From: an uncultured virus (IMG/VR IMGVR_UViG_2663762966_000001)
Lineage: Duplodnaviria; Heunggongvirae; Uroviricota; Caudoviricetes
Virus record (IMG/VR): IMGVR_UViG_2663762966_000001
Location: 1 to 64,000 of that record
Length of the DNA: 64,000 nt
Direction: 5' to 3' (one strand)
Positions 1 to 64,000 of this stretch are shown one piece after another (the first letter of the stretch is position 1; each line of letters starts with the position of its first letter). The position numbers were made by a program, and so were the translations under genes. The notes beneath the pieces were generated by a model, which saw only the letters and a list, made by a program, of their open reading frames with translations, did no database searches and had not been told where the DNA came from.

Positions 1-81
1 ATAGAAAGGATCTGATTCAGTACTGGGCAACTTTGTTTTAGCTGTATTAACAGCTGGTGCATAAGCTAAAGCTTTGGACAT
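1..81 (-). CDS. 5' end of a phage late gene running off the window (MSKALAYAPAVNTAKTKLPSTESDPFY...)
   Basis: ATG at 81, open frame to the window edge, TGGAAC promoter motif at 148-153; near-identical copy at 25414-25494. Confidence 0.7.
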   Translation of the reverse strand, partial: MSKALAYAPAVNTAKTKLPSTESDPFY

Positions 82-285
82 GTTTAAGTACTAATTTATA
101 AAAATTAAGCTATTATTAATTAAAAAATAAGGACACTTATTAGCTTTGTTCCAGCATTAAAAACTGATAAAAAAGTTTTGAAAATACGCTAATTACAGTT
201 TTTCATATAGATTTGATTTTTAATAATTTTTTAGTATTATGAAATTTAAAATTTTTATTTAAAAATATTCTTTGAGAAATAAAAA

Positions 286-1347
286 ATGTTAGATTTATTT
301 ACACCTATTGTTGAAAGCGAAAAACAGCATAAAATTTTTAAATTGTTATTAAATGAAGCAATGTATGCTGAAAGGAATGTTCTATTAGATTGGGCAAATG
401 GATTTGTTGATAGAGATAATAAATTTGTAAAAGAATTCCAAACTACTTTTGAGTCTTCTTTTTGGGAATTATATCTAAATAAAATTCTGAAATCTGAAAA
501 TATTGATATAGACTATAAACATCATGCGCCTGACTTTGTATGTAACAAAAATAATTCAGCTTTTTGTATTGAAGCGACAATTGCCAATCCAGAACAAGAT
601 GGGTTGCCAGCATATGGTTTTGGCGGTGAATATTTAGATTTTGAAATTGACTTTAAAGAGTTCAATCGAAAATCAATTATTAGAATAGCTAATTCGATTG
701 TATCTAAGGCTCAAAAATTTAAAAAATCATATAAAAATTTATCTCATGTTAATGGCAAACCATTTATTTTAGGTCTTAATTCTTTTGATCGTCCTCATTC
801 CCACTTTATAGGTCATCGTGGTTTAATTGCTGTTCTCTATGGAATTTATCTTAATGAGGAAAAGGCCATTTCCGATAAACTCAACTATTTACCAAGAGAA
901 AGAATGGATTTTATTGAGAAAGATAATGGAGCAGAAATTCCTCTAGGTTTCTTTACTACTTCAGAGTATGAAGATATTAGTGCTGTAATTTATAACCCTT
1001 ATGCAACTTGGGGGAAAGTTCGAGCATTAGCTGAAGTAACTGAAGCAAATAAAACTACTTTCTTTAACGCACTTTACACTAGGGATGACGTAAGTGAGAG
1101 TACATTAATTCCTGATATCCACAAAGGAATTCCTAAAGAAGAATATACAGAATCAATCTTTGATGGTTTATATATTTTTCATAATCCTCATGCTAAATAT
1201 CCATTCCCTGATTTTTTATTTAATGATCCTCATATTGCTCATTTTAGTGTAGATGATCATGGTAATCTTCTTGAAAGTGTTGGAGAAAAATTTTTACTCT
1301 CACGAAGTTTAATTAGTTCATATGCAAGTTCAATGATTCCCGAATAA
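286..1347 (+). CDS. Moron; predicted PD-(D/E)XK nuclease-fold protein, candidate defence gene
   Basis: 353-aa ORF, very AT-rich, opposite strand to phage genes; motif WELY...APDF...IEAT. Confidence 0.55.
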   Translation: MLDLFTPIVESEKQHKIFKLLLNEAMYAERNVLLDWANGFVDRDNKFVKEFQTTFESSFWELYLNKILKSENIDIDYKHHAPDFVCNKNNSAFCIEATIANPEQDGLPAYGFGGEYLDFEIDFKEFNRKSIIRIANSIVSKAQKFKKSYKNLSHVNGKPFILGLNSFDRPHSHFIGHRGLIAVLYGIYLNEEKAISDKLNYLPRERMDFIEKDNGAEIPLGFFTTSEYEDISAVIYNPYATWGKVRALAEVTEANKTTFFNALYTRDDVSESTLIPDIHKGIPKEEYTESIFDGLYIFHNPHAKYPFPDFLFNDPHIAHFSVDDHGNLLESVGEKFLLSRSLISSYASSMIPE

Positions 1348-1405
1348 AGTGAAATTCAAAGACATAATATTTATAAATTTAATTTTGCTGTATCCAACAA
1401 TCCAT

Positions 1406-1435
1406 AAAAAATACGCTCATCAAGAGCGTATTTTT
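1406..1435. terminator. Bidirectional intrinsic terminator
   Basis: AAAAATACGCTC-atcaa-GAGCGTATTTTT between convergent genes. Confidence 0.75.
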
Positions 1436-1445
1436 ATTACTTATA

Positions 1446-4400
1446 TTAAGCAGCTAGATTAATACTATTCTCTTGCTCAAATTCATCAATCTTCTTAATG
1501 ATTTCAGCAGACTTGTTATATGGCATAACAATTTCATCAAACTCATTAACTTCTGAGCCCCAGAATTTGAGCATGATATTCTTGATCTGAGGTTTATCAA
1601 CGCCGTCGCCATTGAATACATACTTGCTACGTTCAGTTCTGACATAAAGATCGTACTTAGCAAGCTGCTCATCAATACGTAGTTTTCTAGGAGGCATTGC
1701 GATATCACGAATTTCTGAAAAGAGGTCTTCAACACTTGTAAGGTGCGTAAAGTCTAATTCTCGTGTTACTGGAACATCATTAGAGCCTGCATGTTTTTCA
1801 ATAATGATGATGCGAGTAGAAACTGCGGTACCAGCATTTTTAAAGGTTGATTGAGGTAACCAGATTTCAGCTGTCAAAATTGCACCAGGTGTGCTTTCAA
1901 TAAATTCGTCTACTTTAGAATCCATCGTACCACGTGGTACCAAGGCCACAATCCGACCACCATCATAAAGATGACCAAAAGCCTTCTTGATATGTTGAAT
2001 TGCCAAAGTGCCAGCATGACCAAATGGCGGATTCATCACAATCGCATGGTACTTATTCAATGATTCTAAAGATTCGAATGTATCAACAATTACTTTAGCA
2101 CCTGTATTTGCCATTTGAGCACGACTAGCTAAAGACTCAGTCGGTTCAATCATTGTCAACTCTACATCCTGAGGAACAAAACGACCAATAGCACCATCAC
2201 CAGCACTAGGTTCAAGCACAGAATCGCCAGTGTGTACCCCTGCCCATTCAATCATTTTGAATCCTAGAGGTTCAGGCGTTGCATACCATTCCTTACCTTC
2301 GCGGTTATCACGACTTTCAGAACGTTTGCCTTTGGTATAGTAGAATGTGAGTGCTTGATCAAATGGTGTTAACTTAGCAATGCGGGCATTTTCTTCATCA
2401 TATGCTTTACCGCCAATACCATCATTTAGACTTGGCTCTTCATATTTAGCTTCTTCATAAGCCTGAATTAACGCTTCTTTGATACTTACTACAGCATCAG
2501 CACCTTTTGCAAAGTTATCTACTGTTTCTGCGCGTCCAGCAATCGTGTCTGCAAATGCAGCCCGTTCCCATGCAGTACCAGTAGTCAAGTATCTCTGAAT
2601 AGCATTTGATGCTTGTCCAGTTCGATAGATACGCCCTTCCGTCTGTCTCAACTTGGCTGGCTTTGTTGGTTGACCAATATTAATGAGTACTCGCTGGTGT
2701 TTACCAGTTGTATCATGCAAGCTAATCCCAGTAGAACCAGCATCTGACTGCAGAATGAGAATATCGTGCCCGCTATCATCAGTATTAAATAACGCTACAT
2801 TAGTTTCACGTTGTTGCTTTGAAAGACGGCCATTAAATAAAAGAGCATTAGGAAATGCATTCTTTAAAGTTTCAACAGGTGAATCATAATCAAGATTGAG
2901 ATTTACTAGATCCGGTCTATTTTCTTTGAATGCATTATATTCAAGCTCAATATCTTCTCTAAGTGGGCTTTCATATTTTTCGATATCAAGCTTACTAATC
3001 AAGAAAGGTGCAAAACCACCGCCCTCGTTATAGTCATGAAAAATTACTACTTTACGACCTAATGCTAAGTGCTTTTTCACCATATCAACACAAGCTTCAG
3101 CTTTAATAGCTTCTAACAAACGGCGTCTTGCTAAGTAATCAAAGCGTTTTGCAATAATTTCGTATATGTTTTTAAATCGGTTGCCAGTAAATAGCCGATC
3201 ATATTCTTGCATAGATGCATGACGTCCCCAGCCTGTTGTTGGTTTACCAGTCTGAGCAGCCCATTCTTCAAAAGTTCGTGTTTTGTGCCCTTCTATTTCT
3301 TTATAACCATTGCGAAGATAAGTTAAACCTTCATCAATAAGTTCACCAACACGAGAGCCAATTAGAATGAATTTACGATCATAGTCAAAATTTACTTCTA
3401 AATCCCGCCCAGACATAGCACCAGTGTTTTTAAGATTTTCGGCGAACTGTCTTTCAAGTACACCTGTATCCACCTTAGCTTCTGGTCGCGTCAACTTACC
3501 ATATCGCTTTCGATATCCAAGATTTCCCATATAGAAGTGCTCTCGAGCCTTACTAAAGCCTTCAGCTAAATTACCTTGGTCATCAACAGATACTGAAGGA
3601 GACATATAATCAAATAAATAGCCTTCCGCCCAATCAAGTGAAAAGTGATAGCTAAATGGCGTAGCAGATAAGAAAACAACTTTGACCTTACTTTTCTGGT
3701 GTTTCCAATTCAAATTCCAGATCTTTCGTTGTTCATTTCGAAGGACCTGCATTTTGTTATAAGCGCTTAGATATTGTTCTGTTTCTTTACCATTTTCATC
3801 AAATTCTTCAATTGGCATCTGCTCAGCAAACTTATCTTCAAACCACTCACTAAAACCATGCAAATGCCCGGTTAATGCTCGTAGTTTGTTTAATGCTGCA
3901 GTTGCTTTACCATCGGATGATTGCGATAGAGTATGGGCCTCATCAATTAAAATCAGATCCCAATGTTTGTGAACCAAACTTTTATTTTGACCAAAATTAG
4001 CAAAGGTTGTGACCACGACTGAGTGATCCTCACCGCCATTTTCTTTAATACTTTTTAATTTGTAAGCCTTGATATTTAAAGGGCTTGAGCTTTTGACAAA
4101 GTCATTAGCGATTTTATCGTTTAGAGTAACAATTAAAATATTCTTAAGGCCAGCATTGATAAACCGTTTTGCTACACCCAGACCAGTAAAGGTTTTACCT
4201 GTACCAGTGCCGTTTGTAAAAAGAATACCCTTCTTATTTTCCTCAATTAACCGCTTTTCAGTTTTTAAAACATCACCACGTTGTGCCGGTTGCAGATATG
4301 GCAAAGCTGCGTCAATATTTGAAGCATCGCTCCAAATTGTTTCTACATTATCTGCTTTTAATTGAGCTTCTAGCTTTTCATCTATGGCAGCTCTAACTGA

Positions 4401-5276
4401 TTTAGCAGATTGTACAATTGATCGATCTCTTGCTCGTTTAAGAGATGATCTCTTACCAGATAGTTCACCGCCTCCGCTGCTGTTAATCCGGTTAGTATTG
4501 GCTCTACTATTTCCATCTGAAGATTCATTTCTTGGATTTCGGACGCTAGATAAACTTGCATCATCACTTTTTGATAAGCCAGAATTACTGTCTCGGAGTA
4601 CCCCAATTTCTCCATCATTTCTGATTGCTTCTGAAGCCTCAAATTCATCATTTCCTGATCCAGTTGTAGAAACAATTGGTCCTCTGGATCTGAGACGAAA
4701 TTCGCCAACTGATTCCACATCTGAATTGGTATTTGATACATGTAAGAATAATCCTTTTACAAGTTGCTGATCTTCTGAAAGAAGAGAGTCTGGAATAGCT
4801 TTAAGATGTTTTGAGCGTACAAGAATTTCACCCTGATAATAAAAGGCATAGGGGTCAAACTCTTTAGCTTTGGTTAATTTGATGCCTTTAAGACCAATAA
4901 CCTGTAGTGTTTTATTCTTTTTAGTGGTGTATGGCTTCAGCTCTTTATCGCAAGCAAAAAGACTGACAATAGTCTCTAGCTGTTCAATAACATTTCTGGA
5001 ACTGTTATTAAGGTGTTGGATAACTGATTCATCAATGTTTTTGATAGCCTCGTTATATAAGACTTCAATAACTTCATCCAATTTTGGAAAGTCACTTTCT
5101 TGACGGGCAAAAGCTAAAGCTTGCTTTGCTACAGACAAGTTAAGTTCTATTTGCTTATGGATTATAAGAAGGAAAAATCGAGCAATATTGCTCTGATAAT
5201 GCATGAAATCAATCATGTAATAAATCGCAACCAATACTGTGTCTTTAGTGATTGGTTTGAGCTTTAAGATGGACAT
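1446..5276 (-). CDS. darB: DarB-like SF2 helicase / N6-adenine DNA methyltransferase fusion (anti-restriction)
   Basis: GTGTGKT, DEAH, SATP and QTEGRIYR helicase motifs; C-terminal EPSAGDG and NPPF MTase motifs; clustered with darA/ddrB-like genes. Confidence 0.8.
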   Translation of the reverse strand: MSILKLKPITKDTVLVAIYYMIDFMHYQSNIARFFLLIIHKQIELNLSVAKQALAFARQESDFPKLDEVIEVLYNEAIKNIDESVIQHLNNSSRNVIEQLETIVSLFACDKELKPYTTKKNKTLQVIGLKGIKLTKAKEFDPYAFYYQGEILVRSKHLKAIPDSLLSEDQQLVKGLFLHVSNTNSDVESVGEFRLRSRGPIVSTTGSGNDEFEASEAIRNDGEIGVLRDSNSGLSKSDDASLSSVRNPRNESSDGNSRANTNRINSSGGGELSGKRSSLKRARDRSIVQSAKSVRAAIDEKLEAQLKADNVETIWSDASNIDAALPYLQPAQRGDVLKTEKRLIEENKKGILFTNGTGTGKTFTGLGVAKRFINAGLKNILIVTLNDKIANDFVKSSSPLNIKAYKLKSIKENGGEDHSVVVTTFANFGQNKSLVHKHWDLILIDEAHTLSQSSDGKATAALNKLRALTGHLHGFSEWFEDKFAEQMPIEEFDENGKETEQYLSAYNKMQVLRNEQRKIWNLNWKHQKSKVKVVFLSATPFSYHFSLDWAEGYLFDYMSPSVSVDDQGNLAEGFSKAREHFYMGNLGYRKRYGKLTRPEAKVDTGVLERQFAENLKNTGAMSGRDLEVNFDYDRKFILIGSRVGELIDEGLTYLRNGYKEIEGHKTRTFEEWAAQTGKPTTGWGRHASMQEYDRLFTGNRFKNIYEIIAKRFDYLARRRLLEAIKAEACVDMVKKHLALGRKVVIFHDYNEGGGFAPFLISKLDIEKYESPLREDIELEYNAFKENRPDLVNLNLDYDSPVETLKNAFPNALLFNGRLSKQQRETNVALFNTDDSGHDILILQSDAGSTGISLHDTTGKHQRVLINIGQPTKPAKLRQTEGRIYRTGQASNAIQRYLTTGTAWERAAFADTIAGRAETVDNFAKGADAVVSIKEALIQAYEEAKYEEPSLNDGIGGKAYDEENARIAKLTPFDQALTFYYTKGKRSESRDNREGKEWYATPEPLGFKMIEWAGVHTGDSVLEPSAGDGAIGRFVPQDVELTMIEPTESLASRAQMANTGAKVIVDTFESLESLNKYHAIVMNPPFGHAGTLAIQHIKKAFGHLYDGGRIVALVPRGTMDSKVDEFIESTPGAILTAEIWLPQSTFKNAGTAVSTRIIIIEKHAGSNDVPVTRELDFTHLTSVEDLFSEIRDIAMPPRKLRIDEQLAKYDLYVRTERSKYVFNGDGVDKPQIKNIMLKFWGSEVNEFDEIVMPYNKSAEIIKKIDEFEQENSINLAA

Positions 5277-5351
5277 ATATCCCTCAACATAGGAACTTTA
5301 CATTCCTATGTTGAATGATCGTAAGTATCTAATTTTTAGTAGGTTCCAGAT

Positions 5352-6863
5352 CTAAACTTCTAATTCTTCAAAAAGAATGTCATTAATTTTGTTCCCTTCT
5401 TGATTTTCCTTGTCATTACTTTGATCAATTTTAACTTTCAAAGCACTGTGGAAACGTTCAGCCCCCTCTTTCGTTAATCGAATTATTTTAGGACTACTTG
5501 AACTGCTGGAATCTACCAAGGAATCGTACATTTGCACACTAATGAAATCATCACCAAGCACTTGTTGTGCATATTGGATAGCATCTTTTACACTTACTGG
5601 TTCAGGTTCACCAAACAAGCCTACATTACTACTATCTAAAGCCTGTTTCTCTGCAAATTCAGCTAATGCTTTAAATAACATACTCATTTTTTTTGAACTG
5701 CGGCTATTCTTGGCGAGAAATACGGCGAGCTCAGCAACACCTTCTCCTAGATCCTCAAAAAGCCCTTGCTGCTTTACAAACTCAACAATATCTTGATCAT
5801 TTTGCTTTGCAGATAAAATTGTATTTGCTGCATCAATAATTGCATTAGCAACACGTTGATCAATGGCTTGCTCCATTCCATCAACGATTTGATCTGATAT
5901 ATCTTGAACATTTCCACGACTTATAGCTTGCGCTTCAATAAATTTAGGCGCAGCAACACCAAGCGCATTAAGCATATTTTGAAGATCTGGTTTTGTATGA
6001 TCAGCCATCATTTCTAGCAAACGATCATCATTGTACGCTTTACTAAAAATTGCGGCCTTGATTCTGTTTATCAGTGCTTGTGTTGGTTTTTTATCTTTCG
6101 TTGTGTACTGGGCAGCTTCTGTATCACCTAATTTACTTAAAAAACCTTGAATAAACTTTTGATTACTTACTGCTAATAAATCGCCATCTTCACTCGGATT
6201 AAAAAGTGCCAGTAAATTCTCATCTAAACGTTTAGCATCAGCTTTAGCACGTTCAGTTGCTGTAAAAGACAACTTATCATCTTGGTTAGCATCTATTGCA
6301 AATTGAGCTCTATCAATCTCGGTTGTACGAATACGTATCAAAATCGGTTGAGCTATTGCTTGGACCTGCTCACTACTAAAGCCAAAGTAATCGGCTTCAT
6401 CAATCAACCATTGTTTATACTCATCTGCGGTACCGCGCTCATAGGCAAGCTTGATAGCCATTGTTCGACCATTTCCTGATTCTACAACTAAATCATCACC
6501 AGTTATCGGTGCTCCCGTGTCTGCCCGACCTGAGCGGCCTAGGCTTTCGGGGTCTAAATCATTAGCAGTTTTCTGTACCCATGCTTGTGAGGATTCACGA
6601 CTACGATCTCGTGGCTGCAATTCTTGCGGATAATTAGGGTTTTCCGCACCAGTTGCTGTATGAGATGCAATTACTTGATCAATATCAACTAAAGCGAATA
6701 CAGTAGAAATCTTTTGTCCTTTGGCTGTTTTCACATTATTAGTTCTACCCTTCAAAAGCCCAGTAAAGGGCTGTTTAGGTTTAAAGAAACTAATCATTTG
6801 ATCAATTACAACTAATGGATTCTTAGCAATATCTTGAGTAGAAATTAGATTTAAAGTTGTCAT
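5352..6863 (-). CDS. ddrB: DdrB-like ParB-superfamily domain protein
   Basis: LQPRDR...GAP...VESGNGRTMA motif typical of ddrB-ParB; dar cluster context. Confidence 0.7.
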   Translation of the reverse strand: MTTLNLISTQDIAKNPLVVIDQMISFFKPKQPFTGLLKGRTNNVKTAKGQKISTVFALVDIDQVIASHTATGAENPNYPQELQPRDRSRESSQAWVQKTANDLDPESLGRSGRADTGAPITGDDLVVESGNGRTMAIKLAYERGTADEYKQWLIDEADYFGFSSEQVQAIAQPILIRIRTTEIDRAQFAIDANQDDKLSFTATERAKADAKRLDENLLALFNPSEDGDLLAVSNQKFIQGFLSKLGDTEAAQYTTKDKKPTQALINRIKAAIFSKAYNDDRLLEMMADHTKPDLQNMLNALGVAAPKFIEAQAISRGNVQDISDQIVDGMEQAIDQRVANAIIDAANTILSAKQNDQDIVEFVKQQGLFEDLGEGVAELAVFLAKNSRSSKKMSMLFKALAEFAEKQALDSSNVGLFGEPEPVSVKDAIQYAQQVLGDDFISVQMYDSLVDSSSSSSPKIIRLTKEGAERFHSALKVKIDQSNDKENQEGNKINDILFEELEV

Positions 6864-8815
6864 TAGATATTCTCCGCTTCCATTTTTTGCACTTGATTCA
6901 AGAGTTCTGTCACCGCTGGAATAAGAAGTGGATCATTTAAGTCTTTTTCTGCTTCATCTCGAATTTGCTCTAATAACTCAAGATTAACTTTAACCTGCCC
7001 TTCAATTACTGAACGGTAAAGTTGATTACCTTCATCATTTGTCGTACTAGGCTGAAGACCTTCAACTTCTGTCGGAGCATTGAGTTCTTTAGATTCATCA
7101 TTATCTGAATTTTGGGCTGGCTCTTTATTACTGAGGCGATCCGCTAAATGTTCATCTGCCCATGCTCTTGAATATTCATAAAATGCTGTTAAATATTCTG
7201 GTGAACCTTCGGCCCCATTCCAGTTTTTTAAGAATTCACCACGGCGATCTGAAACCCAAGCCATAAAGTCTATGTTGTTAGAATCTTCAGGATTTTCCAA
7301 AGTGTCTAACCATGCTTGCATCATTTTGTTTTCAGCTATACCAGCTGTACGTGCTGCTAATACTTCTTCATCTCTTTTTTGTTTAGCTTCATTTTCGGCA
7401 TCAATAAGTTTTTTTGCTTCTAATCCTGCTTGCTGTTGAGCCAAAGCCTGGTCATCTAGATCAGAAATCCATTCACGTGCCCAAACTACTGCATCAGAAT
7501 CCCCCTCTAGAGCCTTATTGATACGTTCAAAGAATGCTTGGTAACGTAAACCATCTTCACCTGCCCATTCAGGATCAGCATTTAAACGCTTTAAGTCGGC
7601 TTTTAAACGTTCGGCTTCTTCATCAGAAATACTATCTGGTAACTCATTATCGAGACTATTCTCTTTAATGATTACTTCATTTTCTTCAGATTGCTTGGTT
7701 AACAATGTATTTTGCAACTGATCCAATTCATTTAATAAATTGGAAATTTCTGCACTTAAAGAATTTAATTGACTTTGTTTTTGCTCGAGGCGTAGTTCAG
7801 CATCTGCTAAAGCCTTGGCCTTTTCTGCTTTTTTAGATTGTAACCGCTTAAAACGATTACTATTTTGGTTAATCAACTTCATAATTCGACCAGCGAGAAC
7901 TGGAATTGATATTCCTTCTCCCTGATTAGGCTGAATTGCAGCCGTAATATCCCGATTGTTCATTAAAATCTTCCATGAAATTAATGAATCTGCTGGACTA
8001 ATTTTTTTTGATAATCGATCTGGCTTATGAAAAAGGATTGTGAAGTTTTGGCCGTCATCAAAATCATAAGTAAGAGCAATTTGAAGGACTTTTTTATGCT
8101 TAAAGGGCTTACTTTCCGTAACGTTTACGATTTTGACGCCAGTTTTTGAAAACTGATCCATAGAGTGATGCAAAATTGCAGACAGCTGCTCTAAATGCTG
8201 GTAATCAACGATAATAGAGTCATAATGAGCTTCTTCTACGCCTAGACTAGATAAAAGCGTAGGTAACCCATCAAATTTACTTAATAATTGGCTGTGATCA
8301 TCATTTCGTTGCATATCTAATAACAACTTAGAAGTATCACCCTCATGAGAAATTAAATTGATTCCATCCCATTCAGGTTTTTCAGCTGCTACAACATTTT
8401 GTAATTGTTCTAGTTGCCATCTTTGAATCGGTTTTGAACCCGTCAAATTAAATTGTTGTGATGATAAATGGCGCTTAAGTCCAAATTGATTTGTTTCAAT
8501 AACATCTGTAACACTAGCATCAAACATTCGGCCAAATTGCAGTATAGCTAAATCAGCTGCATGCTGGTCATCGATAGCGCCTAATACCGCAACAGAATCA
8601 AACGCATCTATCCCACCCTTTTTACCTTTTAAATTTACAACACGCCAGAAATCATTTTCCGTGTAATCTTCAGTGACTAAAGCATTAATTTGACGGTAAT
8701 CACCCTTAATAAACCCAATTGAACAAGCACCACTATTCACCATGGAGTCAAAACCATGTACTAATCGGCTTTGATGTGGTGCGTGTGTTTGAATGAAAAT
8801 TGATTTAACACTCAC
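6863..8815 (-). CDS. darA: Defence-against-restriction DarA-like head protein
   Basis: KPFK...FDDGQNFTILFHKPD...WKILMNNRDIT...N.NRF DarA N-terminal-like domain followed by coiled coil; GTG start with RBS. Confidence 0.75.
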   Translation of the reverse strand: MSVKSIFIQTHAPHQSRLVHGFDSMVNSGACSIGFIKGDYRQINALVTEDYTENDFWRVVNLKGKKGGIDAFDSVAVLGAIDDQHAADLAILQFGRMFDASVTDVIETNQFGLKRHLSSQQFNLTGSKPIQRWQLEQLQNVVAAEKPEWDGINLISHEGDTSKLLLDMQRNDDHSQLLSKFDGLPTLLSSLGVEEAHYDSIIVDYQHLEQLSAILHHSMDQFSKTGVKIVNVTESKPFKHKKVLQIALTYDFDDGQNFTILFHKPDRLSKKISPADSLISWKILMNNRDITAAIQPNQGEGISIPVLAGRIMKLINQNSNRFKRLQSKKAEKAKALADAELRLEQKQSQLNSLSAEISNLLNELDQLQNTLLTKQSEENEVIIKENSLDNELPDSISDEEAERLKADLKRLNADPEWAGEDGLRYQAFFERINKALEGDSDAVVWAREWISDLDDQALAQQQAGLEAKKLIDAENEAKQKRDEEVLAARTAGIAENKMMQAWLDTLENPEDSNNIDFMAWVSDRRGEFLKNWNGAEGSPEYLTAFYEYSRAWADEHLADRLSNKEPAQNSDNDESKELNAPTEVEGLQPSTTNDEGNQLYRSVIEGQVKVNLELLEQIRDEAEKDLNDPLLIPAVTELLNQVQKMEAENI

Positions 8816-8888
8816 GGAGTTATCCTCATTTTAGTTTGAGGATATTTTCTCAAGTAGGTGAATCTATAAAGGCAATGAGTTCCATAGC

Positions 8889-9542
8889 TTATTTTAAGTT
8901 GGGAAACATTTTGATGAAATTTAAAGTAACAATGGCATGTGCTTTATTAGAGGCATCAAGGGGCAAATTGCCTGCTTGAAGTGAAACTAGATGCTCAATT
9001 TCAAATTGGTTTTGATTTCTTGCAGCTTTATCAAAAGCATATATTTTTAATCTCATTAAGTATTCAATTGGTGGCGGCTGAGTACCATCCTTATTAAACA
9101 TTATTTCTTTTATAGCTTTAGCACTATTCGCAATAGCTGCTTCTTTAGTCTCAATAAATGAAATGCTCAACTCATTTGAAGCATTACCAGTTACATGGTT
9201 GAGTTGAAAATGCCCCACATGCACTGCATCGGTTTGGGCATCTAGTAGTGATACATCTACATTATTGGCTAACCAAGCAACTTTGTTTGAAGGATCAAAA
9301 ATTGGAATAATTGCTTGAGCAATTTTACTGTTTGCACGGTACGGGCGAATTTCAATTCCAAAATGTGCAGCTGAAAGTGTTCCTAATGCGTAAAGTTCCT
9401 GATAATGGGAAACAGCTCGATCCACTGTTAGACCAGACCATAAGACAGGATTTTTAGCAAAACGATCTTTAAACGGATTTAAAACGTTTCCAAAACTGTT
9501 ATTTATAGTTTTATTCTGTGTTTCGTATTCAAAAAAAGCCAT
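8889..9542 (-). CDS. Hypothetical virion protein
   Basis: 217-aa ORF coupled to the portal gene. Confidence 0.5.
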   Translation of the reverse strand: MAFFEYETQNKTINNSFGNVLNPFKDRFAKNPVLWSGLTVDRAVSHYQELYALGTLSAAHFGIEIRPYRANSKIAQAIIPIFDPSNKVAWLANNVDVSLLDAQTDAVHVGHFQLNHVTGNASNELSISFIETKEAAIANSAKAIKEIMFNKDGTQPPPIEYLMRLKIYAFDKAARNQNQFEIEHLVSLQAGNLPLDASNKAHAIVTLNFIKMFPNLK

Positions 9543-11077
9543 TATTCTTCATCCTCTGGAAATTTACGGCTCTTAGCAATACTTTCAGCTAATGTTAATG
9601 CTTCCTCATATTTCATACCTGTATCGCGCTCAAGAATGTACGCCATAATATCTACATCTAAATTTGATTCTTTCAATGATGCGATTACTTGTGTTTTAAG
9701 TAATGTTGTATTCATTCTTGATTGAGCATTGTTGATTTCTTCTGTAGCTGCTGCAGTTTGGTTTGAATAATATTCAACTTGCCAAGGGTAATCTTCAGGC
9801 TCAAATTGTTCGTTATAAGCAAAACCCCAATCCAAGTGAAGAATTTGATTAATCCCTTCGGAAGCTGCTGTTCGAATGTCTTGTGACCTACGCATGATTT
9901 GTGCAGAAGTATGGAATGCTCCACCTTCTCCAATACCACCAGTTAACATGTCAGCCCACCCTACCATACTTGGGTCTAGACCTATACCGCCCATTAACAA
10001 ACGGACATTAATCATGAACTGTTCAATATTAATAGGTGAGCTTCGTTGATTCTTGATATCACCTACTGGATTTAGAACTTGTTTTTCATCAAATACCGGA
10101 AGCATGTGAAAAGCAGTATTCCAGACTGCTTCACCACCTGATAAAGCATCACGGACATAAGCCTCATGATTTTTCAGTAAACCTTCTAAACCACGGATAT
10201 AGGCTTGACGTTGGGCTGGCGGCATTCCTGACATATTTACTGTCAAGAACATCTGATTTACGGTATCTGCGATTTGCTGGCTATTCATAGATGCCAAAGC
10301 GAGGATTACATCATCATAAATATCTTCAATCTCATAAAGAAATGAGCCGCCTAAATGCGCGGGTAAGATTGGTAGCTCATCTGGATCATCACCCTCCAAC
10401 ATTTTCGTGACAAGACCAGTTTCAACAAGCTCATATTGAGCAATATTGCTCATACGGGGCATTTTGAAACGTACCATTTGAATAGTATTCAGTTTGGTAA
10501 TAGTTTTTTGCCAATTGCGAGGATCTAAACAAAAAAAGGCGACAGTCTTACTGCCTTGTTCGAAAGGCTGTATTAATGGCGGATATGTATACTCATTACA
10601 TACGAGGTCAATTACACCTTTATCTTTTTTCCCATAAATACGTGCATAGGAATCACCGAAAGAAATAGCATCTCGGGCAAGTTTGCTTAAATACTTATTG
10701 ATAAGCTTTTCCATTTTTACACGGCGCTCATCCAGTTGTTTTTTTAGTTTTTCAGCTGCTGGTCCACTGGCCTTTTTCAAACGTTCTGCTGGAGTAATAA
10801 ATACTTGTTGACCGCTATAAGAATCTCCGCCTAAGGCTGCAGAAACATGTATACCCATACCCTCTGCAATAGGTGCAAAGCGTAACATTCTCTCCCATTT
10901 AGTAAGAATTTCTTTCCGAGTACGCTTCTTATTGGCTTTGGTTTGGTTAGTCCCAAGTGAAAACGGAGCCATAGTTTCATATAGCTGTGCTGTTGCATCC
11001 TGATTAGACGTATCGAATTGCTGATCATATGAATTAACATTTTCACCGAGTAACAACGATAAGAACCGAGAAGACAT
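9542..11077 (-). CDS. Portal protein (P1 Prt-like)
   Basis: 511 aa; resemblance to P1-type portals (A.FGDSYARIY, GG.G.DPSM.G.AD.L.GG.GEGG); context. Confidence 0.7.
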   Translation of the reverse strand: MSSRFLSLLLGENVNSYDQQFDTSNQDATAQLYETMAPFSLGTNQTKANKKRTRKEILTKWERMLRFAPIAEGMGIHVSAALGGDSYSGQQVFITPAERLKKASGPAAEKLKKQLDERRVKMEKLINKYLSKLARDAISFGDSYARIYGKKDKGVIDLVCNEYTYPPLIQPFEQGSKTVAFFCLDPRNWQKTITKLNTIQMVRFKMPRMSNIAQYELVETGLVTKMLEGDDPDELPILPAHLGGSFLYEIEDIYDDVILALASMNSQQIADTVNQMFLTVNMSGMPPAQRQAYIRGLEGLLKNHEAYVRDALSGGEAVWNTAFHMLPVFDEKQVLNPVGDIKNQRSSPINIEQFMINVRLLMGGIGLDPSMVGWADMLTGGIGEGGAFHTSAQIMRRSQDIRTAASEGINQILHLDWGFAYNEQFEPEDYPWQVEYYSNQTAAATEEINNAQSRMNTTLLKTQVIASLKESNLDVDIMAYILERDTGMKYEEALTLAESIAKSRKFPEDEE

Positions 11078-11236
11078 AACGAAGCCAAAATACCTAAATA
11101 ATTATGTATTTTGAAGGCTGCTATTTTTTTACTTTTAGATGGGTTCCAAAGTGAATTGGAACCAAACAGATTTAATAAATATCCAGCATGCAATTCTATC
11201 TGAACAAACTTATTTTACTGTTCAGAGGATTCGCTC

Positions 11237-11431
11237 ATGGCTGATGTAAAAGTCTTCACTGATTTAGATATTGAATTAGCTCAAAAGACAAAAGATATTG
11301 TAAATAGTCAACGATATAATAATCGTCCTGCTTTCAAAACATTAAACCTAGGCTGGGATTTGGAGACTGGTTCCGTTGCGGTTAATTACACATTAGTAGA
11401 AGAAGTTCCTGTAACTGAGCAACCAGCTTAA
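11237..11431 (+). CDS. Small hypothetical late protein
   Basis: 64 aa, RBS GAGG, own TGGAAC promoter (11157-11162), terminator at 11437-11467. Confidence 0.65.
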   Translation: MADVKVFTDLDIELAQKTKDIVNSQRYNNRPAFKTLNLGWDLETGSVAVNYTLVEEVPVTEQPA

Positions 11432-11522
11432 ATTTTAAAAAAGCGTTCATTAAGAACGCTTTTTTTTATTCATTAAATTTCAGTATTGTTTTTGTGATTT
11501 TATTTTTGGTAAAATTATTCCC

Positions 11523-11795
11523 ATGAAATACTTGATAATATTGTTTGTTTTCTTAAGTGGCTGCTCTACATTTATTGAGCATAATAGAGTTATTCCATTT
11601 CCTGAACGAACTATTTCACATATTGAAATTAGAAAACTAAATGGAGGTAATCCCAAAATACTAGCTTATGCGGATATTACTGGTGATACTTGTGTCATAT
11701 ATTTAAGAAAATACCCTCAATGCTTAGCACATGAAATAAGACATTGCTATGAAGGTAATTGGCATGAAGGGCGTGAAAGTCAAGAATGGTGCTAA
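11523..11795 (+). CDS. Small lipoprotein with HExxH motif; candidate receptor-blocking/superinfection-exclusion protein
   Basis: Signal peptide and lipobox LSGC; CLAHEIRHC; converges on the tail-tip genes. Confidence 0.6.
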   Translation: MKYLIILFVFLSGCSTFIEHNRVIPFPERTISHIEIRKLNGGNPKILAYADITGDTCVIYLRKYPQCLAHEIRHCYEGNWHEGRESQEWC

Positions 11796-12484
11796 GGAAT
11801 ATAGGCTACATATAAATAATAAGGTAATTTTAAAGTATCCCCCCAAACTCCGGAACCTCCAGACTGGTGGTAATACCCCACATACACGGTATTACCCACC
11901 CTTTTAGTGGCGATACCTGTTACTCCAGCTAAACCATATTCTCCATATGAAACTGATCCAACCATCGTACAACTTAAATAAAGTTTATTAACATCTTTTC
12001 CATATTTTGTTAAATCTATAATTATCTGATTTTGATTCTTTAAGTTTATTTTTTCTAAAATTATTGGACAGTTTAATAAAGCCCCAACTGACCATAACAA
12101 ATTCCCATTAGGATCATAAATACTCAAATACTGATCAGTTGAAGTTGGGTAGTCATCTTTCATATAAGCAATATTGAACTGATTTGAACCACATACTGCA
12201 AATGATCCTTCACCTAATGAATATACTTTGCTCCCATCTTTAGGCATAAACCAAGCTTCGGAATCAAAATTTAATTTTTGAGTACGAGATATAAAATTAG
12301 TATCTTCATAGTTATTTCCTCTTAATGTTTGAGGATCATATGCACCACCAAAATTGTCCCAAACTTCATAACCGGAAGTACCATAACCACCTGCTAACTC
12401 TTTAAGACCAATAGTTAACACCATTGTATTATTACCTAAAAGAAGTTGTTGATTTTGATCATAAATTTCAATAACAACACTCAT
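11792..12484 (-). CDS. Tail-tip accessory / receptor-binding-associated protein
   Basis: Downstream of a J-like C-terminus; IEIYDQNQQLL and LSIYDPNGNLLW motifs; AT-rich. Confidence 0.55.
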   Translation of the reverse strand: MSVVIEIYDQNQQLLLGNNTMVLTIGLKELAGGYGTSGYEVWDNFGGAYDPQTLRGNNYEDTNFISRTQKLNFDSEAWFMPKDGSKVYSLGEGSFAVCGSNQFNIAYMKDDYPTSTDQYLSIYDPNGNLLWSVGALLNCPIILEKINLKNQNQIIIDLTKYGKDVNKLYLSCTMVGSVSYGEYGLAGVTGIATKRVGNTVYVGYYHQSGGSGVWGDTLKLPYYLYVAYIP

Positions 12485-12814
12485 TTAGCACCTATAAACT
12501 TTAACTACAAAATCAATTGAAGTTGCGCTTGATGGATTTGACAAATTAATTTTAAGTTTCCCAGTCACCTCATCAATCCAACAAGATTCAACCGAATAAT
12601 ATGTATGAGAAATTACTTTAAAAAAATAATCTCTCATGTTTGCATTAGTTATATCTGATATAGAAGTCTCATATGCAAAGTTGCTTCCACTGACTTTAGT
12701 AAATGATCTAGTAGATATTTTGATTCTTGAGATTACAGTGTGAACCGTTGAATCGAATACAAGCTCGCCGTTAATATTATAAACTTGTAATCCCGCAGTC
12801 ATATGTAACTCCAT
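12485..12814 (-). CDS. Tail-tip accessory protein
   Basis: GLQVYNINGELVFDS motif typical of small genes following J-like fibres. Confidence 0.55.
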   Translation of the reverse strand: MELHMTAGLQVYNINGELVFDSTVHTVISRIKISTRSFTKVSGSNFAYETSISDITNANMRDYFFKVISHTYYSVESCWIDEVTGKLKINLSNPSSATSIDFVVKVYRC

Positions 12815-12841
12815 ATAACGAAAGTTTTTGGAATACTTTCA

Positions 12842-15800
12842 TTACTTAATACCAATCCTCATTGCTAGATTTCCATTTGGGTAGAAAATCTGTGTAGATC
12901 CACCAGAAATAATTTGTTTACTTCCATCTGGAGCGACTGAAATAAATGTTCCGAAATTACCAGTGATGGAACTCAAACTATCAACATTTAATACTTCAGC
13001 AGTTAGTGATTTTGCTTTAAAGTTTGCAGCTGTTAGATTCTTAATAAAAACATCACTATTCATAATGACTTGATTGTCTTGGACTATGAACGGCATGTAT
13101 TTAGTAGAAGAAGAACCTGTTGTGAAGAAAATTCTATCAGCTTGGAAACCTATAGAAGTTTGGACAGTTCCATTATTTTGTTCACTTACCATGGATAAAC
13201 CAGAGAAAACACCGTTGTTATCCATTCCCATTACGTATTTACCTTTCATCCCGTTGATCAAATCAACTTGAGACTTAAGATTAATTGCATTTGGCCCATA
13301 TACTGAAGTGAGAGTTTGAAGTGAACCAGCGTAAGCTCCTACATCCGTGGTATATGTAGTTTTAAAACTCTCAAATTCAGCAATATTGTCTGCATCTTCA
13401 ATATCAATGTAATCTAGATCTACTTCGCCTGCTTGAGCTGCATAATTGCCGATAAAAACAGGAGTAAAGAAAGCTGCTTTATTTGCGAATGTTTTTGGAT
13501 TAGTAAGTGTTCCAGCACCACTACTTGCACCAGCAGACCTACCCTTGAAATACGCAACACCAGTAACCCAAGAACCCAATGCAGGTGCAGCGCCTCCAAC
13601 CACATAATGACTTGAGCCAATATCTCCATTTATGTAATTCGCATCTGTAATAAATGCAGATTTTGCGGCATTAAAACAGGTGGCCCCCACATAAACGACA
13701 CCAGCACCTGACACCCTTCTGTAGCGGTATTTAATCCGGTACATCTTATTATCATCAATTGGTAAGGTAGAGAACCAGTTTAGCCAGATTTCATCGTTGC
13801 CAGAATTATCTCCCATTCGTAATGCATAACCACCACGACAAGTTTGATCTTCAATTAAACGCATACCTATTCTTGAGCCGCTAGGCGTTCTAATAATCCA
13901 ATCTTTCTCAAAAGTTTGCAAAGCAGACGCCATAATGGTTTGGCTATTTGCTGAATAGAGGGCTGATAATCGTTCATTGGATGAAGCAACTGCCTCATTC
14001 AATTTTGAAGAAGTCACATAATCTCTTTGTATGTCAGCAACTGTTCTAGATGCTGCAGCAGCTGTGTCTTGAGCTTTTACAATTTCTGCAAAAATTGGTA
14101 CTGGTACAAGTGACGAATTATATTGAATTGGTTCAATAGATTGTCCCAAAGCTGTGAAAGACTCAGTTTTAATAAGTGGTGTAATCGTTTTATAGTGTGA
14201 AATATCATATCTCGCCCCACCCCGTAAAAAGACAGTTTCAATTGAAGAGTTAGGCATTTGCTTAATATTTATTAAAGGTGATTGTGCAGTCCAGCTAAAA
14301 GAGAACTTATCAATAATTCTATTTTCTGCTTGAGTACCCCATCCATTGGCGGTAACACTCCATTCACAATTAAGACCGAAAGAGCGTGTACCATGTGTAG
14401 CCCAAGGCACATTACTATTATTTTGGCCGCCTAAAGTACAAAATACTTTAAAATCATACTTTTGCTTACCGGTAGCCAACTGAAAGATAACAGGATAGTA
14501 AATATCTGGATTCAAACCTGATAAGTCAACATTCGTTAAAATATTTTCTTTTAAGCTTTCAGTATTTTTCTGTAATGGATCAATATATTCCGACTTTAAC
14601 TGATTTGACGATGCAGCAATTGCTCTTTCAATATTTGTATTTGTGAGGTCAGAATTAAGAATATATGCACTATTAGTTCTATCCAATTTAGAAGACATTT
14701 CAGTAAGCTTACTTGCCCATGTCTCCTTAAAATTAGTTAATGTCCCTAATGACTCGTTAGCTGTGGAAACGAAATCTTGTAAATTAGGATCTGCAGATGC
14801 ATAGTCAGTTACGTCATAACATTCAATTTGAGCTAAAGTCCAGATTAGAGGGCTTTCAGGTGTTGGGGCTGGTCCACCCGCTACATGTACGAATCCAGAA
14901 GTATCGAATCTTCCGGTGGCACCGGATTTAACCATACGAACATAAACTTCAAATCTCCCCGTCCCGTCAGTGCTACCAATGAATTTATCTACTGATCCAT
15001 CGCCCATTAAATTTGCTGCAGGATATAACTTGTAGCCGATAGGTAATTTAATCAGGTATTTAATGATAAAAATAGCATTTGAACGTGTGAAAAACTGTTG
15101 ATGAAAACCGCCGAAATTCGGGCTTGCTGAACCAGTTGTAACGATTCTAAGTTCATGAGTTGAAGTTGTCGGATTGTCAGCACTTTTAGCTTCACGAGTA
15201 ACACTAACTGTACCATTGCCTAGATTGTTATAAGTGCCGACGTTGTTCATTCCTTTCTTGAAATTTACATCACCGTAAAGCAACTTACCGTTAGTAATCA
15301 TCATTGCAAGCTTAGTTGTATTTTCTAATGCTGAACCCAGATTGTCGGTGCTTGTTTGGAGCTGAGTAATATCATTATTACGAAGATTAATTAAATCTTT
15401 TGATGTTTGATCCGCTGCTGCTTTAGTAGTTTTTAATACCGTTGAAAGTCCACCTGGCACTGAAGCATCATATTGCTGAATTTGTTGTGCAATAACACCT
15501 TTGTTAACATCAGCATTGATAAATGTATCTTCCACAAATTTCGCATTTTGTTTAAGAGTAGTTTTAAAGCCTCCTTTGAAATTAGGAGCAGAATTTCCTC
15601 GGCTAATGAAAATATTCGAAACTGAAAATGTGCCCGCTGAAGGAGCATTATCAAATCGTAAACCCAGAGGAACAAATTCAAAATTCGTAGCTTTTACATC
15701 ACTTGGAAAAATCCCCGTTAATTCTAATTCTCCACTTGCTTGAACAGTAAATAATGGTAAACCAAGCCCATATACCGCGCCGTGAAATTGGATGGTACAA

Positions 15801-18800
15801 ACTGCACCAATTAGACCTGCCGAAGCATTATATTTGATTCGTATAACTACAGGATCACCTTTAGCGATTGGTAGTTCTTTAATTTTATATTGTAGTTCCC
15901 AGACTGGAAAAGTTTGATTTGTGCCTGTTGAAACATTTAATGTTTTGGTTTCATCTCCTAATAAAATCCAATTGTCTTCTGCGTATTGAATAGTATCCAG
16001 TTTTGCTGAAAAGGATTTTATTTCTTCTGCAAATACTTCTTTTGCATCAGATCGAGTAATTTTTTGTTGAAGAATTTGAGCATGATTTTCTAAAACTTTT
16101 TGCAAGTTTCCACTGTTATTTGCCAAACCTAGAGGAATGCCACTAACGACCTGAACAGCAACCATTATCTGTTTTGCACCATTCAGACCAGAATCAGGAG
16201 TTGCATGGAGCTCAATACCTCTTCCAGCCCCAATTCCTTTCTGACCAATTAGGATATATGCATCCCTTCCCGTAATCTGATCAAGAGTAAATTGATTTGC
16301 ACCTAATGAAAGTAACGCAGCTTTAACTGTGTTTAAATTCATAGCAATGTAATCATAATTTGTGATTATCACAAAAGTATCTTTAGGTATTTCATTAATA
16401 GCATTACTCATGGCAACGGCGTTTGCAGGGTCACCATATGTGTCATATCGAGTTGAAGTTGCAATCGAGCCATCTGCTGCTAAAACATGCACAGAAAAGC
16501 CGCGGTTAGAAGCTACAGATATAGTCTCACCTTTTAAGTTCTTGATTCCAGTAAAATCATTATTCCAGCCTGAAGAATAAACTCTGTAATTAAAGACTTG
16601 TCCTAGATCTTGATTTAACTGCTTGTAATTAGAATCTAAGCTATTAATTGATTGGGTTATATTTTGTTGATTATCACTAATTGTAGAGTTTATTTCCTGA
16701 AACTTCCCATCAACTGTTAATTTATTCGTATCAACAGTTGATTTAAGAGTTGTATAATTTTCAGTTAGTACTTGGATCTTTTCTAAATTTTTCTGAACAT
16801 CTGTTTTAGTACCTATAATTGCTAATGAGTTAGCTTCTAAACCTTTCTCAATTTCACGAGGATTTTTTCTAAATCCTGTTGCTAACTCGCCTTTCTCTAA
16901 TTGAACTTCACGAATTAAGAAATCAGGAGCATACCCTACTTGAGCACATAGGATAATATTAATATATTGTAAGTTATTGATATTTGTGTCAAAATTATAA
17001 GTACATAATACTTCTTTATCTGTTGCAATATTCCATTCATTAACAACCTGGTTATTACCGGTACCATCATATCTATGGATGATTAAAAGCAAAGTTTTTT
17101 GTGCTGCAGTTAGAGCTTTGGCTTTAAGTGACAACGTATAGGTTTGATTTATTTCTAAACCATCAGCTATCGTAATTGACTCTATAAAACCTTTAAAATA
17201 AGTAGACGAATTCGTAGAGCGGAATCTCCCCCAGTTTGCGCCATAAGCATCCTTAAAAACTTCTAGAACATTACCTTCAACAACAGCATTCTGACGCCAG
17301 TTAGAGATTGAAAAAGGCGCATAGAAATCACCATTCTTGATTAAATTGTCTCCACCACTAGACGAGATTGTTGCTTTTAGAATTTTACTTTCTTCAGCAA
17401 TAGCTTTATTTGTTTCTGCTTTTGTATAACGGGTGCTATCCAGTGTTGCTGAACTATCTGTCCATAAATTTCCGAACTTCTGCTTAAATTTTGCTTCCAA
17501 TGCATCTGTAGCTGTGGCAACAGCTTTATTTGTGTCAGCAGTAGTCGAATAATTTTGTAGTTGTGTAGCGCGAACAAGAGATGTGTCTACATCTTTGTCT
17601 GTTAAAACGCTATTTACCCGATAAGCTTGTAACTCCCACCAACCGCCACTGCCATTGTGTCCAAGTGCAAAACCTAACTTCATTTGTGGATGAGTATTAA
17701 AAGTTACAACCTGTTCGATATATACCCATTCTTCGTTTGCTGGAATTCTATTTAAAGCAATCACAGATGCAGTGATTGTAGCATTTGAAAAACTACCATC
17801 AGCTTTGCCATACATAGCCGTAATGCTGCAATCACCTGTAGAATCTGCACTTCGGCGGACCCAAAAGCTAACTTTATATGAACGATTTGTCGGTAAAGCT
17901 TTACGGCTATATATCCAACATCCTGCTTGATTCGAAGAATCTTTTCTAAAGACAGTATTGCCAACTTTACCTGTATTAGTTGTTTTAAAGTGGATTTTCA
18001 AATCATAACTATAGTAATTAATCCAATCTTCAGGGTTTTTTAAATTAAAATCTGGCAGTAATGAGTCACTATCATTAGCAGATTCAATAGATGCTTTAAC
18101 ATTTTTAATTTGAGCATTAAGCTGATTAGTTTGATTTGCTGTAGCTTCGTCTAACTTTGCTGTGGTTGCATAGTTCTGCAGTGCTTTTGCGGTGTTATCG
18201 ATATTTTTTTCAGCATTTGAAAGTCCAGTTTCAAGACTTGATGTTCTCTTTGTTAGTGCCTCCTTTTCAGTCACATATGTTTGTTTGAAATCATTAAAGT
18301 TTGCATTAACTTGGTCTACTGCAGCGTTGTAGTCATAAGCACTGGGGATCCACGATTCAGTAGTGATTAAGTCACCCCTGACAAGCACTGCCCAATAAAC
18401 CGTTCCGACTGAACCTTGAGCAGCAGTAGGACTGTTAATCATGTAAAAATTTAAAGCACGTTTTTCAATAACTTGATTATTTTTAACAAAGGTTATTTTA
18501 TTAATAACTTTGCCATTTGTATTAACAACGGATTGTAAGGCTTGCTGACCTCCCCCAGCATAAACTGCCAAATTAGAGTTTGTATCCGCACCATTTCTTT
18601 GATGTTCGGCACACCACATTAAAGTGTATTTTGCGCCTACCTCCCAATCCTCGCCTAGCTTATATGAAAGATGAGGATATGAAGTTCCGTTATATTTACC
18701 CACAACATTTGACTGGATAAGCAAATTCGAACCAGCAGCTGCGGCTCTACTCAAACTTGCAGAGAGTGCTGTTGCTTGCTCTGTAACTGCTTTAATCTGT

Positions 18801-21800
18801 CCAGCTTGTTCTGTTACATCTGATTTCGTTGCTTCCAATGCTTCTGATGAAGCCTTTTTATTTACTTCATTATTAGTTAAATTTAGATCATTTCTAAGCT
18901 TAGAAATATCTAAACTTTGAGAAGACAATGTTTCGCCGTGCTTCTTAACTTCCGCTTGAGTGATCTTAATCGCTTCTGCATTAGCATTTAATGAGCTTTG
19001 CGTATCCCGAGGGCTTGGGCTCCATGCTGTAGGTTTATTGCCGGCTTCGATCTGTAATTTTTGAATTGTTGGAATTCGGCCTGAGCCATATGTACCGTAA
19101 AACTCAATTGTAGATTCAGTTGAACTGCCAGTGTTAAATTTAGGAAAAACCGTCACTGCAAATTTTTGAAATTCATTTGCTTTAGTTACTGTAACTGAAG
19201 TTGTGAAAAAGTGGGCAGAACCATTAGATGAGTAAACCTGAACCGAACCGGCAACAGGTACACTCACTTCAAATGAAATGGTAACCGGCTTATCTAAGTT
19301 TTCGTCATAAAAAACTTTTAACTCTTTGCTTCGTTCATACATTAAGTATTCACGACTTGTTGTAGCTGTCGATGTTCTAGGAGCTTCTGAATTAGCAACA
19401 GCATTAACACCACCGATTTTTAAATTATCTACAGCAGCTGTTATATCAGTCGATACACGGCCCATTGCACTTTCGAGATCACTCTTTGTAGCTGTTTTCA
19501 ATAAAGCTTGAGCATTGCTCTGAATACCTGTTTCTGCATTCTGCATTCTTGTTTCAAGCTTACTGGTCCTTTCAGCTTCAGCTTCTGTTCTGTTAGTTGC
19601 TGTTTTGAATAAATCATTTGCTGTTGCAGTTGCATCATTAGCTGAAGCTAATGAGTTGTTATCTTCAACAATAATGTAATTAAGCTGACAAATTCCTGTC
19701 TGGAAGTTGTAGTTTGCAATAAAGATTGGGGCATAAAATTCAGCTTGCGCGGGGAAAGTACGCGGATTATCAATTGTCCCTAAGCCAGTTGCTGCCCCAG
19801 TAGACTTACCCTTCATGTATAGAACTACTTCTTGCCACTCACCTAAATTAGGTTTAATGGCCGACAATAAGTAGTTAGAAGAACCCATATCTTCTGCAAG
19901 GGTGTTTGTAGTCGTTACGTATTTACTTTGGTCTGCATTTTTACATGCAACACCAAGATAAATAGATCCATTTTCACCGAGTACACGGCGGAAACGTGCA
20001 CGAACCCGATAAAGTGTATCTGGGTTAATCTTTACAAACTCATTCCAATGAACCCATGTTTCATCATTATCAGCATTATTCCCAAGCTCAAGAATATAAC
20101 CACCTAGTGCATCAGAATCTTGAATTACTTTCGCTTCTGCAGTGGTACGCCAACGTGTCCAGTCATCAATACCTTTTGTTGTGACGACTGCACGTACCCC
20201 AGAAGTTACTTGAGTTTGAGATTTTAGACTTAATAAATTTTGAGAAAGGGCTTCGGTAGCTTTTACCGCCGTTGTTCCTGTTTGCTGCGCTTCTGCTGCA
20301 TTATCAAAAGCCAGTTTTGCAAGATCATCAGTAGTTTTAAGTGATGATGAAAGGCCATTTATGCTTGTATTTGTATTACTTTCTAAGGTCGAAACACTTT
20401 TTTGAACATCAGTAATTTGCCCTTGTACCTTTAAGTTTTCTTTAGAGATACTTGTATCAAGTTCACTAAATTTTGAAGCAGTAGACTGTTCCAACTCGGT
20501 AAGTGACTCAGTAACTTCTAAAATATTTGCATTAGATTTCCGATCAGCTTCTTCCAAAGCTGCTTTCGTTTGGTCGATACGTAAAGATAAGGCTTTATCA
20601 CCATCAGAAACTGATTGAGTAATTGTTGCTATATCCGACTCTGTTTTAGTTTTATTCGAATTAAAGTCAGTTTTTAGATCTTCAAGTTTTTTTGCTTCTG
20701 AAACAACCTTCTCATCAACAAGTTTCACTGAAGATTCTACTTTTTCGATGTTTGCGGCATTACCTTCTATTTGTTCTTGTGAGTTTTTAAGAGTAGATTC
20801 AATTTGTGAGGTTTTCTCAGCAATAGATTGATTCAAATCACTTACAGTACGTTCGACTTTGTTAATAGCAGTTTTGTTGTCACCAATTTGTGATTGTGCG
20901 GTGCTAATTTGCTCAGTAAACGCTTTATCTTGAGCTGCTAGAGTTTTTATATCTTCTGAAATTAGAGCGTTTGACTTACCGAATTCGTTTTGCATTTCAG
21001 CAAACTTAAGCTCAAAACTTTGAGTTAAAGCCTCTTTATCATTTGCACGTGCTTCAGCTTCAGCTAGAAAACCAGAATCAACTTTCTTATCAAGATCAAT
21101 ATACTGAGCTGCAATTTGATCTACTTTTTTAACTGCAGCTTCAGTTTGGGTTACAACCGGTTCAATTTTTTGATTAATGAGTGTATTAGTTTCTTCACCT
21201 AATGCTAATTTAGCGTCATCAATCATTTGACCAGCTTTAACTAAGTTTTGATCAATGTCTTGTTTTAAGGCGGCCTTAGTTTGATCAATAACATTTAGTG
21301 TGTCAGCTGCTTGTTTTTTACGGTCCAGAACTTCTTGATCCGCAATTTTTTTTGCGTTTTCTGCGACTAACCGAATTTCATTTGAATCACTTCTTACATC
21401 AGCAATGATTGAATCTGTTTCACTTTTAATAAAACCGATTTTATCATCGAGTTCTTTCTCAGCACGAATTGCACGTTGTTGAGCATCAGCAACCAATGCT
21501 TCATTAGCTTGAATAGACTGATCGATACGTTGATTGGCTTCATCCAATCGTAGATTAGCCTCATTATTATGTTGATCTACAATTAATTTAGTATTATTTA
21601 TTTCTTGATCTATATAAGCACGAACTTCATCGACTTTATTTTGAGCGATCTGATTAACTTCTTTAACTTGTTCATGAATCTTTTGAACTTCCTCATCAAA
21701 ATGTTTCATTCCTTCTTCAAGCAATTTAAAAGCATCAGAATCTTTAATATTTTCTATTAATTCTTCTACTTCCTTTATTTTTTCATCAATCTCTTGGCTT

Positions 21801-22411
21801 ACTTGATCTTTAGTTTCATCAATTTTTTCGCCTTGTTCTTTTAACTCTTCCTTTAAACTTTCTAATTTATTAAGAGCATCTTTAAATGCACCCTCAATAG
21901 CTTTAGGGTCAATAGGCACACCTGCAACCGTAAGCGTTGTGCCAACTGCCATACTACCCGCTACAGCACTATTGCCCGCAACTGAAGTATTACCCACTAC
22001 AGTGCTATTTCCCGTTAATGTGCTATTACCAGTTTGTTGAGTATTAGCTTGTACATTCATTAACGGCGTTTTGATCGAAACGGTTGTGCCAGAATCTACT
22101 TTTAAATTTTCTTTAGAGATAAATTCAATATTGTCTTGTCGAATACGGCGCACACCTACAATCGCGCCGTCTCCGTGACTGACATAACTATGGATTACTG
22201 GACGTTCTTCATTACCATTTTCAAAGAAGACATAGACGTCTTCCCCATCCACAATTTGAATTTCTGTATCTAAATCACTATCGCCGACTGGATAAGCAAA
22301 AGTTGCTGTAATTCCTTCACTCGCGCCATCAGTTAAACCATGAATGTGTACTTGTGCAGTACGACCTTTTGCGTTGTAACTTAAAATCTTTGCACGTTTT
22401 AAACCATTCAT
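12842..22411 (-). CDS. Giant (3189 aa) baseplate spike / central fibre chimera
   Basis: N-terminal gpV-like region with beta-helix repeats (GNSTLTGNSTVVGNTSV); long coiled coils; several carbohydrate-binding-like modules; ILEI-like domain; DUF1983/J-like C-terminus (FQADRIFF..PFIVQDNQVIMNSDVFI). Confidence 0.75.
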   Translation of the reverse strand: MNGLKRAKILSYNAKGRTAQVHIHGLTDGASEGITATFAYPVGDSDLDTEIQIVDGEDVYVFFENGNEERPVIHSYVSHGDGAIVGVRRIRQDNIEFISKENLKVDSGTTVSIKTPLMNVQANTQQTGNSTLTGNSTVVGNTSVAGNSAVAGSMAVGTTLTVAGVPIDPKAIEGAFKDALNKLESLKEELKEQGEKIDETKDQVSQEIDEKIKEVEELIENIKDSDAFKLLEEGMKHFDEEVQKIHEQVKEVNQIAQNKVDEVRAYIDQEINNTKLIVDQHNNEANLRLDEANQRIDQSIQANEALVADAQQRAIRAEKELDDKIGFIKSETDSIIADVRSDSNEIRLVAENAKKIADQEVLDRKKQAADTLNVIDQTKAALKQDIDQNLVKAGQMIDDAKLALGEETNTLINQKIEPVVTQTEAAVKKVDQIAAQYIDLDKKVDSGFLAEAEARANDKEALTQSFELKFAEMQNEFGKSNALISEDIKTLAAQDKAFTEQISTAQSQIGDNKTAINKVERTVSDLNQSIAEKTSQIESTLKNSQEQIEGNAANIEKVESSVKLVDEKVVSEAKKLEDLKTDFNSNKTKTESDIATITQSVSDGDKALSLRIDQTKAALEEADRKSNANILEVTESLTELEQSTASKFSELDTSISKENLKVQGQITDVQKSVSTLESNTNTSINGLSSSLKTTDDLAKLAFDNAAEAQQTGTTAVKATEALSQNLLSLKSQTQVTSGVRAVVTTKGIDDWTRWRTTAEAKVIQDSDALGGYILELGNNADNDETWVHWNEFVKINPDTLYRVRARFRRVLGENGSIYLGVACKNADQSKYVTTTNTLAEDMGSSNYLLSAIKPNLGEWQEVVLYMKGKSTGAATGLGTIDNPRTFPAQAEFYAPIFIANYNFQTGICQLNYIIVEDNNSLASANDATATANDLFKTATNRTEAEAERTSKLETRMQNAETGIQSNAQALLKTATKSDLESAMGRVSTDITAAVDNLKIGGVNAVANSEAPRTSTATTSREYLMYERSKELKVFYDENLDKPVTISFEVSVPVAGSVQVYSSNGSAHFFTTSVTVTKANEFQKFAVTVFPKFNTGSSTESTIEFYGTYGSGRIPTIQKLQIEAGNKPTAWSPSPRDTQSSLNANAEAIKITQAEVKKHGETLSSQSLDISKLRNDLNLTNNEVNKKASSEALEATKSDVTEQAGQIKAVTEQATALSASLSRAAAAGSNLLIQSNVVGKYNGTSYPHLSYKLGEDWEVGAKYTLMWCAEHQRNGADTNSNLAVYAGGGQQALQSVVNTNGKVINKITFVKNNQVIEKRALNFYMINSPTAAQGSVGTVYWAVLVRGDLITTESWIPSAYDYNAAVDQVNANFNDFKQTYVTEKEALTKRTSSLETGLSNAEKNIDNTAKALQNYATTAKLDEATANQTNQLNAQIKNVKASIESANDSDSLLPDFNLKNPEDWINYYSYDLKIHFKTTNTGKVGNTVFRKDSSNQAGCWIYSRKALPTNRSYKVSFWVRRSADSTGDCSITAMYGKADGSFSNATITASVIALNRIPANEEWVYIEQVVTFNTHPQMKLGFALGHNGSGGWWELQAYRVNSVLTDKDVDTSLVRATQLQNYSTTADTNKAVATATDALEAKFKQKFGNLWTDSSATLDSTRYTKAETNKAIAEESKILKATISSSGGDNLIKNGDFYAPFSISNWRQNAVVEGNVLEVFKDAYGANWGRFRSTNSSTYFKGFIESITIADGLEINQTYTLSLKAKALTAAQKTLLLIIHRYDGTGNNQVVNEWNIATDKEVLCTYNFDTNINNLQYINIILCAQVGYAPDFLIREVQLEKGELATGFRKNPREIEKGLEANSLAIIGTKTDVQKNLEKIQVLTENYTTLKSTVDTNKLTVDGKFQEINSTISDNQQNITQSINSLDSNYKQLNQDLGQVFNYRVYSSGWNNDFTGIKNLKGETISVASNRGFSVHVLAADGSIATSTRYDTYGDPANAVAMSNAINEIPKDTFVIITNYDYIAMNLNTVKAALLSLGANQFTLDQITGRDAYILIGQKGIGAGRGIELHATPDSGLNGAKQIMVAVQVVSGIPLGLANNSGNLQKVLENHAQILQQKITRSDAKEVFAEEIKSFSAKLDTIQYAEDNWILLGDETKTLNVSTGTNQTFPVWELQYKIKELPIAKGDPVVIRIKYNASAGLIGAVCTIQFHGAVYGLGLPLFTVQASGELELTGIFPSDVKATNFEFVPLGLRFDNAPSAGTFSVSNIFISRGNSAPNFKGGFKTTLKQNAKFVEDTFINADVNKGVIAQQIQQYDASVPGGLSTVLKTTKAAADQTSKDLINLRNNDITQLQTSTDNLGSALENTTKLAMMITNGKLLYGDVNFKKGMNNVGTYNNLGNGTVSVTREAKSADNPTTSTHELRIVTTGSASPNFGGFHQQFFTRSNAIFIIKYLIKLPIGYKLYPAANLMGDGSVDKFIGSTDGTGRFEVYVRMVKSGATGRFDTSGFVHVAGGPAPTPESPLIWTLAQIECYDVTDYASADPNLQDFVSTANESLGTLTNFKETWASKLTEMSSKLDRTNSAYILNSDLTNTNIERAIAASSNQLKSEYIDPLQKNTESLKENILTNVDLSGLNPDIYYPVIFQLATGKQKYDFKVFCTLGGQNNSNVPWATHGTRSFGLNCEWSVTANGWGTQAENRIIDKFSFSWTAQSPLINIKQMPNSSIETVFLRGGARYDISHYKTITPLIKTESFTALGQSIEPIQYNSSLVPVPIFAEIVKAQDTAAAASRTVADIQRDYVTSSKLNEAVASSNERLSALYSANSQTIMASALQTFEKDWIIRTPSGSRIGMRLIEDQTCRGGYALRMGDNSGNDEIWLNWFSTLPIDDNKMYRIKYRYRRVSGAGVVYVGATCFNAAKSAFITDANYINGDIGSSHYVVGGAAPALGSWVTGVAYFKGRSAGASSGAGTLTNPKTFANKAAFFTPVFIGNYAAQAGEVDLDYIDIEDADNIAEFESFKTTYTTDVGAYAGSLQTLTSVYGPNAINLKSQVDLINGMKGKYVMGMDNNGVFSGLSMVSEQNNGTVQTSIGFQADRIFFTTGSSSTKYMPFIVQDNQVIMNSDVFIKNLTAANFKAKSLTAEVLNVDSLSSITGNFGTFISVAPDGSKQIISGGSTQIFYPNGNLAMRIGIK

Positions 22412-22420
22412 ATATTTGAC

Positions 22421-23314
22421 CTACAAATTAGCAATCCAGAACTTTGATGAAGTCCCCATTGATCCCCCGATTGCGCCTGTATCTATATGATGTGCAGCAG
22501 TTAAAACGACATACTTCTTACTATCTATTTCAAATATATCGCCTGCATTCCAGTTCAAATTTAGTGGTCTAATAATGGTCCCACGCATAATCAAAACTTT
22601 TTCCAAGTTTTTGACTTGTCGGGCATCTAAACCAGCTCTTTGCGTCACAGTGTGGCCTGGGGTTATTGAGTCATCACCAACAACCGTTGAACCGTTATTC
22701 TCAACTGTGACAAAAGATGATTTTTGCATCAGTTCCAAAGGTTTACTTGATATCCAAACGACACTGCTAGGATCTAGTTTTGTGATAGGTTCCTTTTTGA
22801 AGAAAGAATCAATTTTTTGAGCAGACACTTTATTATTTTGAAAGCAAATTACAGCTGCTTCTTGTTGCAGATAATGAGCCAAGCGCTGTGTAGGCATACT
22901 ACCCTTTAAACAAACAAATTTAGGCAAAGGTAAATCACTGCCCAGACTGATCGTTGCACCACAAGCTCGAATTACTGAATTAAAAGAAGTTTCATTACTA
23001 ATAATTGCTTGCTTTGAATATTCGATAAGTCTTTTACAACCAGCCAAAATACCAATACATGAGATGCCACCTACTCGCCGATCTTGTTTAATAGTCTGAG
23101 TTTTTAGAGGGGTAACTTTGATAAGTTCGAAAGGATGAGATATGTCATTTACAGTAAGTAGCTCCCCTTCTTTTAAAAGGGAGTCTAATTCAGTAGTAGA
23201 TTGAACTGTGAACTCAATAGATGCGGGAATAGGTACGAGATCAGTTCTTAAAGTTGCACTAATCAGCTCAGACGCTGGAATAATTTTACCCGCAGATACA
23301 ATGGTGATTTGCAT
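22421..23314 (-). CDS. Baseplate hub-like protein (P1-type)
   Basis: 297 aa immediately upstream of the spike gene; LRTDLVPIP motif. Confidence 0.55.
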   Translation of the reverse strand: MQITIVSAGKIIPASELISATLRTDLVPIPASIEFTVQSTTELDSLLKEGELLTVNDISHPFELIKVTPLKTQTIKQDRRVGGISCIGILAGCKRLIEYSKQAIISNETSFNSVIRACGATISLGSDLPLPKFVCLKGSMPTQRLAHYLQQEAAVICFQNNKVSAQKIDSFFKKEPITKLDPSSVVWISSKPLELMQKSSFVTVENNGSTVVGDDSITPGHTVTQRAGLDARQVKNLEKVLIMRGTIIRPLNLNWNAGDIFEIDSKKYVVLTAAHHIDTGAIGGSMGTSSKFWIANL

Positions 23315-23763
23315 TAACGGTTCCCCAAGTTAAAATTAAAACTCATTGGGGCCATACAAAACGCAAGTTTAGGCAAAGCGTCTTTCTTTTCATTATAGTT
23401 CTGTTGAGCTTCTGATACAGATAGCCCATAACTTTCGACTCCGAGCCCACGAGTAGCTTCAACCAATCTAGCTTGCAAAAGATCACAGTGAGCTTTTACT
23501 AAAGGTTGGATGATTACGTACTCATCACCGCTAAGTTCGATAGTTTCATTCAGTTCAATACTCGTGGTAGCTTTAGTTTGACAATCTAAAACAGCCCATC
23601 CGGCATAATATTTTGCCTCATCTAAAAATGCTTTCACGATATCATCAAGCAAAATTGAATAGCCCGATAATTGATATTCTTTATAGAGTTCTTCTGAAAG
23701 TTGCTGGATAGAACCAGCAACTACAGCATACCCTTCAGATTCAGGTAATAACTTCATAGCCAT
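23314..23763 (-). CDS. Hypothetical tail/baseplate protein
   Basis: Translationally coupled 149-aa ORF. Confidence 0.5.
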   Translation of the reverse strand: MAMKLLPESEGYAVVAGSIQQLSEELYKEYQLSGYSILLDDIVKAFLDEAKYYAGWAVLDCQTKATTSIELNETIELSGDEYVIIQPLVKAHCDLLQARLVEATRGLGVESYGLSVSEAQQNYNEKKDALPKLAFCMAPMSFNFNLGNR

Positions 23764-24407
23764 TACCCGAAAAGATTGCCTAATGTACGTGATGTCGCAT
23801 TAATCGTTGAGTTGCGTACAGCTTGTTGAGCAGTATTGATTACCTGCTGAACGCGATTCACAAGTTCAGCTGTACCATCAATTTCTTTTTTACCCGGCTG
23901 AATACTGCCGTTGGTACCAATGTTTGCGAAGCTACCAAAGTAGTTATAGTCGATTGGGCAAGAAACTGTCATAACTTGAGATCGGCTATCTGAATCATAC
24001 TCAGCTGACTCAAAGCGTATAGCACAGTTTTCAAGTGCATAAGAACGGGTAAAACTACCTAAACGGCCATCGTAATAATCACCATGGATGATTCCACCAC
24101 TAGCTACGACATATTCAGCTAATAGTTGATCATGCCCTGCTTCAGTTACTAGGATTTGAAGGTTGCCTGTGTAATGGGTTTTCGGGGGACCAGCAACAAT
24201 TCCAGTAAATCCACCCGCATATTGAACTTCTGCTGGATCTTCATTACTCACAATTGGCCGTGGGCAACTTTTAAATAAGAAGCGAAGGTCTTCCATGCCA
24301 CGAGGAACAAACATCCCCTGACACGCTAATAATGGTGAACCAAGTTGCTGTAGAGCAATGTAATCTTGTTTAAGCTGATTTAGTAAAATCGGATTAGATT
24401 GTTGCAT
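23763..24407 (-). CDS. Putative tail tube/baseplate protein
   Basis: First gene of a TGGAAC-promoter operon; ATG at 24407 preferred over the TTG-extended start. Confidence 0.5.
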   Translation of the reverse strand: MQQSNPILLNQLKQDYIALQQLGSPLLACQGMFVPRGMEDLRFLFKSCPRPIVSNEDPAEVQYAGGFTGIVAGPPKTHYTGNLQILVTEAGHDQLLAEYVVASGGIIHGDYYDGRLGSFTRSYALENCAIRFESAEYDSDSRSQVMTVSCPIDYNYFGSFANIGTNGSIQPGKKEIDGTAELVNRVQQVINTAQQAVRNSTINATSRTLGNLFG

Positions 24408-24533
24408 AATTTTGATGCTCAAAATGCAGATTTATGCAACAAGATTAAGGATGTTTTTGCTATTGGTTTTTAATCAGTTCCATTTTAGAAAACTGACTTT
24501 ATATTAATAAAAAACCCGCAAAAGCGGGCTATA

Positions 24534-24800
24534 TCACATCTGTTTATAGATAACATCTCGCCTATCTACATCAAGAACAAGAACTACGACTACATCATCC
24601 TTGACTTGATATAAAAGGCGGTATCCTGCTGATTTCAGTTTAATCTTATATAGATCAACTGATCCTCTCAGCTTATTCTTCGGTATCTTAGGGTTATCTA
24701 GGATTGCTTCCAGCTTACGAATAAACTGCTCAGCGATTTGTGGGTTAAGTTTGTCAAACTTTTTAAGAGCTGTTTTTGAGAACTCTAGCTCGTAACTCAT
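24534..24800 (-). CDS. relE: Type II toxin, RelE/StbE family
   Basis: MSYELEFSKTALK..KL...YKIKLKSAGYRLLYQV.D. Confidence 0.9.
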   Translation of the reverse strand: MSYELEFSKTALKKFDKLNPQIAEQFIRKLEAILDNPKIPKNKLRGSVDLYKIKLKSAGYRLLYQVKDDVVVVLVLDVDRRDVIYKQM

Positions 24801-25038
24801 TAATAGATACCTTCACAGTTTCGTCAGTATCAACTTGCTCGGCTAGTTTAATTAGTTCCTGATCTTCAATTAGATCCATCATGCGTTCATACATTGCTGC
24901 CGGAACACAGTAGAATTCTGGATTATTTCTATTCAGAATAGCTACTGCTTCGCCAAAAGCATTTTGTACAACTGCTGTAGGATTCTTTTTTAATTCAGAA
25001 ACACTAGCCACAAATCGACTATGGATTATGTGGTTCAT
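24763..25038 (-). CDS. Phd/YefM-fold antitoxin, StbD-like
   Basis: ASVSELKKNP...AVAILNRNNPEFYCVPA; upstream of and overlapping relE. Confidence 0.85.
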   Translation of the reverse strand: MNHIIHSRFVASVSELKKNPTAVVQNAFGEAVAILNRNNPEFYCVPAAMYERMMDLIEDQELIKLAEQVDTDETVKVSINELRARVLKNSS

Positions 25039-25154
25039 GACGTTTCTCATTTGATGTGTCCTACATCAATTTGTAGCCAATTGATTAGAACCGTCCTCAG
25101 AAAGTTAAGTTTGCTACAGGGTTAACTCAATATAAACAATTTGAAGATCTGTTT

Positions 25155-25186
25155 CAAGACCTGTTTAACAACCACTTAATAGGTCT
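25155..25186. promoter_or_regulatory. Inverted repeat, candidate TA operator
   Basis: AAGACCT-N18-AGGTCTT upstream of the antitoxin. Confidence 0.35.
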
Positions 25187-25230
25187 TAATAAAAAAGCCA
25201 CCCTAAAAGGTAGCTTTTTAAATCAGCTTT

Positions 25231-25283
25231 TTATCCAATATTTGGTGGTACTCGCAGAACCTGTACTGAAGGTACACCCCGAT
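25231..25283 (-). repeat. Copy of the 3' end of gene 27024..27341
   Basis: 53 bp, 1 mismatch versus 27024-27076. Confidence 0.9.
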
Positions 25284-25417
25284 ACACACCCATGAAGCAT
25301 ATCGTTGATGGCATTGGCTTAGATTGGGCTTCTCAGTTTGTTAAGTTAAAACAAATAGTTAATCAAGTTGTTATGATTTTCATAATAACTGATTTTCTTG
25401 TAATGTGCCTAAAATAG
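25283..25417 (+). pseudogene. Diverged antirepressor N-terminal fragment
   Basis: Translates to YTPMKHIVDGIGLDWASQFVKLK..., aligning with YTPMKPIVEGMGLAWQSQLAKLN of 26042..26938. Confidence 0.75.
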
Positions 25418-25494
25418 AAAGGATCTGATTCAGTACTGGGCAACTTTGTTCTAGCTGTATTTACTGCCGGTGCATAAGCTAAAGCTTTGGACAT
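25414..25494 (-). repeat. Copy of the 5' end of the gene starting at 81
   Basis: 81 bp, 4 mismatches versus 1-81. Confidence 0.9.
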
Positions 25495-25583
25495 AATAAT
25501 GACCCTATTCATTGAATAAAGCCATTATTTACAATGAGGAAAGCTTAGAAGTTAGTTAGTTCCAACTCCACAAGAAAAATATT

Positions 25584-25838
25584 TTAGTTTTCGATATCTT
25601 TATCATCACATTCAAGCCAAAAGACATCTTCAAACTTCTCGCATACACCAGCTTTTTTTAGTTCGGTGTAAATGAGTAAGGCACGATAAACACTGATGTG
25701 TTTTCCTGCTTCTGCATCTTTTATATACCTATTAAGCACATGATTATTTGATATAAATCCGCATTGTTTAGCTAATTGATAAACTGTCATACCAGCTTGC
25801 TCTCGCAAAGTTGCGACATTGTTTTTTTCAACCATCAC
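25584..25838 (-). CDS. XRE/Cro-like HTH regulator
   Basis: LREQAGMTVYQLAKQCG; divergent from the antirepressor. Confidence 0.7.
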   Translation of the reverse strand: MMVEKNNVATLREQAGMTVYQLAKQCGFISNNHVLNRYIKDAEAGKHISVYRALLIYTELKKAGVCEKFEDVFWLECDDKDIEN

Positions 25839-26041
25839 GATATACCAAAAAATATTTAGTTCAGTGTATCACAAGAACAATTGCTATTAAATATAATTTT
25901 ATTAATACTCGTAATTGCTATTATATTTAATAGTTGTTATATTTAACTCATCAGGACAGGATATGGTCTTGATAAAAAGAACCCCTTGTACCGATCAAAG
26001 TAAACAAGGGGTTATATCCAATCTCTAAGAGGAAATTAGAC

Positions 26042-26938
26042 ATGACTACTTTAACTCAAATCACCGTACCTTTCCACAATGCTGAGTTGTACTTGGTGGA
26101 ACATGATGGTCAGCCATATACACCCATGAAGCCTATTGTTGAGGGTATGGGGTTAGCTTGGCAGTCTCAATTAGCAAAACTGAATGCCAATCCTCAACGA
26201 TGGGGTATAACGAAAATCGTTATACCTACTCTTGGCGACTTACAGGAAATGGTTTGTCTACCACTAAGAAAACTTCTTGCTTGGCTCACCACCATCAGTC
26301 CTAACAAAGTAAAACCTGAACTTCGTGACACTGTCATCATGTACCAAAACGAATGTGATGATGTCTTATGGAATTACTGGACAAAAGGCCAAGTAATCAA
26401 TCATAGAAAAGCTATCTCACCTGAACAACAGCATGCTTTACATGCAATCGTCGATCGTCGTGCAGGAAAAGATCGAAGTTTAAGAGCCTCTATGTGGATA
26501 CGTCATAATCGCCACTTTGGAATTGCTAAATATAGCCAATTGCTTTCAATCCATTTTGATGATGCGAAGCAGTATCTTGAGACAATACCACTTCATGAGC
26601 TAGGCCCAACCGAAACAGATACACTTAAACGTTTAGAAAAATTTGTAGATAATCTCGCTGCACGGTATCCAGCATTAGAAAATCCGCTAGCTTATGAAAT
26701 AGCACAGCATGTAGGTGAGAAGCTAAAGTATCAATCTCCCAAAGGTCCGAAAAACTTCTGGATTTCGATTCAGGAAAACGGCGCTCTTTCAGTACAGCAA
26801 TATTCTCTACACCACACGCCCATTAATGTCGTGCAACTACGCGAAAAGTTTAATGGGCTATGGGAGTTTCTTCATAAGGATGAAGTACTTGAGCTTGGCA
26901 AAGTATTAAAACGCTTTCCTTTTGAACCTGTGAACTGA
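26042..26938 (+). CDS. Phage antirepressor (P22 Ant N-terminal domain)
   Basis: VPFH...PYTPMKPIVEGMGL.W..Q..KL...CLPLRKL.AWL.TISPNKVKPE...YQNECDDVLW.YWTKG. Confidence 0.9.
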   Translation: MTTLTQITVPFHNAELYLVEHDGQPYTPMKPIVEGMGLAWQSQLAKLNANPQRWGITKIVIPTLGDLQEMVCLPLRKLLAWLTTISPNKVKPELRDTVIMYQNECDDVLWNYWTKGQVINHRKAISPEQQHALHAIVDRRAGKDRSLRASMWIRHNRHFGIAKYSQLLSIHFDDAKQYLETIPLHELGPTETDTLKRLEKFVDNLAARYPALENPLAYEIAQHVGEKLKYQSPKGPKNFWISIQENGALSVQQYSLHHTPINVVQLREKFNGLWEFLHKDEVLELGKVLKRFPFEPVN

Positions 26939-27023
26939 AAGGGCATATCATTAAATTAAGACGTTCCTACTGGAACTCCCCTTATATTAAAGCCAGCTAT
27001 ACAGCTGGCTTTCTTTTTAGAAC

Positions 27024-27341
27024 TTATCCAATATTTGGTGGTACTCGCAGAACCTGTAATGAAGGTACACCCCGATCTAGCGCATCTTGGACACAACGAT
27101 AATCAGGATTATTTGGTTCATAACCAAGTTCACCACGGATATTACCCTTATGTATTGTCATCGGTGCATCAAAACGCCCACGCATAAAACGACCAATAAT
27201 AATTGTGTCAGTTAATGATTGATTGGTCTTTATTTCTGTTTTATCAGTTTTTTTCTGATATTGAATACCAGGCGCTTCACCTATGATTTGAGTTGTATTC
27301 ATGAGTATTTCCTTAATTAAATGGATTATAGGTAAAGCCAA
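27024..27341 (-). CDS. Small protein resembling a tail-sheath N-terminal segment
   Basis: GEAPGIQY...IIGRF.RGR.D.P....LG motif; true start probably MNTTQ. Confidence 0.45.
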   Translation of the reverse strand: MALPIIHLIKEILMNTTQIIGEAPGIQYQKKTDKTEIKTNQSLTDTIIIGRFMRGRFDAPMTIHKGNIRGELGYEPNNPDYRCVQDALDRGVPSLQVLRVPPNIG

Positions 27342-27363
27342 AAATGACCTTACCTATGAGTAA

Positions 27364-28131
27364 TTAGTAAATACCTAAGCGTTTACCTTTTTTGAATGAA
27401 CGTAAACGCTTGTTGATTGCATTTGCAGTAAAAGCATGAAGTCGAGCTTTTTTCATACCAGCTTTTTGTGCTGCAGTTAAACGGACCTTTTGACCAGGTA
27501 ATCGTTTATTCACAACGGTTTTGACACCTTGACGAATAGCCAGCACACCACGGTAGTGAATTTTTCGCCCATTTACTTTCCGTTGGCTAAATGCTCCATT
27601 TCGAGCTTTAATTTTTTTAGCCATTGAATCGAAACCTTCTTCAGTTTCATCTGCTTCACCGAAAATAAACTCACGAACCAGTTCTTCAAGTTCAGGGCCT
27701 TCGTCTGGCATATTAGCAAGAACTGTATTGGCTGCTGCTTCTAACGCCGCATCAGCAACTTCTGTATCATCACTAAAGATCTCTTCAATATCAGTAGCGT
27801 CAACGCCAAATGTTAAGAAAGCATCGGAAAGAGACGCCATCAAAGCGTTTTCATAGATACCGTCTTCATCATCTGCACCATCTAATGCATCGACAATTAA
27901 TGCGTCTAAATGATCAACGCCCAGTTCACCTTCTTCAAGCTTACCTTCACTGATTGTATCTACCGTATCAGATAGAATGTTCAGAGCAATTTGTCGTACT
28001 TGTTCAATCACAGATTGCTGTTCTCGATCAGTACTTGAAACCTTACTTACAACGGTAGAAATATTCTCCGCTGCTGAATCAAAAGCACGTAAAGCTAAAG
28101 GTTTTTCTGTAGTTGGGCCAAATGGATTCAT
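27364..28131 (-). CDS. Acidic protein with basic C-terminus, probable internal head protein
   Basis: D/E-rich body, K/R-rich tail, two FDS motifs. Confidence 0.45.
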   Translation of the reverse strand: MNPFGPTTEKPLALRAFDSAAENISTVVSKVSSTDREQQSVIEQVRQIALNILSDTVDTISEGKLEEGELGVDHLDALIVDALDGADDEDGIYENALMASLSDAFLTFGVDATDIEEIFSDDTEVADAALEAAANTVLANMPDEGPELEELVREFIFGEADETEEGFDSMAKKIKARNGAFSQRKVNGRKIHYRGVLAIRQGVKTVVNKRLPGQKVRLTAAQKAGMKKARLHAFTANAINKRLRSFKKGKRLGIY

Positions 28132-28149
28132 CTTGATAGATCCTTAAAA

Positions 28150-29445
28150 TTATTTAACTAAAACGTCGTCATCAAAAATTGCGGCACGAGTTGTACCAAC
28201 AACTCCATGGGCTAAATAGAGTCGTACACGCTCATATGGATAGTCTTTGTCAGGTATTAAACTGAACTCAAAAGGTTTACCACCTAGATCTTCAGCCGGT
28301 TGTAACCAACCGGTTGTTTCACTAGAAGCACCCTCTAAAAACTCTTGAATTTCATCACCAGCTTTTTTGATATAGTCCGGTGTAGCTTGGAACATGTAAG
28401 TTCTAAGGATTTCGATACATTTATTCGTAACTCGTGCCGCAATCTCAGCTGCAGGAACTAAACGCAATGCACTATTTTTACTTTGATACTGGGTTAATAC
28501 ATCACTTAAAACGAATAATGTAGTTTCAAACTTAACTGGGCGAACTACATTTACTTTAGCCTTTGCCAACATTTCTTGAGTCTGTTCATCTTCAAGATCA
28601 ATATTCGGCATCTGGCTTAAGTTTTTTGCTGTAAATGGATAATCTTTCCAAGCTACTGCATTTTTTAACGGCGCAAAGCCTTGTTTATTTAACTTTGCGT
28701 TACGTAATAATTTATCGCCGATGTAATGGCCCAAATAATAAGCTGGGACCTTACGCCCTCTTAGTGTGACAGCACCAGATGGACGGCATAGGTTCGGACT
28801 CCAAATGAATTGAACAAACTGTGATTGTGCATCTACACTTGTCGCAAATTGAGCTGCTTGCTCAGCTGTAAAAGTTGGGTTGATTTCAGCATCCAAAGGA
28901 ATACGTAACTTTGTAGCTGCACGTTGTGCCGCAACATAAATTGGTAAATCATGAGGATTTGGTAAAGTCAGATATGCTGGTGTACTTAATTGACTCGTCA
29001 GAATCTTATATAGTTCATCTGGATTAAATGATGGTAACGATTCATCTTCCAATGCCAATGTTTTTGAAGCACGACCTAAGCTATTTGATTCGTTATAAGC
29101 ATTTGATTTGAGTATTGCTTGTAACGCATCAATACCTAACGATAAATCAAAACGCTCAAAATATTCTTTCGCATCAGCTACAGCGACAATAGAAGCAGAA
29201 TTTTCAATGTCTCCATCTACTAATCCCTGAACAGTAACAATTTGATCACCTGTTACCGCATCACGGATTTCCAAACGCATAGAAATATCTGCAGGACCGC
29301 GTGGGCTAGTTACTTTCGCAAAAAAGGCCACATTGATTTCTGTATTTGCAAGATAACTGTGAGTATCAAATTCCAGTTTTAGTGATGGGCTGGCCCCTGC
29401 TACAAGGGATAGCTCACCTGTACTTGATAGAGCAAGTATATTCAT
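28150..29445 (-). CDS. Contractile tail sheath protein (P1 gp22-like)
   Basis: Sheath-like C-terminal domain (LAKAKVNVVRP...D.LTQY..GWL); context. Confidence 0.7.
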   Translation of the reverse strand: MNILALSSTGELSLVAGASPSLKLEFDTHSYLANTEINVAFFAKVTSPRGPADISMRLEIRDAVTGDQIVTVQGLVDGDIENSASIVAVADAKEYFERFDLSLGIDALQAILKSNAYNESNSLGRASKTLALEDESLPSFNPDELYKILTSQLSTPAYLTLPNPHDLPIYVAAQRAATKLRIPLDAEINPTFTAEQAAQFATSVDAQSQFVQFIWSPNLCRPSGAVTLRGRKVPAYYLGHYIGDKLLRNAKLNKQGFAPLKNAVAWKDYPFTAKNLSQMPNIDLEDEQTQEMLAKAKVNVVRPVKFETTLFVLSDVLTQYQSKNSALRLVPAAEIAARVTNKCIEILRTYMFQATPDYIKKAGDEIQEFLEGASSETTGWLQPAEDLGGKPFEFSLIPDKDYPYERVRLYLAHGVVGTTRAAIFDDDVLVK

Positions 29446-29563
29446 TACATTACACGCCCAAGGCTATTTGTTTTAAGTATTTTGAGCCGTTGGCTTTTTT
29501 GATTTTCTGGCTAGTTCCAATGTAAAAAAAACCACTCGAAAGTGGTTTTTCATTTCCTAAATT

Positions 29564-29863
29564 TTATAATCCGCTAGCAGGTTCTGTAGGCTCTTCTGCC
29601 TCAGTAGGTACAATTTGAAGTACATTACCTTTCAAGCCATTAATTTGATCTAGGTTATCTAGCAATTGTTTATGAGCTTCGTCACCGATCAAAGTGAATG
29701 TGACCTTTTGACCAGCTTGTACCAAAACTTGCGTAAATGGTTCGGTAATGTCACTTAAACCGTTATTTTGAAGTGTAATACTTCGTTCAGTAGGATGATC
29801 ACCAACAGCATCCATAATTGGGTTCGTGCCATCAATAATGAAAATAGTCATCTTGTTACTCAA
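29564..29863 (-). CDS. Small capsid-operon protein, paralog of the C-terminus of 29856..30482
   Basis: ITLQNNG...EP.TQV.V.AG.K...Q.L.NL.Q..GL shared with the neighbour. Confidence 0.55.
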   Translation of the reverse strand: MSNKMTIFIIDGTNPIMDAVGDHPTERSITLQNNGLSDITEPFTQVLVQAGQKVTFTLIGDEAHKQLLDNLDQINGLKGNVLQIVPTEAEEPTEPASGL

Positions 29864-30482
29864 CAGTTAGATTCTTACCAAGCCCCTTCAACTGACGTAA
29901 GTTTTCCAGTACTTGATGTTTAAATGTTTGGTTATGACACGTAATACTTGCTGTTTTACCTGCCTCAATAGCAACACGTGATAACGGTTCTAAAACTGTT
30001 GAAAATCCGTTATTAGTAACTTTAATAACTAGCGGATCCACGCTACTCCCACCTGATACTGTTAACAAATCCGTAATGGGAGTATTAACTTTAGAAGTAT
30101 CAGTTTCTTTAAGGACATGATCCGATTCCGTCCCCACATCATCACCAGACTTACCACCATTTGAATCTAGATCATTTGAAGGTTTGACAGAATCATTCGA
30201 TGTTTCAGTTGGATTTCCATTTTCTTGAGTATTGGACTCTTCATTATCTGAATCGCCATTTTTCAAATCAGTAGGTTTATTACCTTCATCTTGAGATGCG
30301 CCGTCTTCAGGACCTTGGCTATTTAACAAATCACCTTGGTCTGAAGCTTTTTCATCACCAGCTTGGGTATTCTGTGTTTCTGTAGTTTTATTGGTTTTAT
30401 TACGTGTGTTTTTTTGTTTAGTAATCGCTTGTTCGTCAGTTGAAGCTAAAGTTTCGTCAGTGTTTTGTGTTGCAGCAGCCAT
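29856..30482 (-). CDS. Capsid-operon protein with disordered N-terminus
   Basis: Low-complexity N/D/S/T region plus conserved C-terminal domain. Confidence 0.55.
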   Translation of the reverse strand: MAAATQNTDETLASTDEQAITKQKNTRNKTNKTTETQNTQAGDEKASDQGDLLNSQGPEDGASQDEGNKPTDLKNGDSDNEESNTQENGNPTETSNDSVKPSNDLDSNGGKSGDDVGTESDHVLKETDTSKVNTPITDLLTVSGGSSVDPLVIKVTNNGFSTVLEPLSRVAIEAGKTASITCHNQTFKHQVLENLRQLKGLGKNLTVE

Positions 30483-30545
30483 GAGATTTTCCTTTCAATA
30501 AATAGGGTAAAAAGGCGCATCGAAATGCGCCCTTATCTGTTTTAC

Positions 30546-32324
30546 TTACGAATTTTTGAGAGATGGCATATTGATACAGTGGATGACATAGCTTTGATCA
30601 GCATAACGTTCTAACGGGTTCATTTCGGCTGCTTGAGCACCGATTAAAGTAAGTACTGATTCACGCGCATCTGGTCGAGTTTCAATAACTGAAAGAGGCG
30701 TTTGAATAAAGCCAACGAACGGCGCACGAATTGGCTCATTACCACGACCAACTAAAAGCATATCAAACGCTGTATCTGCTTCAGCTACAAGCTCTTGTGC
30801 TGTCGGTGCGTGGTAAACGTTTGTACCATCTGCAAGAGTACCAATACGGACAATTTGACCATAACCAGCAGTGTATCCGGTTTTAACTGGCATCTTGTCG
30901 CTTGACAGTTGATTAAAGAATACTGACCCAGTATCGCCAACATATAAGTCAAATGCTACGGTAGAGCCACCAGTACGTTGGTTAATATCCAATTTGGCAG
31001 CTGCAATAAATTTATTTACTTCCGCAAACAAGTCACCTGAAGTATTAAATGCAGCTGCTAATTTTCCAGTCACACCACGAGAAGCATCAAAAGTAACTTC
31101 ACGAGCGGAGTATTCAGCTAAATCTTTTGCTTCACCTAATAAACGTACAGTTTGTTCTAAGAAGATTTTACCTTGAACAATTGCTAAAGCCTGACCCAGA
31201 AAACCAAGCTTAAGTTCGTTAGTTAACTGAGATTGTAATAGTGTTGAAGCTGTTACCCGTGCCATGATAGGTGACGCAATCAATGTTTCATATTCAGGTT
31301 CGAAATCAACACCAACTGGGGTTAATAGATAGTTATCATTACCATCACGCGCATCAAAATCCGCCACAAGATGAACTTCAATTTTCGCACCAGCTGGTAA
31401 TGCTTCATTTAATGTCACGCTAATTTTGCTAGCTGAAATGTCAATTTCGCTACCAACTACACGATATTCAACGCCGTTTACTACTACGTCTTTCTCAGCA
31501 ATAGCAGAAATCTTGCCTGAAAATTTTGATTTACTGCGATTTCGAGTATGCGCAACTTCTTTACCATTGATCTTAATAGATACATTACCCGCAATAAATG
31601 GCAATAAACTCGCTTTGGCGTCAGGTGTTTTAGCCTTGAAGTCTTCATAACCAGTTCGTGCAGTCACAGTATAAGTTGCACCTGCGCCACCATTAGACAA
31701 TGCAAAACGGAATCGTCCTTCAACATAAGGCTTAGAAGCATTTGCACCATCTAAGTATTCTGATTTCTTCATTGCACCAAAATCACGGTTGGTGATAAAG
31801 CGAATAGATACAATCGGTACTTCATTTGAGCCATTTGAGTTGGGAATCATAGCAACGATAGGTGTTGCATAAGCGATAACGTTGGCGATAGTAGCAACTG
31901 TAATTGCTGGAACGATGCTTACAGATTCATGATGCTGGTGATTTACATCATCAAAACCAGATTCATTAATACTATCGTAATAGCTAAGGGTCTCGGCAGG
32001 CAAAGCAACTGCTTGTTTCGCACCACTTAAACCAGCAGTTAATGCAGCTGCAATGATTGAAGGATGTGGTAATTCACCTCCATGACGTGATTGATATTGT
32101 GATACCCCAAACATCACAGCTTTATCAACTTCTGGCGCATATTCGATACCAATTGAATCAAAAATTGCTTTTAATACTTCTGGGTACTCATCTGCCGCTG
32201 TTTGAGCACTGTCAAACCCATTTTCAAGCTCTTCAGGACTTTTGAAATAGTAATTTCGGCACTGAACAGTAGCTAGTTGTTGAGCATCATACTTTTTACG
32301 AATTTCTTCTGTTAACACAGTCAT
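30546..32324 (-). CDS. Major capsid protein (P1 gp23-like)
   Basis: 592 aa; resemblance to P1-type capsid precursors; own promoter and downstream terminator-like hairpin. Confidence 0.7.
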   Translation of the reverse strand: MTVLTEEIRKKYDAQQLATVQCRNYYFKSPEELENGFDSAQTAADEYPEVLKAIFDSIGIEYAPEVDKAVMFGVSQYQSRHGGELPHPSIIAAALTAGLSGAKQAVALPAETLSYYDSINESGFDDVNHQHHESVSIVPAITVATIANVIAYATPIVAMIPNSNGSNEVPIVSIRFITNRDFGAMKKSEYLDGANASKPYVEGRFRFALSNGGAGATYTVTARTGYEDFKAKTPDAKASLLPFIAGNVSIKINGKEVAHTRNRSKSKFSGKISAIAEKDVVVNGVEYRVVGSEIDISASKISVTLNEALPAGAKIEVHLVADFDARDGNDNYLLTPVGVDFEPEYETLIASPIMARVTASTLLQSQLTNELKLGFLGQALAIVQGKIFLEQTVRLLGEAKDLAEYSAREVTFDASRGVTGKLAAAFNTSGDLFAEVNKFIAAAKLDINQRTGGSTVAFDLYVGDTGSVFFNQLSSDKMPVKTGYTAGYGQIVRIGTLADGTNVYHAPTAQELVAEADTAFDMLLVGRGNEPIRAPFVGFIQTPLSVIETRPDARESVLTLIGAQAAEMNPLERYADQSYVIHCINMPSLKNS

Positions 32325-32478
32325 TTTAAACCAGCCTTTGGCTTTCTATGTAAGATGCAGAAAGTCTGACATGGCGTATTTTTACTAAAACTGGTCGGTT
32401 CCAAACATAAAAAAGTCCCCAAAATTGAGGACAAAGAAAATGTAGCTAAAGGACCATCTCAGCCCTTTATTTATATAG

Positions 32479-32781
32479 CTATCCGCTTACACCACTTGAA
32501 ACATAAATCTCCACATTATCACCTGCTTTCACTTTATAACGGAGCTTATCCCAGCAATGCTGTCTAAACGGTTCAGTATCGGGCGCAGCAGCTGTTAATG
32601 TAAGAATAGACACCCAGTGAGAATCGTTTTGCGGATCTGCATATGGAATATTGCTTCCGAAAAACTCTACTTCTGCCCCGTTCCCGATTACCTGGTAATT
32701 GAATATTGCAGAAGTACATTGTTCAGCCATTTCAATGTCGCCTGTCTTTTTACCTTTTTCATTGAAAATTAAATAGCTCAT
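32479..32781 (-). CDS. Hypothetical virion protein
   Basis: 100-aa ORF coupled to the upstream gene. Confidence 0.5.
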   Translation of the reverse strand: MSYLIFNEKGKKTGDIEMAEQCTSAIFNYQVIGNGAEVEFFGSNIPYADPQNDSHWVSILTLTAAAPDTEPFRQHCWDKLRYKVKAGDNVEIYVSSGVSG

Positions 32782-33326
32782 TTAGTTTCTCCATCACCTA
32801 TAGGTGAAATAAACAAATCATCTCTACGGTTTAAAACATACTTACTGCCAAAATCTGCCATGAGGCTAAAACCAGTAATATTTACAATCTCAAACCACAA
32901 CATTAGGTTTTCATAAATCATTAAACCTAAAAGATCACCTTCTTTAAGAATCAAGTCAGGGATGTTGATTATCCTTTCCAAAACATCATCCAATTCTTCA
33001 TTGAATGTCTCTACTTGAGCGGTTAGCACCAAGTCAGATGGGTTATTCATTGAGAAGTTCTTTTGAATATAACCACCATTAAATTTATCGAAATGAACAT
33101 AAGCAGCGCCCTTATATTCATACTTGTAGTTGGGTTCGTCTTGAATCGATAAAGTGTTCGCTTCAAAAGAAAGAGGATCTAAAGGTTTTGAATCTTCAGC
33201 CGGATTATTGAAAACTACTTCTTTTCGCCAAATTTGCGCGGGAATACTTGCTAGAGCATTCATCACAACACGTCTAGCTGCTAAACGGCGTCCATTTGCA
33301 ACTTGATTTACTGATCTATTTAGCAT
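32778..33326 (-). CDS. Hypothetical head/neck morphogenesis protein
   Basis: 182-aa coupled ORF. Confidence 0.45.
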   Translation of the reverse strand: MLNRSVNQVANGRRLAARRVVMNALASIPAQIWRKEVVFNNPAEDSKPLDPLSFEANTLSIQDEPNYKYEYKGAAYVHFDKFNGGYIQKNFSMNNPSDLVLTAQVETFNEELDDVLERIINIPDLILKEGDLLGLMIYENLMLWFEIVNITGFSLMADFGSKYVLNRRDDLFISPIGDGETK

Positions 33327-34446
33327 TTCGACTTAAACCCTTCATAAAGACATTTAACATGTCATTGTCGATTGCGCCTGATTTATGTAAGGCTTGAATT
33401 CTTTCAATTTGACTTGCTCTAACAGTTTCCACTTCAAAACGTTTGAGGGTTTTTAATTCGCGTTCTAAGAGCTTTTTGGCAACTTTATCAGCTCTACGCA
33501 TCATTTCTTTTTCTGCTTTTTGGATATTGGCTTTGATTGGCTTAACAGAACCATTCATCAAATCCATTACTTGCTCGTTAATTGAATTCTGTATTTGCTT
33601 ATCTGTTTGCTTATACCGTGCACCTACTTGTTTCTTACGGTCTTTCTCTACTTCCTTTTTAAGGTAGGCAATCCCTGCTGGTGAACTAATCCACTTAACA
33701 ACCCGCAATACATGCTTACAAGCCACACCGGATAAATGCGGGTTACGTATTTTCGGAAAGCCGCCCTCATCACGTCCCAAATTGTAGCCGCCAATAGTTG
33801 CCATATAGCGGTACCAGAACGTATGACGTTCGCAGTCACACTGAAATTTGATTTTGCCTTTAGCTAAGCGGTTTTTAACAGTGGTTAATGCCTGCTTGTC
33901 GATATCAAATACGACAGATTTAAAGTTTGAAAACTCAATCTCAACGTGATGATTTAAGACTTTACTATTTGGACCGGCATTCGTAAGTAAGTGCACTAAT
34001 CCAGCTTTTCTGCTTACTGGAACCGCCAAATAGATTTGCTCATTTGCCCGGTCAATATCGTCTTGTCGGCTTAAATTAATGATGTTTTGAGGGGTAATAC
34101 CCTTACTATACTGATCTTTTAATAGTTGAATGTTTTCCTGAAATGCCAAGATATCATCACGGGTAATACGCCGTGGTACTTCTCCATTTCGCTGACCTAA
34201 TGTTGTAAAAAGTACCCTTTCGACATCATATTTTTCCCCTTGGGCAATATCTTGTGGTCGCAAGAACATAGGTTTAGGGATCTTTCGTCCCCAATCATCA
34301 TATTCAATTTCTTTTTCTGCAAATGCCCGCTGTTCTCTATCTGCACGCTGGCGGCTCTGTTGATCTCTACGAACTCCACCATTTTGCAAAGACTGGTTTA
34401 ATTGCAGCTGGGCACGGCGTAAATCATCTGGCTTGAATGCTGACAT
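33316..34446 (-). CDS. P1-type morphogenesis protein with SWIM-like Zn finger
   Basis: CDC...ACKH motif. Confidence 0.55.
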   Translation of the reverse strand: MSAFKPDDLRRAQLQLNQSLQNGGVRRDQQSRQRADREQRAFAEKEIEYDDWGRKIPKPMFLRPQDIAQGEKYDVERVLFTTLGQRNGEVPRRITRDDILAFQENIQLLKDQYSKGITPQNIINLSRQDDIDRANEQIYLAVPVSRKAGLVHLLTNAGPNSKVLNHHVEIEFSNFKSVVFDIDKQALTTVKNRLAKGKIKFQCDCERHTFWYRYMATIGGYNLGRDEGGFPKIRNPHLSGVACKHVLRVVKWISSPAGIAYLKKEVEKDRKKQVGARYKQTDKQIQNSINEQVMDLMNGSVKPIKANIQKAEKEMMRRADKVAKKLLERELKTLKRFEVETVRASQIERIQALHKSGAIDNDMLNVFMKGLSRNAK

Positions 34447-34447
34447 T

Positions 34448-34726
34448 TTAATTATCCTGCAAGTATTCTTTTTGAAGTCTTAAAAGATCAACAAGCCTTG
34501 GAAAAGCCACCTTATTAAGAGGTAACTTTTCCCAAACGCCGTTCACACCACACGCCACAAGTACTGCATCAATATGGTTTCTTGAACCATATATTTTCAA
34601 ACTCAACAGTGATGGATCTTGAGATTCATCGTCTTTGATTTCCCAAACAATCAGATTCTGAATATTATTTTGTTGAAGATTCCGGTGAATTAAGTCTCTA
34701 ATAGCATTTCGATAATCATTTCTCAT
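34448..34726 (-). CDS. Small baseplate protein (tail-X/LysM-like)
   Basis: DESQDPSLLSLKIYGSR...VLVACG pattern. Confidence 0.5.
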   Translation of the reverse strand: MRNDYRNAIRDLIHRNLQQNNIQNLIVWEIKDDESQDPSLLSLKIYGSRNHIDAVLVACGVNGVWEKLPLNKVAFPRLVDLLRLQKEYLQDN

Positions 34727-34740
34727 ACTGTTTTACCTAT

Positions 34741-36279
34741 TTAAGCTTTAACAGTACTTACACGAGCAAAGCCACCAGTACCTGCTTTACCAGTGTTACC
34801 ATTACTTTCGGTTGCAACACCAGGTTCACCAACAACTAAAGTCATATACTGAGTTTTTTCGGTTGAATTCACATATCGGCAAATGAGTAAACCACCACTT
34901 GCACCACCACCACCAAGTGCCCAGCCATCATCACCTACACCATTAGCACCATCACCACCAGCACCCCAGTTTGATACTGGACTTACTGATGCGCCGCCTT
35001 TGTGGTTTGTTTGGTTTGCAGCTGTACCAGCGTTACCAAGCTTGCGTGAAATTTCGGTTATGTTTGATGTCACAGTGATTACACCTGCTAAACCACCAGC
35101 ACCATTTGAGAAAGCACTACCATTCGACCACTGACCACTGGTACCGCCTTTACCGCCGCCAACAACCGCCAAATCAAGTTCATTTAAACGTAAGCGTGTA
35201 TCTGTTCCACTGGTCCCATGTGCCAATGCTCCTAACTCCCAGACACTGCCACCACCAGCACCACCAGCACCAACCAAAATGAATTCTTTTTGTTCTTTCG
35301 GTTGAATTGGAATGATATAAACACCTGGGACTGTGTAATCGCCGTTTCCATCGTTTAGTGTTTCTGCAGCTACCTGAACAACGGACCAATTCACAGTACC
35401 TGAATACCCTATCCGGTTTTGACCTGAGCGGTCCCAAACTTCATATGAAAAACCCTTTTCAGCACGGGTAAGCTTCCATGCTTCATGTGGGCTTTCTGGT
35501 GTTAAATAGATTGCATACTTTGAATCACGTAAATCAGTAACTTTGCCACCTAGTTCAACTGTGGCTGAGCTACCAATATTTACACCTGCTCCAATTAATT
35601 TTGGATATTGAGCATCTAAGTTTTTCTTGAAATCGATTAACTGCTGTAACAAATTTTTGGAACTAAGATCTAGATCATCAATCTGTTGTTGTAAATCATC
35701 GTCTTTGGCTTTTACATCTTTTTCAAATGCATATTGGGGGTGCGGATCCTCATGCTGATTATGTTCAGTCATGAGCTTACGAATTAACGCGCCGTATTGT
35801 GGGTGTGGATCTTCATCTGCACTATGCTGGTTCATCAACATCACTGCAATTGGAGTATTTGGATCAATTTTTATAGTTACATTTTTTAAATTAACGTCAG
35901 TTAAAACAAATCCAAAAGTAACGATAGCAACCACGTTTGCATGCAGTGACATGATTGATTGAACTTCTGTAGTTGACGCCACTGCAAGTAAAGTGCCATC
36001 TGATAGATATATACCTAACTCAAACACTTCCATTGTTAAAGTTGGCTCAATACTCATCACAAAACGCAAAGTTCCAGTTTCTGTGTCTACACCACCACCA
36101 TTAAGCGAAAATCTGGCTAATTCATTTTTAAGAGAAGTTAGGTTTTTCGCTTCAACTGATGCATCAAATTTGCCGGTACCAACAGCAAGATGAGTAAGCT
36201 CCCCACCAAAGCTAGCAACATCGCCTGCTTTATTTAATGCATTCCGACCTGCGTCAGTTAAAAAGAAATTAATAGCCAT
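34741..36279 (-). CDS. Tail fibre protein with glycine-rich C-terminal domain
   Basis: LTDAGRNAL...THLAVGTG...L.NE..R N-terminus; DPHPQY repeats; GAGGAGGG domain. Confidence 0.75.
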   Translation of the reverse strand: MAINFFLTDAGRNALNKAGDVASFGGELTHLAVGTGKFDASVEAKNLTSLKNELARFSLNGGGVDTETGTLRFVMSIEPTLTMEVFELGIYLSDGTLLAVASTTEVQSIMSLHANVVAIVTFGFVLTDVNLKNVTIKIDPNTPIAVMLMNQHSADEDPHPQYGALIRKLMTEHNQHEDPHPQYAFEKDVKAKDDDLQQQIDDLDLSSKNLLQQLIDFKKNLDAQYPKLIGAGVNIGSSATVELGGKVTDLRDSKYAIYLTPESPHEAWKLTRAEKGFSYEVWDRSGQNRIGYSGTVNWSVVQVAAETLNDGNGDYTVPGVYIIPIQPKEQKEFILVGAGGAGGGSVWELGALAHGTSGTDTRLRLNELDLAVVGGGKGGTSGQWSNGSAFSNGAGGLAGVITVTSNITEISRKLGNAGTAANQTNHKGGASVSPVSNWGAGGDGANGVGDDGWALGGGGASGGLLICRYVNSTEKTQYMTLVVGEPGVATESNGNTGKAGTGGFARVSTVKA

Positions 36280-36351
36280 AACCCACCCATATGATTTATT
36301 GATCTATGGTAGTTACGGCAAAAAGGTTCGGTGGGGGGCAGTTCCACAAAA

Positions 36352-38343
36352 CTAATCATTTTCTTTTTCGGCAGCTTCTCTTAAAGCACTGAATCTTGAC
36401 TTACGTTCAGCTTGTTCACGGCCTTCTGGTGTATCGTCAGTGACATTTACAGTTTCGTAAGCTTCAGTGTAATGAACGTTTTCTAAGAATAAGAAGGCAA
36501 AAGCATCACCAATATCCGGTGATTTAATTCCCATCCGTTTCATTTCGTCTTTGCTTAAGATTTTATAACGAGCAAAGTCATCAAAACGGTATGGAACGTG
36601 GATTAACTGATCTTTAATTTTCACATTGTGTTTCTTCGTTTTTATTTTAAAACGGCCACTTGCGATTGCTCGAGCTAAGCCAACATAAGCTAATGACCTT
36701 TTATTTGTAAACTCTTTTCTATTGTCATTACTAAAACATTGTGAGCCCCAATAAACAGGAACGTAGAAAATACCTTGCTTTTTAAGGTATTGGCCTAAAC
36801 CTTTACCCGCCCCGTTATCATCTACAACTAAGTTAGCATTTGGGTACTGTAAAAGTAGCTCATTAATCTTTGCAAATAGTTCTAAGATATCATCTCTGTT
36901 TTTGCATAATGGAATATCTACAACTTCTACACGGCGTGCGCGCTCTCCCCATTGCGATTCACCCCAAACTTTAGAAACAACAATTACTGAATCGTCACGG
37001 CCGACACCACCACCAACGTCAACCGTAATGACATAGCCGAATTGATGGTCATCAAAAATACTGGCGCCAACATACATTTCTTCAGTTTGACGCTTGGTAA
37101 TTAAGAACTCGTCTGATAAGTCTGGGAATTCACCTAGAACACGAATCTTATACTGGGCATCTTCTCTGCTTCCGTATTTTTGCCGTTGTTCTTCTAAGGA
37201 CTGCTTACTAACTAGTGGTGACTCTTCACCATTAAATGTGAGAGCAATCCATACCCCACCTGCTCGATGACTTAACTTATGATGAGTTTCATAGAACATC
37301 CCCGCGTTACGGGTAGGCTGAGAGGTCATTACTGCACGGTTGTCTTCGTGCGTTAAGGCACCAAATGCTACATCAAGTACGGCATCATCTACACCACTGG
37401 CCTCATCGACCCAGACCATGTAGTTATCGCCGTGGTTACCTGCTAAGTTTGTAGGTTGATGTTTTGGTGCTGTCTTCGCAAAGACATACCATTTTTCTTT
37501 GTAGCCTTTGATGTATACAAGTTCAGATTGGTACCCAACATAATCAGCAAGCCAAGCCAAAGGCCCTTGCTTCAATCGTGCTAGATTGATACTGATTTCT
37601 TTCCACACTTGTTTCTTTAACTGCCCAATCTGCGGAGCAGTAAACATCATGATGGATTCATCAAAAAACAAGAGATGCCATAAGGCAACAATACCGGCAC
37701 TGGCCGTTTTACCAGTGTTATGAAGTACTAAGTCATCTTCACCCAAGAAAAATGGATCTGGATCGAGTACAAAACCGTAATATTTACCTTCACCTAGCTC
37801 AGTAACCGATGTAATTTTTAAAGGCTTATGTTCCCCATCTATAAGCCTATAAGATGCAAACTGTTCCCTACTTTCAGGTTTAAGGTTCATATATTGAGAA
37901 ACAAGCAATTCAATCTTGTCGCCCTTTGACCACCCGTTACCATCGTATAAAGAAATTAAGCAAAGAATATGTGATTTATTGAATGTATGAGCTTTACCAT
38001 TCTCATATTCAAACCGGAACATTTCCTGATAACCGGTTACTGTTTTAATTACATCTAGTTCTGTCTTACCATCTGCAGCAAGAATTTTATGATTTAGATT
38101 AATACGCTCAACTGGGATAAATTCCCCATTGGCTAATTTGATTAAAGTCCCTTTACCAAAGCAACCATGCCCCGATGCTACTGAAGTACGGCTACCATCA
38201 AATGCAATAGATTCAAAAAGTAATTCTTGTTGCCATGTGGGTTCGACACCTAATGCTTCTACGGCGAAAGCATAGATGTCGTATCGATAACGCTCACAAA
38301 GTTCCCACCATTCGGGAATTTCTTTTAATGGTGCCAAAGCCAT
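36352..38343 (-). CDS. Terminase large subunit (P1 PacB-like) interrupted by a mini-intein
   Basis: SGHG|TGKT Walker A split by the intein; VDEASG Walker B; RNase H-like DVGGG.GRD C-domain. Confidence 0.9.
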   Translation of the reverse strand: MALAPLKEIPEWWELCERYRYDIYAFAVEALGVEPTWQQELLFESIAFDGSRTSVASGHGCFGKGTLIKLANGEFIPVERINLNHKILAADGKTELDVIKTVTGYQEMFRFEYENGKAHTFNKSHILCLISLYDGNGWSKGDKIELLVSQYMNLKPESREQFASYRLIDGEHKPLKITSVTELGEGKYYGFVLDPDPFFLGEDDLVLHNTGKTASAGIVALWHLLFFDESIMMFTAPQIGQLKKQVWKEISINLARLKQGPLAWLADYVGYQSELVYIKGYKEKWYVFAKTAPKHQPTNLAGNHGDNYMVWVDEASGVDDAVLDVAFGALTHEDNRAVMTSQPTRNAGMFYETHHKLSHRAGGVWIALTFNGEESPLVSKQSLEEQRQKYGSREDAQYKIRVLGEFPDLSDEFLITKRQTEEMYVGASIFDDHQFGYVITVDVGGGVGRDDSVIVVSKVWGESQWGERARRVEVVDIPLCKNRDDILELFAKINELLLQYPNANLVVDDNGAGKGLGQYLKKQGIFYVPVYWGSQCFSNDNRKEFTNKRSLAYVGLARAIASGRFKIKTKKHNVKIKDQLIHVPYRFDDFARYKILSKDEMKRMGIKSPDIGDAFAFLFLENVHYTEAYETVNVTDDTPEGREQAERKSRFSALREAAEKEND
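37717..38163 (-). mobile_element. 149-aa mini-intein (Hint only)
   Basis: Starts CFGKGT, ends YYGF...LVLHN followed by Thr; too short for a homing endonuclease. Confidence 0.9.
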
Positions 38344-38362
38344 ACCGTAAAAACACCATTAC

Positions 38363-38875
38363 TTAAAAGATTGAAAAAGGAAGCATTGTTGGATCTACAG
38401 CATCTTCTTCAAACTGATTCCCTTCAGTAATTGAAAAGCCTTTGGCAATTTTCGTACTAGCCCAAACAGCTAATAGAATTGCAATGTGTCCATTGTTTAA
38501 GCTGCTGCTATCAAATTCTTGCTGAAGGCCGTTTTTATCGACCTTACGGATTTCAAGTACGTTTTTAGGGTTGTACTGGTTTAGCTTCGGCTCAATTTCA
38601 ATTAACTTTGCTCTGAAACGAGCTTGGTAAATTGAAATCACTTCTTCTAAGTGCTCTTTAGCATTGAAACTTAATTGCCAATTCTGTACTTGATCCGGTG
38701 AGTCAGTTACTACAACTGTTTGATCTCTTAAATCGCTTGGTACGGGCAAATTTGAATAAACAGCTGTTTTTTGAATAACAAGCTCACCTGTATCAGCAAA
38801 TGCCGCTCCAATAAGTCGAATTGGTTGATCCGAAAACCCAGCAACACGGCTGTCTATACGAATAATTCCAGACAT
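38363..38875 (-). CDS. Hypothetical protein upstream of the terminase
   Basis: ATG at 38875 with AAGGA RBS. Confidence 0.55.
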   Translation of the reverse strand: MSGIIRIDSRVAGFSDQPIRLIGAAFADTGELVIQKTAVYSNLPVPSDLRDQTVVVTDSPDQVQNWQLSFNAKEHLEEVISIYQARFRAKLIEIEPKLNQYNPKNVLEIRKVDKNGLQQEFDSSSLNNGHIAILLAVWASTKIAKGFSITEGNQFEEDAVDPTMLPFSIF

Positions 38876-38886
38876 TACATTTATCC

Positions 38887-39087
38887 TTAGCGCCGTTTGC
38901 GTTCTAACTTGGTTTGGCATTCAATGCAGAATTTCACGCCACCTAAAGCACGGCGGCGCTCTGGTATTTCTTCACCACATTCAACACATTCTTTTTCAGA
39001 TTCGCCTTCAAAACGGCATCGGTTTGCAATTTCTTGCTGCAATAAATAATCAGCACTTTCTTGTGCCTTATCGATTAAGTCAGTCAT
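38887..39087 (-). CDS. TraR/DksA C4-type zinc-finger protein
   Basis: MTDLIDKAQE...CVECGEEIPERRR...CIECQ. Confidence 0.9.
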   Translation of the reverse strand: MTDLIDKAQESADYLLQQEIANRCRFEGESEKECVECGEEIPERRRALGGVKFCIECQTKLERKRR

Positions 39088-39895
39088 CTATACGCTCAAC
39101 TGTAATTTCACCTGTTTCTCTATCACCCTTCACACGCTGGTGATCGAGTGATGTGTACTGATCAGCTTGCACTACAACTTTGTCGTTGATTGCGGGCTGT
39201 TCCGTTGCTGAGCCGTCAGGTTCATAGCCATTACCTGTGTTGTTGTCGAATGGACCACCGAAACCGATAACGTTAGGTGTATAACCCACAAGCTGAATAT
39301 CTACAGTTGAGATAGAAAGATTGATTGCTTCGCTTGGGACTGGTGATGGAAAAAGTTCATTTTCAAAAACAGTGAATGTTGAATTAACAACATGATCATT
39401 CCATTGCTGAAATGGCACATTAAAACGGCGGTTATCGCTGCTAGACATGTATGCGCAAAACTGCCCAATGACTGAACGCAGATCATTGGGATTGGTGGCA
39501 AAGAAAGCGATTTGAGCACGTACAGTTGTCGGCACCAGACGAACCTTCACCCGTTTCTCATCAATGACCGTTTCAATAAAATCAGGCACTGGTAGTAATT
39601 GATTTACATCAGGGGGTTGGTCAGTTAACGCTGTTGCAGTAAGCATTACAGGTAAAATCACTTTGGATTCTTCCTCATGCTTCTGGCTTTTTCTATATTC
39701 AGAAAGCATTGCTTCTGAATCGTCCATCATCCGTGACGGACATGCTTTTATAGCGTTACCAATGGCTCTCAACTTCCAGTCAGCCGTTAATTGGGTCTCA
39801 GGCATATACCAAGCACGAAAATTGACAAGCTGCTTATACCAAGCGTTTTGGATGCATTTAAGCGAATCGTTGGGGTAATTCATTATTACCCCCAT
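39080..39895 (-). CDS. Hypothetical morphogenesis (tail completion/neck-like) protein
   Basis: 271-aa coupled ORF. Confidence 0.45.
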   Translation of the reverse strand: MGVIMNYPNDSLKCIQNAWYKQLVNFRAWYMPETQLTADWKLRAIGNAIKACPSRMMDDSEAMLSEYRKSQKHEEESKVILPVMLTATALTDQPPDVNQLLPVPDFIETVIDEKRVKVRLVPTTVRAQIAFFATNPNDLRSVIGQFCAYMSSSDNRRFNVPFQQWNDHVVNSTFTVFENELFPSPVPSEAINLSISTVDIQLVGYTPNVIGFGGPFDNNTGNGYEPDGSATEQPAINDKVVVQADQYTSLDHQRVKGDRETGEITVERIDD

Positions 39896-40791
39896 ACACT
39901 AAAGATACTGCCAAAAGACTTTTTCGGCTTTTTAGGTTTCTCTTTTACGTTTGGATTGTCCAAACTTTGAATGATTTGTTCAGCTTGTTGTTGTACTGAA
40001 TCAAAACTCTTCACAGGATTTACCATACCCGTATAGAGTTCTTTTTTTCGTTCTTCTCTAAGTTGTTGCAAGCGTTTCTGTTTATCAACTTTTTCTGATA
40101 ATTCACCCACTAATCCTTGAGCATTTCCTAACTCGGTTAATAGATGCAGCTGACTATTGATATTGTCGTATGTCTGTAAAATTTGATCTTCAAGTAATTG
40201 GGCAATAATAATTTCGGGCTGTGATAACTGTGAAATATCTGTTGCGCTATCAAAGCAAGAAACAACACCTTCTGGCTCTTCAGGAACAAATAATCCATCA
40301 AATAACTGACCATCACCTACATTACTTGCATAATTTGGTTGTGCAACGAAATCAAAACCAAAAAAACCCGTTGGAATTAAACGGCCACCGACATTCTTGT
40401 AATTGACTGATGTGCTAAAACCACCCGCTTGGGCTTTATAATCTTGTAATGCGATCTCACCAGGCTCGTTATCATAAAACTCTTCTCGGTGTTCAACTGT
40501 TCCATCCTTTGACGCACGTAATTCAATTGTTTTAAATGCCCGTGAAAGATATACAACTTTACCTTTAATGATCACCGTTTCAGGCGGCACCATACCATAG
40601 CGCTGTCGAATTTGATGACCGTAAAAACCTTGTAATGAATTAGTAGCAACCATTTCTTGTACATGGTCACTGTTGATCAAGTTGACCATTGCATCTACAT
40701 CGACATTACTTCGATCAACACCGGTAAATTTACGGCATCGGTCATGTAAGTTGTAAGATAGAACTTTTGTCTTTCTATTTTTGCTAGCCAT
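39886..40791 (-). CDS. Prohead protease / head-processing protein (P1 Pro-like)
   Basis: GFYGH..R...G..P.E, GGFS and F.GFDFV.QPNY motifs. Confidence 0.75.
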   Translation of the reverse strand: MASKNRKTKVLSYNLHDRCRKFTGVDRSNVDVDAMVNLINSDHVQEMVATNSLQGFYGHQIRQRYGMVPPETVIIKGKVVYLSRAFKTIELRASKDGTVEHREEFYDNEPGEIALQDYKAQAGGFSTSVNYKNVGGRLIPTGFFGFDFVAQPNYASNVGDGQLFDGLFVPEEPEGVVSCFDSATDISQLSQPEIIIAQLLEDQILQTYDNINSQLHLLTELGNAQGLVGELSEKVDKQKRLQQLREERKKELYTGMVNPVKSFDSVQQQAEQIIQSLDNPNVKEKPKKPKKSFGSIFSVWG

Positions 40792-40863
40792 AAAAAAGCC
40801 CCAATGCTGTGATTGAGGCTATTGTTTCAGTTGTTCTATAGTTGAAATTTAATCAGTTCCAAA

Positions 40864-41091
40864 TCAAATCTTTTGATCAAACTCAATTAATTCCAATAGC
40901 TTGTCATGCTGTTTATCTTCAATGGTTGCATCAAAGATGTACCCACTTTTAAGAGAAATAAAAACATCATAAAAGCGCTCATGGACCATGCCTCCTCGAT
41001 GTTCACTTTCGGAGACTTGCAAACAATCCATTTGAGATAAGTCAATTAATTGAGAACAAGCACGTTTTCTACAAAAGATTTTTAATCGCAT
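40864..41091 (-). CDS. Hypothetical protein co-transcribed with the Tad1-like gene
   Basis: 75-aa ORF. Confidence 0.5.
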   Translation of the reverse strand: MRLKIFCRKRACSQLIDLSQMDCLQVSESEHRGGMVHERFYDVFISLKSGYIFDATIEDKQHDKLLELIEFDQKI

Positions 41092-41102
41092 ACTTCACCC
41101 AA

Positions 41103-41561
41103 TTACTTAACAAGAGTGCCTTCAACACCACGAGCACGGCGCTCAGCTGTACGTTTATTAAATTCTTCTAGCGCACTTTCCATATAAATAATGGCTTGTT
41201 TGTTGAACTCACTCGGAAATTTTTCATCCAAGGTTTTAGTACGGTGAATAAGTACTTTTAACAATGCTTCACTAGTAACCCCATTCACCCCATGTTCTGG
41301 AATTGGGCCATCTTGAAAATGAATACTGATTTCAAAATCTTTTGCATTTTGGTTTTCAGGATTTGCTGAAATCTTATAGTAATGGCCCTGAGCATATTCC
41401 GTAATGCCTTCAACCACTTCCCCTTTAATAACTTTATCAATTTCTTGTGGTTCTAATTCATGGCTAGCATATCCTAAGAAATGATCAATTAATAAGTTTT
41501 CTCCCTGACCATTGATAGGTTCTGCGATTCCTACTAAAACATTGTCTTGAGCTTGTTGCAT
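41103..41561 (-). CDS. tad1: Tad1-like immune-signal sponge (anti-Thoeris/anti-CBASS)
   Basis: FQDGPIPEHGVNGVTSEALL...R......FPS..N..AI...E.AL....KRTAER.ARGVEGT matches the Tad1 family pattern. Confidence 0.75.
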   Translation of the reverse strand: MQQAQDNVLVGIAEPINGQGENLLIDHFLGYASHELEPQEIDKVIKGEVVEGITEYAQGHYYKISANPENQNAKDFEISIHFQDGPIPEHGVNGVTSEALLKVLIHRTKTLDEKFPSEFNKQAIIYMESALEEFNKRTAERRARGVEGTLVK

Positions 41562-41639
41562 ATAAAAAAGTCCTGAACTAATGAACAGGACTATGAAATC
41601 ATTTTGTATTTGAGCGCTAACTCAACAGTTCCAATTGAA

Positions 41640-42254
41640 TTAAAGGAAGTTATAGACTGCATAAGGCTTAGCTGCTATTGCCGCTGCAAAGCTTGTGGTG
41701 CCTAAATCTCTATCAAATGCCATTGAGTGAACTTTAACGACAATATTGGCTGGTACTAAACGGCGTAATATCGGTGACAGCTCTACCACTTCATTTGCAT
41801 CAACAGTTTTATCTAAAACAATTCTAATCCGACTTGTTAAGAAGTAATTTGGCTTTTCAAAATCAGACAAATAGGCTGGATATTCTTTTAGCTTTTCCAA
41901 GCTATGCCATAGCCGGATAATCTGAAAATGATCTTTCCCCCACAACATTCGTAAAACAAACTCTAAAAACGCTAATCCTCTTTTATTACCCATGCTGCTC
42001 CAATTGGCATAGATAATTCGCATTAACGTGTCAGAGGTGTTATTTCGGCGTAATACAACAAGTCCGTTTTGTTTAGAGAACCGTTCTACAACTGTTTTAC
42101 TACCGATATGAGGACAACCGTAATCCAATAAATCTTGTATGGACTGTTCAAAGTTTTGTGCAAATACTTGTTTAAATGCTTTAGCAAGTGCGGTTTGCAA
42201 GCCCGTACTCACATATTGTTCATCGATAGGCCGAGTAAAGCTTATAGGGTCCAT
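41640..42254 (-). CDS. Baseplate wedge protein
   Basis: RGLAFLEFVLRMLW...RRLVPA; follows the baseplate J-like gene. Confidence 0.6.
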   Translation of the reverse strand: MDPISFTRPIDEQYVSTGLQTALAKAFKQVFAQNFEQSIQDLLDYGCPHIGSKTVVERFSKQNGLVVLRRNNTSDTLMRIIYANWSSMGNKRGLAFLEFVLRMLWGKDHFQIIRLWHSLEKLKEYPAYLSDFEKPNYFLTSRIRIVLDKTVDANEVVELSPILRRLVPANIVVKVHSMAFDRDLGTTSFAAAIAAKPYAVYNFL

Positions 42255-43696
42255 GTAGCCCCCGAAATATCAGCGGTGCGTTCCAACTCAACAGTAATGC
42301 TGTCTTTTGTCACATACACCCACTCATTAGGCTTATTCAACTCATTTGAAAGCATAATGGTAAAGTCACTCATCCGGTCTTGGAAAGCCACAATATTGTC
42401 ATTAATCAGCTTCCCCATTTCTTGCGTATTAAAGCCATTAACCAGCCAACGACTTGAGCTCAATGATTCACGCCCGTATCGTTCTACAAGTAATTCTTTG
42501 ATCTGTGTCTTAACCATATCTGTGTTATGTACAGAAGCCAAAGAGCCTTTAATTTTTACTTCAATTGGCTTTTCTACAACTTCATGTACATTCACTTTAC
42601 CTTCATACAAGTTATCGCAATAACCAATATACCGACAGATATCTTGTTCTAACGTTGCTTGTTCAGCTGGGTTCTTGGCAACCACCACAAGATTTAAATG
42701 ATTTATGTCGCGGTATGTAATGGCAAAGTGTTGCTCTTGCAACGTTTCATTCCAGACAGAAATAAACTGTGCCCGTTTCATAAATTTTTTACGGACTGCA
42801 TAGTCAAAGTTGCCGAGAAATACCGCATCTTCATCGTAAAGTGATGGATAGCTTGATAATAAACGTAATTCTGATACAGCTAACGGATCTACGCCCTCTC
42901 TAATCAGTCCACCAGCTTTAAAACGCACTGATACCCGCTGTTCATCATTAGTAAGTACATCAAGTAAGGCCGCATCTTTTAAACGATTAACATCAACTTC
43001 CCCGTATGTCTCAAGAATTCCAATTATTACCGTTTCATTGGCTTGCAGAGTACGACCAGCTCTCTCAGAATCGCCAAACTCAATAAACAATCTTCTTAGA
43101 TTATCTGTAGTAATAGTTACAGCATATTCACCTGGTTCAACATTCATCCAGCGCGGCTTAATTACATAGTTATTATTGCCCTGCTTAACCGAAATATTTG
43201 CAAGTGAAAGGTCCTCTAAAAGGTCAATTCGATATTTATGGAACCCTTCAGTAACTGGTACAACATATTTAATTTCACGGTATTCACTTTGTTCTGCTAT
43301 TACTTCCGCCGTCTCACCAGCTTTAACAGTAATTGATTGAAGCAACCGCCATACTCTACCGCCGCTATGGTCCTCAATCATTCGCCCTTGACTTAAGCTC
43401 ACAGCATTTGTTGACCGGTTGATAATTTCTATTAAGTGCTGACACGGTGTACCTATAGGCAAAATGCCTTTATTTGTAGCATCCGCAATAATTGAGCGGT
43501 CACGTGTTTTGGTAAATGGTTCAATTGAAGCAATATCGATTTCTGGACCAAATGCAGTCAAAAAACTAGCCATAGAACGCAGCTGGTGAACGACAAGTGG
43601 ATCTTGAGCTTTATAGCGTTCCTGAATCTCATAATCATCTATCGCTGCTTGGAGCTGGGCTTCAAAATCAGCTTGCGTTAATGTCATATGTCTCAC
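42242..43696 (-). CDS. Baseplate J-like protein (P1 BplA-like)
   Basis: 484 aa; IEFGDSERAG motif; wedge gene order. Confidence 0.65.
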   Translation of the reverse strand: MRHMTLTQADFEAQLQAAIDDYEIQERYKAQDPLVVHQLRSMASFLTAFGPEIDIASIEPFTKTRDRSIIADATNKGILPIGTPCQHLIEIINRSTNAVSLSQGRMIEDHSGGRVWRLLQSITVKAGETAEVIAEQSEYREIKYVVPVTEGFHKYRIDLLEDLSLANISVKQGNNNYVIKPRWMNVEPGEYAVTITTDNLRRLFIEFGDSERAGRTLQANETVIIGILETYGEVDVNRLKDAALLDVLTNDEQRVSVRFKAGGLIREGVDPLAVSELRLLSSYPSLYDEDAVFLGNFDYAVRKKFMKRAQFISVWNETLQEQHFAITYRDINHLNLVVVAKNPAEQATLEQDICRYIGYCDNLYEGKVNVHEVVEKPIEVKIKGSLASVHNTDMVKTQIKELLVERYGRESLSSSRWLVNGFNTQEMGKLINDNIVAFQDRMSDFTIMLSNELNKPNEWVYVTKDSITVELERTADISGATWTL

Positions 43697-44006
43697 CTGT
43701 TACTGATTTACCCAATCGGTCTGCTACTTGGTTAAGATCTATATTCACATTCATGATGCTTAAATGAATATGAACCGTCTCAAATCCTTCGGTTTGTGAA
43801 TACAGGGCTAATTGGTCAGAGTTAAGCTCAGATAATATTGGTAGATCCTTTTTCATCTTAATAAGAAAACTATCTGCCACCCTCGAGTCTAAAGGTGCCA
43901 TTAGCAAATCATAAAGAGGTGCACCAAAGTCAGAACCATACTTCCCATTAACCGGATGATTAAGCCAGTACTCAACCATGTCTAAAATTGTTTTAGATGT
44001 GATCAT
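43668..44006 (-). CDS. Baseplate gp25/W-like protein
   Basis: WL..P.NG.YGSDFG..L..LL motif upstream of the J-like gene. Confidence 0.6.
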   Translation of the reverse strand: MITSKTILDMVEYWLNHPVNGKYGSDFGAPLYDLLMAPLDSRVADSFLIKMKKDLPILSELNSDQLALYSQTEGFETVHIHLSIMNVNIDLNQVADRLGKSVTGETYDINAS

Positions 44007-44362
44007 TAGGAAGTTGCTCTATTACTGAAAATCATCAAAAGCTTTACTAGTATTGCAGTGCCGATCTGGTAAGTTGAAAAAATGGTGAAATAGATTATGA
44101 ATATCCATAATGAAACGCTTAATGCATCAAAATATGAAGCAACGTTATAGATTCGCCAATCAACAAGAATAATAGTGATCAATACACATGCCATACTTAT
44201 GAAATACATATATCTGATTTCTTTAAATAAGAGGCTTATAGGCACATGACGGAATTGTTTAATATACGCAGCTTTATTCTTGCTATTCCATCCTGTAACA
44301 ACGGAAAGATAAGCTAAAAATGCAAGAATTAAGACAATATCAATACCGATTTGAATTTGCAT
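44006..44362 (-). CDS. 3-TM membrane protein (holin-like?)
   Basis: Start reassigned to MQIQIG (44362) by promoter motif at 44427-44432 and RBS; three hydrophobic helices. Confidence 0.5.
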   Translation of the reverse strand: MQIQIGIDIVLILAFLAYLSVVTGWNSKNKAAYIKQFRHVPISLLFKEIRYMYFISMACVLITIILVDWRIYNVASYFDALSVSLWIFIIYFTIFSTYQIGTAILVKLLMIFSNRATS

Positions 44363-44470
44363 AAAAAACACCCTTAATAAGAACTGTATTAAGGGTATTG
44401 CTTTTGTATATATGTAAGCGTGAATGGTTCCATATTTGAAAATAAGAAATGCATGGATTATTATATATAC

Positions 44471-44559
44471 AAAGCCCGCTCCACTTATGACACGAGAACG
44501 TATAGGGTCATAAGTGTAGGTTAGAAGATGTCGCAACCCATCTCTAACTACCGGGCTTT
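44471..44559 (-). ncRNA. Predicted three-way-junction structured RNA 3' of the nuclease-fusion gene
   Basis: Stems AAAGCCCG/CGGGCTTT, GTAGTTAGAGATG/CATCTTCTAACCTAC and CACTTATGAC/GTCATAAGTG. Confidence 0.5.
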
Positions 44560-44561
44560 TT

Positions 44562-45503
44562 TTAATGCACTTCAAAAGCTGTAAGCAGCCATGCATTACT
44601 ACCTTCTCGCTTAATCAATGACGCTTCATGCGAATTAAATACAATATTTATTCTTGTAGATAATCCACGTTCTGTACGCCGTTGTGTACTACCTTGAGCG
44701 ATTGTTTGCACAATAGTATCCACAAGCATATGCACAACTTCATCATATGTCATGCCATCACTTTCCATACGGCGCTTGATAATATGCTTAATACCCTGTT
44801 TATCACTGCCATACTCAAAATCCACCCAGCCTAAATCATTACGATACATAGCTCTATGCACTGTGGTTTTTTCCATAATGGCTTTGTTCATTGCAGCTTT
44901 ACCACGTGTGATATTTGCTGTAACTGATTTGATTGGACTCGCACTATCAAATTCAGGCTTTCCCAGTTCGGATTGACCAGCCTCCGAACTTATACCAAGT
45001 TGTTGCTTAGCATGTTCAATTTGTTCCTTCAGTTGGTCACGCTGAGCGGTTTGTTTTGCTAAATCTTCATCTAGCTTTTGTTCTTGTTCTTGTACTTCTT
45101 TAATTTTCTGATCTACAGAAGTACGGCGCGGCGGCAAACTGACTTTATCCCGTTTATTTTGTTCTTGAATCTTTGATTGTGCTTCACGGATAAGTTTAGC
45201 TACACAACTCACGGCGTTTTCAAATGTTGGCTTATAGTCATCACTAAAATCTCCTGATAGCACAATTACTTTGTCGTTCAGTTCGGCCTTGACCACATCT
45301 GCTAAAGCACGAACATAAAGTGTTAGCGTAGCGCCACCTGAAAAGAAAAATGCAACTGGTAAAACGCTAACACCAGCAACACGCTTAATTTTGCGAAATT
45401 CTGGTGTAACAATCGTTTGGCCTGTTGCTTTTTCTAATGCCGATTGGATCTTTTTAATGTATGGAGTAGTAGCTGTTATAGCTGCTAGATTAAGACTGCC
45501 CAT
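44562..45503 (-). CDS. Hdf/DarA-N-like head protein fused to a phage BECR (barnase/RelE-like) nuclease domain
   Basis: KRVAGVS...F..G..L.L.V....D.....LN.K N-domain; coiled coil; MYRNDLGWVDF.YG....GIKHII.RR...WLLTAFE C-domain. Confidence 0.6.
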   Translation of the reverse strand: MGSLNLAAITATTPYIKKIQSALEKATGQTIVTPEFRKIKRVAGVSVLPVAFFFSGGATLTLYVRALADVVKAELNDKVIVLSGDFSDDYKPTFENAVSCVAKLIREAQSKIQEQNKRDKVSLPPRRTSVDQKIKEVQEQEQKLDEDLAKQTAQRDQLKEQIEHAKQQLGISSEAGQSELGKPEFDSASPIKSVTANITRGKAAMNKAIMEKTTVHRAMYRNDLGWVDFEYGSDKQGIKHIIKRRMESDGMTYDEVVHMLVDTIVQTIAQGSTQRRTERGLSTRINIVFNSHEASLIKREGSNAWLLTAFEVH

Positions 45504-45627
45504 GAAAAATAACCTCATATTAATGAGGTTATCTTGTAAGTAAATTTTTTCTAGAAATTACATAAGTTCCATTAAATTTCATTTTGTTTATAAATAAAAA
45601 CCTGCATTTGCAGGCTTTTATTTTAAA

Positions 45628-46335
45628 TTAATTAGAAGTTAATTTATTTCGGACGTTCGTTAAACTATGTTGAAACATTTGTAAACCTAATTCAGTAGAA
45701 ATTTTGACAGGTTCACCATGGTGATATGTTTCAGTGTTAGCGTGATATGTGTTGCCATTTCCAACAAGATGATTTGTTTCAGCAATCTCTGTTTGCAACA
45801 TTTGTATTTGATTATTAAGAGTTGTAGACATGATAGGCGCTTCCAAATTATGAACTTCTTCTCGTTTAATACTGCAATATTTTACTTCCCCTGCAGTATA
45901 TTGATCGTATTTAATAGCTTCTAGGACAACAGCTATCGCATTAGGACAATCATGAATAATATGCTGAGTATGAAAACTCCCCGATCCAATTACAGTAGGA
46001 ACATTAGTAATGTTTTCTATTGTAAACTCAGTGTCATTTACCATTTTAGAAACTTTAAGGCAAGAACCACTTAAATAGATTAGTGCAATAAAATCACTAT
46101 TTGTTTTTTCAAGTATAGATCTCGGAAGCTCAAATTGTGTTTTATTTTGTAAGATAAAATCAATAAGGGCCTCGCTAAAATCTCTCATACAAAATAAACA
46201 TCCAGCCATACCAAATACAATATCGCCCAAACGTTTCACTTTCCTAAAAGGAATATTTAGAGTAACTTCTGTACGATTTACTGTAAAGGCTATGTCGGAA
46301 GCCATGAAATGAGTATCATAAGCTGTTGTTGTCAT
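45628..46335 (-). CDS. Moron with proteasome-beta/HslV-like Ntn-hydrolase motifs
   Basis: M-TTTAY....ASD...KV......GMAG...IGSGS...AIKYD.YT.G; AT-rich; own terminator. Confidence 0.55.
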   Translation of the reverse strand: MTTTAYDTHFMASDIAFTVNRTEVTLNIPFRKVKRLGDIVFGMAGCLFCMRDFSEALIDFILQNKTQFELPRSILEKTNSDFIALIYLSGSCLKVSKMVNDTEFTIENITNVPTVIGSGSFHTQHIIHDCPNAIAVVLEAIKYDQYTAGEVKYCSIKREEVHNLEAPIMSTTLNNQIQMLQTEIAETNHLVGNGNTYHANTETYHHGEPVKISTELGLQMFQHSLTNVRNKLTSN

Positions 46336-46457
46336 TAACATAATCCTTAAAACGCGCGCGAATTATGCATTTATGAATAATATTTTTCAAGAACTATATG
46401 ATCAATTACATTGGAAATATCAATAAAATTAAGAATTTTCTCTGTACACGACAAATT

Positions 46458-47548
46458 TCACAGAACCCTTATCCTATCAGGGTTCTGCCTTCTTAAAATT
46501 GCCAAAATTTCCTTAAACTCTTCTTTTTTCCCAAAACCAATTAAACGCTGAATCGCCATTTGAACATAGTCTAAACCATAGCGAAATAAACTCATTGAGA
46601 GTCGTCCATGCTTCTTTATTTTTATCGCTTTTTTTTGATCATGTTGCCATTCACCCGTTAAGTAACACCAACAGAAGCTTATAGCTAACACCGCAATCAA
46701 TTTTTTCACTCGTCTAGGGTCTGTCAAGCGCGTATTTTCAAGATTAAACCCGCGTCCTTTGAGACAACTGAATAAGGTTTCAATTTCCCAGCGTAATGCA
46801 TAATCCTGAATAGCATTGGCATTAAACTGAGGAGAAACGACGAGTAAAAGCTCTCCATTTTCTAACTGTAGTGCACTTATATATAGTTTCACCCGACCAA
46901 CCAAAATCCGTCGTTTACGACATTCAATTTGACCAACTTTAAGATGGCGAAATAAATCACTAATTTTATGATTCTTTCCTAAATGATTGGTGACAATGAA
47001 GTTTTTTTAACACGAATGCAGAAGTTGATGTCTTGTTCAATTAACCATGTAAACCACTGCTCACCGATAAACTCTCTGTCTGCGAACACATTCACAATAC
47101 GGTCTTTACCAAAAATGGCTATAAAGCGTTGAATCAAAGCAATACGCTCTTTCGTATCTGAATTTCCACGTTTATTAAGCAATGTCCAAAGGATAGGTAT
47201 CGCTATTCCACGATAAACGATTGCGAGCATCAGGATATTAATATTTCGTTTTCCCCATTTCCAATTGGTTCTATCTAAAGTCAGTTGCACTTGGTCGAAT
47301 GAAAACATATTGAAAATCAACTGAGAAATTTGACGATAATCAAAATACTGACCTGCAAAGAAGCGCTGCATACGTCGATAAAATGATTGTGGTAAGCACT
47401 TGATGGGCAAGGCTTTAGATGCAGAAGAAAGATTACATGTTTGCTTTAAAATAATCACAAGCATGATGAGCGCAAAGCACTTTAAATGTGACTTGTTCCA
47501 TTTTAGATATTTGTTTAAGATAAGATATAACTCATTGAGATGTGTCAT
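46458..47548 (-). CDS. tnpA: ISAba1 transposase (two ORFs joined by a frameshift at the A7 run near 47002-47008)
   Basis: MTHLNELYLIL..., LDRTNW, ADREF, Y..RW.IE motifs. Confidence 0.9.
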
Positions 47549-47559
47549 AGTATTCGTCG

Positions 47560-47587
47560 TTAGAAAACAATTATTATGACATTATTT
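47560..47587 (+). promoter_or_regulatory. ISAba1 outward promoter
   Basis: TTAGAA-N16-TTATTT pointing at the integrase. Confidence 0.85.
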
Positions 47588-47609
47588 CAATGAGTTATCT
47601 ATTTTTGTC

Positions 47610-48740
47610 GTGTACAGAGGTATTGAAATTAAACCTAATGGAAAGAAGTATTGGCGCTATCGTTTCCAGTGGCTTAAGAAAACTCAAATGATGAGTTTAG
47701 GTGAGTACCCTATTATTGGCTTGGCCGAAGCACGTACAAAACGAGATGAGGCTAAATCATTAGTAGCAAGTGGTATAAATCCAGTCGAAGAAAAAGAAAA
47801 CCAAAAAAAGGCTAAATCTGATGAGTATGAAAATAGAGTTCTCTTTAAACATGTTGCTGCAGAATATAAAGCTGAAAAATTAAATAATCGTTCAGAGAGA
47901 TACCAGGAAGCTTTTCAACGCGCCCTAGATAAAGATATTTTAAAAGTTATTGGCGATAAGGATATTAAAGAAGTCACCTCAGCAGACGTTTTGACAATTA
48001 TGAAAAAGACGATTGCACGAGTTAAGCGTCAAAAAAACCATGGTACCGGAGAAGTATCAGCAATCCAAAATCGTACTTTTATTGGTGGTGTTATGCGATA
48101 TGCAATCGCAACACTTAGAGCTGACTATGACCCAACGTATGCAGTTAAAAACGTTGTTGAGCGTCCTGAAATAGAACATGCCAGACCAATGAAAAAACAT
48201 GAAGCTGTGCAACTCAGGAATAAATTAAATAGTTATGGTGGATCTACTACAGTTAAAAATGCTGGTCTTGTAATGCTCTACTCAATGCTTAGGACTATCG
48301 AGATCCGTCGCATGAAATGGGAATATGTCGATTTTGAAGAAAGAACAATCACCTTTCCAAAAGAGATGATGAAAAAGAAACGTATTCATATCGTTCCTAT
48401 GTCCGATCAAGTTTTTAATATTCTTCAAGAGCAACGCAATATTGTTGGAAATCGTGAATATGTTTTCCCAGCAATTTATCAAGATGGAATGCTCTCAGCT
48501 ACTACATTGAACAAAATGCTTGATTATATTGGTTTGTCTGATGTAACAGCCCATGATTTTCGCGCTACAGCATCCACATTACTAAATGAAAAAGATTACG
48601 ATGATAAATGGATTGAAAAGCAATTGGCCCACGCAGATGGTAATAAAACCAGAGCTACATATAACCATGCAAAGTATTTAGAAAGCAGACGCAAGATGTT
48701 GCAAGACTGGGCCGATATTGTTGATAGTTGGGCAGACTAA
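47610..48740 (+). CDS. int: Tyrosine integrase (P4-like), 5'-truncated by ISAba1
   Basis: Partial arm-binding domain; catalytic R..K..HDFR..LAH..Y residues intact; first codons come from the IS end. Confidence 0.85.
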   Translation: MYRGIEIKPNGKKYWRYRFQWLKKTQMMSLGEYPIIGLAEARTKRDEAKSLVASGINPVEEKENQKKAKSDEYENRVLFKHVAAEYKAEKLNNRSERYQEAFQRALDKDILKVIGDKDIKEVTSADVLTIMKKTIARVKRQKNHGTGEVSAIQNRTFIGGVMRYAIATLRADYDPTYAVKNVVERPEIEHARPMKKHEAVQLRNKLNSYGGSTTVKNAGLVMLYSMLRTIEIRRMKWEYVDFEERTITFPKEMMKKKRIHIVPMSDQVFNILQEQRNIVGNREYVFPAIYQDGMLSATTLNKMLDYIGLSDVTAHDFRATASTLLNEKDYDDKWIEKQLAHADGNKTRATYNHAKYLESRRKMLQDWADIVDSWAD

Positions 48741-48949
48741 TAGTTTTGCTTCTTATCAAAGGTCCATCTTTTACTATTGTAAGTCACAGTGCCATCCAAA
48801 TTAATCGGCAACTCTTTTAATGAGTAGTCATAGATTTTAAGAACATTCCCATACTTATCTAAATCAGCGGGTAGATTACAAGTATTCTCCATCCTTCCCG
48901 CTTCCGAAACCATGATCATGACTTGCGACATCACAAAGCCCTTACACAA
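48737..48949 (-). CDS. Small hypothetical prophage protein
   Basis: 70-aa ORF converging on int. Confidence 0.5.
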   Translation of the reverse strand: MCKGFVMSQVMIMVSEAGRMENTCNLPADLDKYGNVLKIYDYSLKELPINLDGTVTYNSKRWTFDKKQNY

Positions 48950-49055
48950 ATCGAGATGTTCACATTACTATTAATAGTGTGAGCTGTGCAACCTGAGAAG
49001 ATTAAACACAGCAATGTGATGATCGATGCAGCTTTGGTACGTTTGCACATATAAG

Positions 49056-49610
49056 TTACTTCTTTAAAAAGAGTGCTAGTTCAGCTTCTCGGCGACGAAC
49101 TAGGCCCTTCATAACTTTGCCACCTGCTTTGTTCCAAACTAGGAATTGATCGGCAGCGCCTTGATAGTCACCTTTATTAAGCAACTTAAGCAATGTTGAA
49201 CCCTTAAAAGCACCTGAGCCAATGTTATAAGTCAGTGATACCAAAGCATCAAATTGATTTTGATTTATCGGCACAGTCACCGATTCATTTACAGTTTTTT
49301 CAAATTTAGCCAAGTAGTGCTTAAAGTAAGTCTTGGCTTGTTCTGCTGTACAAGTATCGCCCTTCTTGACCTTCACGCCATTTGGATAAACTGTGGTGCC
49401 AGTGCCAATGGTCCAGACTCCTACACCATCGTCATAAGCTGTGAATCGAGTGCCTTCAAATCCTGAGATTAGATCTACACCAACATCACTTGTAGTCATG
49501 CCAGAAGGTGCAAGTTTATCGACCACCTTATTTAGATCATCTACTTGTGCTTGTGTAAGCTTGCCACCTGCAATGACACGAGCAGCATCGAAGAAGTTTT
49601 TAACTGTCAT
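49056..49610 (-). CDS. Endolysin, GH24 lysozyme
   Basis: FEG....AY.D.VGVWTIG.G...QNQFDALVS..YNIG...GLVRRR..E. Confidence 0.92.
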   Translation of the reverse strand: MTVKNFFDAARVIAGGKLTQAQVDDLNKVVDKLAPSGMTTSDVGVDLISGFEGTRFTAYDDGVGVWTIGTGTTVYPNGVKVKKGDTCTAEQAKTYFKHYLAKFEKTVNESVTVPINQNQFDALVSLTYNIGSGAFKGSTLLKLLNKGDYQGAADQFLVWNKAGGKVMKGLVRRREAELALFLKK

Positions 49611-50002
49611 GGTCCACCACCTGTAATATCATTCTTAGCCTTCTTAACTTCTTTAATTACTTCGACAATCGTCTTACCTTCTTGTTTATCAATGAAGTTG
49701 AAGATCCATCTGACTAAAGCCCAACCGGGTAAACCACAAACAAAGAAAAATCCACCTAATGCAGTCATCCCCCATATATCTGTAACCCACTCATGAAGTC
49801 CCCACTTCACAATAATGAATGAACCCCCTGCCAAACTCGATACAACCGTACAAATCATCCCAACAGCCCACTCTCTCGGTGAACGTGGCATGCGTGTCAT
49901 CATCACAACCATTGCAACCAATGCGATTGCAAGCGTAATCATGATTGCAGCACCGTAAAATTTTAAAAGTGCTGTAAAACCGCTAGTGGAAACTGGTTCC
50001 AT
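49607..50002 (-). CDS. Holin-like membrane protein
   Basis: Three TM segments; overlaps the endolysin start. Confidence 0.7.
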   Translation of the reverse strand: MEPVSTSGFTALLKFYGAAIMITLAIALVAMVVMMTRMPRSPREWAVGMICTVVSSLAGGSFIIVKWGLHEWVTDIWGMTALGGFFFVCGLPGWALVRWIFNFIDKQEGKTIVEVIKEVKKAKNDITGGGP

Positions 50003-50067
50003 TTATTTCTCCAGAAAATTTAGGTAATAAAAAAGCACCCGAATTGGGTGCTATGAATTAGATAAAT

Positions 50068-52557
50068 TTAAGCTTCAGAAGTACTTTGAGTAATCTGATT
50101 TGTATAGTTCCAAACTGTGTTTTCCCATACATCACGTGCAGCAACACGAATGTAATATGGGGTAGTTGGTTGTAGTCCTCCAAAAGTAGTTGTTAAATCT
50201 GTGCCAGTCCATGAAGGCGGCATTTGTGTAGGATCAAAGTTAGGTGTAGCGCTTAGCCACACTGCATAGTCTTTCAGATCCGGTACTTCACTAGGCACCC
50301 AATTCACTGTAATAGAATCTACAGTTGCTGCTGTGTACACATTGAGAAGTACTGGTGGAACGGGATTACTAATACTCAATTCAGCAAAGGTACTAACTTG
50401 GTCACCACTCTTGCTAGCCACCCGAATTGTATAAGCACGGCCGATACCATCAGTTTTAGCCTCTTCTATCGAATAGCTATAATCCGTATTTGTTGTATCA
50501 ACTTGACGAATCATTGCCCCATTAGACCAGACCTGAACACGATAACCATCTGCACCGGTTGAACTCTGCCATTGAACTTTGAAAGTGGTACCAACAAACG
50601 GGGATTGAAGCGATAAGCCTTTAACGCCTGCAGGACGTCCACCACTTAAAGTATAGCTATACGCCGTAACCTCATCTAAGGTCTGCTCTTTACGCTCCAA
50701 ACCATTAAAGCTTGTGAACTTTAAAAAGATTTGTTTTTCTACTAGACCCTCATTGTACGGATATTTGAATATAGCTTTATCCAAACGAACAAATGGCTCA
50801 CCAGCGTTGTGACTTTGTGCATCATCAAAACGTCCACGTAAAACATCACTTAAGGTATAAAGACCAGATCCGTTTAAGGTGGCCACTTGATAATTAAAAT
50901 ACTCATCCCCCACTTTACAAAGTGTTTGGTCAGCTTGAGCATCTTCTAATGTTCCACTGAAGATCTGGCTTGCTGTATTTAGCTCAACCTGTAATGTCGC
51001 GTCATCTGCATCAATGGCGGTGATAAGCTGCCCATAACGTGCAGATCCATAAATTGTGCCAATCATTTCATATGTCGTATTATCAAGGCTTGCCCAAACA
51101 TTACAGCCGCCCCAATTAACGCCACCTGAAACTGCCACCCAAACTTGACTCTTACCATCTGTAAGTTCTAAAGGTGGTTCAAAGATAGCTGGAGCATTCA
51201 CATTACCCGGCTCTTCATTTCCGCCCTGATAACCATTTGACGCTTGAGAGTCATACTCAATGGCAGATCTTGAACCTACGGCCAGTTCTTCAGCCGTGAT
51301 AGTTAATTCACCGAAGTCATCTTCCTCAATACGTGTAATACGTACAGGAAATTGAATTAAGCCCAATGCTTCATCTGTAATAGTGACAATATCCATTGGC
51401 TCTAATCGGCAGTACTTCCAACCCAAATCAAATTCATACTCATTGCGAACATAAAGCAGTCGTTGTAAGCGAAGTTGTGCAGCATGACGTGCTATCTTCG
51501 GTTCACAAAAATAATGGCATTCCACAGGATCCTCGGTACGCAAGCCAAACATTTCAATATTTGCTTGGTCCTTGGCTTCTGTTGTTTCAGTGTTGTACTG
51601 GTTATAGCGATTAATGTATTCAATCTGCACATGATTATAGGCATCTGTATCACGGCTACGGCGCACACGTACTGGCTCATCCTCGCCAATAAAGTCATTA
51701 TCAGTTAAGTGGTAAACGGGTGTGAGATCAGGTGTAAAGGTAACGCCGTTACCCGTTATTGCAGAGTCCCCAAAAGAACGGATCTTTAAGCCATCCGGGC
51801 TTGGTACCACAGCACAGTTAACAGCCTCAACAATCTCATTGATAGTTTCATAAGCTGGGCGTTGTTCTGTGAATGCAGGACTAATCAAGAGATTAGCTGC
51901 CCGGCAATAGGTTCTAAACTCTTCTAGATCTGCAATGTTAAGATTTGGGGCTGCGCCATGTCGTGGGTGTGTAATAAAATCTTCAATAACATCTGCCGGG
52001 TTAGCATCATCAATTGTGTCAGATAGCGTGATAGTACTGATCACTTCAAAATTATGATTTGAAAGGCTGGCGCTATTACCCATCTCATAATTAGCTACAG
52101 CTACATATCCCAAATACGGATAATTAATTGCCTGTTCTGGATGCTTTGATACTAGCCATCCCCACGGCGGATTATTATTTCCATCGAATAATTCAAATTT
52201 TAACTGGTCGATAGGATCTAAAGTTATAGATCCTTCTTGTTTAGGCACATATTGCTCTTTATCTACCCAAATTAGGCCAATCTTTTTAATCTGGTTTTCA
52301 CATAAACCGAGCATGAGAGAGGCGCTATAACTAAAGGTGGTATTACTGGTTTTAGTACCCCCACCCTTACCACCAGACTTTTGAACTGTTGTATGAGGTG
52401 TAGCTGTAAAATCTCCATACCAAAACATATTAGCCGCAACACGGGTTTTGCCATAAACCAATGGCTGGCAAAGCCCATAAGCTGACTGCTGGATCCGCAT
52501 AGAGTTAATACGGGTATCCGTTGTACTAATTGTAGTACTACCAAATAATCCACCCAT
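50068..52557 (-). CDS. Tail hub/host-specificity protein (GTA-like tail type) with FN3 domains
   Basis: QQSAYG...P.VYGKTRVAAN..W; RG.FD; C-terminal FN3-like repeats. Confidence 0.75.
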   Translation of the reverse strand: MGGLFGSTTISTTDTRINSMRIQQSAYGLCQPLVYGKTRVAANMFWYGDFTATPHTTVQKSGGKGGGTKTSNTTFSYSASLMLGLCENQIKKIGLIWVDKEQYVPKQEGSITLDPIDQLKFELFDGNNNPPWGWLVSKHPEQAINYPYLGYVAVANYEMGNSASLSNHNFEVISTITLSDTIDDANPADVIEDFITHPRHGAAPNLNIADLEEFRTYCRAANLLISPAFTEQRPAYETINEIVEAVNCAVVPSPDGLKIRSFGDSAITGNGVTFTPDLTPVYHLTDNDFIGEDEPVRVRRSRDTDAYNHVQIEYINRYNQYNTETTEAKDQANIEMFGLRTEDPVECHYFCEPKIARHAAQLRLQRLLYVRNEYEFDLGWKYCRLEPMDIVTITDEALGLIQFPVRITRIEEDDFGELTITAEELAVGSRSAIEYDSQASNGYQGGNEEPGNVNAPAIFEPPLELTDGKSQVWVAVSGGVNWGGCNVWASLDNTTYEMIGTIYGSARYGQLITAIDADDATLQVELNTASQIFSGTLEDAQADQTLCKVGDEYFNYQVATLNGSGLYTLSDVLRGRFDDAQSHNAGEPFVRLDKAIFKYPYNEGLVEKQIFLKFTSFNGLERKEQTLDEVTAYSYTLSGGRPAGVKGLSLQSPFVGTTFKVQWQSSTGADGYRVQVWSNGAMIRQVDTTNTDYSYSIEEAKTDGIGRAYTIRVASKSGDQVSTFAELSISNPVPPVLLNVYTAATVDSITVNWVPSEVPDLKDYAVWLSATPNFDPTQMPPSWTGTDLTTTFGGLQPTTPYYIRVAARDVWENTVWNYTNQITQSTSEA

Positions 52558-52980
52558 TTATTTAAGCCTCTTCATACGAAAAAACCCGGCAATTCGCCGG
52601 GCTAAACTTCCTTTTGTTCCATCTTGGATAATGACTCCCTGATGGAGGTAACTGTGGATGACCTGTGGCCATTCGATAACAATTGCACCATGACTGATGC
52701 ATTTGCCAAAATGATATAAAACAATGTCACCAGGTTGTGGGGGACCATCAATTGGGTCACATACACCTAAAATGAGTTCTAAATAACGTTGCCCCATCTG
52801 GTGCATGTGCCAGTCAGGAGGATAAGGCCGTGGATCTAAATGATCCATGAGTCCAACTTTTTCATAGACTTCACAGATCAAAGTACCGCAGTCCACCCCC
52901 ACACCTTTTACTCGCCCTTGATGATGGTAAGGAGTACCAAGCCATGTAAGAGCTTCTTGAACAGCTTCTAGATTTTTCAT
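52558..52980 (-). CDS. NlpC/P60 tail-associated hydrolase
   Basis: WLGTPYHHQGRVKGVGVDC...H. Confidence 0.85.
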   Translation of the reverse strand: MKNLEAVQEALTWLGTPYHHQGRVKGVGVDCGTLICEVYEKVGLMDHLDPRPYPPDWHMHQMGQRYLELILGVCDPIDGPPQPGDIVLYHFGKCISHGAIVIEWPQVIHSYLHQGVIIQDGTKGSLARRIAGFFRMKRLK

Positions 52981-52981
52981 A

Positions 52982-55729
52982 CTACATATTTTCGAATAGT
53001 GGGCAAATCAAACTTGACCAAAGTGCAGCACCATTATCATTTAGATGAGTCCCATCTTGACTCAATGTTGAGCCACTCGAACCTGATGCTTGCATTCCAG
53101 CCCAGTATGTCCCGTAAAACTTTTCAGTAATGTTTCTGAATGTCGGCGTTATTGGGATGTAGATATAGTCATGTTTAGACTTCATATAAGCATCAACAGC
53201 TTCATAGTTTTCAAAATTTGTTTTTGCTCGCCCAACATTTACATTATCGATTACTGAGCCATTTTGAGCAGCTTCAGAAACCACGCCGAACTTTGGTTGA
53301 TGTGTGACAGAGTCCCACGCATTTGCTAAAGATGAATGGGCAGATAAAATATCTCCATAAAAAATAACTTCACAATTTTTGTATCCAGCCGATTTGGCAT
53401 ATAAAGATGTGGGCATATCGTTAAATTCATTGAAGTAAGCCCGTTTTGCATTGTTTACATAATACAAAGGATCTTTAGTTAAAGCTGATGGTTCAGATGC
53501 CCCCCAATTGATAACCGTTATTTCAGCTAAAAGCAGGTCGGGGTTAAACGCCCAAATATCATTATCTTGATAAATTTCAAGTCGATTACCATTCGGATCC
53601 CCCCACTCATGACCACCTCTTGCGCTATTAATTAAGGTAAACATGAACTCTCTAGGAGACCATTCAAAACCTACCACATTAAAACGATCCGAATTATTTC
53701 CCTTTGAAATAGTGATCGTTTTAGTCATACCAAGTGAATTTATTCCACCCACGGCTTTGTTTTTACAACGCATTTTTAAGCGCTTTTGATATTGAGTATT
53801 TCCTTTTGTTTCGGTCGCTGGTGGTTCATACATTGTGAAGGTTGCACCATTGGCTTCAACCCATTCTGAACCATTAAATACTTCAACTTTTTCATTACCT
53901 TCAGCTATAGAAATTGTGCAATTTCCACATTGTGAATCTGACCGATACACAAAATTGAACTGCCAAGCATCTGCAGGAATTGACATTGATACGCTTGCAT
54001 TTGCATCAGTCGTTGTCTTTGTTAGGCCATTTTTAACGTGCGCATAATCATCCCAAACATAATTATCGAGTTGATTTAGAACCTGCCAATTATTTGATGA
54101 AAATACTAAATCAGAATGATCATAACGCCGATATTGCTGACCATCCCAATGCTTTATAAAAGTATCAAACAGATTTGATGCAAAATCATTTGTATGCATG
54201 CATGGAGGTCTAGTGGAGGCATCAGTTCTAGCACTTGTATACATATTACCCTGAGTTAGAGAAGTGCCCGTCAAAACAACTGTAACATCTTTATTTTTAT
54301 CTTTAAATTTCTGATAAAAATTAGGACATTTCTCACGTAGTTTGTCAAAGTAATTTAATTTCGGAAAAACACTACGAACTGTTTGATCTACAACGGGAAT
54401 CTTGGACAAAAGTGCGTTAGATAATCTTTCAACTTTAAAATTGACAGCATAATCATATGTACAGTTGACATATAACTTAGATGCATTGGCCGGTATAGTG
54501 ATAATATAATCTTCATCAACACTATCAGAAGCTTTGAATTGCAATATATTGCCGTCTTTATCAGTAATATAGTGCTTACCAGCTACGCCAAAAGTCTTAG
54601 TGTTAATTGAATAGCTATGACCCTCTTTAACATCAAAATCTAATGCAAATAATGCGTCATTTGACTCTTTTCTAATGATATTACTTGGGGCATAAAAGAA
54701 TGTGTAATCAAGTACAAAAGCGCCATCAATTAAACTCTTAGCTAAAGCATCGCTAATTTTTTCAACTTTGAAGTTATTACGTAGAGTATAAGCGCAGTTG
54801 ACATATAACTTAGCAGCATTATTTGGGATGCGAATAATAAATTCTTTGCCGCGATCTCCAGATGGTTCAAGTGTTATAACTGCATTAGAGCTATCTGCAA
54901 TTATGTATTGAGGTGCAGTGCCATATGTAGATGTGCGAATAAGATAAAACTCGCCACTTGCAACATCAATACTCTTCGAGAAAAACCCGCTATTTGTATT
55001 TGTGATTACACCACTGTTATTGGAAAAGAATTGAAAGTCATTTGCTCCAAGTCCCGCAAAATTCAAATTAACGATTTCATTATTTAGCAAATATAATTTA
55101 AATCCTGCATAATCTTTCGTGCAGTTTACATATAGCATTTTGCCATTTTGAGGGATTGTAACTACATAGTCTTGTTCTAAAGTTTCACTAGAAGCAAGTG
55201 TTTGCAACACATTACCACTTGAATCGGCAATATAATAAGAACCAACCACACCAAAAGTCTTTGTCTTAAACACATATTTTTGGCCAGCTTGCACTGCAAT
55301 TGAAACTGCGAACAATCCTGAGTTAGATTCTTTAATAATTGTGTTATTTGGTGCGTAATAAAAAGTATTTAATTGCTTGAAGTTAGTATTTGAAAGAACA
55401 TCGATATAGGGTTTTGTTCGGTCATAAATACTCAACCCTTCATCAATCCAAACTGAGCCATCCCACTTATAAAGCTTTTTAGTATCAAAAGCATATCCCA
55501 CAGAGGGATTGACTGTTGGAACGGTAGCTAATAGCTCAGCTTCAGTGCTGTAAGCTTTCCAACCACCAGTTTCCATTAGCATTCGAACTAATTTTGCTAA
55601 TGTTGGATAGATCTGCCCCAAACGAGTTAAAACATCTTCACTATCTAAACCACTAATAAATTTTTGCAAACTCTCAGCGTCTAAACCTGCATCCACAAGC
55701 TGCTGTCTAGTAACGATCTCATCAGCCAT
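52982..55729 (-). CDS. Tail spike/fibre with three tandem beta-modules and an SGNH esterase-like domain
   Basis: GTSLT...SARGG...INW...DGTHLN; three YxIADSS..IP.NA.KLYVNC repeats; ATG 55729 with GGAG RBS. Confidence 0.7.
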   Translation of the reverse strand: MADEIVTRQQLVDAGLDAESLQKFISGLDSEDVLTRLGQIYPTLAKLVRMLMETGGWKAYSTEAELLATVPTVNPSVGYAFDTKKLYKWDGSVWIDEGLSIYDRTKPYIDVLSNTNFKQLNTFYYAPNNTIIKESNSGLFAVSIAVQAGQKYVFKTKTFGVVGSYYIADSSGNVLQTLASSETLEQDYVVTIPQNGKMLYVNCTKDYAGFKLYLLNNEIVNLNFAGLGANDFQFFSNNSGVITNTNSGFFSKSIDVASGEFYLIRTSTYGTAPQYIIADSSNAVITLEPSGDRGKEFIIRIPNNAAKLYVNCAYTLRNNFKVEKISDALAKSLIDGAFVLDYTFFYAPSNIIRKESNDALFALDFDVKEGHSYSINTKTFGVAGKHYITDKDGNILQFKASDSVDEDYIITIPANASKLYVNCTYDYAVNFKVERLSNALLSKIPVVDQTVRSVFPKLNYFDKLREKCPNFYQKFKDKNKDVTVVLTGTSLTQGNMYTSARTDASTRPPCMHTNDFASNLFDTFIKHWDGQQYRRYDHSDLVFSSNNWQVLNQLDNYVWDDYAHVKNGLTKTTTDANASVSMSIPADAWQFNFVYRSDSQCGNCTISIAEGNEKVEVFNGSEWVEANGATFTMYEPPATETKGNTQYQKRLKMRCKNKAVGGINSLGMTKTITISKGNNSDRFNVVGFEWSPREFMFTLINSARGGHEWGDPNGNRLEIYQDNDIWAFNPDLLLAEITVINWGASEPSALTKDPLYYVNNAKRAYFNEFNDMPTSLYAKSAGYKNCEVIFYGDILSAHSSLANAWDSVTHQPKFGVVSEAAQNGSVIDNVNVGRAKTNFENYEAVDAYMKSKHDYIYIPITPTFRNITEKFYGTYWAGMQASGSSGSTLSQDGTHLNDNGAALWSSLICPLFENM

Positions 55730-55789
55730 TGCCTTTTCTCCAAGCATAAAAAAAGCCCCGATAAAGGGGCTTGGATTTCTGTTAATTAA

Positions 55790-58627
55790 TTAAATAAAGT
55801 CATGGTCACGCTCATAGAATCGGGCATCGTAGTTAGAAGCCTTAAGCGTATTGGTCATTTGAGTTTGAGGGGTAAGTTCTTCAAGCATGAATGCCTGAGA
55901 TTCTGATTGATCAGCTCGAACTAATGTGTATAGGGTTTTGACGTATCTATCATCACTAACTACAAGTGGTTGTACTGGCGGACGGCTAAGCACTACATGG
56001 TATTTATCAACACCTGCCGTACATGGCACTACATCCACCGTAGCATTGGATATCTGCAAGTGAATGAAGTAATCACTACCAACATCAAATGTGCATGGCT
56101 GAGAGGTTTGGATAATCAAACCATCTACTGCTTCAACCTCACCGTCTTGCGTATCAACAATTGTGTTATCAGCAACCAAAATACGATCATTACGAATAAG
56201 AAGTTCAGACTCATCGAGTACTTCCACCTCACAAGACATGTATTTGTATCGGAGCTTATTCCATTCACGCCATGCCCGAACTTTTGCTTGCGCTTCATTA
56301 CGAATGCCTGTTGTTGTGATCTTCAAAGGATTCTTAGGCGTGATGTCTTCTGGAATGATGTACTTCACACGTGCATCGTCGATATCAGAAGTATATTCAA
56401 GCTCTACCCCGTCATAGTCTTTCTGCACACCGAATGTATAAGAGCGCTTTTCAGTTAAAGGCACTTTATTTCGATGGTTGAAAAGTAAGACAGCATTTTC
56501 TTGTGGCTGCTCAAACTTGAGACGGGTTAGACTTCCGAACCGATACGGCTCACAGAAAGCAGAACTAGCGACCATTCCCGCGATTTCTTCAAAGCTTAAG
56601 TTGTCATCGTCAATCGTGTAATTGAACTCTGACATAAGGTCTGAACCAAAATAAGCATTAACTTTGGCAATCTCTGCATTGATTTGTGCAATGTCTACTT
56701 CTTCACTTGTTCGACGACCAATGTGCTCATCTAAAGCCAAATTAATGAGTGCCTGACCTGCTGAACGTGTGACCTGTAAAGGCCCTGTGCCATTAAGCGG
56801 TAGTTTGCGATTCACTAAACAGTTCAGCTTGCGTTCTTTGATGCTTAGGGCGCCATCGGTAGCAACTGTTCGAGAACGCAATACAGTCACATTGTTGTAA
56901 ATGTCTTTATCCGAGATAGAAAACCCAAACACATCTTTAATTTTGACATCTGCACGTGCATTTGAATCATCATTTGTCAAACGTGCAACACGGAATCGGA
57001 ATGAGCCAGTAAACGGAAAATCAACGGTGACCGACTTACCAAACTGCGTGAGCTTTCTATCAAAAATATAGAACTCATTTGAATAAATCGCTCCGAACGG
57101 TACGTTATTATTGTCGATCTGCTGATATTCAATTTTGATGCGGCTTGGGTGAGCATCTTGCCGACCAGAACGTGACTGCCAATACAAACCTTGCGGATAC
57201 ACAAGATTGTAAAACAGGCCAGTGGCATCATTTTTGGCAATATTAAACCACCCCACCCACTTGTCAGTTGAACCATCTAAACGCACTAAAACGTCTTGGC
57301 CAGTGGTGTTTTGGTTTTGCAGCGTTGATAGCTTGTCCCATTCATTATTTACAGATGATGGTGGTGCAAGCGTGATCGTATCTGCTGTAATTGTCGCAAT
57401 CGTATAAGAACCATCAAGATTAATACCTTGAGTGTTTTTATTTAAAAGTGCTCCAGATGTAAGCGTATAGTCATCATTCACATACTGCCAATTTGAGTTC
57501 ACTGTGTTTGGGTTTGACAAAACAATCTCATAATGAAAACCACCTGAAATGGCAGTTTTAGTAATGCCTGAAATGACATACTGACCAGACAAGTCTCGCT
57601 TGGTCACAGTTGTTTCTGGCGGATCACCCGATGTTGTAGAGATATCAACAAGCGCCCCTGTTAGTAACAAACCTTTGAATGTGTTCTCATTGGCAATATT
57701 GGTTGTAGATTCAATGATGACGGAACCCGAACTTGTCACCATGATTTCGCCTGATAGCATCACATCAAGCACACCATATCTAGCATTATAAATGGCAACA
57801 ATATCGTTAGCAGTAAACAATGTAGTGAAATCAATTGTTGAACCAGATGTCTTAATTAGATTTGGGTATTGAAAGTAAATCAGGCTTGACTCAATTTTTT
57901 GATCATTTGGGTATTGCAGAGTTTGGCCATTGATTGCGCTTGATTTGATTACAGATAATGGTGGCTCGGTGAAAGCCTCTCCAACTTGATATGTTGGAAT
58001 TCCATTCACAATGGATACATCTGGATCATAAATTGAGACACTAACCCCATCAATCCCTGAAACCTCAGTAGTGCCGTCACGACAGTCTTCTATCTGATAG
58101 TAGCCACGTCCGATAGCCATCAAGCAATATTCAATCTCTTTGCCTGTTGCATCGTCAAAATAAGTATATGGCTGAGCAATTAAATCCGGATAAGAACGGA
58201 CTTTTCCGAAAATATCAGGAATACGGGCATTTAAGCGAGCTTGGTTAGAGCGTTGAGCCAATTCATTGTTTGATGAGCCTGCTACTGGCGCCTGTGGCTT
58301 CGGCATGGTTAATACAGTGTAAACACTATAAGCCGCCAGAATTGCCGTTATGATCATAAATATAGTAAATGGCTCAATGGCTGGCTCAATCACTACATAA
58401 AAAGTACCTTCTAATGTCTGAATGTGTTCAATCTGGGCATTAATTCTTTTTGGATGGTTAGGAGTGACATCACAACTTTCTGCAATCTGGTTGTGATAAA
58501 TCTTTGCGTTTTCAGGCCACACATCAAACTGTTGGTAGATATATGCTAGAACATCTTCAACTTCTGTCTCTGACCATGTAGAACGATCATAAACATCAGG
58601 AACGATGATGACTTTTTTCAAACTCAT
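55790..58627 (-). CDS. Tail tip / host-specificity protein J-like
   Basis: NNELAQRSNQARLNARIPDIFGKVRSYPDLI; C-terminal NYDARFY. Confidence 0.8.
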   Translation of the reverse strand: MSLKKVIIVPDVYDRSTWSETEVEDVLAYIYQQFDVWPENAKIYHNQIAESCDVTPNHPKRINAQIEHIQTLEGTFYVVIEPAIEPFTIFMIITAILAAYSVYTVLTMPKPQAPVAGSSNNELAQRSNQARLNARIPDIFGKVRSYPDLIAQPYTYFDDATGKEIEYCLMAIGRGYYQIEDCRDGTTEVSGIDGVSVSIYDPDVSIVNGIPTYQVGEAFTEPPLSVIKSSAINGQTLQYPNDQKIESSLIYFQYPNLIKTSGSTIDFTTLFTANDIVAIYNARYGVLDVMLSGEIMVTSSGSVIIESTTNIANENTFKGLLLTGALVDISTTSGDPPETTVTKRDLSGQYVISGITKTAISGGFHYEIVLSNPNTVNSNWQYVNDDYTLTSGALLNKNTQGINLDGSYTIATITADTITLAPPSSVNNEWDKLSTLQNQNTTGQDVLVRLDGSTDKWVGWFNIAKNDATGLFYNLVYPQGLYWQSRSGRQDAHPSRIKIEYQQIDNNNVPFGAIYSNEFYIFDRKLTQFGKSVTVDFPFTGSFRFRVARLTNDDSNARADVKIKDVFGFSISDKDIYNNVTVLRSRTVATDGALSIKERKLNCLVNRKLPLNGTGPLQVTRSAGQALINLALDEHIGRRTSEEVDIAQINAEIAKVNAYFGSDLMSEFNYTIDDDNLSFEEIAGMVASSAFCEPYRFGSLTRLKFEQPQENAVLLFNHRNKVPLTEKRSYTFGVQKDYDGVELEYTSDIDDARVKYIIPEDITPKNPLKITTTGIRNEAQAKVRAWREWNKLRYKYMSCEVEVLDESELLIRNDRILVADNTIVDTQDGEVEAVDGLIIQTSQPCTFDVGSDYFIHLQISNATVDVVPCTAGVDKYHVVLSRPPVQPLVVSDDRYVKTLYTLVRADQSESQAFMLEELTPQTQMTNTLKASNYDARFYERDHDFI

Positions 58628-58944
58628 TTATAAAACCTCGTTTCCCGAAAGTTCATGGAAATAATCTCAAGTGGAACGTACTGCACACCACGGCCAGTTA
58701 AGTGCAAAACCTTATCGCAATAAAAAAGCCCAACATGTGTTGAACTTCTTTTGCCATTCGTAAAAAATACAATGCATGGGGAAATGGGTTCCTTTAGTTT
58801 CTTGAAGCTACCCTTTCCATTTAAAAACCGTTCTAGTCGTTTTTTAAGATCTCGACCTGTAACTTCCTTCCATGCTTCACATAAGAACTCATTGCAGGTG
58901 TAATCCTTGGTCCAGACTCGGTTATGTAAGTGGTCAAGATTCAT
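58624..58944 (-). CDS. NlpC-like tail assembly protein
   Basis: YTC..F..EAW...HVGL....VLH. Confidence 0.65.
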   Translation of the reverse strand: MNLDHLHNRVWTKDYTCNEFLCEAWKEVTGRDLKKRLERFLNGKGSFKKLKEPISPCIVFFTNGKRSSTHVGLFYCDKVLHLTGRGVQYVPLEIISMNFRETRFYK

Positions 58945-59447
58945 ATCATGCCCCGCAACAGTGGGAAGCGCTCTAAAGAATAGATTTCACCAGTCTTAAC
59001 GCTATTAAGTTCTGGTGCTTGTGCATCAAAAGTACAGTTACCAGAGCCATCTTTAGATAGAGTGGCGACCTCTAATGTCTGTAAAGAAACCATTGGGGCA
59101 GTTAGATCATCATCTCGGTATAACCGCCACTTAACGGATGGTCTAACTTTCCAGTTGGTGCCTAACCGAGCAGAAACAACTGATTTAATTAGCTCATCGT
59201 CTACATCGGCAATCGTTAGGTTTAACTTCTGGTCAAGGTCATTTGTGACTGTAGATCGTTGAATGGACATAGGTTGATATTCATATGGAACATCTGGCCC
59301 TGTTGCCTCATGCTTTACAGTCACACCTTCTGTATCGTTTTTGACGAACCGGAAGGGCTCAGTAAAGTCTGGATGAGAAATCTCAACGCATTCCAACGGC
59401 ACCACACCACTGCTTGAGTTTAAAAAGAAGGATGTATAGTCAGGCAT
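58941..59447 (-). CDS. DUF1833-like minor tail protein
   Basis: EISHPDF...TGEIY..ERFPLLRG. Confidence 0.75.
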   Translation of the reverse strand: MPDYTSFFLNSSSGVVPLECVEISHPDFTEPFRFVKNDTEGVTVKHEATGPDVPYEYQPMSIQRSTVTNDLDQKLNLTIADVDDELIKSVVSARLGTNWKVRPSVKWRLYRDDDLTAPMVSLQTLEVATLSKDGSGNCTFDAQAPELNSVKTGEIYSLERFPLLRGMI

Positions 59448-59924
59448 CTAAATACCCTCCATCGCTCTTGGCAGATCGTCGTTTACCAGTTTTTCGAGTG
59501 GGTTGAATAACGATGCTAAGTCCTCCCCACCATTCCCAGTCTCAACAATGATCTTATTAAGTTCAGAGTCTACAATTGGCTTAACTCGCAACTGAGCAGT
59601 AACTGTATAAACTGGTCCTTGCATGCTCGACAGTTGGAAGCTATCAGCAACAAATAAGCATTCATAAGGCTTAAATTCTGGACCATTTACCCGAAGCGAG
59701 GCACTAAACTTCTGATTAGGGGCTTCACACCAAACGTTATAAAACGCATCAAGATACTGAAACCCATCCTCAAGAACTTTCCATTGAACATTGACAGTGT
59801 GATACCCATTTTTTAGTCCTCTTCGTGAACGTGGTGCGCCACCATCTAACTCTTGAGTGATTACCCCGCTCTTCAAACTAGCCGAGTAACCCTCTTGTGT
59901 TGAGCAGTATTTTAATGTGTTCAT
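59448..59924 (-). CDS. Distal/minor tail protein
   Basis: ELDGGAPRSRR motif; position after the tape measure gene. Confidence 0.65.
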   Translation of the reverse strand: MNTLKYCSTQEGYSASLKSGVITQELDGGAPRSRRGLKNGYHTVNVQWKVLEDGFQYLDAFYNVWCEAPNQKFSASLRVNGPEFKPYECLFVADSFQLSSMQGPVYTVTAQLRVKPIVDSELNKIIVETGNGGEDLASLFNPLEKLVNDDLPRAMEGI

Positions 59925-59964
59925 ATTAGCCCCATAAAAAAACCGACCTCTAAGTGGGTCGGTT

Positions 59965-60114
59965 TTAAGCTTTAATTGCTGCGATAATTTCAGGTAGTTT
60001 CCAAAGTACTATTGGCACCGAGAATAGGATCATAAAGGCAATAATGGTCTGCCATAACCCATGTTTTTCAATACACACTTTCATTAACTCCACTATTGGT
60101 TTAAAATGCTCCAT
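59965..60114 (-). CDS. 49-aa single-TM peptide absent from the ORF track
   Basis: MEHFKPIVELMKVCIEKHGLWQTIIAFMILFSVPIVLWKLPEIIAAIKA; AAGGAG RBS; flanked by terminator-like hairpins. Confidence 0.6.
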   Translation of the reverse strand: MEHFKPIVELMKVCIEKHGLWQTIIAFMILFSVPIVLWKLPEIIAAIKA

Positions 60115-60366
60115 ATAGATTGTATATCTCCTTAATCTTGCTCTGGTTAAGTTGTAAAAAAACCCCGATGCGTCAACATCGGGGTTTTTGCTTTTTCAGG
60201 ATTTTAAATCCTTCAATTTTTTAGTTCATCCTGCGGTTTTTCCGCATTCAGAAATAGAAAAAGCCGCCCTTAGGCAGCTCTTCGTTTGTTCTCTCTTATA
60301 CTGTTAACTTCAAACGGTTTTACTTACATACCGCTTACGGTTCTTCTCTTATGCCTGTACTTTTAA

Positions 60367-60792
60367 TTAAGGGTTTTGCTCATCAGCAGGCTTGCCCTGA
60401 CAAAATTCAACAAGGCTTAAAGTTGAAATATCAGAAACACGGATCTGAATACTTAATGGTCTGCCCTCAGCTGGGAACAATTTTGAGTTTTGAATATATT
60501 TTGCATCTTTAAGATACAAAAAATGTTCTTTAAGTGAGTCTGGAAATTTAATTTCCTCACCATCATCTAACTTTTTAATTATCTCTTCTCTTGGCTCTTT
60601 GATATGGGAATAAAAGAATTCCTTCCAAAGTGAATTTTCTTCGAGTTCGAAAAATTCTTCTTCACTGATTGCAGTACCAGTAATTACGCTGCCACCAACC
60701 CCGACTGTCACATAGAAATCTGGATAATAATCTTCTCTATGTGCATTTTCAGAAATTGCTTTTATCAATAAATTAGTATCATTTCTACTCAT
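60367..60792 (-). CDS. Moron, GvpU-like protein of unknown function
   Basis: VT..VGG.VITG..IS..EFF...FLYLKDA...IRVSDI pattern; AT-rich. Confidence 0.5.
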   Translation of the reverse strand: MSRNDTNLLIKAISENAHREDYYPDFYVTVGVGGSVITGTAISEEEFFELEENSLWKEFFYSHIKEPREEIIKKLDDGEEIKFPDSLKEHFLYLKDAKYIQNSKLFPAEGRPLSIQIRVSDISTLSLVEFCQGKPADEQNP

Positions 60793-60872
60793 TCTTCTTT
60801 TCCATAAAGTTTAATTAAGAAGATTCGAATCTATCAAAGAATAAATTTAATAGCCACCGAAGTGGCTACCAA

Positions 60873-63800
60873 TTATTGCCGTCTAGGTGTTGCATTGTAG
60901 TTTTGCTTGAATGCCTTGCTGATTCTACTATTAGGGTTTTGAATTCCCTGTAGGAAAACCTGTTCTGCAACTTCTCCAGCAATCTGTCTAATGCGAACAT
61001 CTAATGAACCATCATCATTTCTAGTCACGTCAGCGGTTTGTCCTTCCATGACGTAGACATTCACGATTGGTTCTAAGACAGTGGCACTACCATTAGTAGG
61101 ATTAGAGTTAATCGCGTTGTATTGGTTCATTTCACGCTGAGAAGCCAAGAAGCTTGTTAAGTCTTGGTTTTGGCGTGGAGAAACAACACGTTCGCCTTTA
61201 TCTAGAAGATAGGTCGCCTCTTTAGGAACATAGTCTTTACCACCATGGAAAATGCCAGCAACAGATTGAATGTTTCCTACAATGCTTGCGGTACTTGCTG
61301 CAACACTAGCCATAGCAGCTAAGTTATATGGGAATGGGTTTGCGGACGCTTGTGCAATACCTTGCTGAATGGAAATAAGTGACTGAGCAATAGCAAAGGC
61401 TTTGTTTGCAGCAAACATAGCCTTGTAAATCCCTGATTGCTTATCACCAGCTGCTTCCAACATATCCACCATTGATCCAGAGATTTGTTCTCCATAAAAA
61501 GAATTTAATTTAGCCCTTTCTAACAGATAAGCTTTCTCTGCTGCCAAGTTGGAAGCACGCGCTTCCTCTTCTGAAATATTGTTCCATTTCAAGGCATCTG
61601 CAATCGTTTTTCTGCGATCTTCTAGCTCCTTATCCAGATTGTAATACCCTTGGATGCCACTCATTGATGCGCTCATAGCTTGGTAGTTTTGGAAGGAATC
61701 CCTTCTTCGACTCTCATACTCATTATCTTCTGCTCTTGCAGACGCATTAAGTAAGCCGGCACGTATTTTTGCATCGCGAATTTCTTCAATTTTTTTTCGC
61801 TCTAACTCATATCTTTTTGCAAGAGCATCAGATTCATGCATATAGGATTGCTGAGCCTGAAAAAGACGTTGCTCTTGAGCGAGTTGAATCATCCCAACTT
61901 CTTGATCGTACTCCTGCTTAAGTGCATCAAGACGAATCTGCTTTAAATCATCCGTTAACTCAGTTCCTTCCTTGATTTGCATCTGCTTAGTTTCATATGA
62001 GTATTTGAGTTTCTGCTCTTCACTCCAGTGAAATTGATTGATCTCATATGTTAATTCACGCAAATACAATTCTTTGTTTAATTCAGCACGAGCCGTAGCC
62101 TTTGCAATATAGTCTTTCTCTTCATTTCCAAAGTTTGCCTTTCGGATTTCAGCTAACTCGCGCTGTAAATCATTTTCAATTTGAGTCAATTTAGGAGCGT
62201 AACTATCTGCAAATTGATCACGTAATCTAGCTTGTTCCTCAAACAATCTTTTAGCTTCGTTCGCCTCTTTTATGGCTTCTCGATTTGCTTTGCTTGACTC
62301 CGAATTAGACTTACGTGCAGCAGCTGCACTATTACGTTTAGCTTGGGCGACTGCCTCCTCACTTGCTTGGAGTTTTCGGTTGGCGGCAAGATTCTGATCA
62401 ATAATTTTTGCATCTTGCGCAGATATCTTATTGCCATTCTGAACATATGCCTCAGCAAAGGCTTTTGCTCTTTCAGGGTCAAAACCATAATTCCCAATAA
62501 GTTTGTTTGAAAGCTCTGTCTTAAAAGTACTTTGCTGTAATTTCTTTAGATAGTCACTTAGTGCATTAGTTGCATTATTTGCAGCACCTGCAACACCATC
62601 CAAACTGTTCGCATGGATATTATTCTGATTAGCTGCGTTTTGTGCTGCATTACCTTGAAGTTTTGCTTCTATACCTACAGCTTTTAAGCCATCTACCAAC
62701 TTTACGCCTGCAAAATATGCCTGATCATACCCTTCAACTTGTTTTTTAAGTGCGTTATAGAGGTCTGGCGGAATACTCATGCCATTGAGTCTTCTCAGTG
62801 CTTCTGTGTAGCTAATTGTTCCTAGACGAGCTTCATTGGATATTTTTGTTACCTCTACATTTCCTTGTGCAAAGTTTTGAATATCAATTAAAGCCGCACC
62901 TGCTGCTAATTCTGCATCGCGTAAAGCCTTGTTCTGGGCTTCTAACGCAGCTGTCATATCATTTATAGCTGACTGTTTTTCCACACCATGAAGTTTACGT
63001 AACTCTTCTGCTGCTTGATTTGCCACCTCTGCTTGCTCTTTAAGTTTTTGGTTGGCCTTTTCTGTTCGGTCTTGCATATACATGTAGCCAGCAGCTAATG
63101 CTGTAACACCGATAGTTAGAACGCCTGCCCAACCACCTACTAAACCAAAAATTTTAGAACCTACGCTTGTTGCTGTGTTTAACGCATTTTGAGCCGCAGT
63201 TTGAGCTATTACCGCTTGCGTTACTGCATCTGAAGCAATTTTGTATCGTGCATTTGCAGCAGTTGCCCCAAATTTTGCTTGCGTCTCAGCATTAGTCGCC
63301 TGAACATTTGCAAGGTGCGCTTTAGCTTCATTTACTTTTAAAGTAGCGAGGATGAGTGCATCTTGTTTTTGTGCTTGATCAGCAACCTTTTGAGCAGCAG
63401 AAGCAACAAGATCCGATTGAACCGCAACTGTTTTCGAGATTATCGCTTTGGTGATTGCTCCAATTCCTAATACAACTGCACCATCTGCCAATAATTCAAA
63501 GTTGTTAGCAAGACCTTCTATTGAGCCTGAAAGTACTTGCGCAGCACCTGAGCTTCTACCTGCCTCTCCAATGAACTGAGTTAAACTATTGCTTAATAAG
63601 CCCAATGATTGCCCAATTGTTGAATCTGTTTTGCCAAATTGCTTGTCAGCTTCATCTGACATTTTTAATAATGCTTTGGTGACCTTCTCAGAGGTTAATT
63701 CTCCATTTTCTGCCATAGATTTAAGTTGTCCAATTGGGACATTCATCCCTTTTGCTAACAACTGCATTAATCCATAGCCATTTTCCATTACTGAGTTGAA

Positions 63801-64000
63801 TTCATCCCCTCGCAATGCACCACTACCAAGGGCCTGACCTAATTGCATAATTGCAGCATCCGCTTGGGCTGCTGTTGCTCCTGATAGCGCAATTCCTTTA
63901 GAGATTGTTTCTGTTAATCGCCCAATATCCTCTTGCGCAAGCCCGACATCTTTGGCATTCATTGCTAGTTTTTGATAGACAGTAGCAGTCGATTCCCATG
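60873..64000 (-). CDS. Tail tape measure protein (5' end beyond the window)
   Basis: QLGQALGSGALRGDEFNSVMEN tape-measure N-domain; long Ala-rich helical body. Confidence 0.9.
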   Translation of the reverse strand, partial: WESTATVYQKLAMNAKDVGLAQEDIGRLTETISKGIALSGATAAQADAAIMQLGQALGSGALRGDEFNSVMENGYGLMQLLAKGMNVPIGQLKSMAENGELTSEKVTKALLKMSDEADKQFGKTDSTIGQSLGLLSNSLTQFIGEAGRSSGAAQVLSGSIEGLANNFELLADGAVVLGIGAITKAIISKTVAVQSDLVASAAQKVADQAQKQDALILATLKVNEAKAHLANVQATNAETQAKFGATAANARYKIASDAVTQAVIAQTAAQNALNTATSVGSKIFGLVGGWAGVLTIGVTALAAGYMYMQDRTEKANQKLKEQAEVANQAAEELRKLHGVEKQSAINDMTAALEAQNKALRDAELAAGAALIDIQNFAQGNVEVTKISNEARLGTISYTEALRRLNGMSIPPDLYNALKKQVEGYDQAYFAGVKLVDGLKAVGIEAKLQGNAAQNAANQNNIHANSLDGVAGAANNATNALSDYLKKLQQSTFKTELSNKLIGNYGFDPERAKAFAEAYVQNGNKISAQDAKIIDQNLAANRKLQASEEAVAQAKRNSAAAARKSNSESSKANREAIKEANEAKRLFEEQARLRDQFADSYAPKLTQIENDLQRELAEIRKANFGNEEKDYIAKATARAELNKELYLRELTYEINQFHWSEEQKLKYSYETKQMQIKEGTELTDDLKQIRLDALKQEYDQEVGMIQLAQEQRLFQAQQSYMHESDALAKRYELERKKIEEIRDAKIRAGLLNASARAEDNEYESRRRDSFQNYQAMSASMSGIQGYYNLDKELEDRRKTIADALKWNNISEEEARASNLAAEKAYLLERAKLNSFYGEQISGSMVDMLEAAGDKQSGIYKAMFAANKAFAIAQSLISIQQGIAQASANPFPYNLAAMASVAASTASIVGNIQSVAGIFHGGKDYVPKEATYLLDKGERVVSPRQNQDLTSFLASQREMNQYNAINSNPTNGSATVLEPIVNVYVMEGQTADVTRNDDGSLDVRIRQIAGEVAEQVFLQGIQNPNSRISKAFKQNYNATPRRQ

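Follow-up and report, generated by a model that had tools for sequence, protein, structure and literature searches.

Introduction

Lambda OOP and the 3'-overlapping type I antitoxins (RatA/TxpA, SR4/BsrG) are short convergent RNAs, made from a host-type promoter, closed by an intrinsic terminator, and complementary to the 3'-terminal part of the gene they control. In the type III toxin-antitoxin (TA) systems ToxIN, CptIN, and TenpIN, a short direct-repeat RNA lies upstream of the toxin, with a terminator between the two. Polymorphic toxin cassettes, as reportedly set out by Zhang et al. in 2012, come with cognate immunity genes.

Polyvalent and head-packaged phage proteins carry enzymes into the host. 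The main text of Iyer, Burroughs, Anand, de Souza, and Aravind (2017, PMC5512222) places PBECR1 domains in such polyvalent proteins, associates DarA-N/Hdf with phage heads, and counts phosphoribosyltransferase and ADP-ribosyltransferase domains among the polyvalent-protein modules. In that main text the terms 'antisense', 'noncoding', 'linker', and 'immunity protein' are absent, 'hairpin' is used for protein structure only, and a PBECR1 nucleic-acid module is not described; the literature searched contained no description of such an element.

The window, by which we mean the whole 64,000-nt stretch analysed (positions 1 to 64,000 of IMG/VR record IMGVR_UViG_2663762966_000001), contains a gene for an Hdf-like protein ending in a PBECR1 domain, followed by a structured element. 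The core of this element is a module linked to PBECR1 across distant phages.

Domain architecture of the Hdf-PBECR1 protein

The Hdf-like, coiled-coil, PBECR1 gene occupies positions 44562-45503 of the - strand and encodes 313 aa, with a TAA stop codon at 44562-44564. The ORF of this Acinetobacter phage gene is still open upstream, to an ATG at 45518. In a profile search PHROG 6398 matches the protein over its full length, starting at residue 6, and in a plasmid relative the gene is annotated as 942 nt by RefSeq. The next gene, encoding a 118-aa protein, lies at 44006-44362 (-) with its ATG at 44362, directly preceded by a hairpin and T-run (44367-44399, -) that form part of an allele-specific spacer.

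The N-terminal carrier and coiled coil (44967-45500, -) match phrog_1620, 'Hdf-like antirestriction', with an E-value of 3.4e-31 over residues 7-184 in the PHROG profile search. The Hdf/DarA-N-like domain named in the preliminary description thus has a PHROG match, while the Pfam DarA_N model reaches 15.9 bits, under its cut-off of 27. Among sister phages this N-terminal part is constant while the C-terminus is swapped. By the precedent of Hdf/DarA, the protein may be delivered in the virion; in the part of the ABMM1 paper that reports LC-MS/MS on a few bands, the Hdf-PBECR1 protein is not among the names given.

The C-terminal domain (44571-44852, -), described earlier as RNase-like, indeed belongs to PBECR1 (Pfam PF18809), the family of phage BECR-fold RNase domains, scoring 46.1 bits over residues 223-316 where the cut-off is 27.6 (E 7.6e-12). 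The family histidine (GIKHIIKRR) is invariant in 25/25 aligned sequences, as is the asparagine of GSNAW. The window domain keeps this histidine and the other family-invariant residues, and a threonine follows in NAWLLTAF. Iyer et al. 2017 (PMC5512222) give a helix with a conserved histidine and a C-terminal Thr/Ser as features of PBECR1. An AlphaFold model of the domain (pLDDT 92) resembles BECR-type toxins, the best structural matches being CdiA-CT toxins and the colicin D tRNase domain with Z scores of 5.0-6.3, all below 8: 7m5f_C (Z 6.3, rmsd 4.3, 94 aligned), 6cp9_A (Z 5.6), 7vmc_B (Z 5.3), and colicin D 5znm_B (Z 5.0). The best Foldseek E-value for the model is 3.3e-3. RelE-type proteins also occur among the structural matches.

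Structure and diversity of the downstream element

An 89-nt three-way junction (44471-44559) begins 2 nt past the stop codon, as had been described beforehand, and folds on either strand. Its outer stem, AAAGCCCG/CGGGCTTT, pairs 44552-44559 with 44471-44478 and encloses both hairpins. Hairpin 1, at about 44517-44551, contains two single-base bulges; hairpin 2, at 44482-44516, has a perfect 10-bp stem and a 15-nt loop. The fold of the 111 nt from 44460 to 44570 has a minimum free energy (MFE) of -37.3 kcal/mol on the gene strand (z -4.40) and of -34.4 on the opposite strand (z -4.75), and on neither strand did any of 200 shuffles fold as well. The gene strand carries only TTTGTAT after the stem, and the + strand carries CGGGC followed by T7, which has the form of an intrinsic terminator. 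A simple terminator scan did not list the junction, because its 'loop' would measure 73 nt.

Nucleotide diversity is 0.003 in the junction, with 4 of its 89 columns variable, compared with 0.022 in the adjacent PBECR1 coding sequence. The third codon positions of PBECR1 reach 0.05, and the 71-nt spacer that follows the junction 0.032. Two polymorphisms of the outer stem, at 44476 and 44472, read as G.U pairs in the + strand but as A.C mismatches in the gene strand.

Rfam covariance models gave no match at gathering score across the window; on the element nothing appeared at E<=10, and on the corresponding elements of three distant lineages (L181, L292, L295) nothing at E<=1. No tRNA or tmRNA was found in the window, and an int-alpA match in L295 was rejected as weak (26 bits against 35.8) and located downstream of the element. 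A repeat or mobile element was likewise rejected, the sequence being single-copy in the 88,625-bp virus record. The only phage record with the module in the searched collection is vB_AbaM_ABMM1, which makes this phage a ready experimental system.

Association with PBECR1 in sister and distant phages

Among 77 related loci, the 101-nt element is present at 99-100% identity in 65, and the 12 that lack it are those whose Hdf gene ends without an intact PBECR1 domain (nine with another or shortened C-terminus, three with a shortened PBECR1 domain). One locus holding only the PBECR1 part (L074) retains the element. A 31-mer taken from hairpin 1 was matched exactly in 62 viral stretches, with PBECR1 adjacent in all 62. 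The co-occurrence with nuclease homologues proposed as a check in the preliminary description is therefore observed. Within the Hdf gene, exchange moves the PBECR1 domain together with the element, and each allele has its own downstream sequence. In sister alleles the corresponding place is taken by a simple A-run/GC-stem/T-run terminator; the PBECR1 allele has the structured element only, without an allele-specific protein gene.

The alternative C-terminal alleles returned nothing from Pfam at E<=0.01, and the 65-aa ORF after the 443-aa allele matched no Pfam family. One alternative domain is weakly phosphoribosyltransferase-like (Pribosyltran at E 0.03, below cut-off), a name that is tentative. 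Equally tentative is the name of another, whose sequence weakly matches (E 0.0012) the chains called 'PAAR repeat-containing protein' in PDB 6dre/6drh, entries that we take to represent an ADP-ribosyltransferase effector.

Beyond the sister phages, wide conservation is limited to a core made of hairpin 2 with its flanks; hairpin 1 and the outer stem are lineage-specific. In gene-strand letters, this core consists of CCTACRC on the 5' side, a 9-10 bp stem with a 15-nt loop, and GGRGC on the 3' side. In the window it spans 44470-44524 (core proper 44476-44520, -), with CCTACAC, the 10-bp stem, the 15-nt loop, and GGAGC. It lies 35-52 nt past the last codon of the PBECR1 domain, always in the same orientation, either in the 3'UTR of solo genes or in frame inside giant polyvalent ORFs. 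The earlier proposal of an RNase paired with a structured RNA is partly supported, the conserved, PBECR1-linked unit being smaller than the full junction. Because the unit occurs within the frame of giant polyvalent proteins, it is not merely a 3' appendage.

Every distinct lineage whose intact PBECR1 domain ends within 5 residues of the stop codon carries the core (L171, L175, L178, L181, L292, L295, and the window); L286, which has a partial PBECR1 domain match, has no core. The solo-gene lineages L302, L315, L339, and L327 carry it after the stop codon, with two tandem units of ~95 nt in the 3'UTRs of L315 and L339. In total, at least 11 lineages retain the core untranslated, with its motifs invariant and its stem pairs covarying. 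Covariation, another check suggested at the outset, was detected in the six-copy alignment A6, where 7 of 9 stem pairs changed on both sides and 94% of cells pair, compared with 63% after shuffling. Relatives of L181 were not found among viral contigs.

A model built from six lineages other than the window (R1) recovered the window element as its sole significant match in the window (28.7 bits, E 2e-5; runner-up 8.1 bits). Applied to distant PBECR1 sources, R1 matched just 3' of the domain in 45/77 at E<=0.01 and in 54/77 at E<=0.1, and in none of the 12 loci without an intact PBECR1 C-terminus. A second model (R2), built from 32 copies of distant loci that lie nearly all within long ORFs, scored the window element at 38.4 bits and recovered more than R1, again with 0/12 of the loci without an intact C-terminus. 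In this 32-copy set 85% of cells pair, compared with 52% in shuffles and 26-43% with a slid partner. In an unbiased DNA pattern scan, PBECR1 lay upstream of 20 of the 21 matches with a stem of at least 7/9 pairs; of the 33 other matches, 31 were without PBECR1 and the remaining two were a longer-spacer variant of the element. The PBECR1 profile matches 357 library representatives at E<=1e-3, most PBECR1 domains being internal to giant proteins. In a wider sample of genomes of the class, PF18809 occurred in 2 of 400 scored genomes, with one further genome unscored, a frequency too rare to help.

Inside ORFs the core constrains codon choice. Codon 1 is NCT in 28/29 copies, though the encoded residue is P, A, T, or S, and codon 2 is ACG in 25/29, against a background of 25%; one lineage reads the first motif in a different frame. 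The window loop is identical to that of L167/L352, and the untranslated window copy is homologous to giant-gene linker DNA. Recoding or read-through into the element was rejected, as lineages place the motif in different frames with respect to the gene (+1 in L171, L175, L181, and L292; 0 in L178; +2 in L295 and the window).

Predicted transcription from the opposite strand

A sigma-70-like promoter, TTGAAA-17-TATTAT, with 10/12 consensus matches, is located at 44436-44464 on the + strand. Its predicted start, about 44471, is the first base of the outer stem. Among 36 haplotypes no column varies in either hexamer or in 44465-44470, and five vary in the promoter spacer. The sequence predicts an antisense small RNA of ~96 nt (44471-44566, +), formed by the junction followed by a U7 run (44560-44566) that overlaps the stop codon of the Hdf-PBECR1 gene. 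This predicted transcript has an MFE of -33.9 (z -5.2; 0/200 shuffles as good).

Similar arrangements exist elsewhere. L181 has TTGACT-16-TAAAAT (10/12), from which transcription is predicted to start where the L181 outer stem begins, and its predicted antisense RNA likewise folds as a three-way junction; its antisense strand has no U-run past the outer stem. The opposite-strand site of L292 and L295 reads TTGCAA-16-TATACT. No promoter-like site at this offset was found in the L171/L175/L178/L313 group or in L327. For 17 of 51 distinct copies, a promoter scan at >=9/12 matches finds an opposite-strand site whose -10 box ends 26-32 nt past the loop; the 32-copy, mostly ORF-internal set contributes 12 of the 17. 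The same scan found 0.29 sites per 7-nt interval elsewhere within +-300 nt, and sense-strand sites in the offset interval in 0/51 copies. At the -10 position inside ORFs, serine is encoded by AGT nine times and by AGC once, compared with backgrounds of 19% and 26% of Ser codons, respectively. Promoter-like matches are common in AT-rich DNA, and within 43900-45700 five were found against 8.0 expected from shuffles.

The locus is present in 14 public RNA runs from 6 studies. In one RNA run (X1), 43903-45699 falls within a single contig of 4,117 nt (word depth 83); strand, ends, and transcription are not readable from the contig. Three raw-read runs of the species (X19, X22, X23) gave 0 reads, implying that their strains are without the prophage.

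In ORF-internal stems A.C outnumbers G.U (23 vs 3), an excess that was rejected as proof of strand, since 20 of the 23 fall at two second-codon-position pairs; a hydrophilic linker favours A and C at those pairs, so the mismatch excess does not establish the strand. The untranslated copies show about four A.C and one G.U, counted by eye, too few to decide. A small peptide on the + strand RNA was also dismissed: hairpin 2 of the window has an 8-codon ATG frame, and other lineages are without a start codon there. The opposite-strand loop of the window resembles a conserved ribosomal RNA loop, a likeness that other lineages do not share. The CCTACG motif may resemble the anticodon loop of a tRNA cut by colicin D.

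Interpretation

Our preferred reading, whose chances we judge to be evenly balanced, is that a PBECR1-linked antisense RNA gene would regulate or neutralise the RNase. The three-way junction would be the local form of a conserved nucleic-acid module travelling with PBECR1, and this module the 5' part of a small opposite-strand RNA made by host RNA polymerase. In the window, the RNA of ~96 nt would start at about 44471 (+), end at the U7 over the stop codon, and be complementary throughout to the 3'-terminal region of the RNase message. It may restrain the RNase, for instance in the lysogen or before packaging, either by pairing with the message (OOP-like or type I-like) or by binding the RNase directly. 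We infer + strand transcription and RNA control of PBECR1 from this arrangement. The fixed-offset opposite-strand promoter-like site and the U7 of the window favour a convergent antisense RNA over a 3'UTR element acting in cis, and the loop and flank nucleotides, invariant in untranslated copies from very different hosts, point to a conserved binding partner. Several observations count against the antisense reading: a plain cis-antisense mechanism leaves the invariant loop and flank nucleotides unexplained, the promoter scan reaches 9/12 in only a third of copies, and an antisense RNA starting within a giant ORF is unusual.

In a tentative extension, which we regard as possible but doubtful, the co-inherited small RNA would act as an RNA 'immunity' of PBECR1, its conserved loop and flanks binding and neutralising the RNase directly. 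If true, a BECR-fold toxin would have an RNA antitoxin of a new class, free of repeats, overprinted on coding sequence, and antisense-encoded immediately behind the domain, also within giant injected proteins. The RNA would then take the place of protein immunity genes in polymorphic toxin cassettes.

The element may instead act on the gene strand within the PBECR1 message, in the 3'UTR or the ORF, where the newly made RNase would bind or cut the hairpin in cis as autoregulation, decoy, or cis antitoxin. We consider this rather unlikely, though much is consistent with it: the fixed orientation and fixed 35-52 nt distance to the domain end, the certainty that ORF-internal copies are sense-transcribed, the tandem ~95-nt units of L315 and L339 that recall repeat antitoxin RNAs, and a gene strand that folds as well as the opposite one. 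The invariant loop and flanks also hint at a protein as partner, and no neighbour other than PBECR1 is constant. A gene-strand role, however, leaves unexplained the opposite-strand promoter-like sites at fixed offset and the AGT codon bias there; the U7 lies on the opposite strand, the stem being followed on the gene strand only by TTTGTAT, and the two outer-stem variants become A.C mismatches there. The earlier suggestion of a cis-encoded 3' RNA is sound as to its position beside the RNase gene, but copies also lie in giant ORFs, and the promoter-like site and U7 are on the other strand.

A function at the DNA level, as a boundary hairpin aiding cassette exchange and polyvalent mosaicism or as an ssDNA hairpin for replication or transfer, seems improbable. 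The element does sit exactly at the module boundary and is swapped together with PBECR1 in the Hdf gene, the window copy is homologous to giant-gene linker DNA and shares the L167/L352 loop, and extensive module shuffling is described in the main text of Iyer et al. 2017 (PMC5512222). Homologous recombination, however, has no need of a stem that covaries around a loop fixed at 15 nt, the constant neighbours include no recombinase or nickase, and the fixed-offset promoter-like site points to transcription. Very improbable, in our estimate, is an over-built bidirectional terminator derived from a decaying linker-coding remnant and without dedicated function. Simple terminators at the same place in sister alleles, the A7 and T-rich sequence flanking the outer stem, and the homology to coding linkers would fit such an origin, but diversity is about tenfold under that of neighbouring DNA with both inner hairpins included, the core persists untranslated in at least 11 lineages with its motifs unchanged and its stem pairs covarying, and it is kept in ORFs, where no terminator is wanted, constraining synonymous sites there.

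A conserved RNA module tied to one toxin family would offer a testable answer to how phage and lysogen protect themselves from RNase cargo, and would add a new structured-RNA family. The overprinting of the module on coding sequence is tight enough that synonymous sites are fixed and amino acids covary. On the antisense reading, the domain boundaries of giant phage genes can hide transcription units.

Comparison with known systems

By prediction, the locus resembles OOP, RatA, and SR4 in its promoter, its terminator, and its complementarity to the 3' end of the RNase gene. It differs from these in its target, a BECR-fold RNase domain and not cII or a small membrane peptide, in a 5' hairpin whose loop and flanks are invariant across distant phages, and in a module that is also found within giant ORFs. 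The locus also departs from type I TA, whose toxins are small hydrophobic peptides: its toxin candidate has 313 aa, is of soluble type, and contains an RNase domain.

With type III TA, the analogy drawn in the preliminary description, the locus shares an endoribonuclease gene that adjoins a structured RNA without a protein antidote, and tandem units occur in L315 and L339. The analogy itself does not carry over: the toxin is not of the ToxN/AbiQ type, since PBECR1 matches CdiA-CT, colicin D, and RelE-type structures, and no repeat array lies upstream of it. The window RNA is single-copy, downstream of the toxin, and probably from the other strand.

CdiA-CT/CdiI and the MuF-toxin phage proteins are alike in combining a constant carrier, here Hdf-like, with alternative C-terminal domains. 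In contrast to polymorphic toxin cassettes, the PBECR1 allele brings along a structured element, not a protein immunity gene.

Hdf-PBECR1 protein and source phage

The gene at 44562-45503 on the (-) strand encodes a 313-aa protein whose N-terminal part (residues 7-184) matches the PHROG family 'Hdf-like antirestriction' (E 3.4e-31), whose middle gives weak coiled-coil-type matches only, and whose C-terminus is a PBECR1 domain, scoring 46.1 bits (cut-off 27.6). In a 25-sequence alignment, the window domain retains the His that is invariant in the family, along with the remaining invariant positions. Its predicted structure (pLDDT 92) has BECR-type RNase toxins as all of its best neighbours, led by CdiA-CT 7m5f_C (Z 6.3), 6cp9_A (5.6) and 7vmc_B (5.3) and followed by the colicin D tRNase domain (Z 5.0), BrnT, RelE, ParE and YoeB, with scores that are modest throughout (Z <8; best Foldseek E-value 3.3e-3). 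The architecture accords with the theme of polyvalent and head proteins developed by Iyer et al. 2017 (PMC5512222).

The virus record containing the window spans 88.6 kb in IMG/VR. A close relative is the temperate Acinetobacter baumannii myophage vB_AbaM_ABMM1, with 98.5% identity over 91% of 43900-45700; others are a circular 62-kb plasmid-like record from A. baumannii and four more records from the plasmid collection. The ABMM1 record names the Hdf-PBECR1 gene 'tetratricopeptide repeat protein', and the gene goes unmentioned in the examined passages of the ABMM1 paper (PMC10345192).

Junction, linkage and diversity

Exactly as claimed in the preliminary description, an 89-nt three-way junction (44471-44559), consisting of an outer stem and two hairpins, begins 2 bases past the stop codon. 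Its folding gave z-scores of -4.4 and -4.75 on the two strands, with 0 of 200 shuffles equalling either. Across 77 related loci (74 viral, 1 genomic, 2 annotated records), the 101-nt element is present at 99-100% identity in 65 and absent in 12, nine of which carry an Hdf gene with another or cut-short C-terminus and three a PBECR1 domain that is itself cut short. One locus (L074) retains the PBECR1 part alone between flanks of different DNA, and the element is still there. Searching an exact 31-mer from hairpin 1 turned up 62 viral stretches, and PBECR1 adjoins it in all 62. The junction is part of the PBECR1 cassette and is under selection.

Diversity was calculated for the 63 loci spanning gene and spacer (36 haplotypes), the 14 non-spanning loci being dropped. 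Because diversity is 0.003 in the junction (4 of 89 columns variable), against 0.022 in the PBECR1 coding part (third positions 0.05; 68 of 369 columns) and 0.032 in the next 71 nt (11 of 71), constraint covers the whole junction and extends far past what a terminator needs.

Hdf alleles with another C-terminus are of two kinds: a 441-443-aa form with a 65-aa ORF and then a plain terminator behind it, and a 467-468-aa form with a plain terminator behind it. In the sister phages L066-L076 (gene from 3001) the Hdf-like N-domain is a carrier of swappable C-termini, joined after QSELGK. The shorter allele shows weak similarity to PAAR-repeat protein chains (PDB 6dre/6drh, E 0.0012), the longer a weak phosphoribosyltransferase signal (E 0.03).

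Conserved core behind stop codons

An exhaustive protein search recovered 357 representatives of the PBECR1 domain at E<=1e-3, the best 150 being mostly internal parts of 2,000-5,000-residue proteins; 42 distant viral loci were examined, along with 29 from metagenomes. Where an intact PBECR1 domain ends <=5 residues from the stop, a core lies in the DNA past that stop, in the lineages L171/L172, L175/L176, L178, L181, L292 and L295/L296; none was found in L286, where one residue follows a partial PBECR1 match. The core opens with CCTACRC and the first stem arm, continues through a loop (YCTAY...CGT) whose length is 15 nt without exception, and closes with the second stem arm and G(G/T)(A/T)GC. 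Stem sequences all differ among six such copies while complementarity is kept, with both sides changed in 7 of 9 stem pairs and 94% of pairing cells paired, against 63% in shuffles and 39-56% with a slid partner.

A covariance model of these six untranslated copies, built without the window (R1), yields just one significant match across the 64 kb of the window, at 44470-44524 (-), with 28.7 bits and E 2e-5; the runner-up reaches 8.1 bits. Hairpin 1 and the outer stem show no conservation outside the window's lineage, leaving hairpin 2 and its flanks as the conserved unit. No Rfam family matches the element in the window, L181, L292 or L295. Directly downstream of the L295 element, 689-766 (+) gives a weak Rfam int-alpA match (26 bits, gathering score 35.8), and in L171 a PemK/MazF-type toxin gene (2138-2509 (-), Pfam E 1e-17) lies past the element, convergent to the solo PBECR1 gene. 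The solo genes of L315 (701-850) and L339 (696-845) have two tandem ~95-nt units past the stop codon, each a first hairpin followed by a core hairpin; the first-hairpin stem varies between the two units with complementarity kept.

Core inside giant reading frames

Of 77 distant sources, R1 has a match directly 3' of PBECR1 in 45 at E<=0.01 and in 54 at E<=0.1; the set includes some duplicates of one contig, and in it the domain mostly lies in an ORF open for >=500 codons on either side. A second model (R2), built solely from 32 copies of distant loci, nearly all in long ORFs, scores the window core at 38.4 bits and additionally recovers L141/L144/L182, L155, L157, L169 and L275. It finds no match in L179, L180, L270, L279, L280 and L286, nor in L283 and L294, both cut at a contig end. 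Neither R1 nor R2 matches any of the 12 related loci without an intact PBECR1 C-terminus. Among the 32 copies, 85% of cells are paired (52% in shuffles, 26-43% when slid), and both sides have changed in 8 of 9 stem pairs.

In ORFs the unit encodes a linker peptide, P-T-(H/Q)-x-x-P-T-x-x-R-x-x-x-G-A. In the 29 of 32 copies open in this frame, NCT stands at the first codon in 28, although the encoded residue varies over the 29 (18 P, 5 A, 4 S, 2 T; third-position T background 22%), the second codon is ACG in 25 (background 25%) and the sixth NCT in 27, counts to be read with the fact that the ORF-internal copies came from a model rewarding these very letters. Codons 3 and 13 covary (CAC-GTG, CAT-ATG, CAG-CTG), and one lineage reads the first motif in a different frame. 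The constraint in ORF-internal copies acts on nucleotides.

An unbiased DNA pattern scan of the viral collection yielded 54 distinct matches, 21 with at least 7 of 9 stem pairs; 20 of these have PBECR1 upstream, its end lying 35-52 nt from the core, or 132-144 nt where the core is the second of a tandem pair. The remaining 33 comprise 31 without PBECR1 and 2 longer-spacer variants of the element. The lone exception among the 21 is L313, whose orphan core (~679-734, reverse strand; 51 bits with R2) has no PBECR1 within 700 nt upstream and shares a downstream motif with the L171 group. The window loop is identical to the ORF-internal loop of L167/L352, and hairpin 1 aligns with their coding sequence; the window junction therefore descends from linker-coding DNA.

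Neighbouring genes

The gene following the element is annotated with 196 aa in the ABMM1 GenBank record (L001 5109-5699 = window 44006-44596 (-)), beginning inside the PBECR1 gene and spanning the whole three-way junction, and with 118 aa, from an ATG at 44362, in the RefSeq plasmid relative; the 196-aa form is probably an over-extension masking the element. A hairpin with a terminal T-run lies immediately 5' of the start codons of both the Hdf-PBECR1 gene (~45509-45532) and this next gene (44367-44399), on the (-) strand, with Shine-Dalgarno-like bases in its 3' arm in both cases; other alleles have a covarying counterpart. These hairpins could serve translational or late-transcription control.

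The region upstream of the Hdf gene (45628-50002) is variable, differing from ABMM1 and the plasmid relative, and holds an integrase (47610-48740 (+)), an endolysin (49056-49610), an HslV-like peptidase family protein and two unknown genes. The 1,276-aa protein at 1446-5276 (-) shows helicase motifs of the ResIII/SNF2 type together with a weak methyltransferase match; it is suggestive of phage P1 DarB, which would suit an Hdf/Dar-like set here. The 3,189-aa ORF at 12842-22411 (-) combines tail-tip-fibre, carbohydrate-binding and ILEI-type domains; it has the look of a giant tail fibre rather than a polyvalent protein, and no copy of the core lies within it.

Promoter-like sites and strand

On the (+) strand of the window, a TTGAAA-17-TATTAT promoter-like site (10/12 matches) ends 7 nt before the first outer-stem base, followed by the junction and T7, overlapping the stop codon. 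Of the 11 variable spacer columns in the 36 haplotypes, none falls in either hexamer or the 6 nt past the -10 box and five fall between the hexamers (p ~0.03 by our own hypergeometric estimate). Two outer-stem polymorphisms of the window read as G.U pairs on (+) and as A.C mismatches on the gene strand. The independent AT-rich lineage L181 has TTGACT-16-TAAAAT with a TG extension (10/12) directly past a convergent gene's terminator; transcription from it is predicted to begin at the very base that opens the L181 outer stem, and the predicted RNA also folds as a three-way junction. L292 and L295 carry TTGCAA-16-TATACT, placed at the offset seen in L181 and the window.

A scan outside the region of the covariance models covered 51 distinct copies (the 32 of the ORF-internal set, 14 untranslated and 5 pattern-scan ORF copies, the rest of the latter left out), requiring >=3 matches per hexamer, >=9/12 overall and a -10 box with A2 and T6. 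An opposite-strand site with its -10 end 26-32 nt past the loop occurs in 17 of 51 (12 from the ORF-internal set, 4 untranslated, 1 pattern-scan), against 0.29 sites per 7-nt window elsewhere within +-300 nt and 0 of 51 on the gene strand in the same interval. In ORFs, 17 of 31 copies read A(G/A/C)T at the -10 position; serine there is AGT nine times and AGC once (background 19% and 26% of Ser codons), a preference holding even in 70% G+C DNA. Against opposite-strand transcription, two thirds of copies do not reach 9/12, the L171/L175/L178/L313 group and L327 are without such a site, L181 lacks a U-run on that strand, and no transcript emerged from the RNA runs examined.

Interpretation

In a full-text literature search, PBECR1 was found in Iyer et al. 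2017 (PMC5512222) alone, whose main text contains no 'antisense', 'noncoding' or 'linker' and refers to hairpins in proteins only; nothing relevant on polyvalent or BECR proteins with antisense RNA in phages or prophages was found by title or abstract.

The evidence best supports a small transcription unit, composed of a promoter on the opposite strand and a 5' hairpin, which is overprinted on PBECR1 ends or sits directly behind them. In the window this unit would yield a predicted RNA of ~96 nt (44471-44566 (+)) that is complementary to the RNase message around its 3' end. A host-type promoter would keep such an RNA present in the lysogen and early infection, stages at which leaky RNase would harm host or phage. 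Pairing with the RNase message would be the simplest mechanism; pairing alone leaves unexplained the invariant loop and flank bases, kept in untranslated copies from Acinetobacter phages to high-G+C phages. Such invariance suggests that the core has a conserved partner; its one constant neighbour is PBECR1. With that, the RNA antitoxin envisaged in the preliminary description stays alive, in changed form. Lambda OOP RNA and the 3'-overlapping type I antitoxins act by pairing with a message, and message pairing by the predicted RNA would resemble both.
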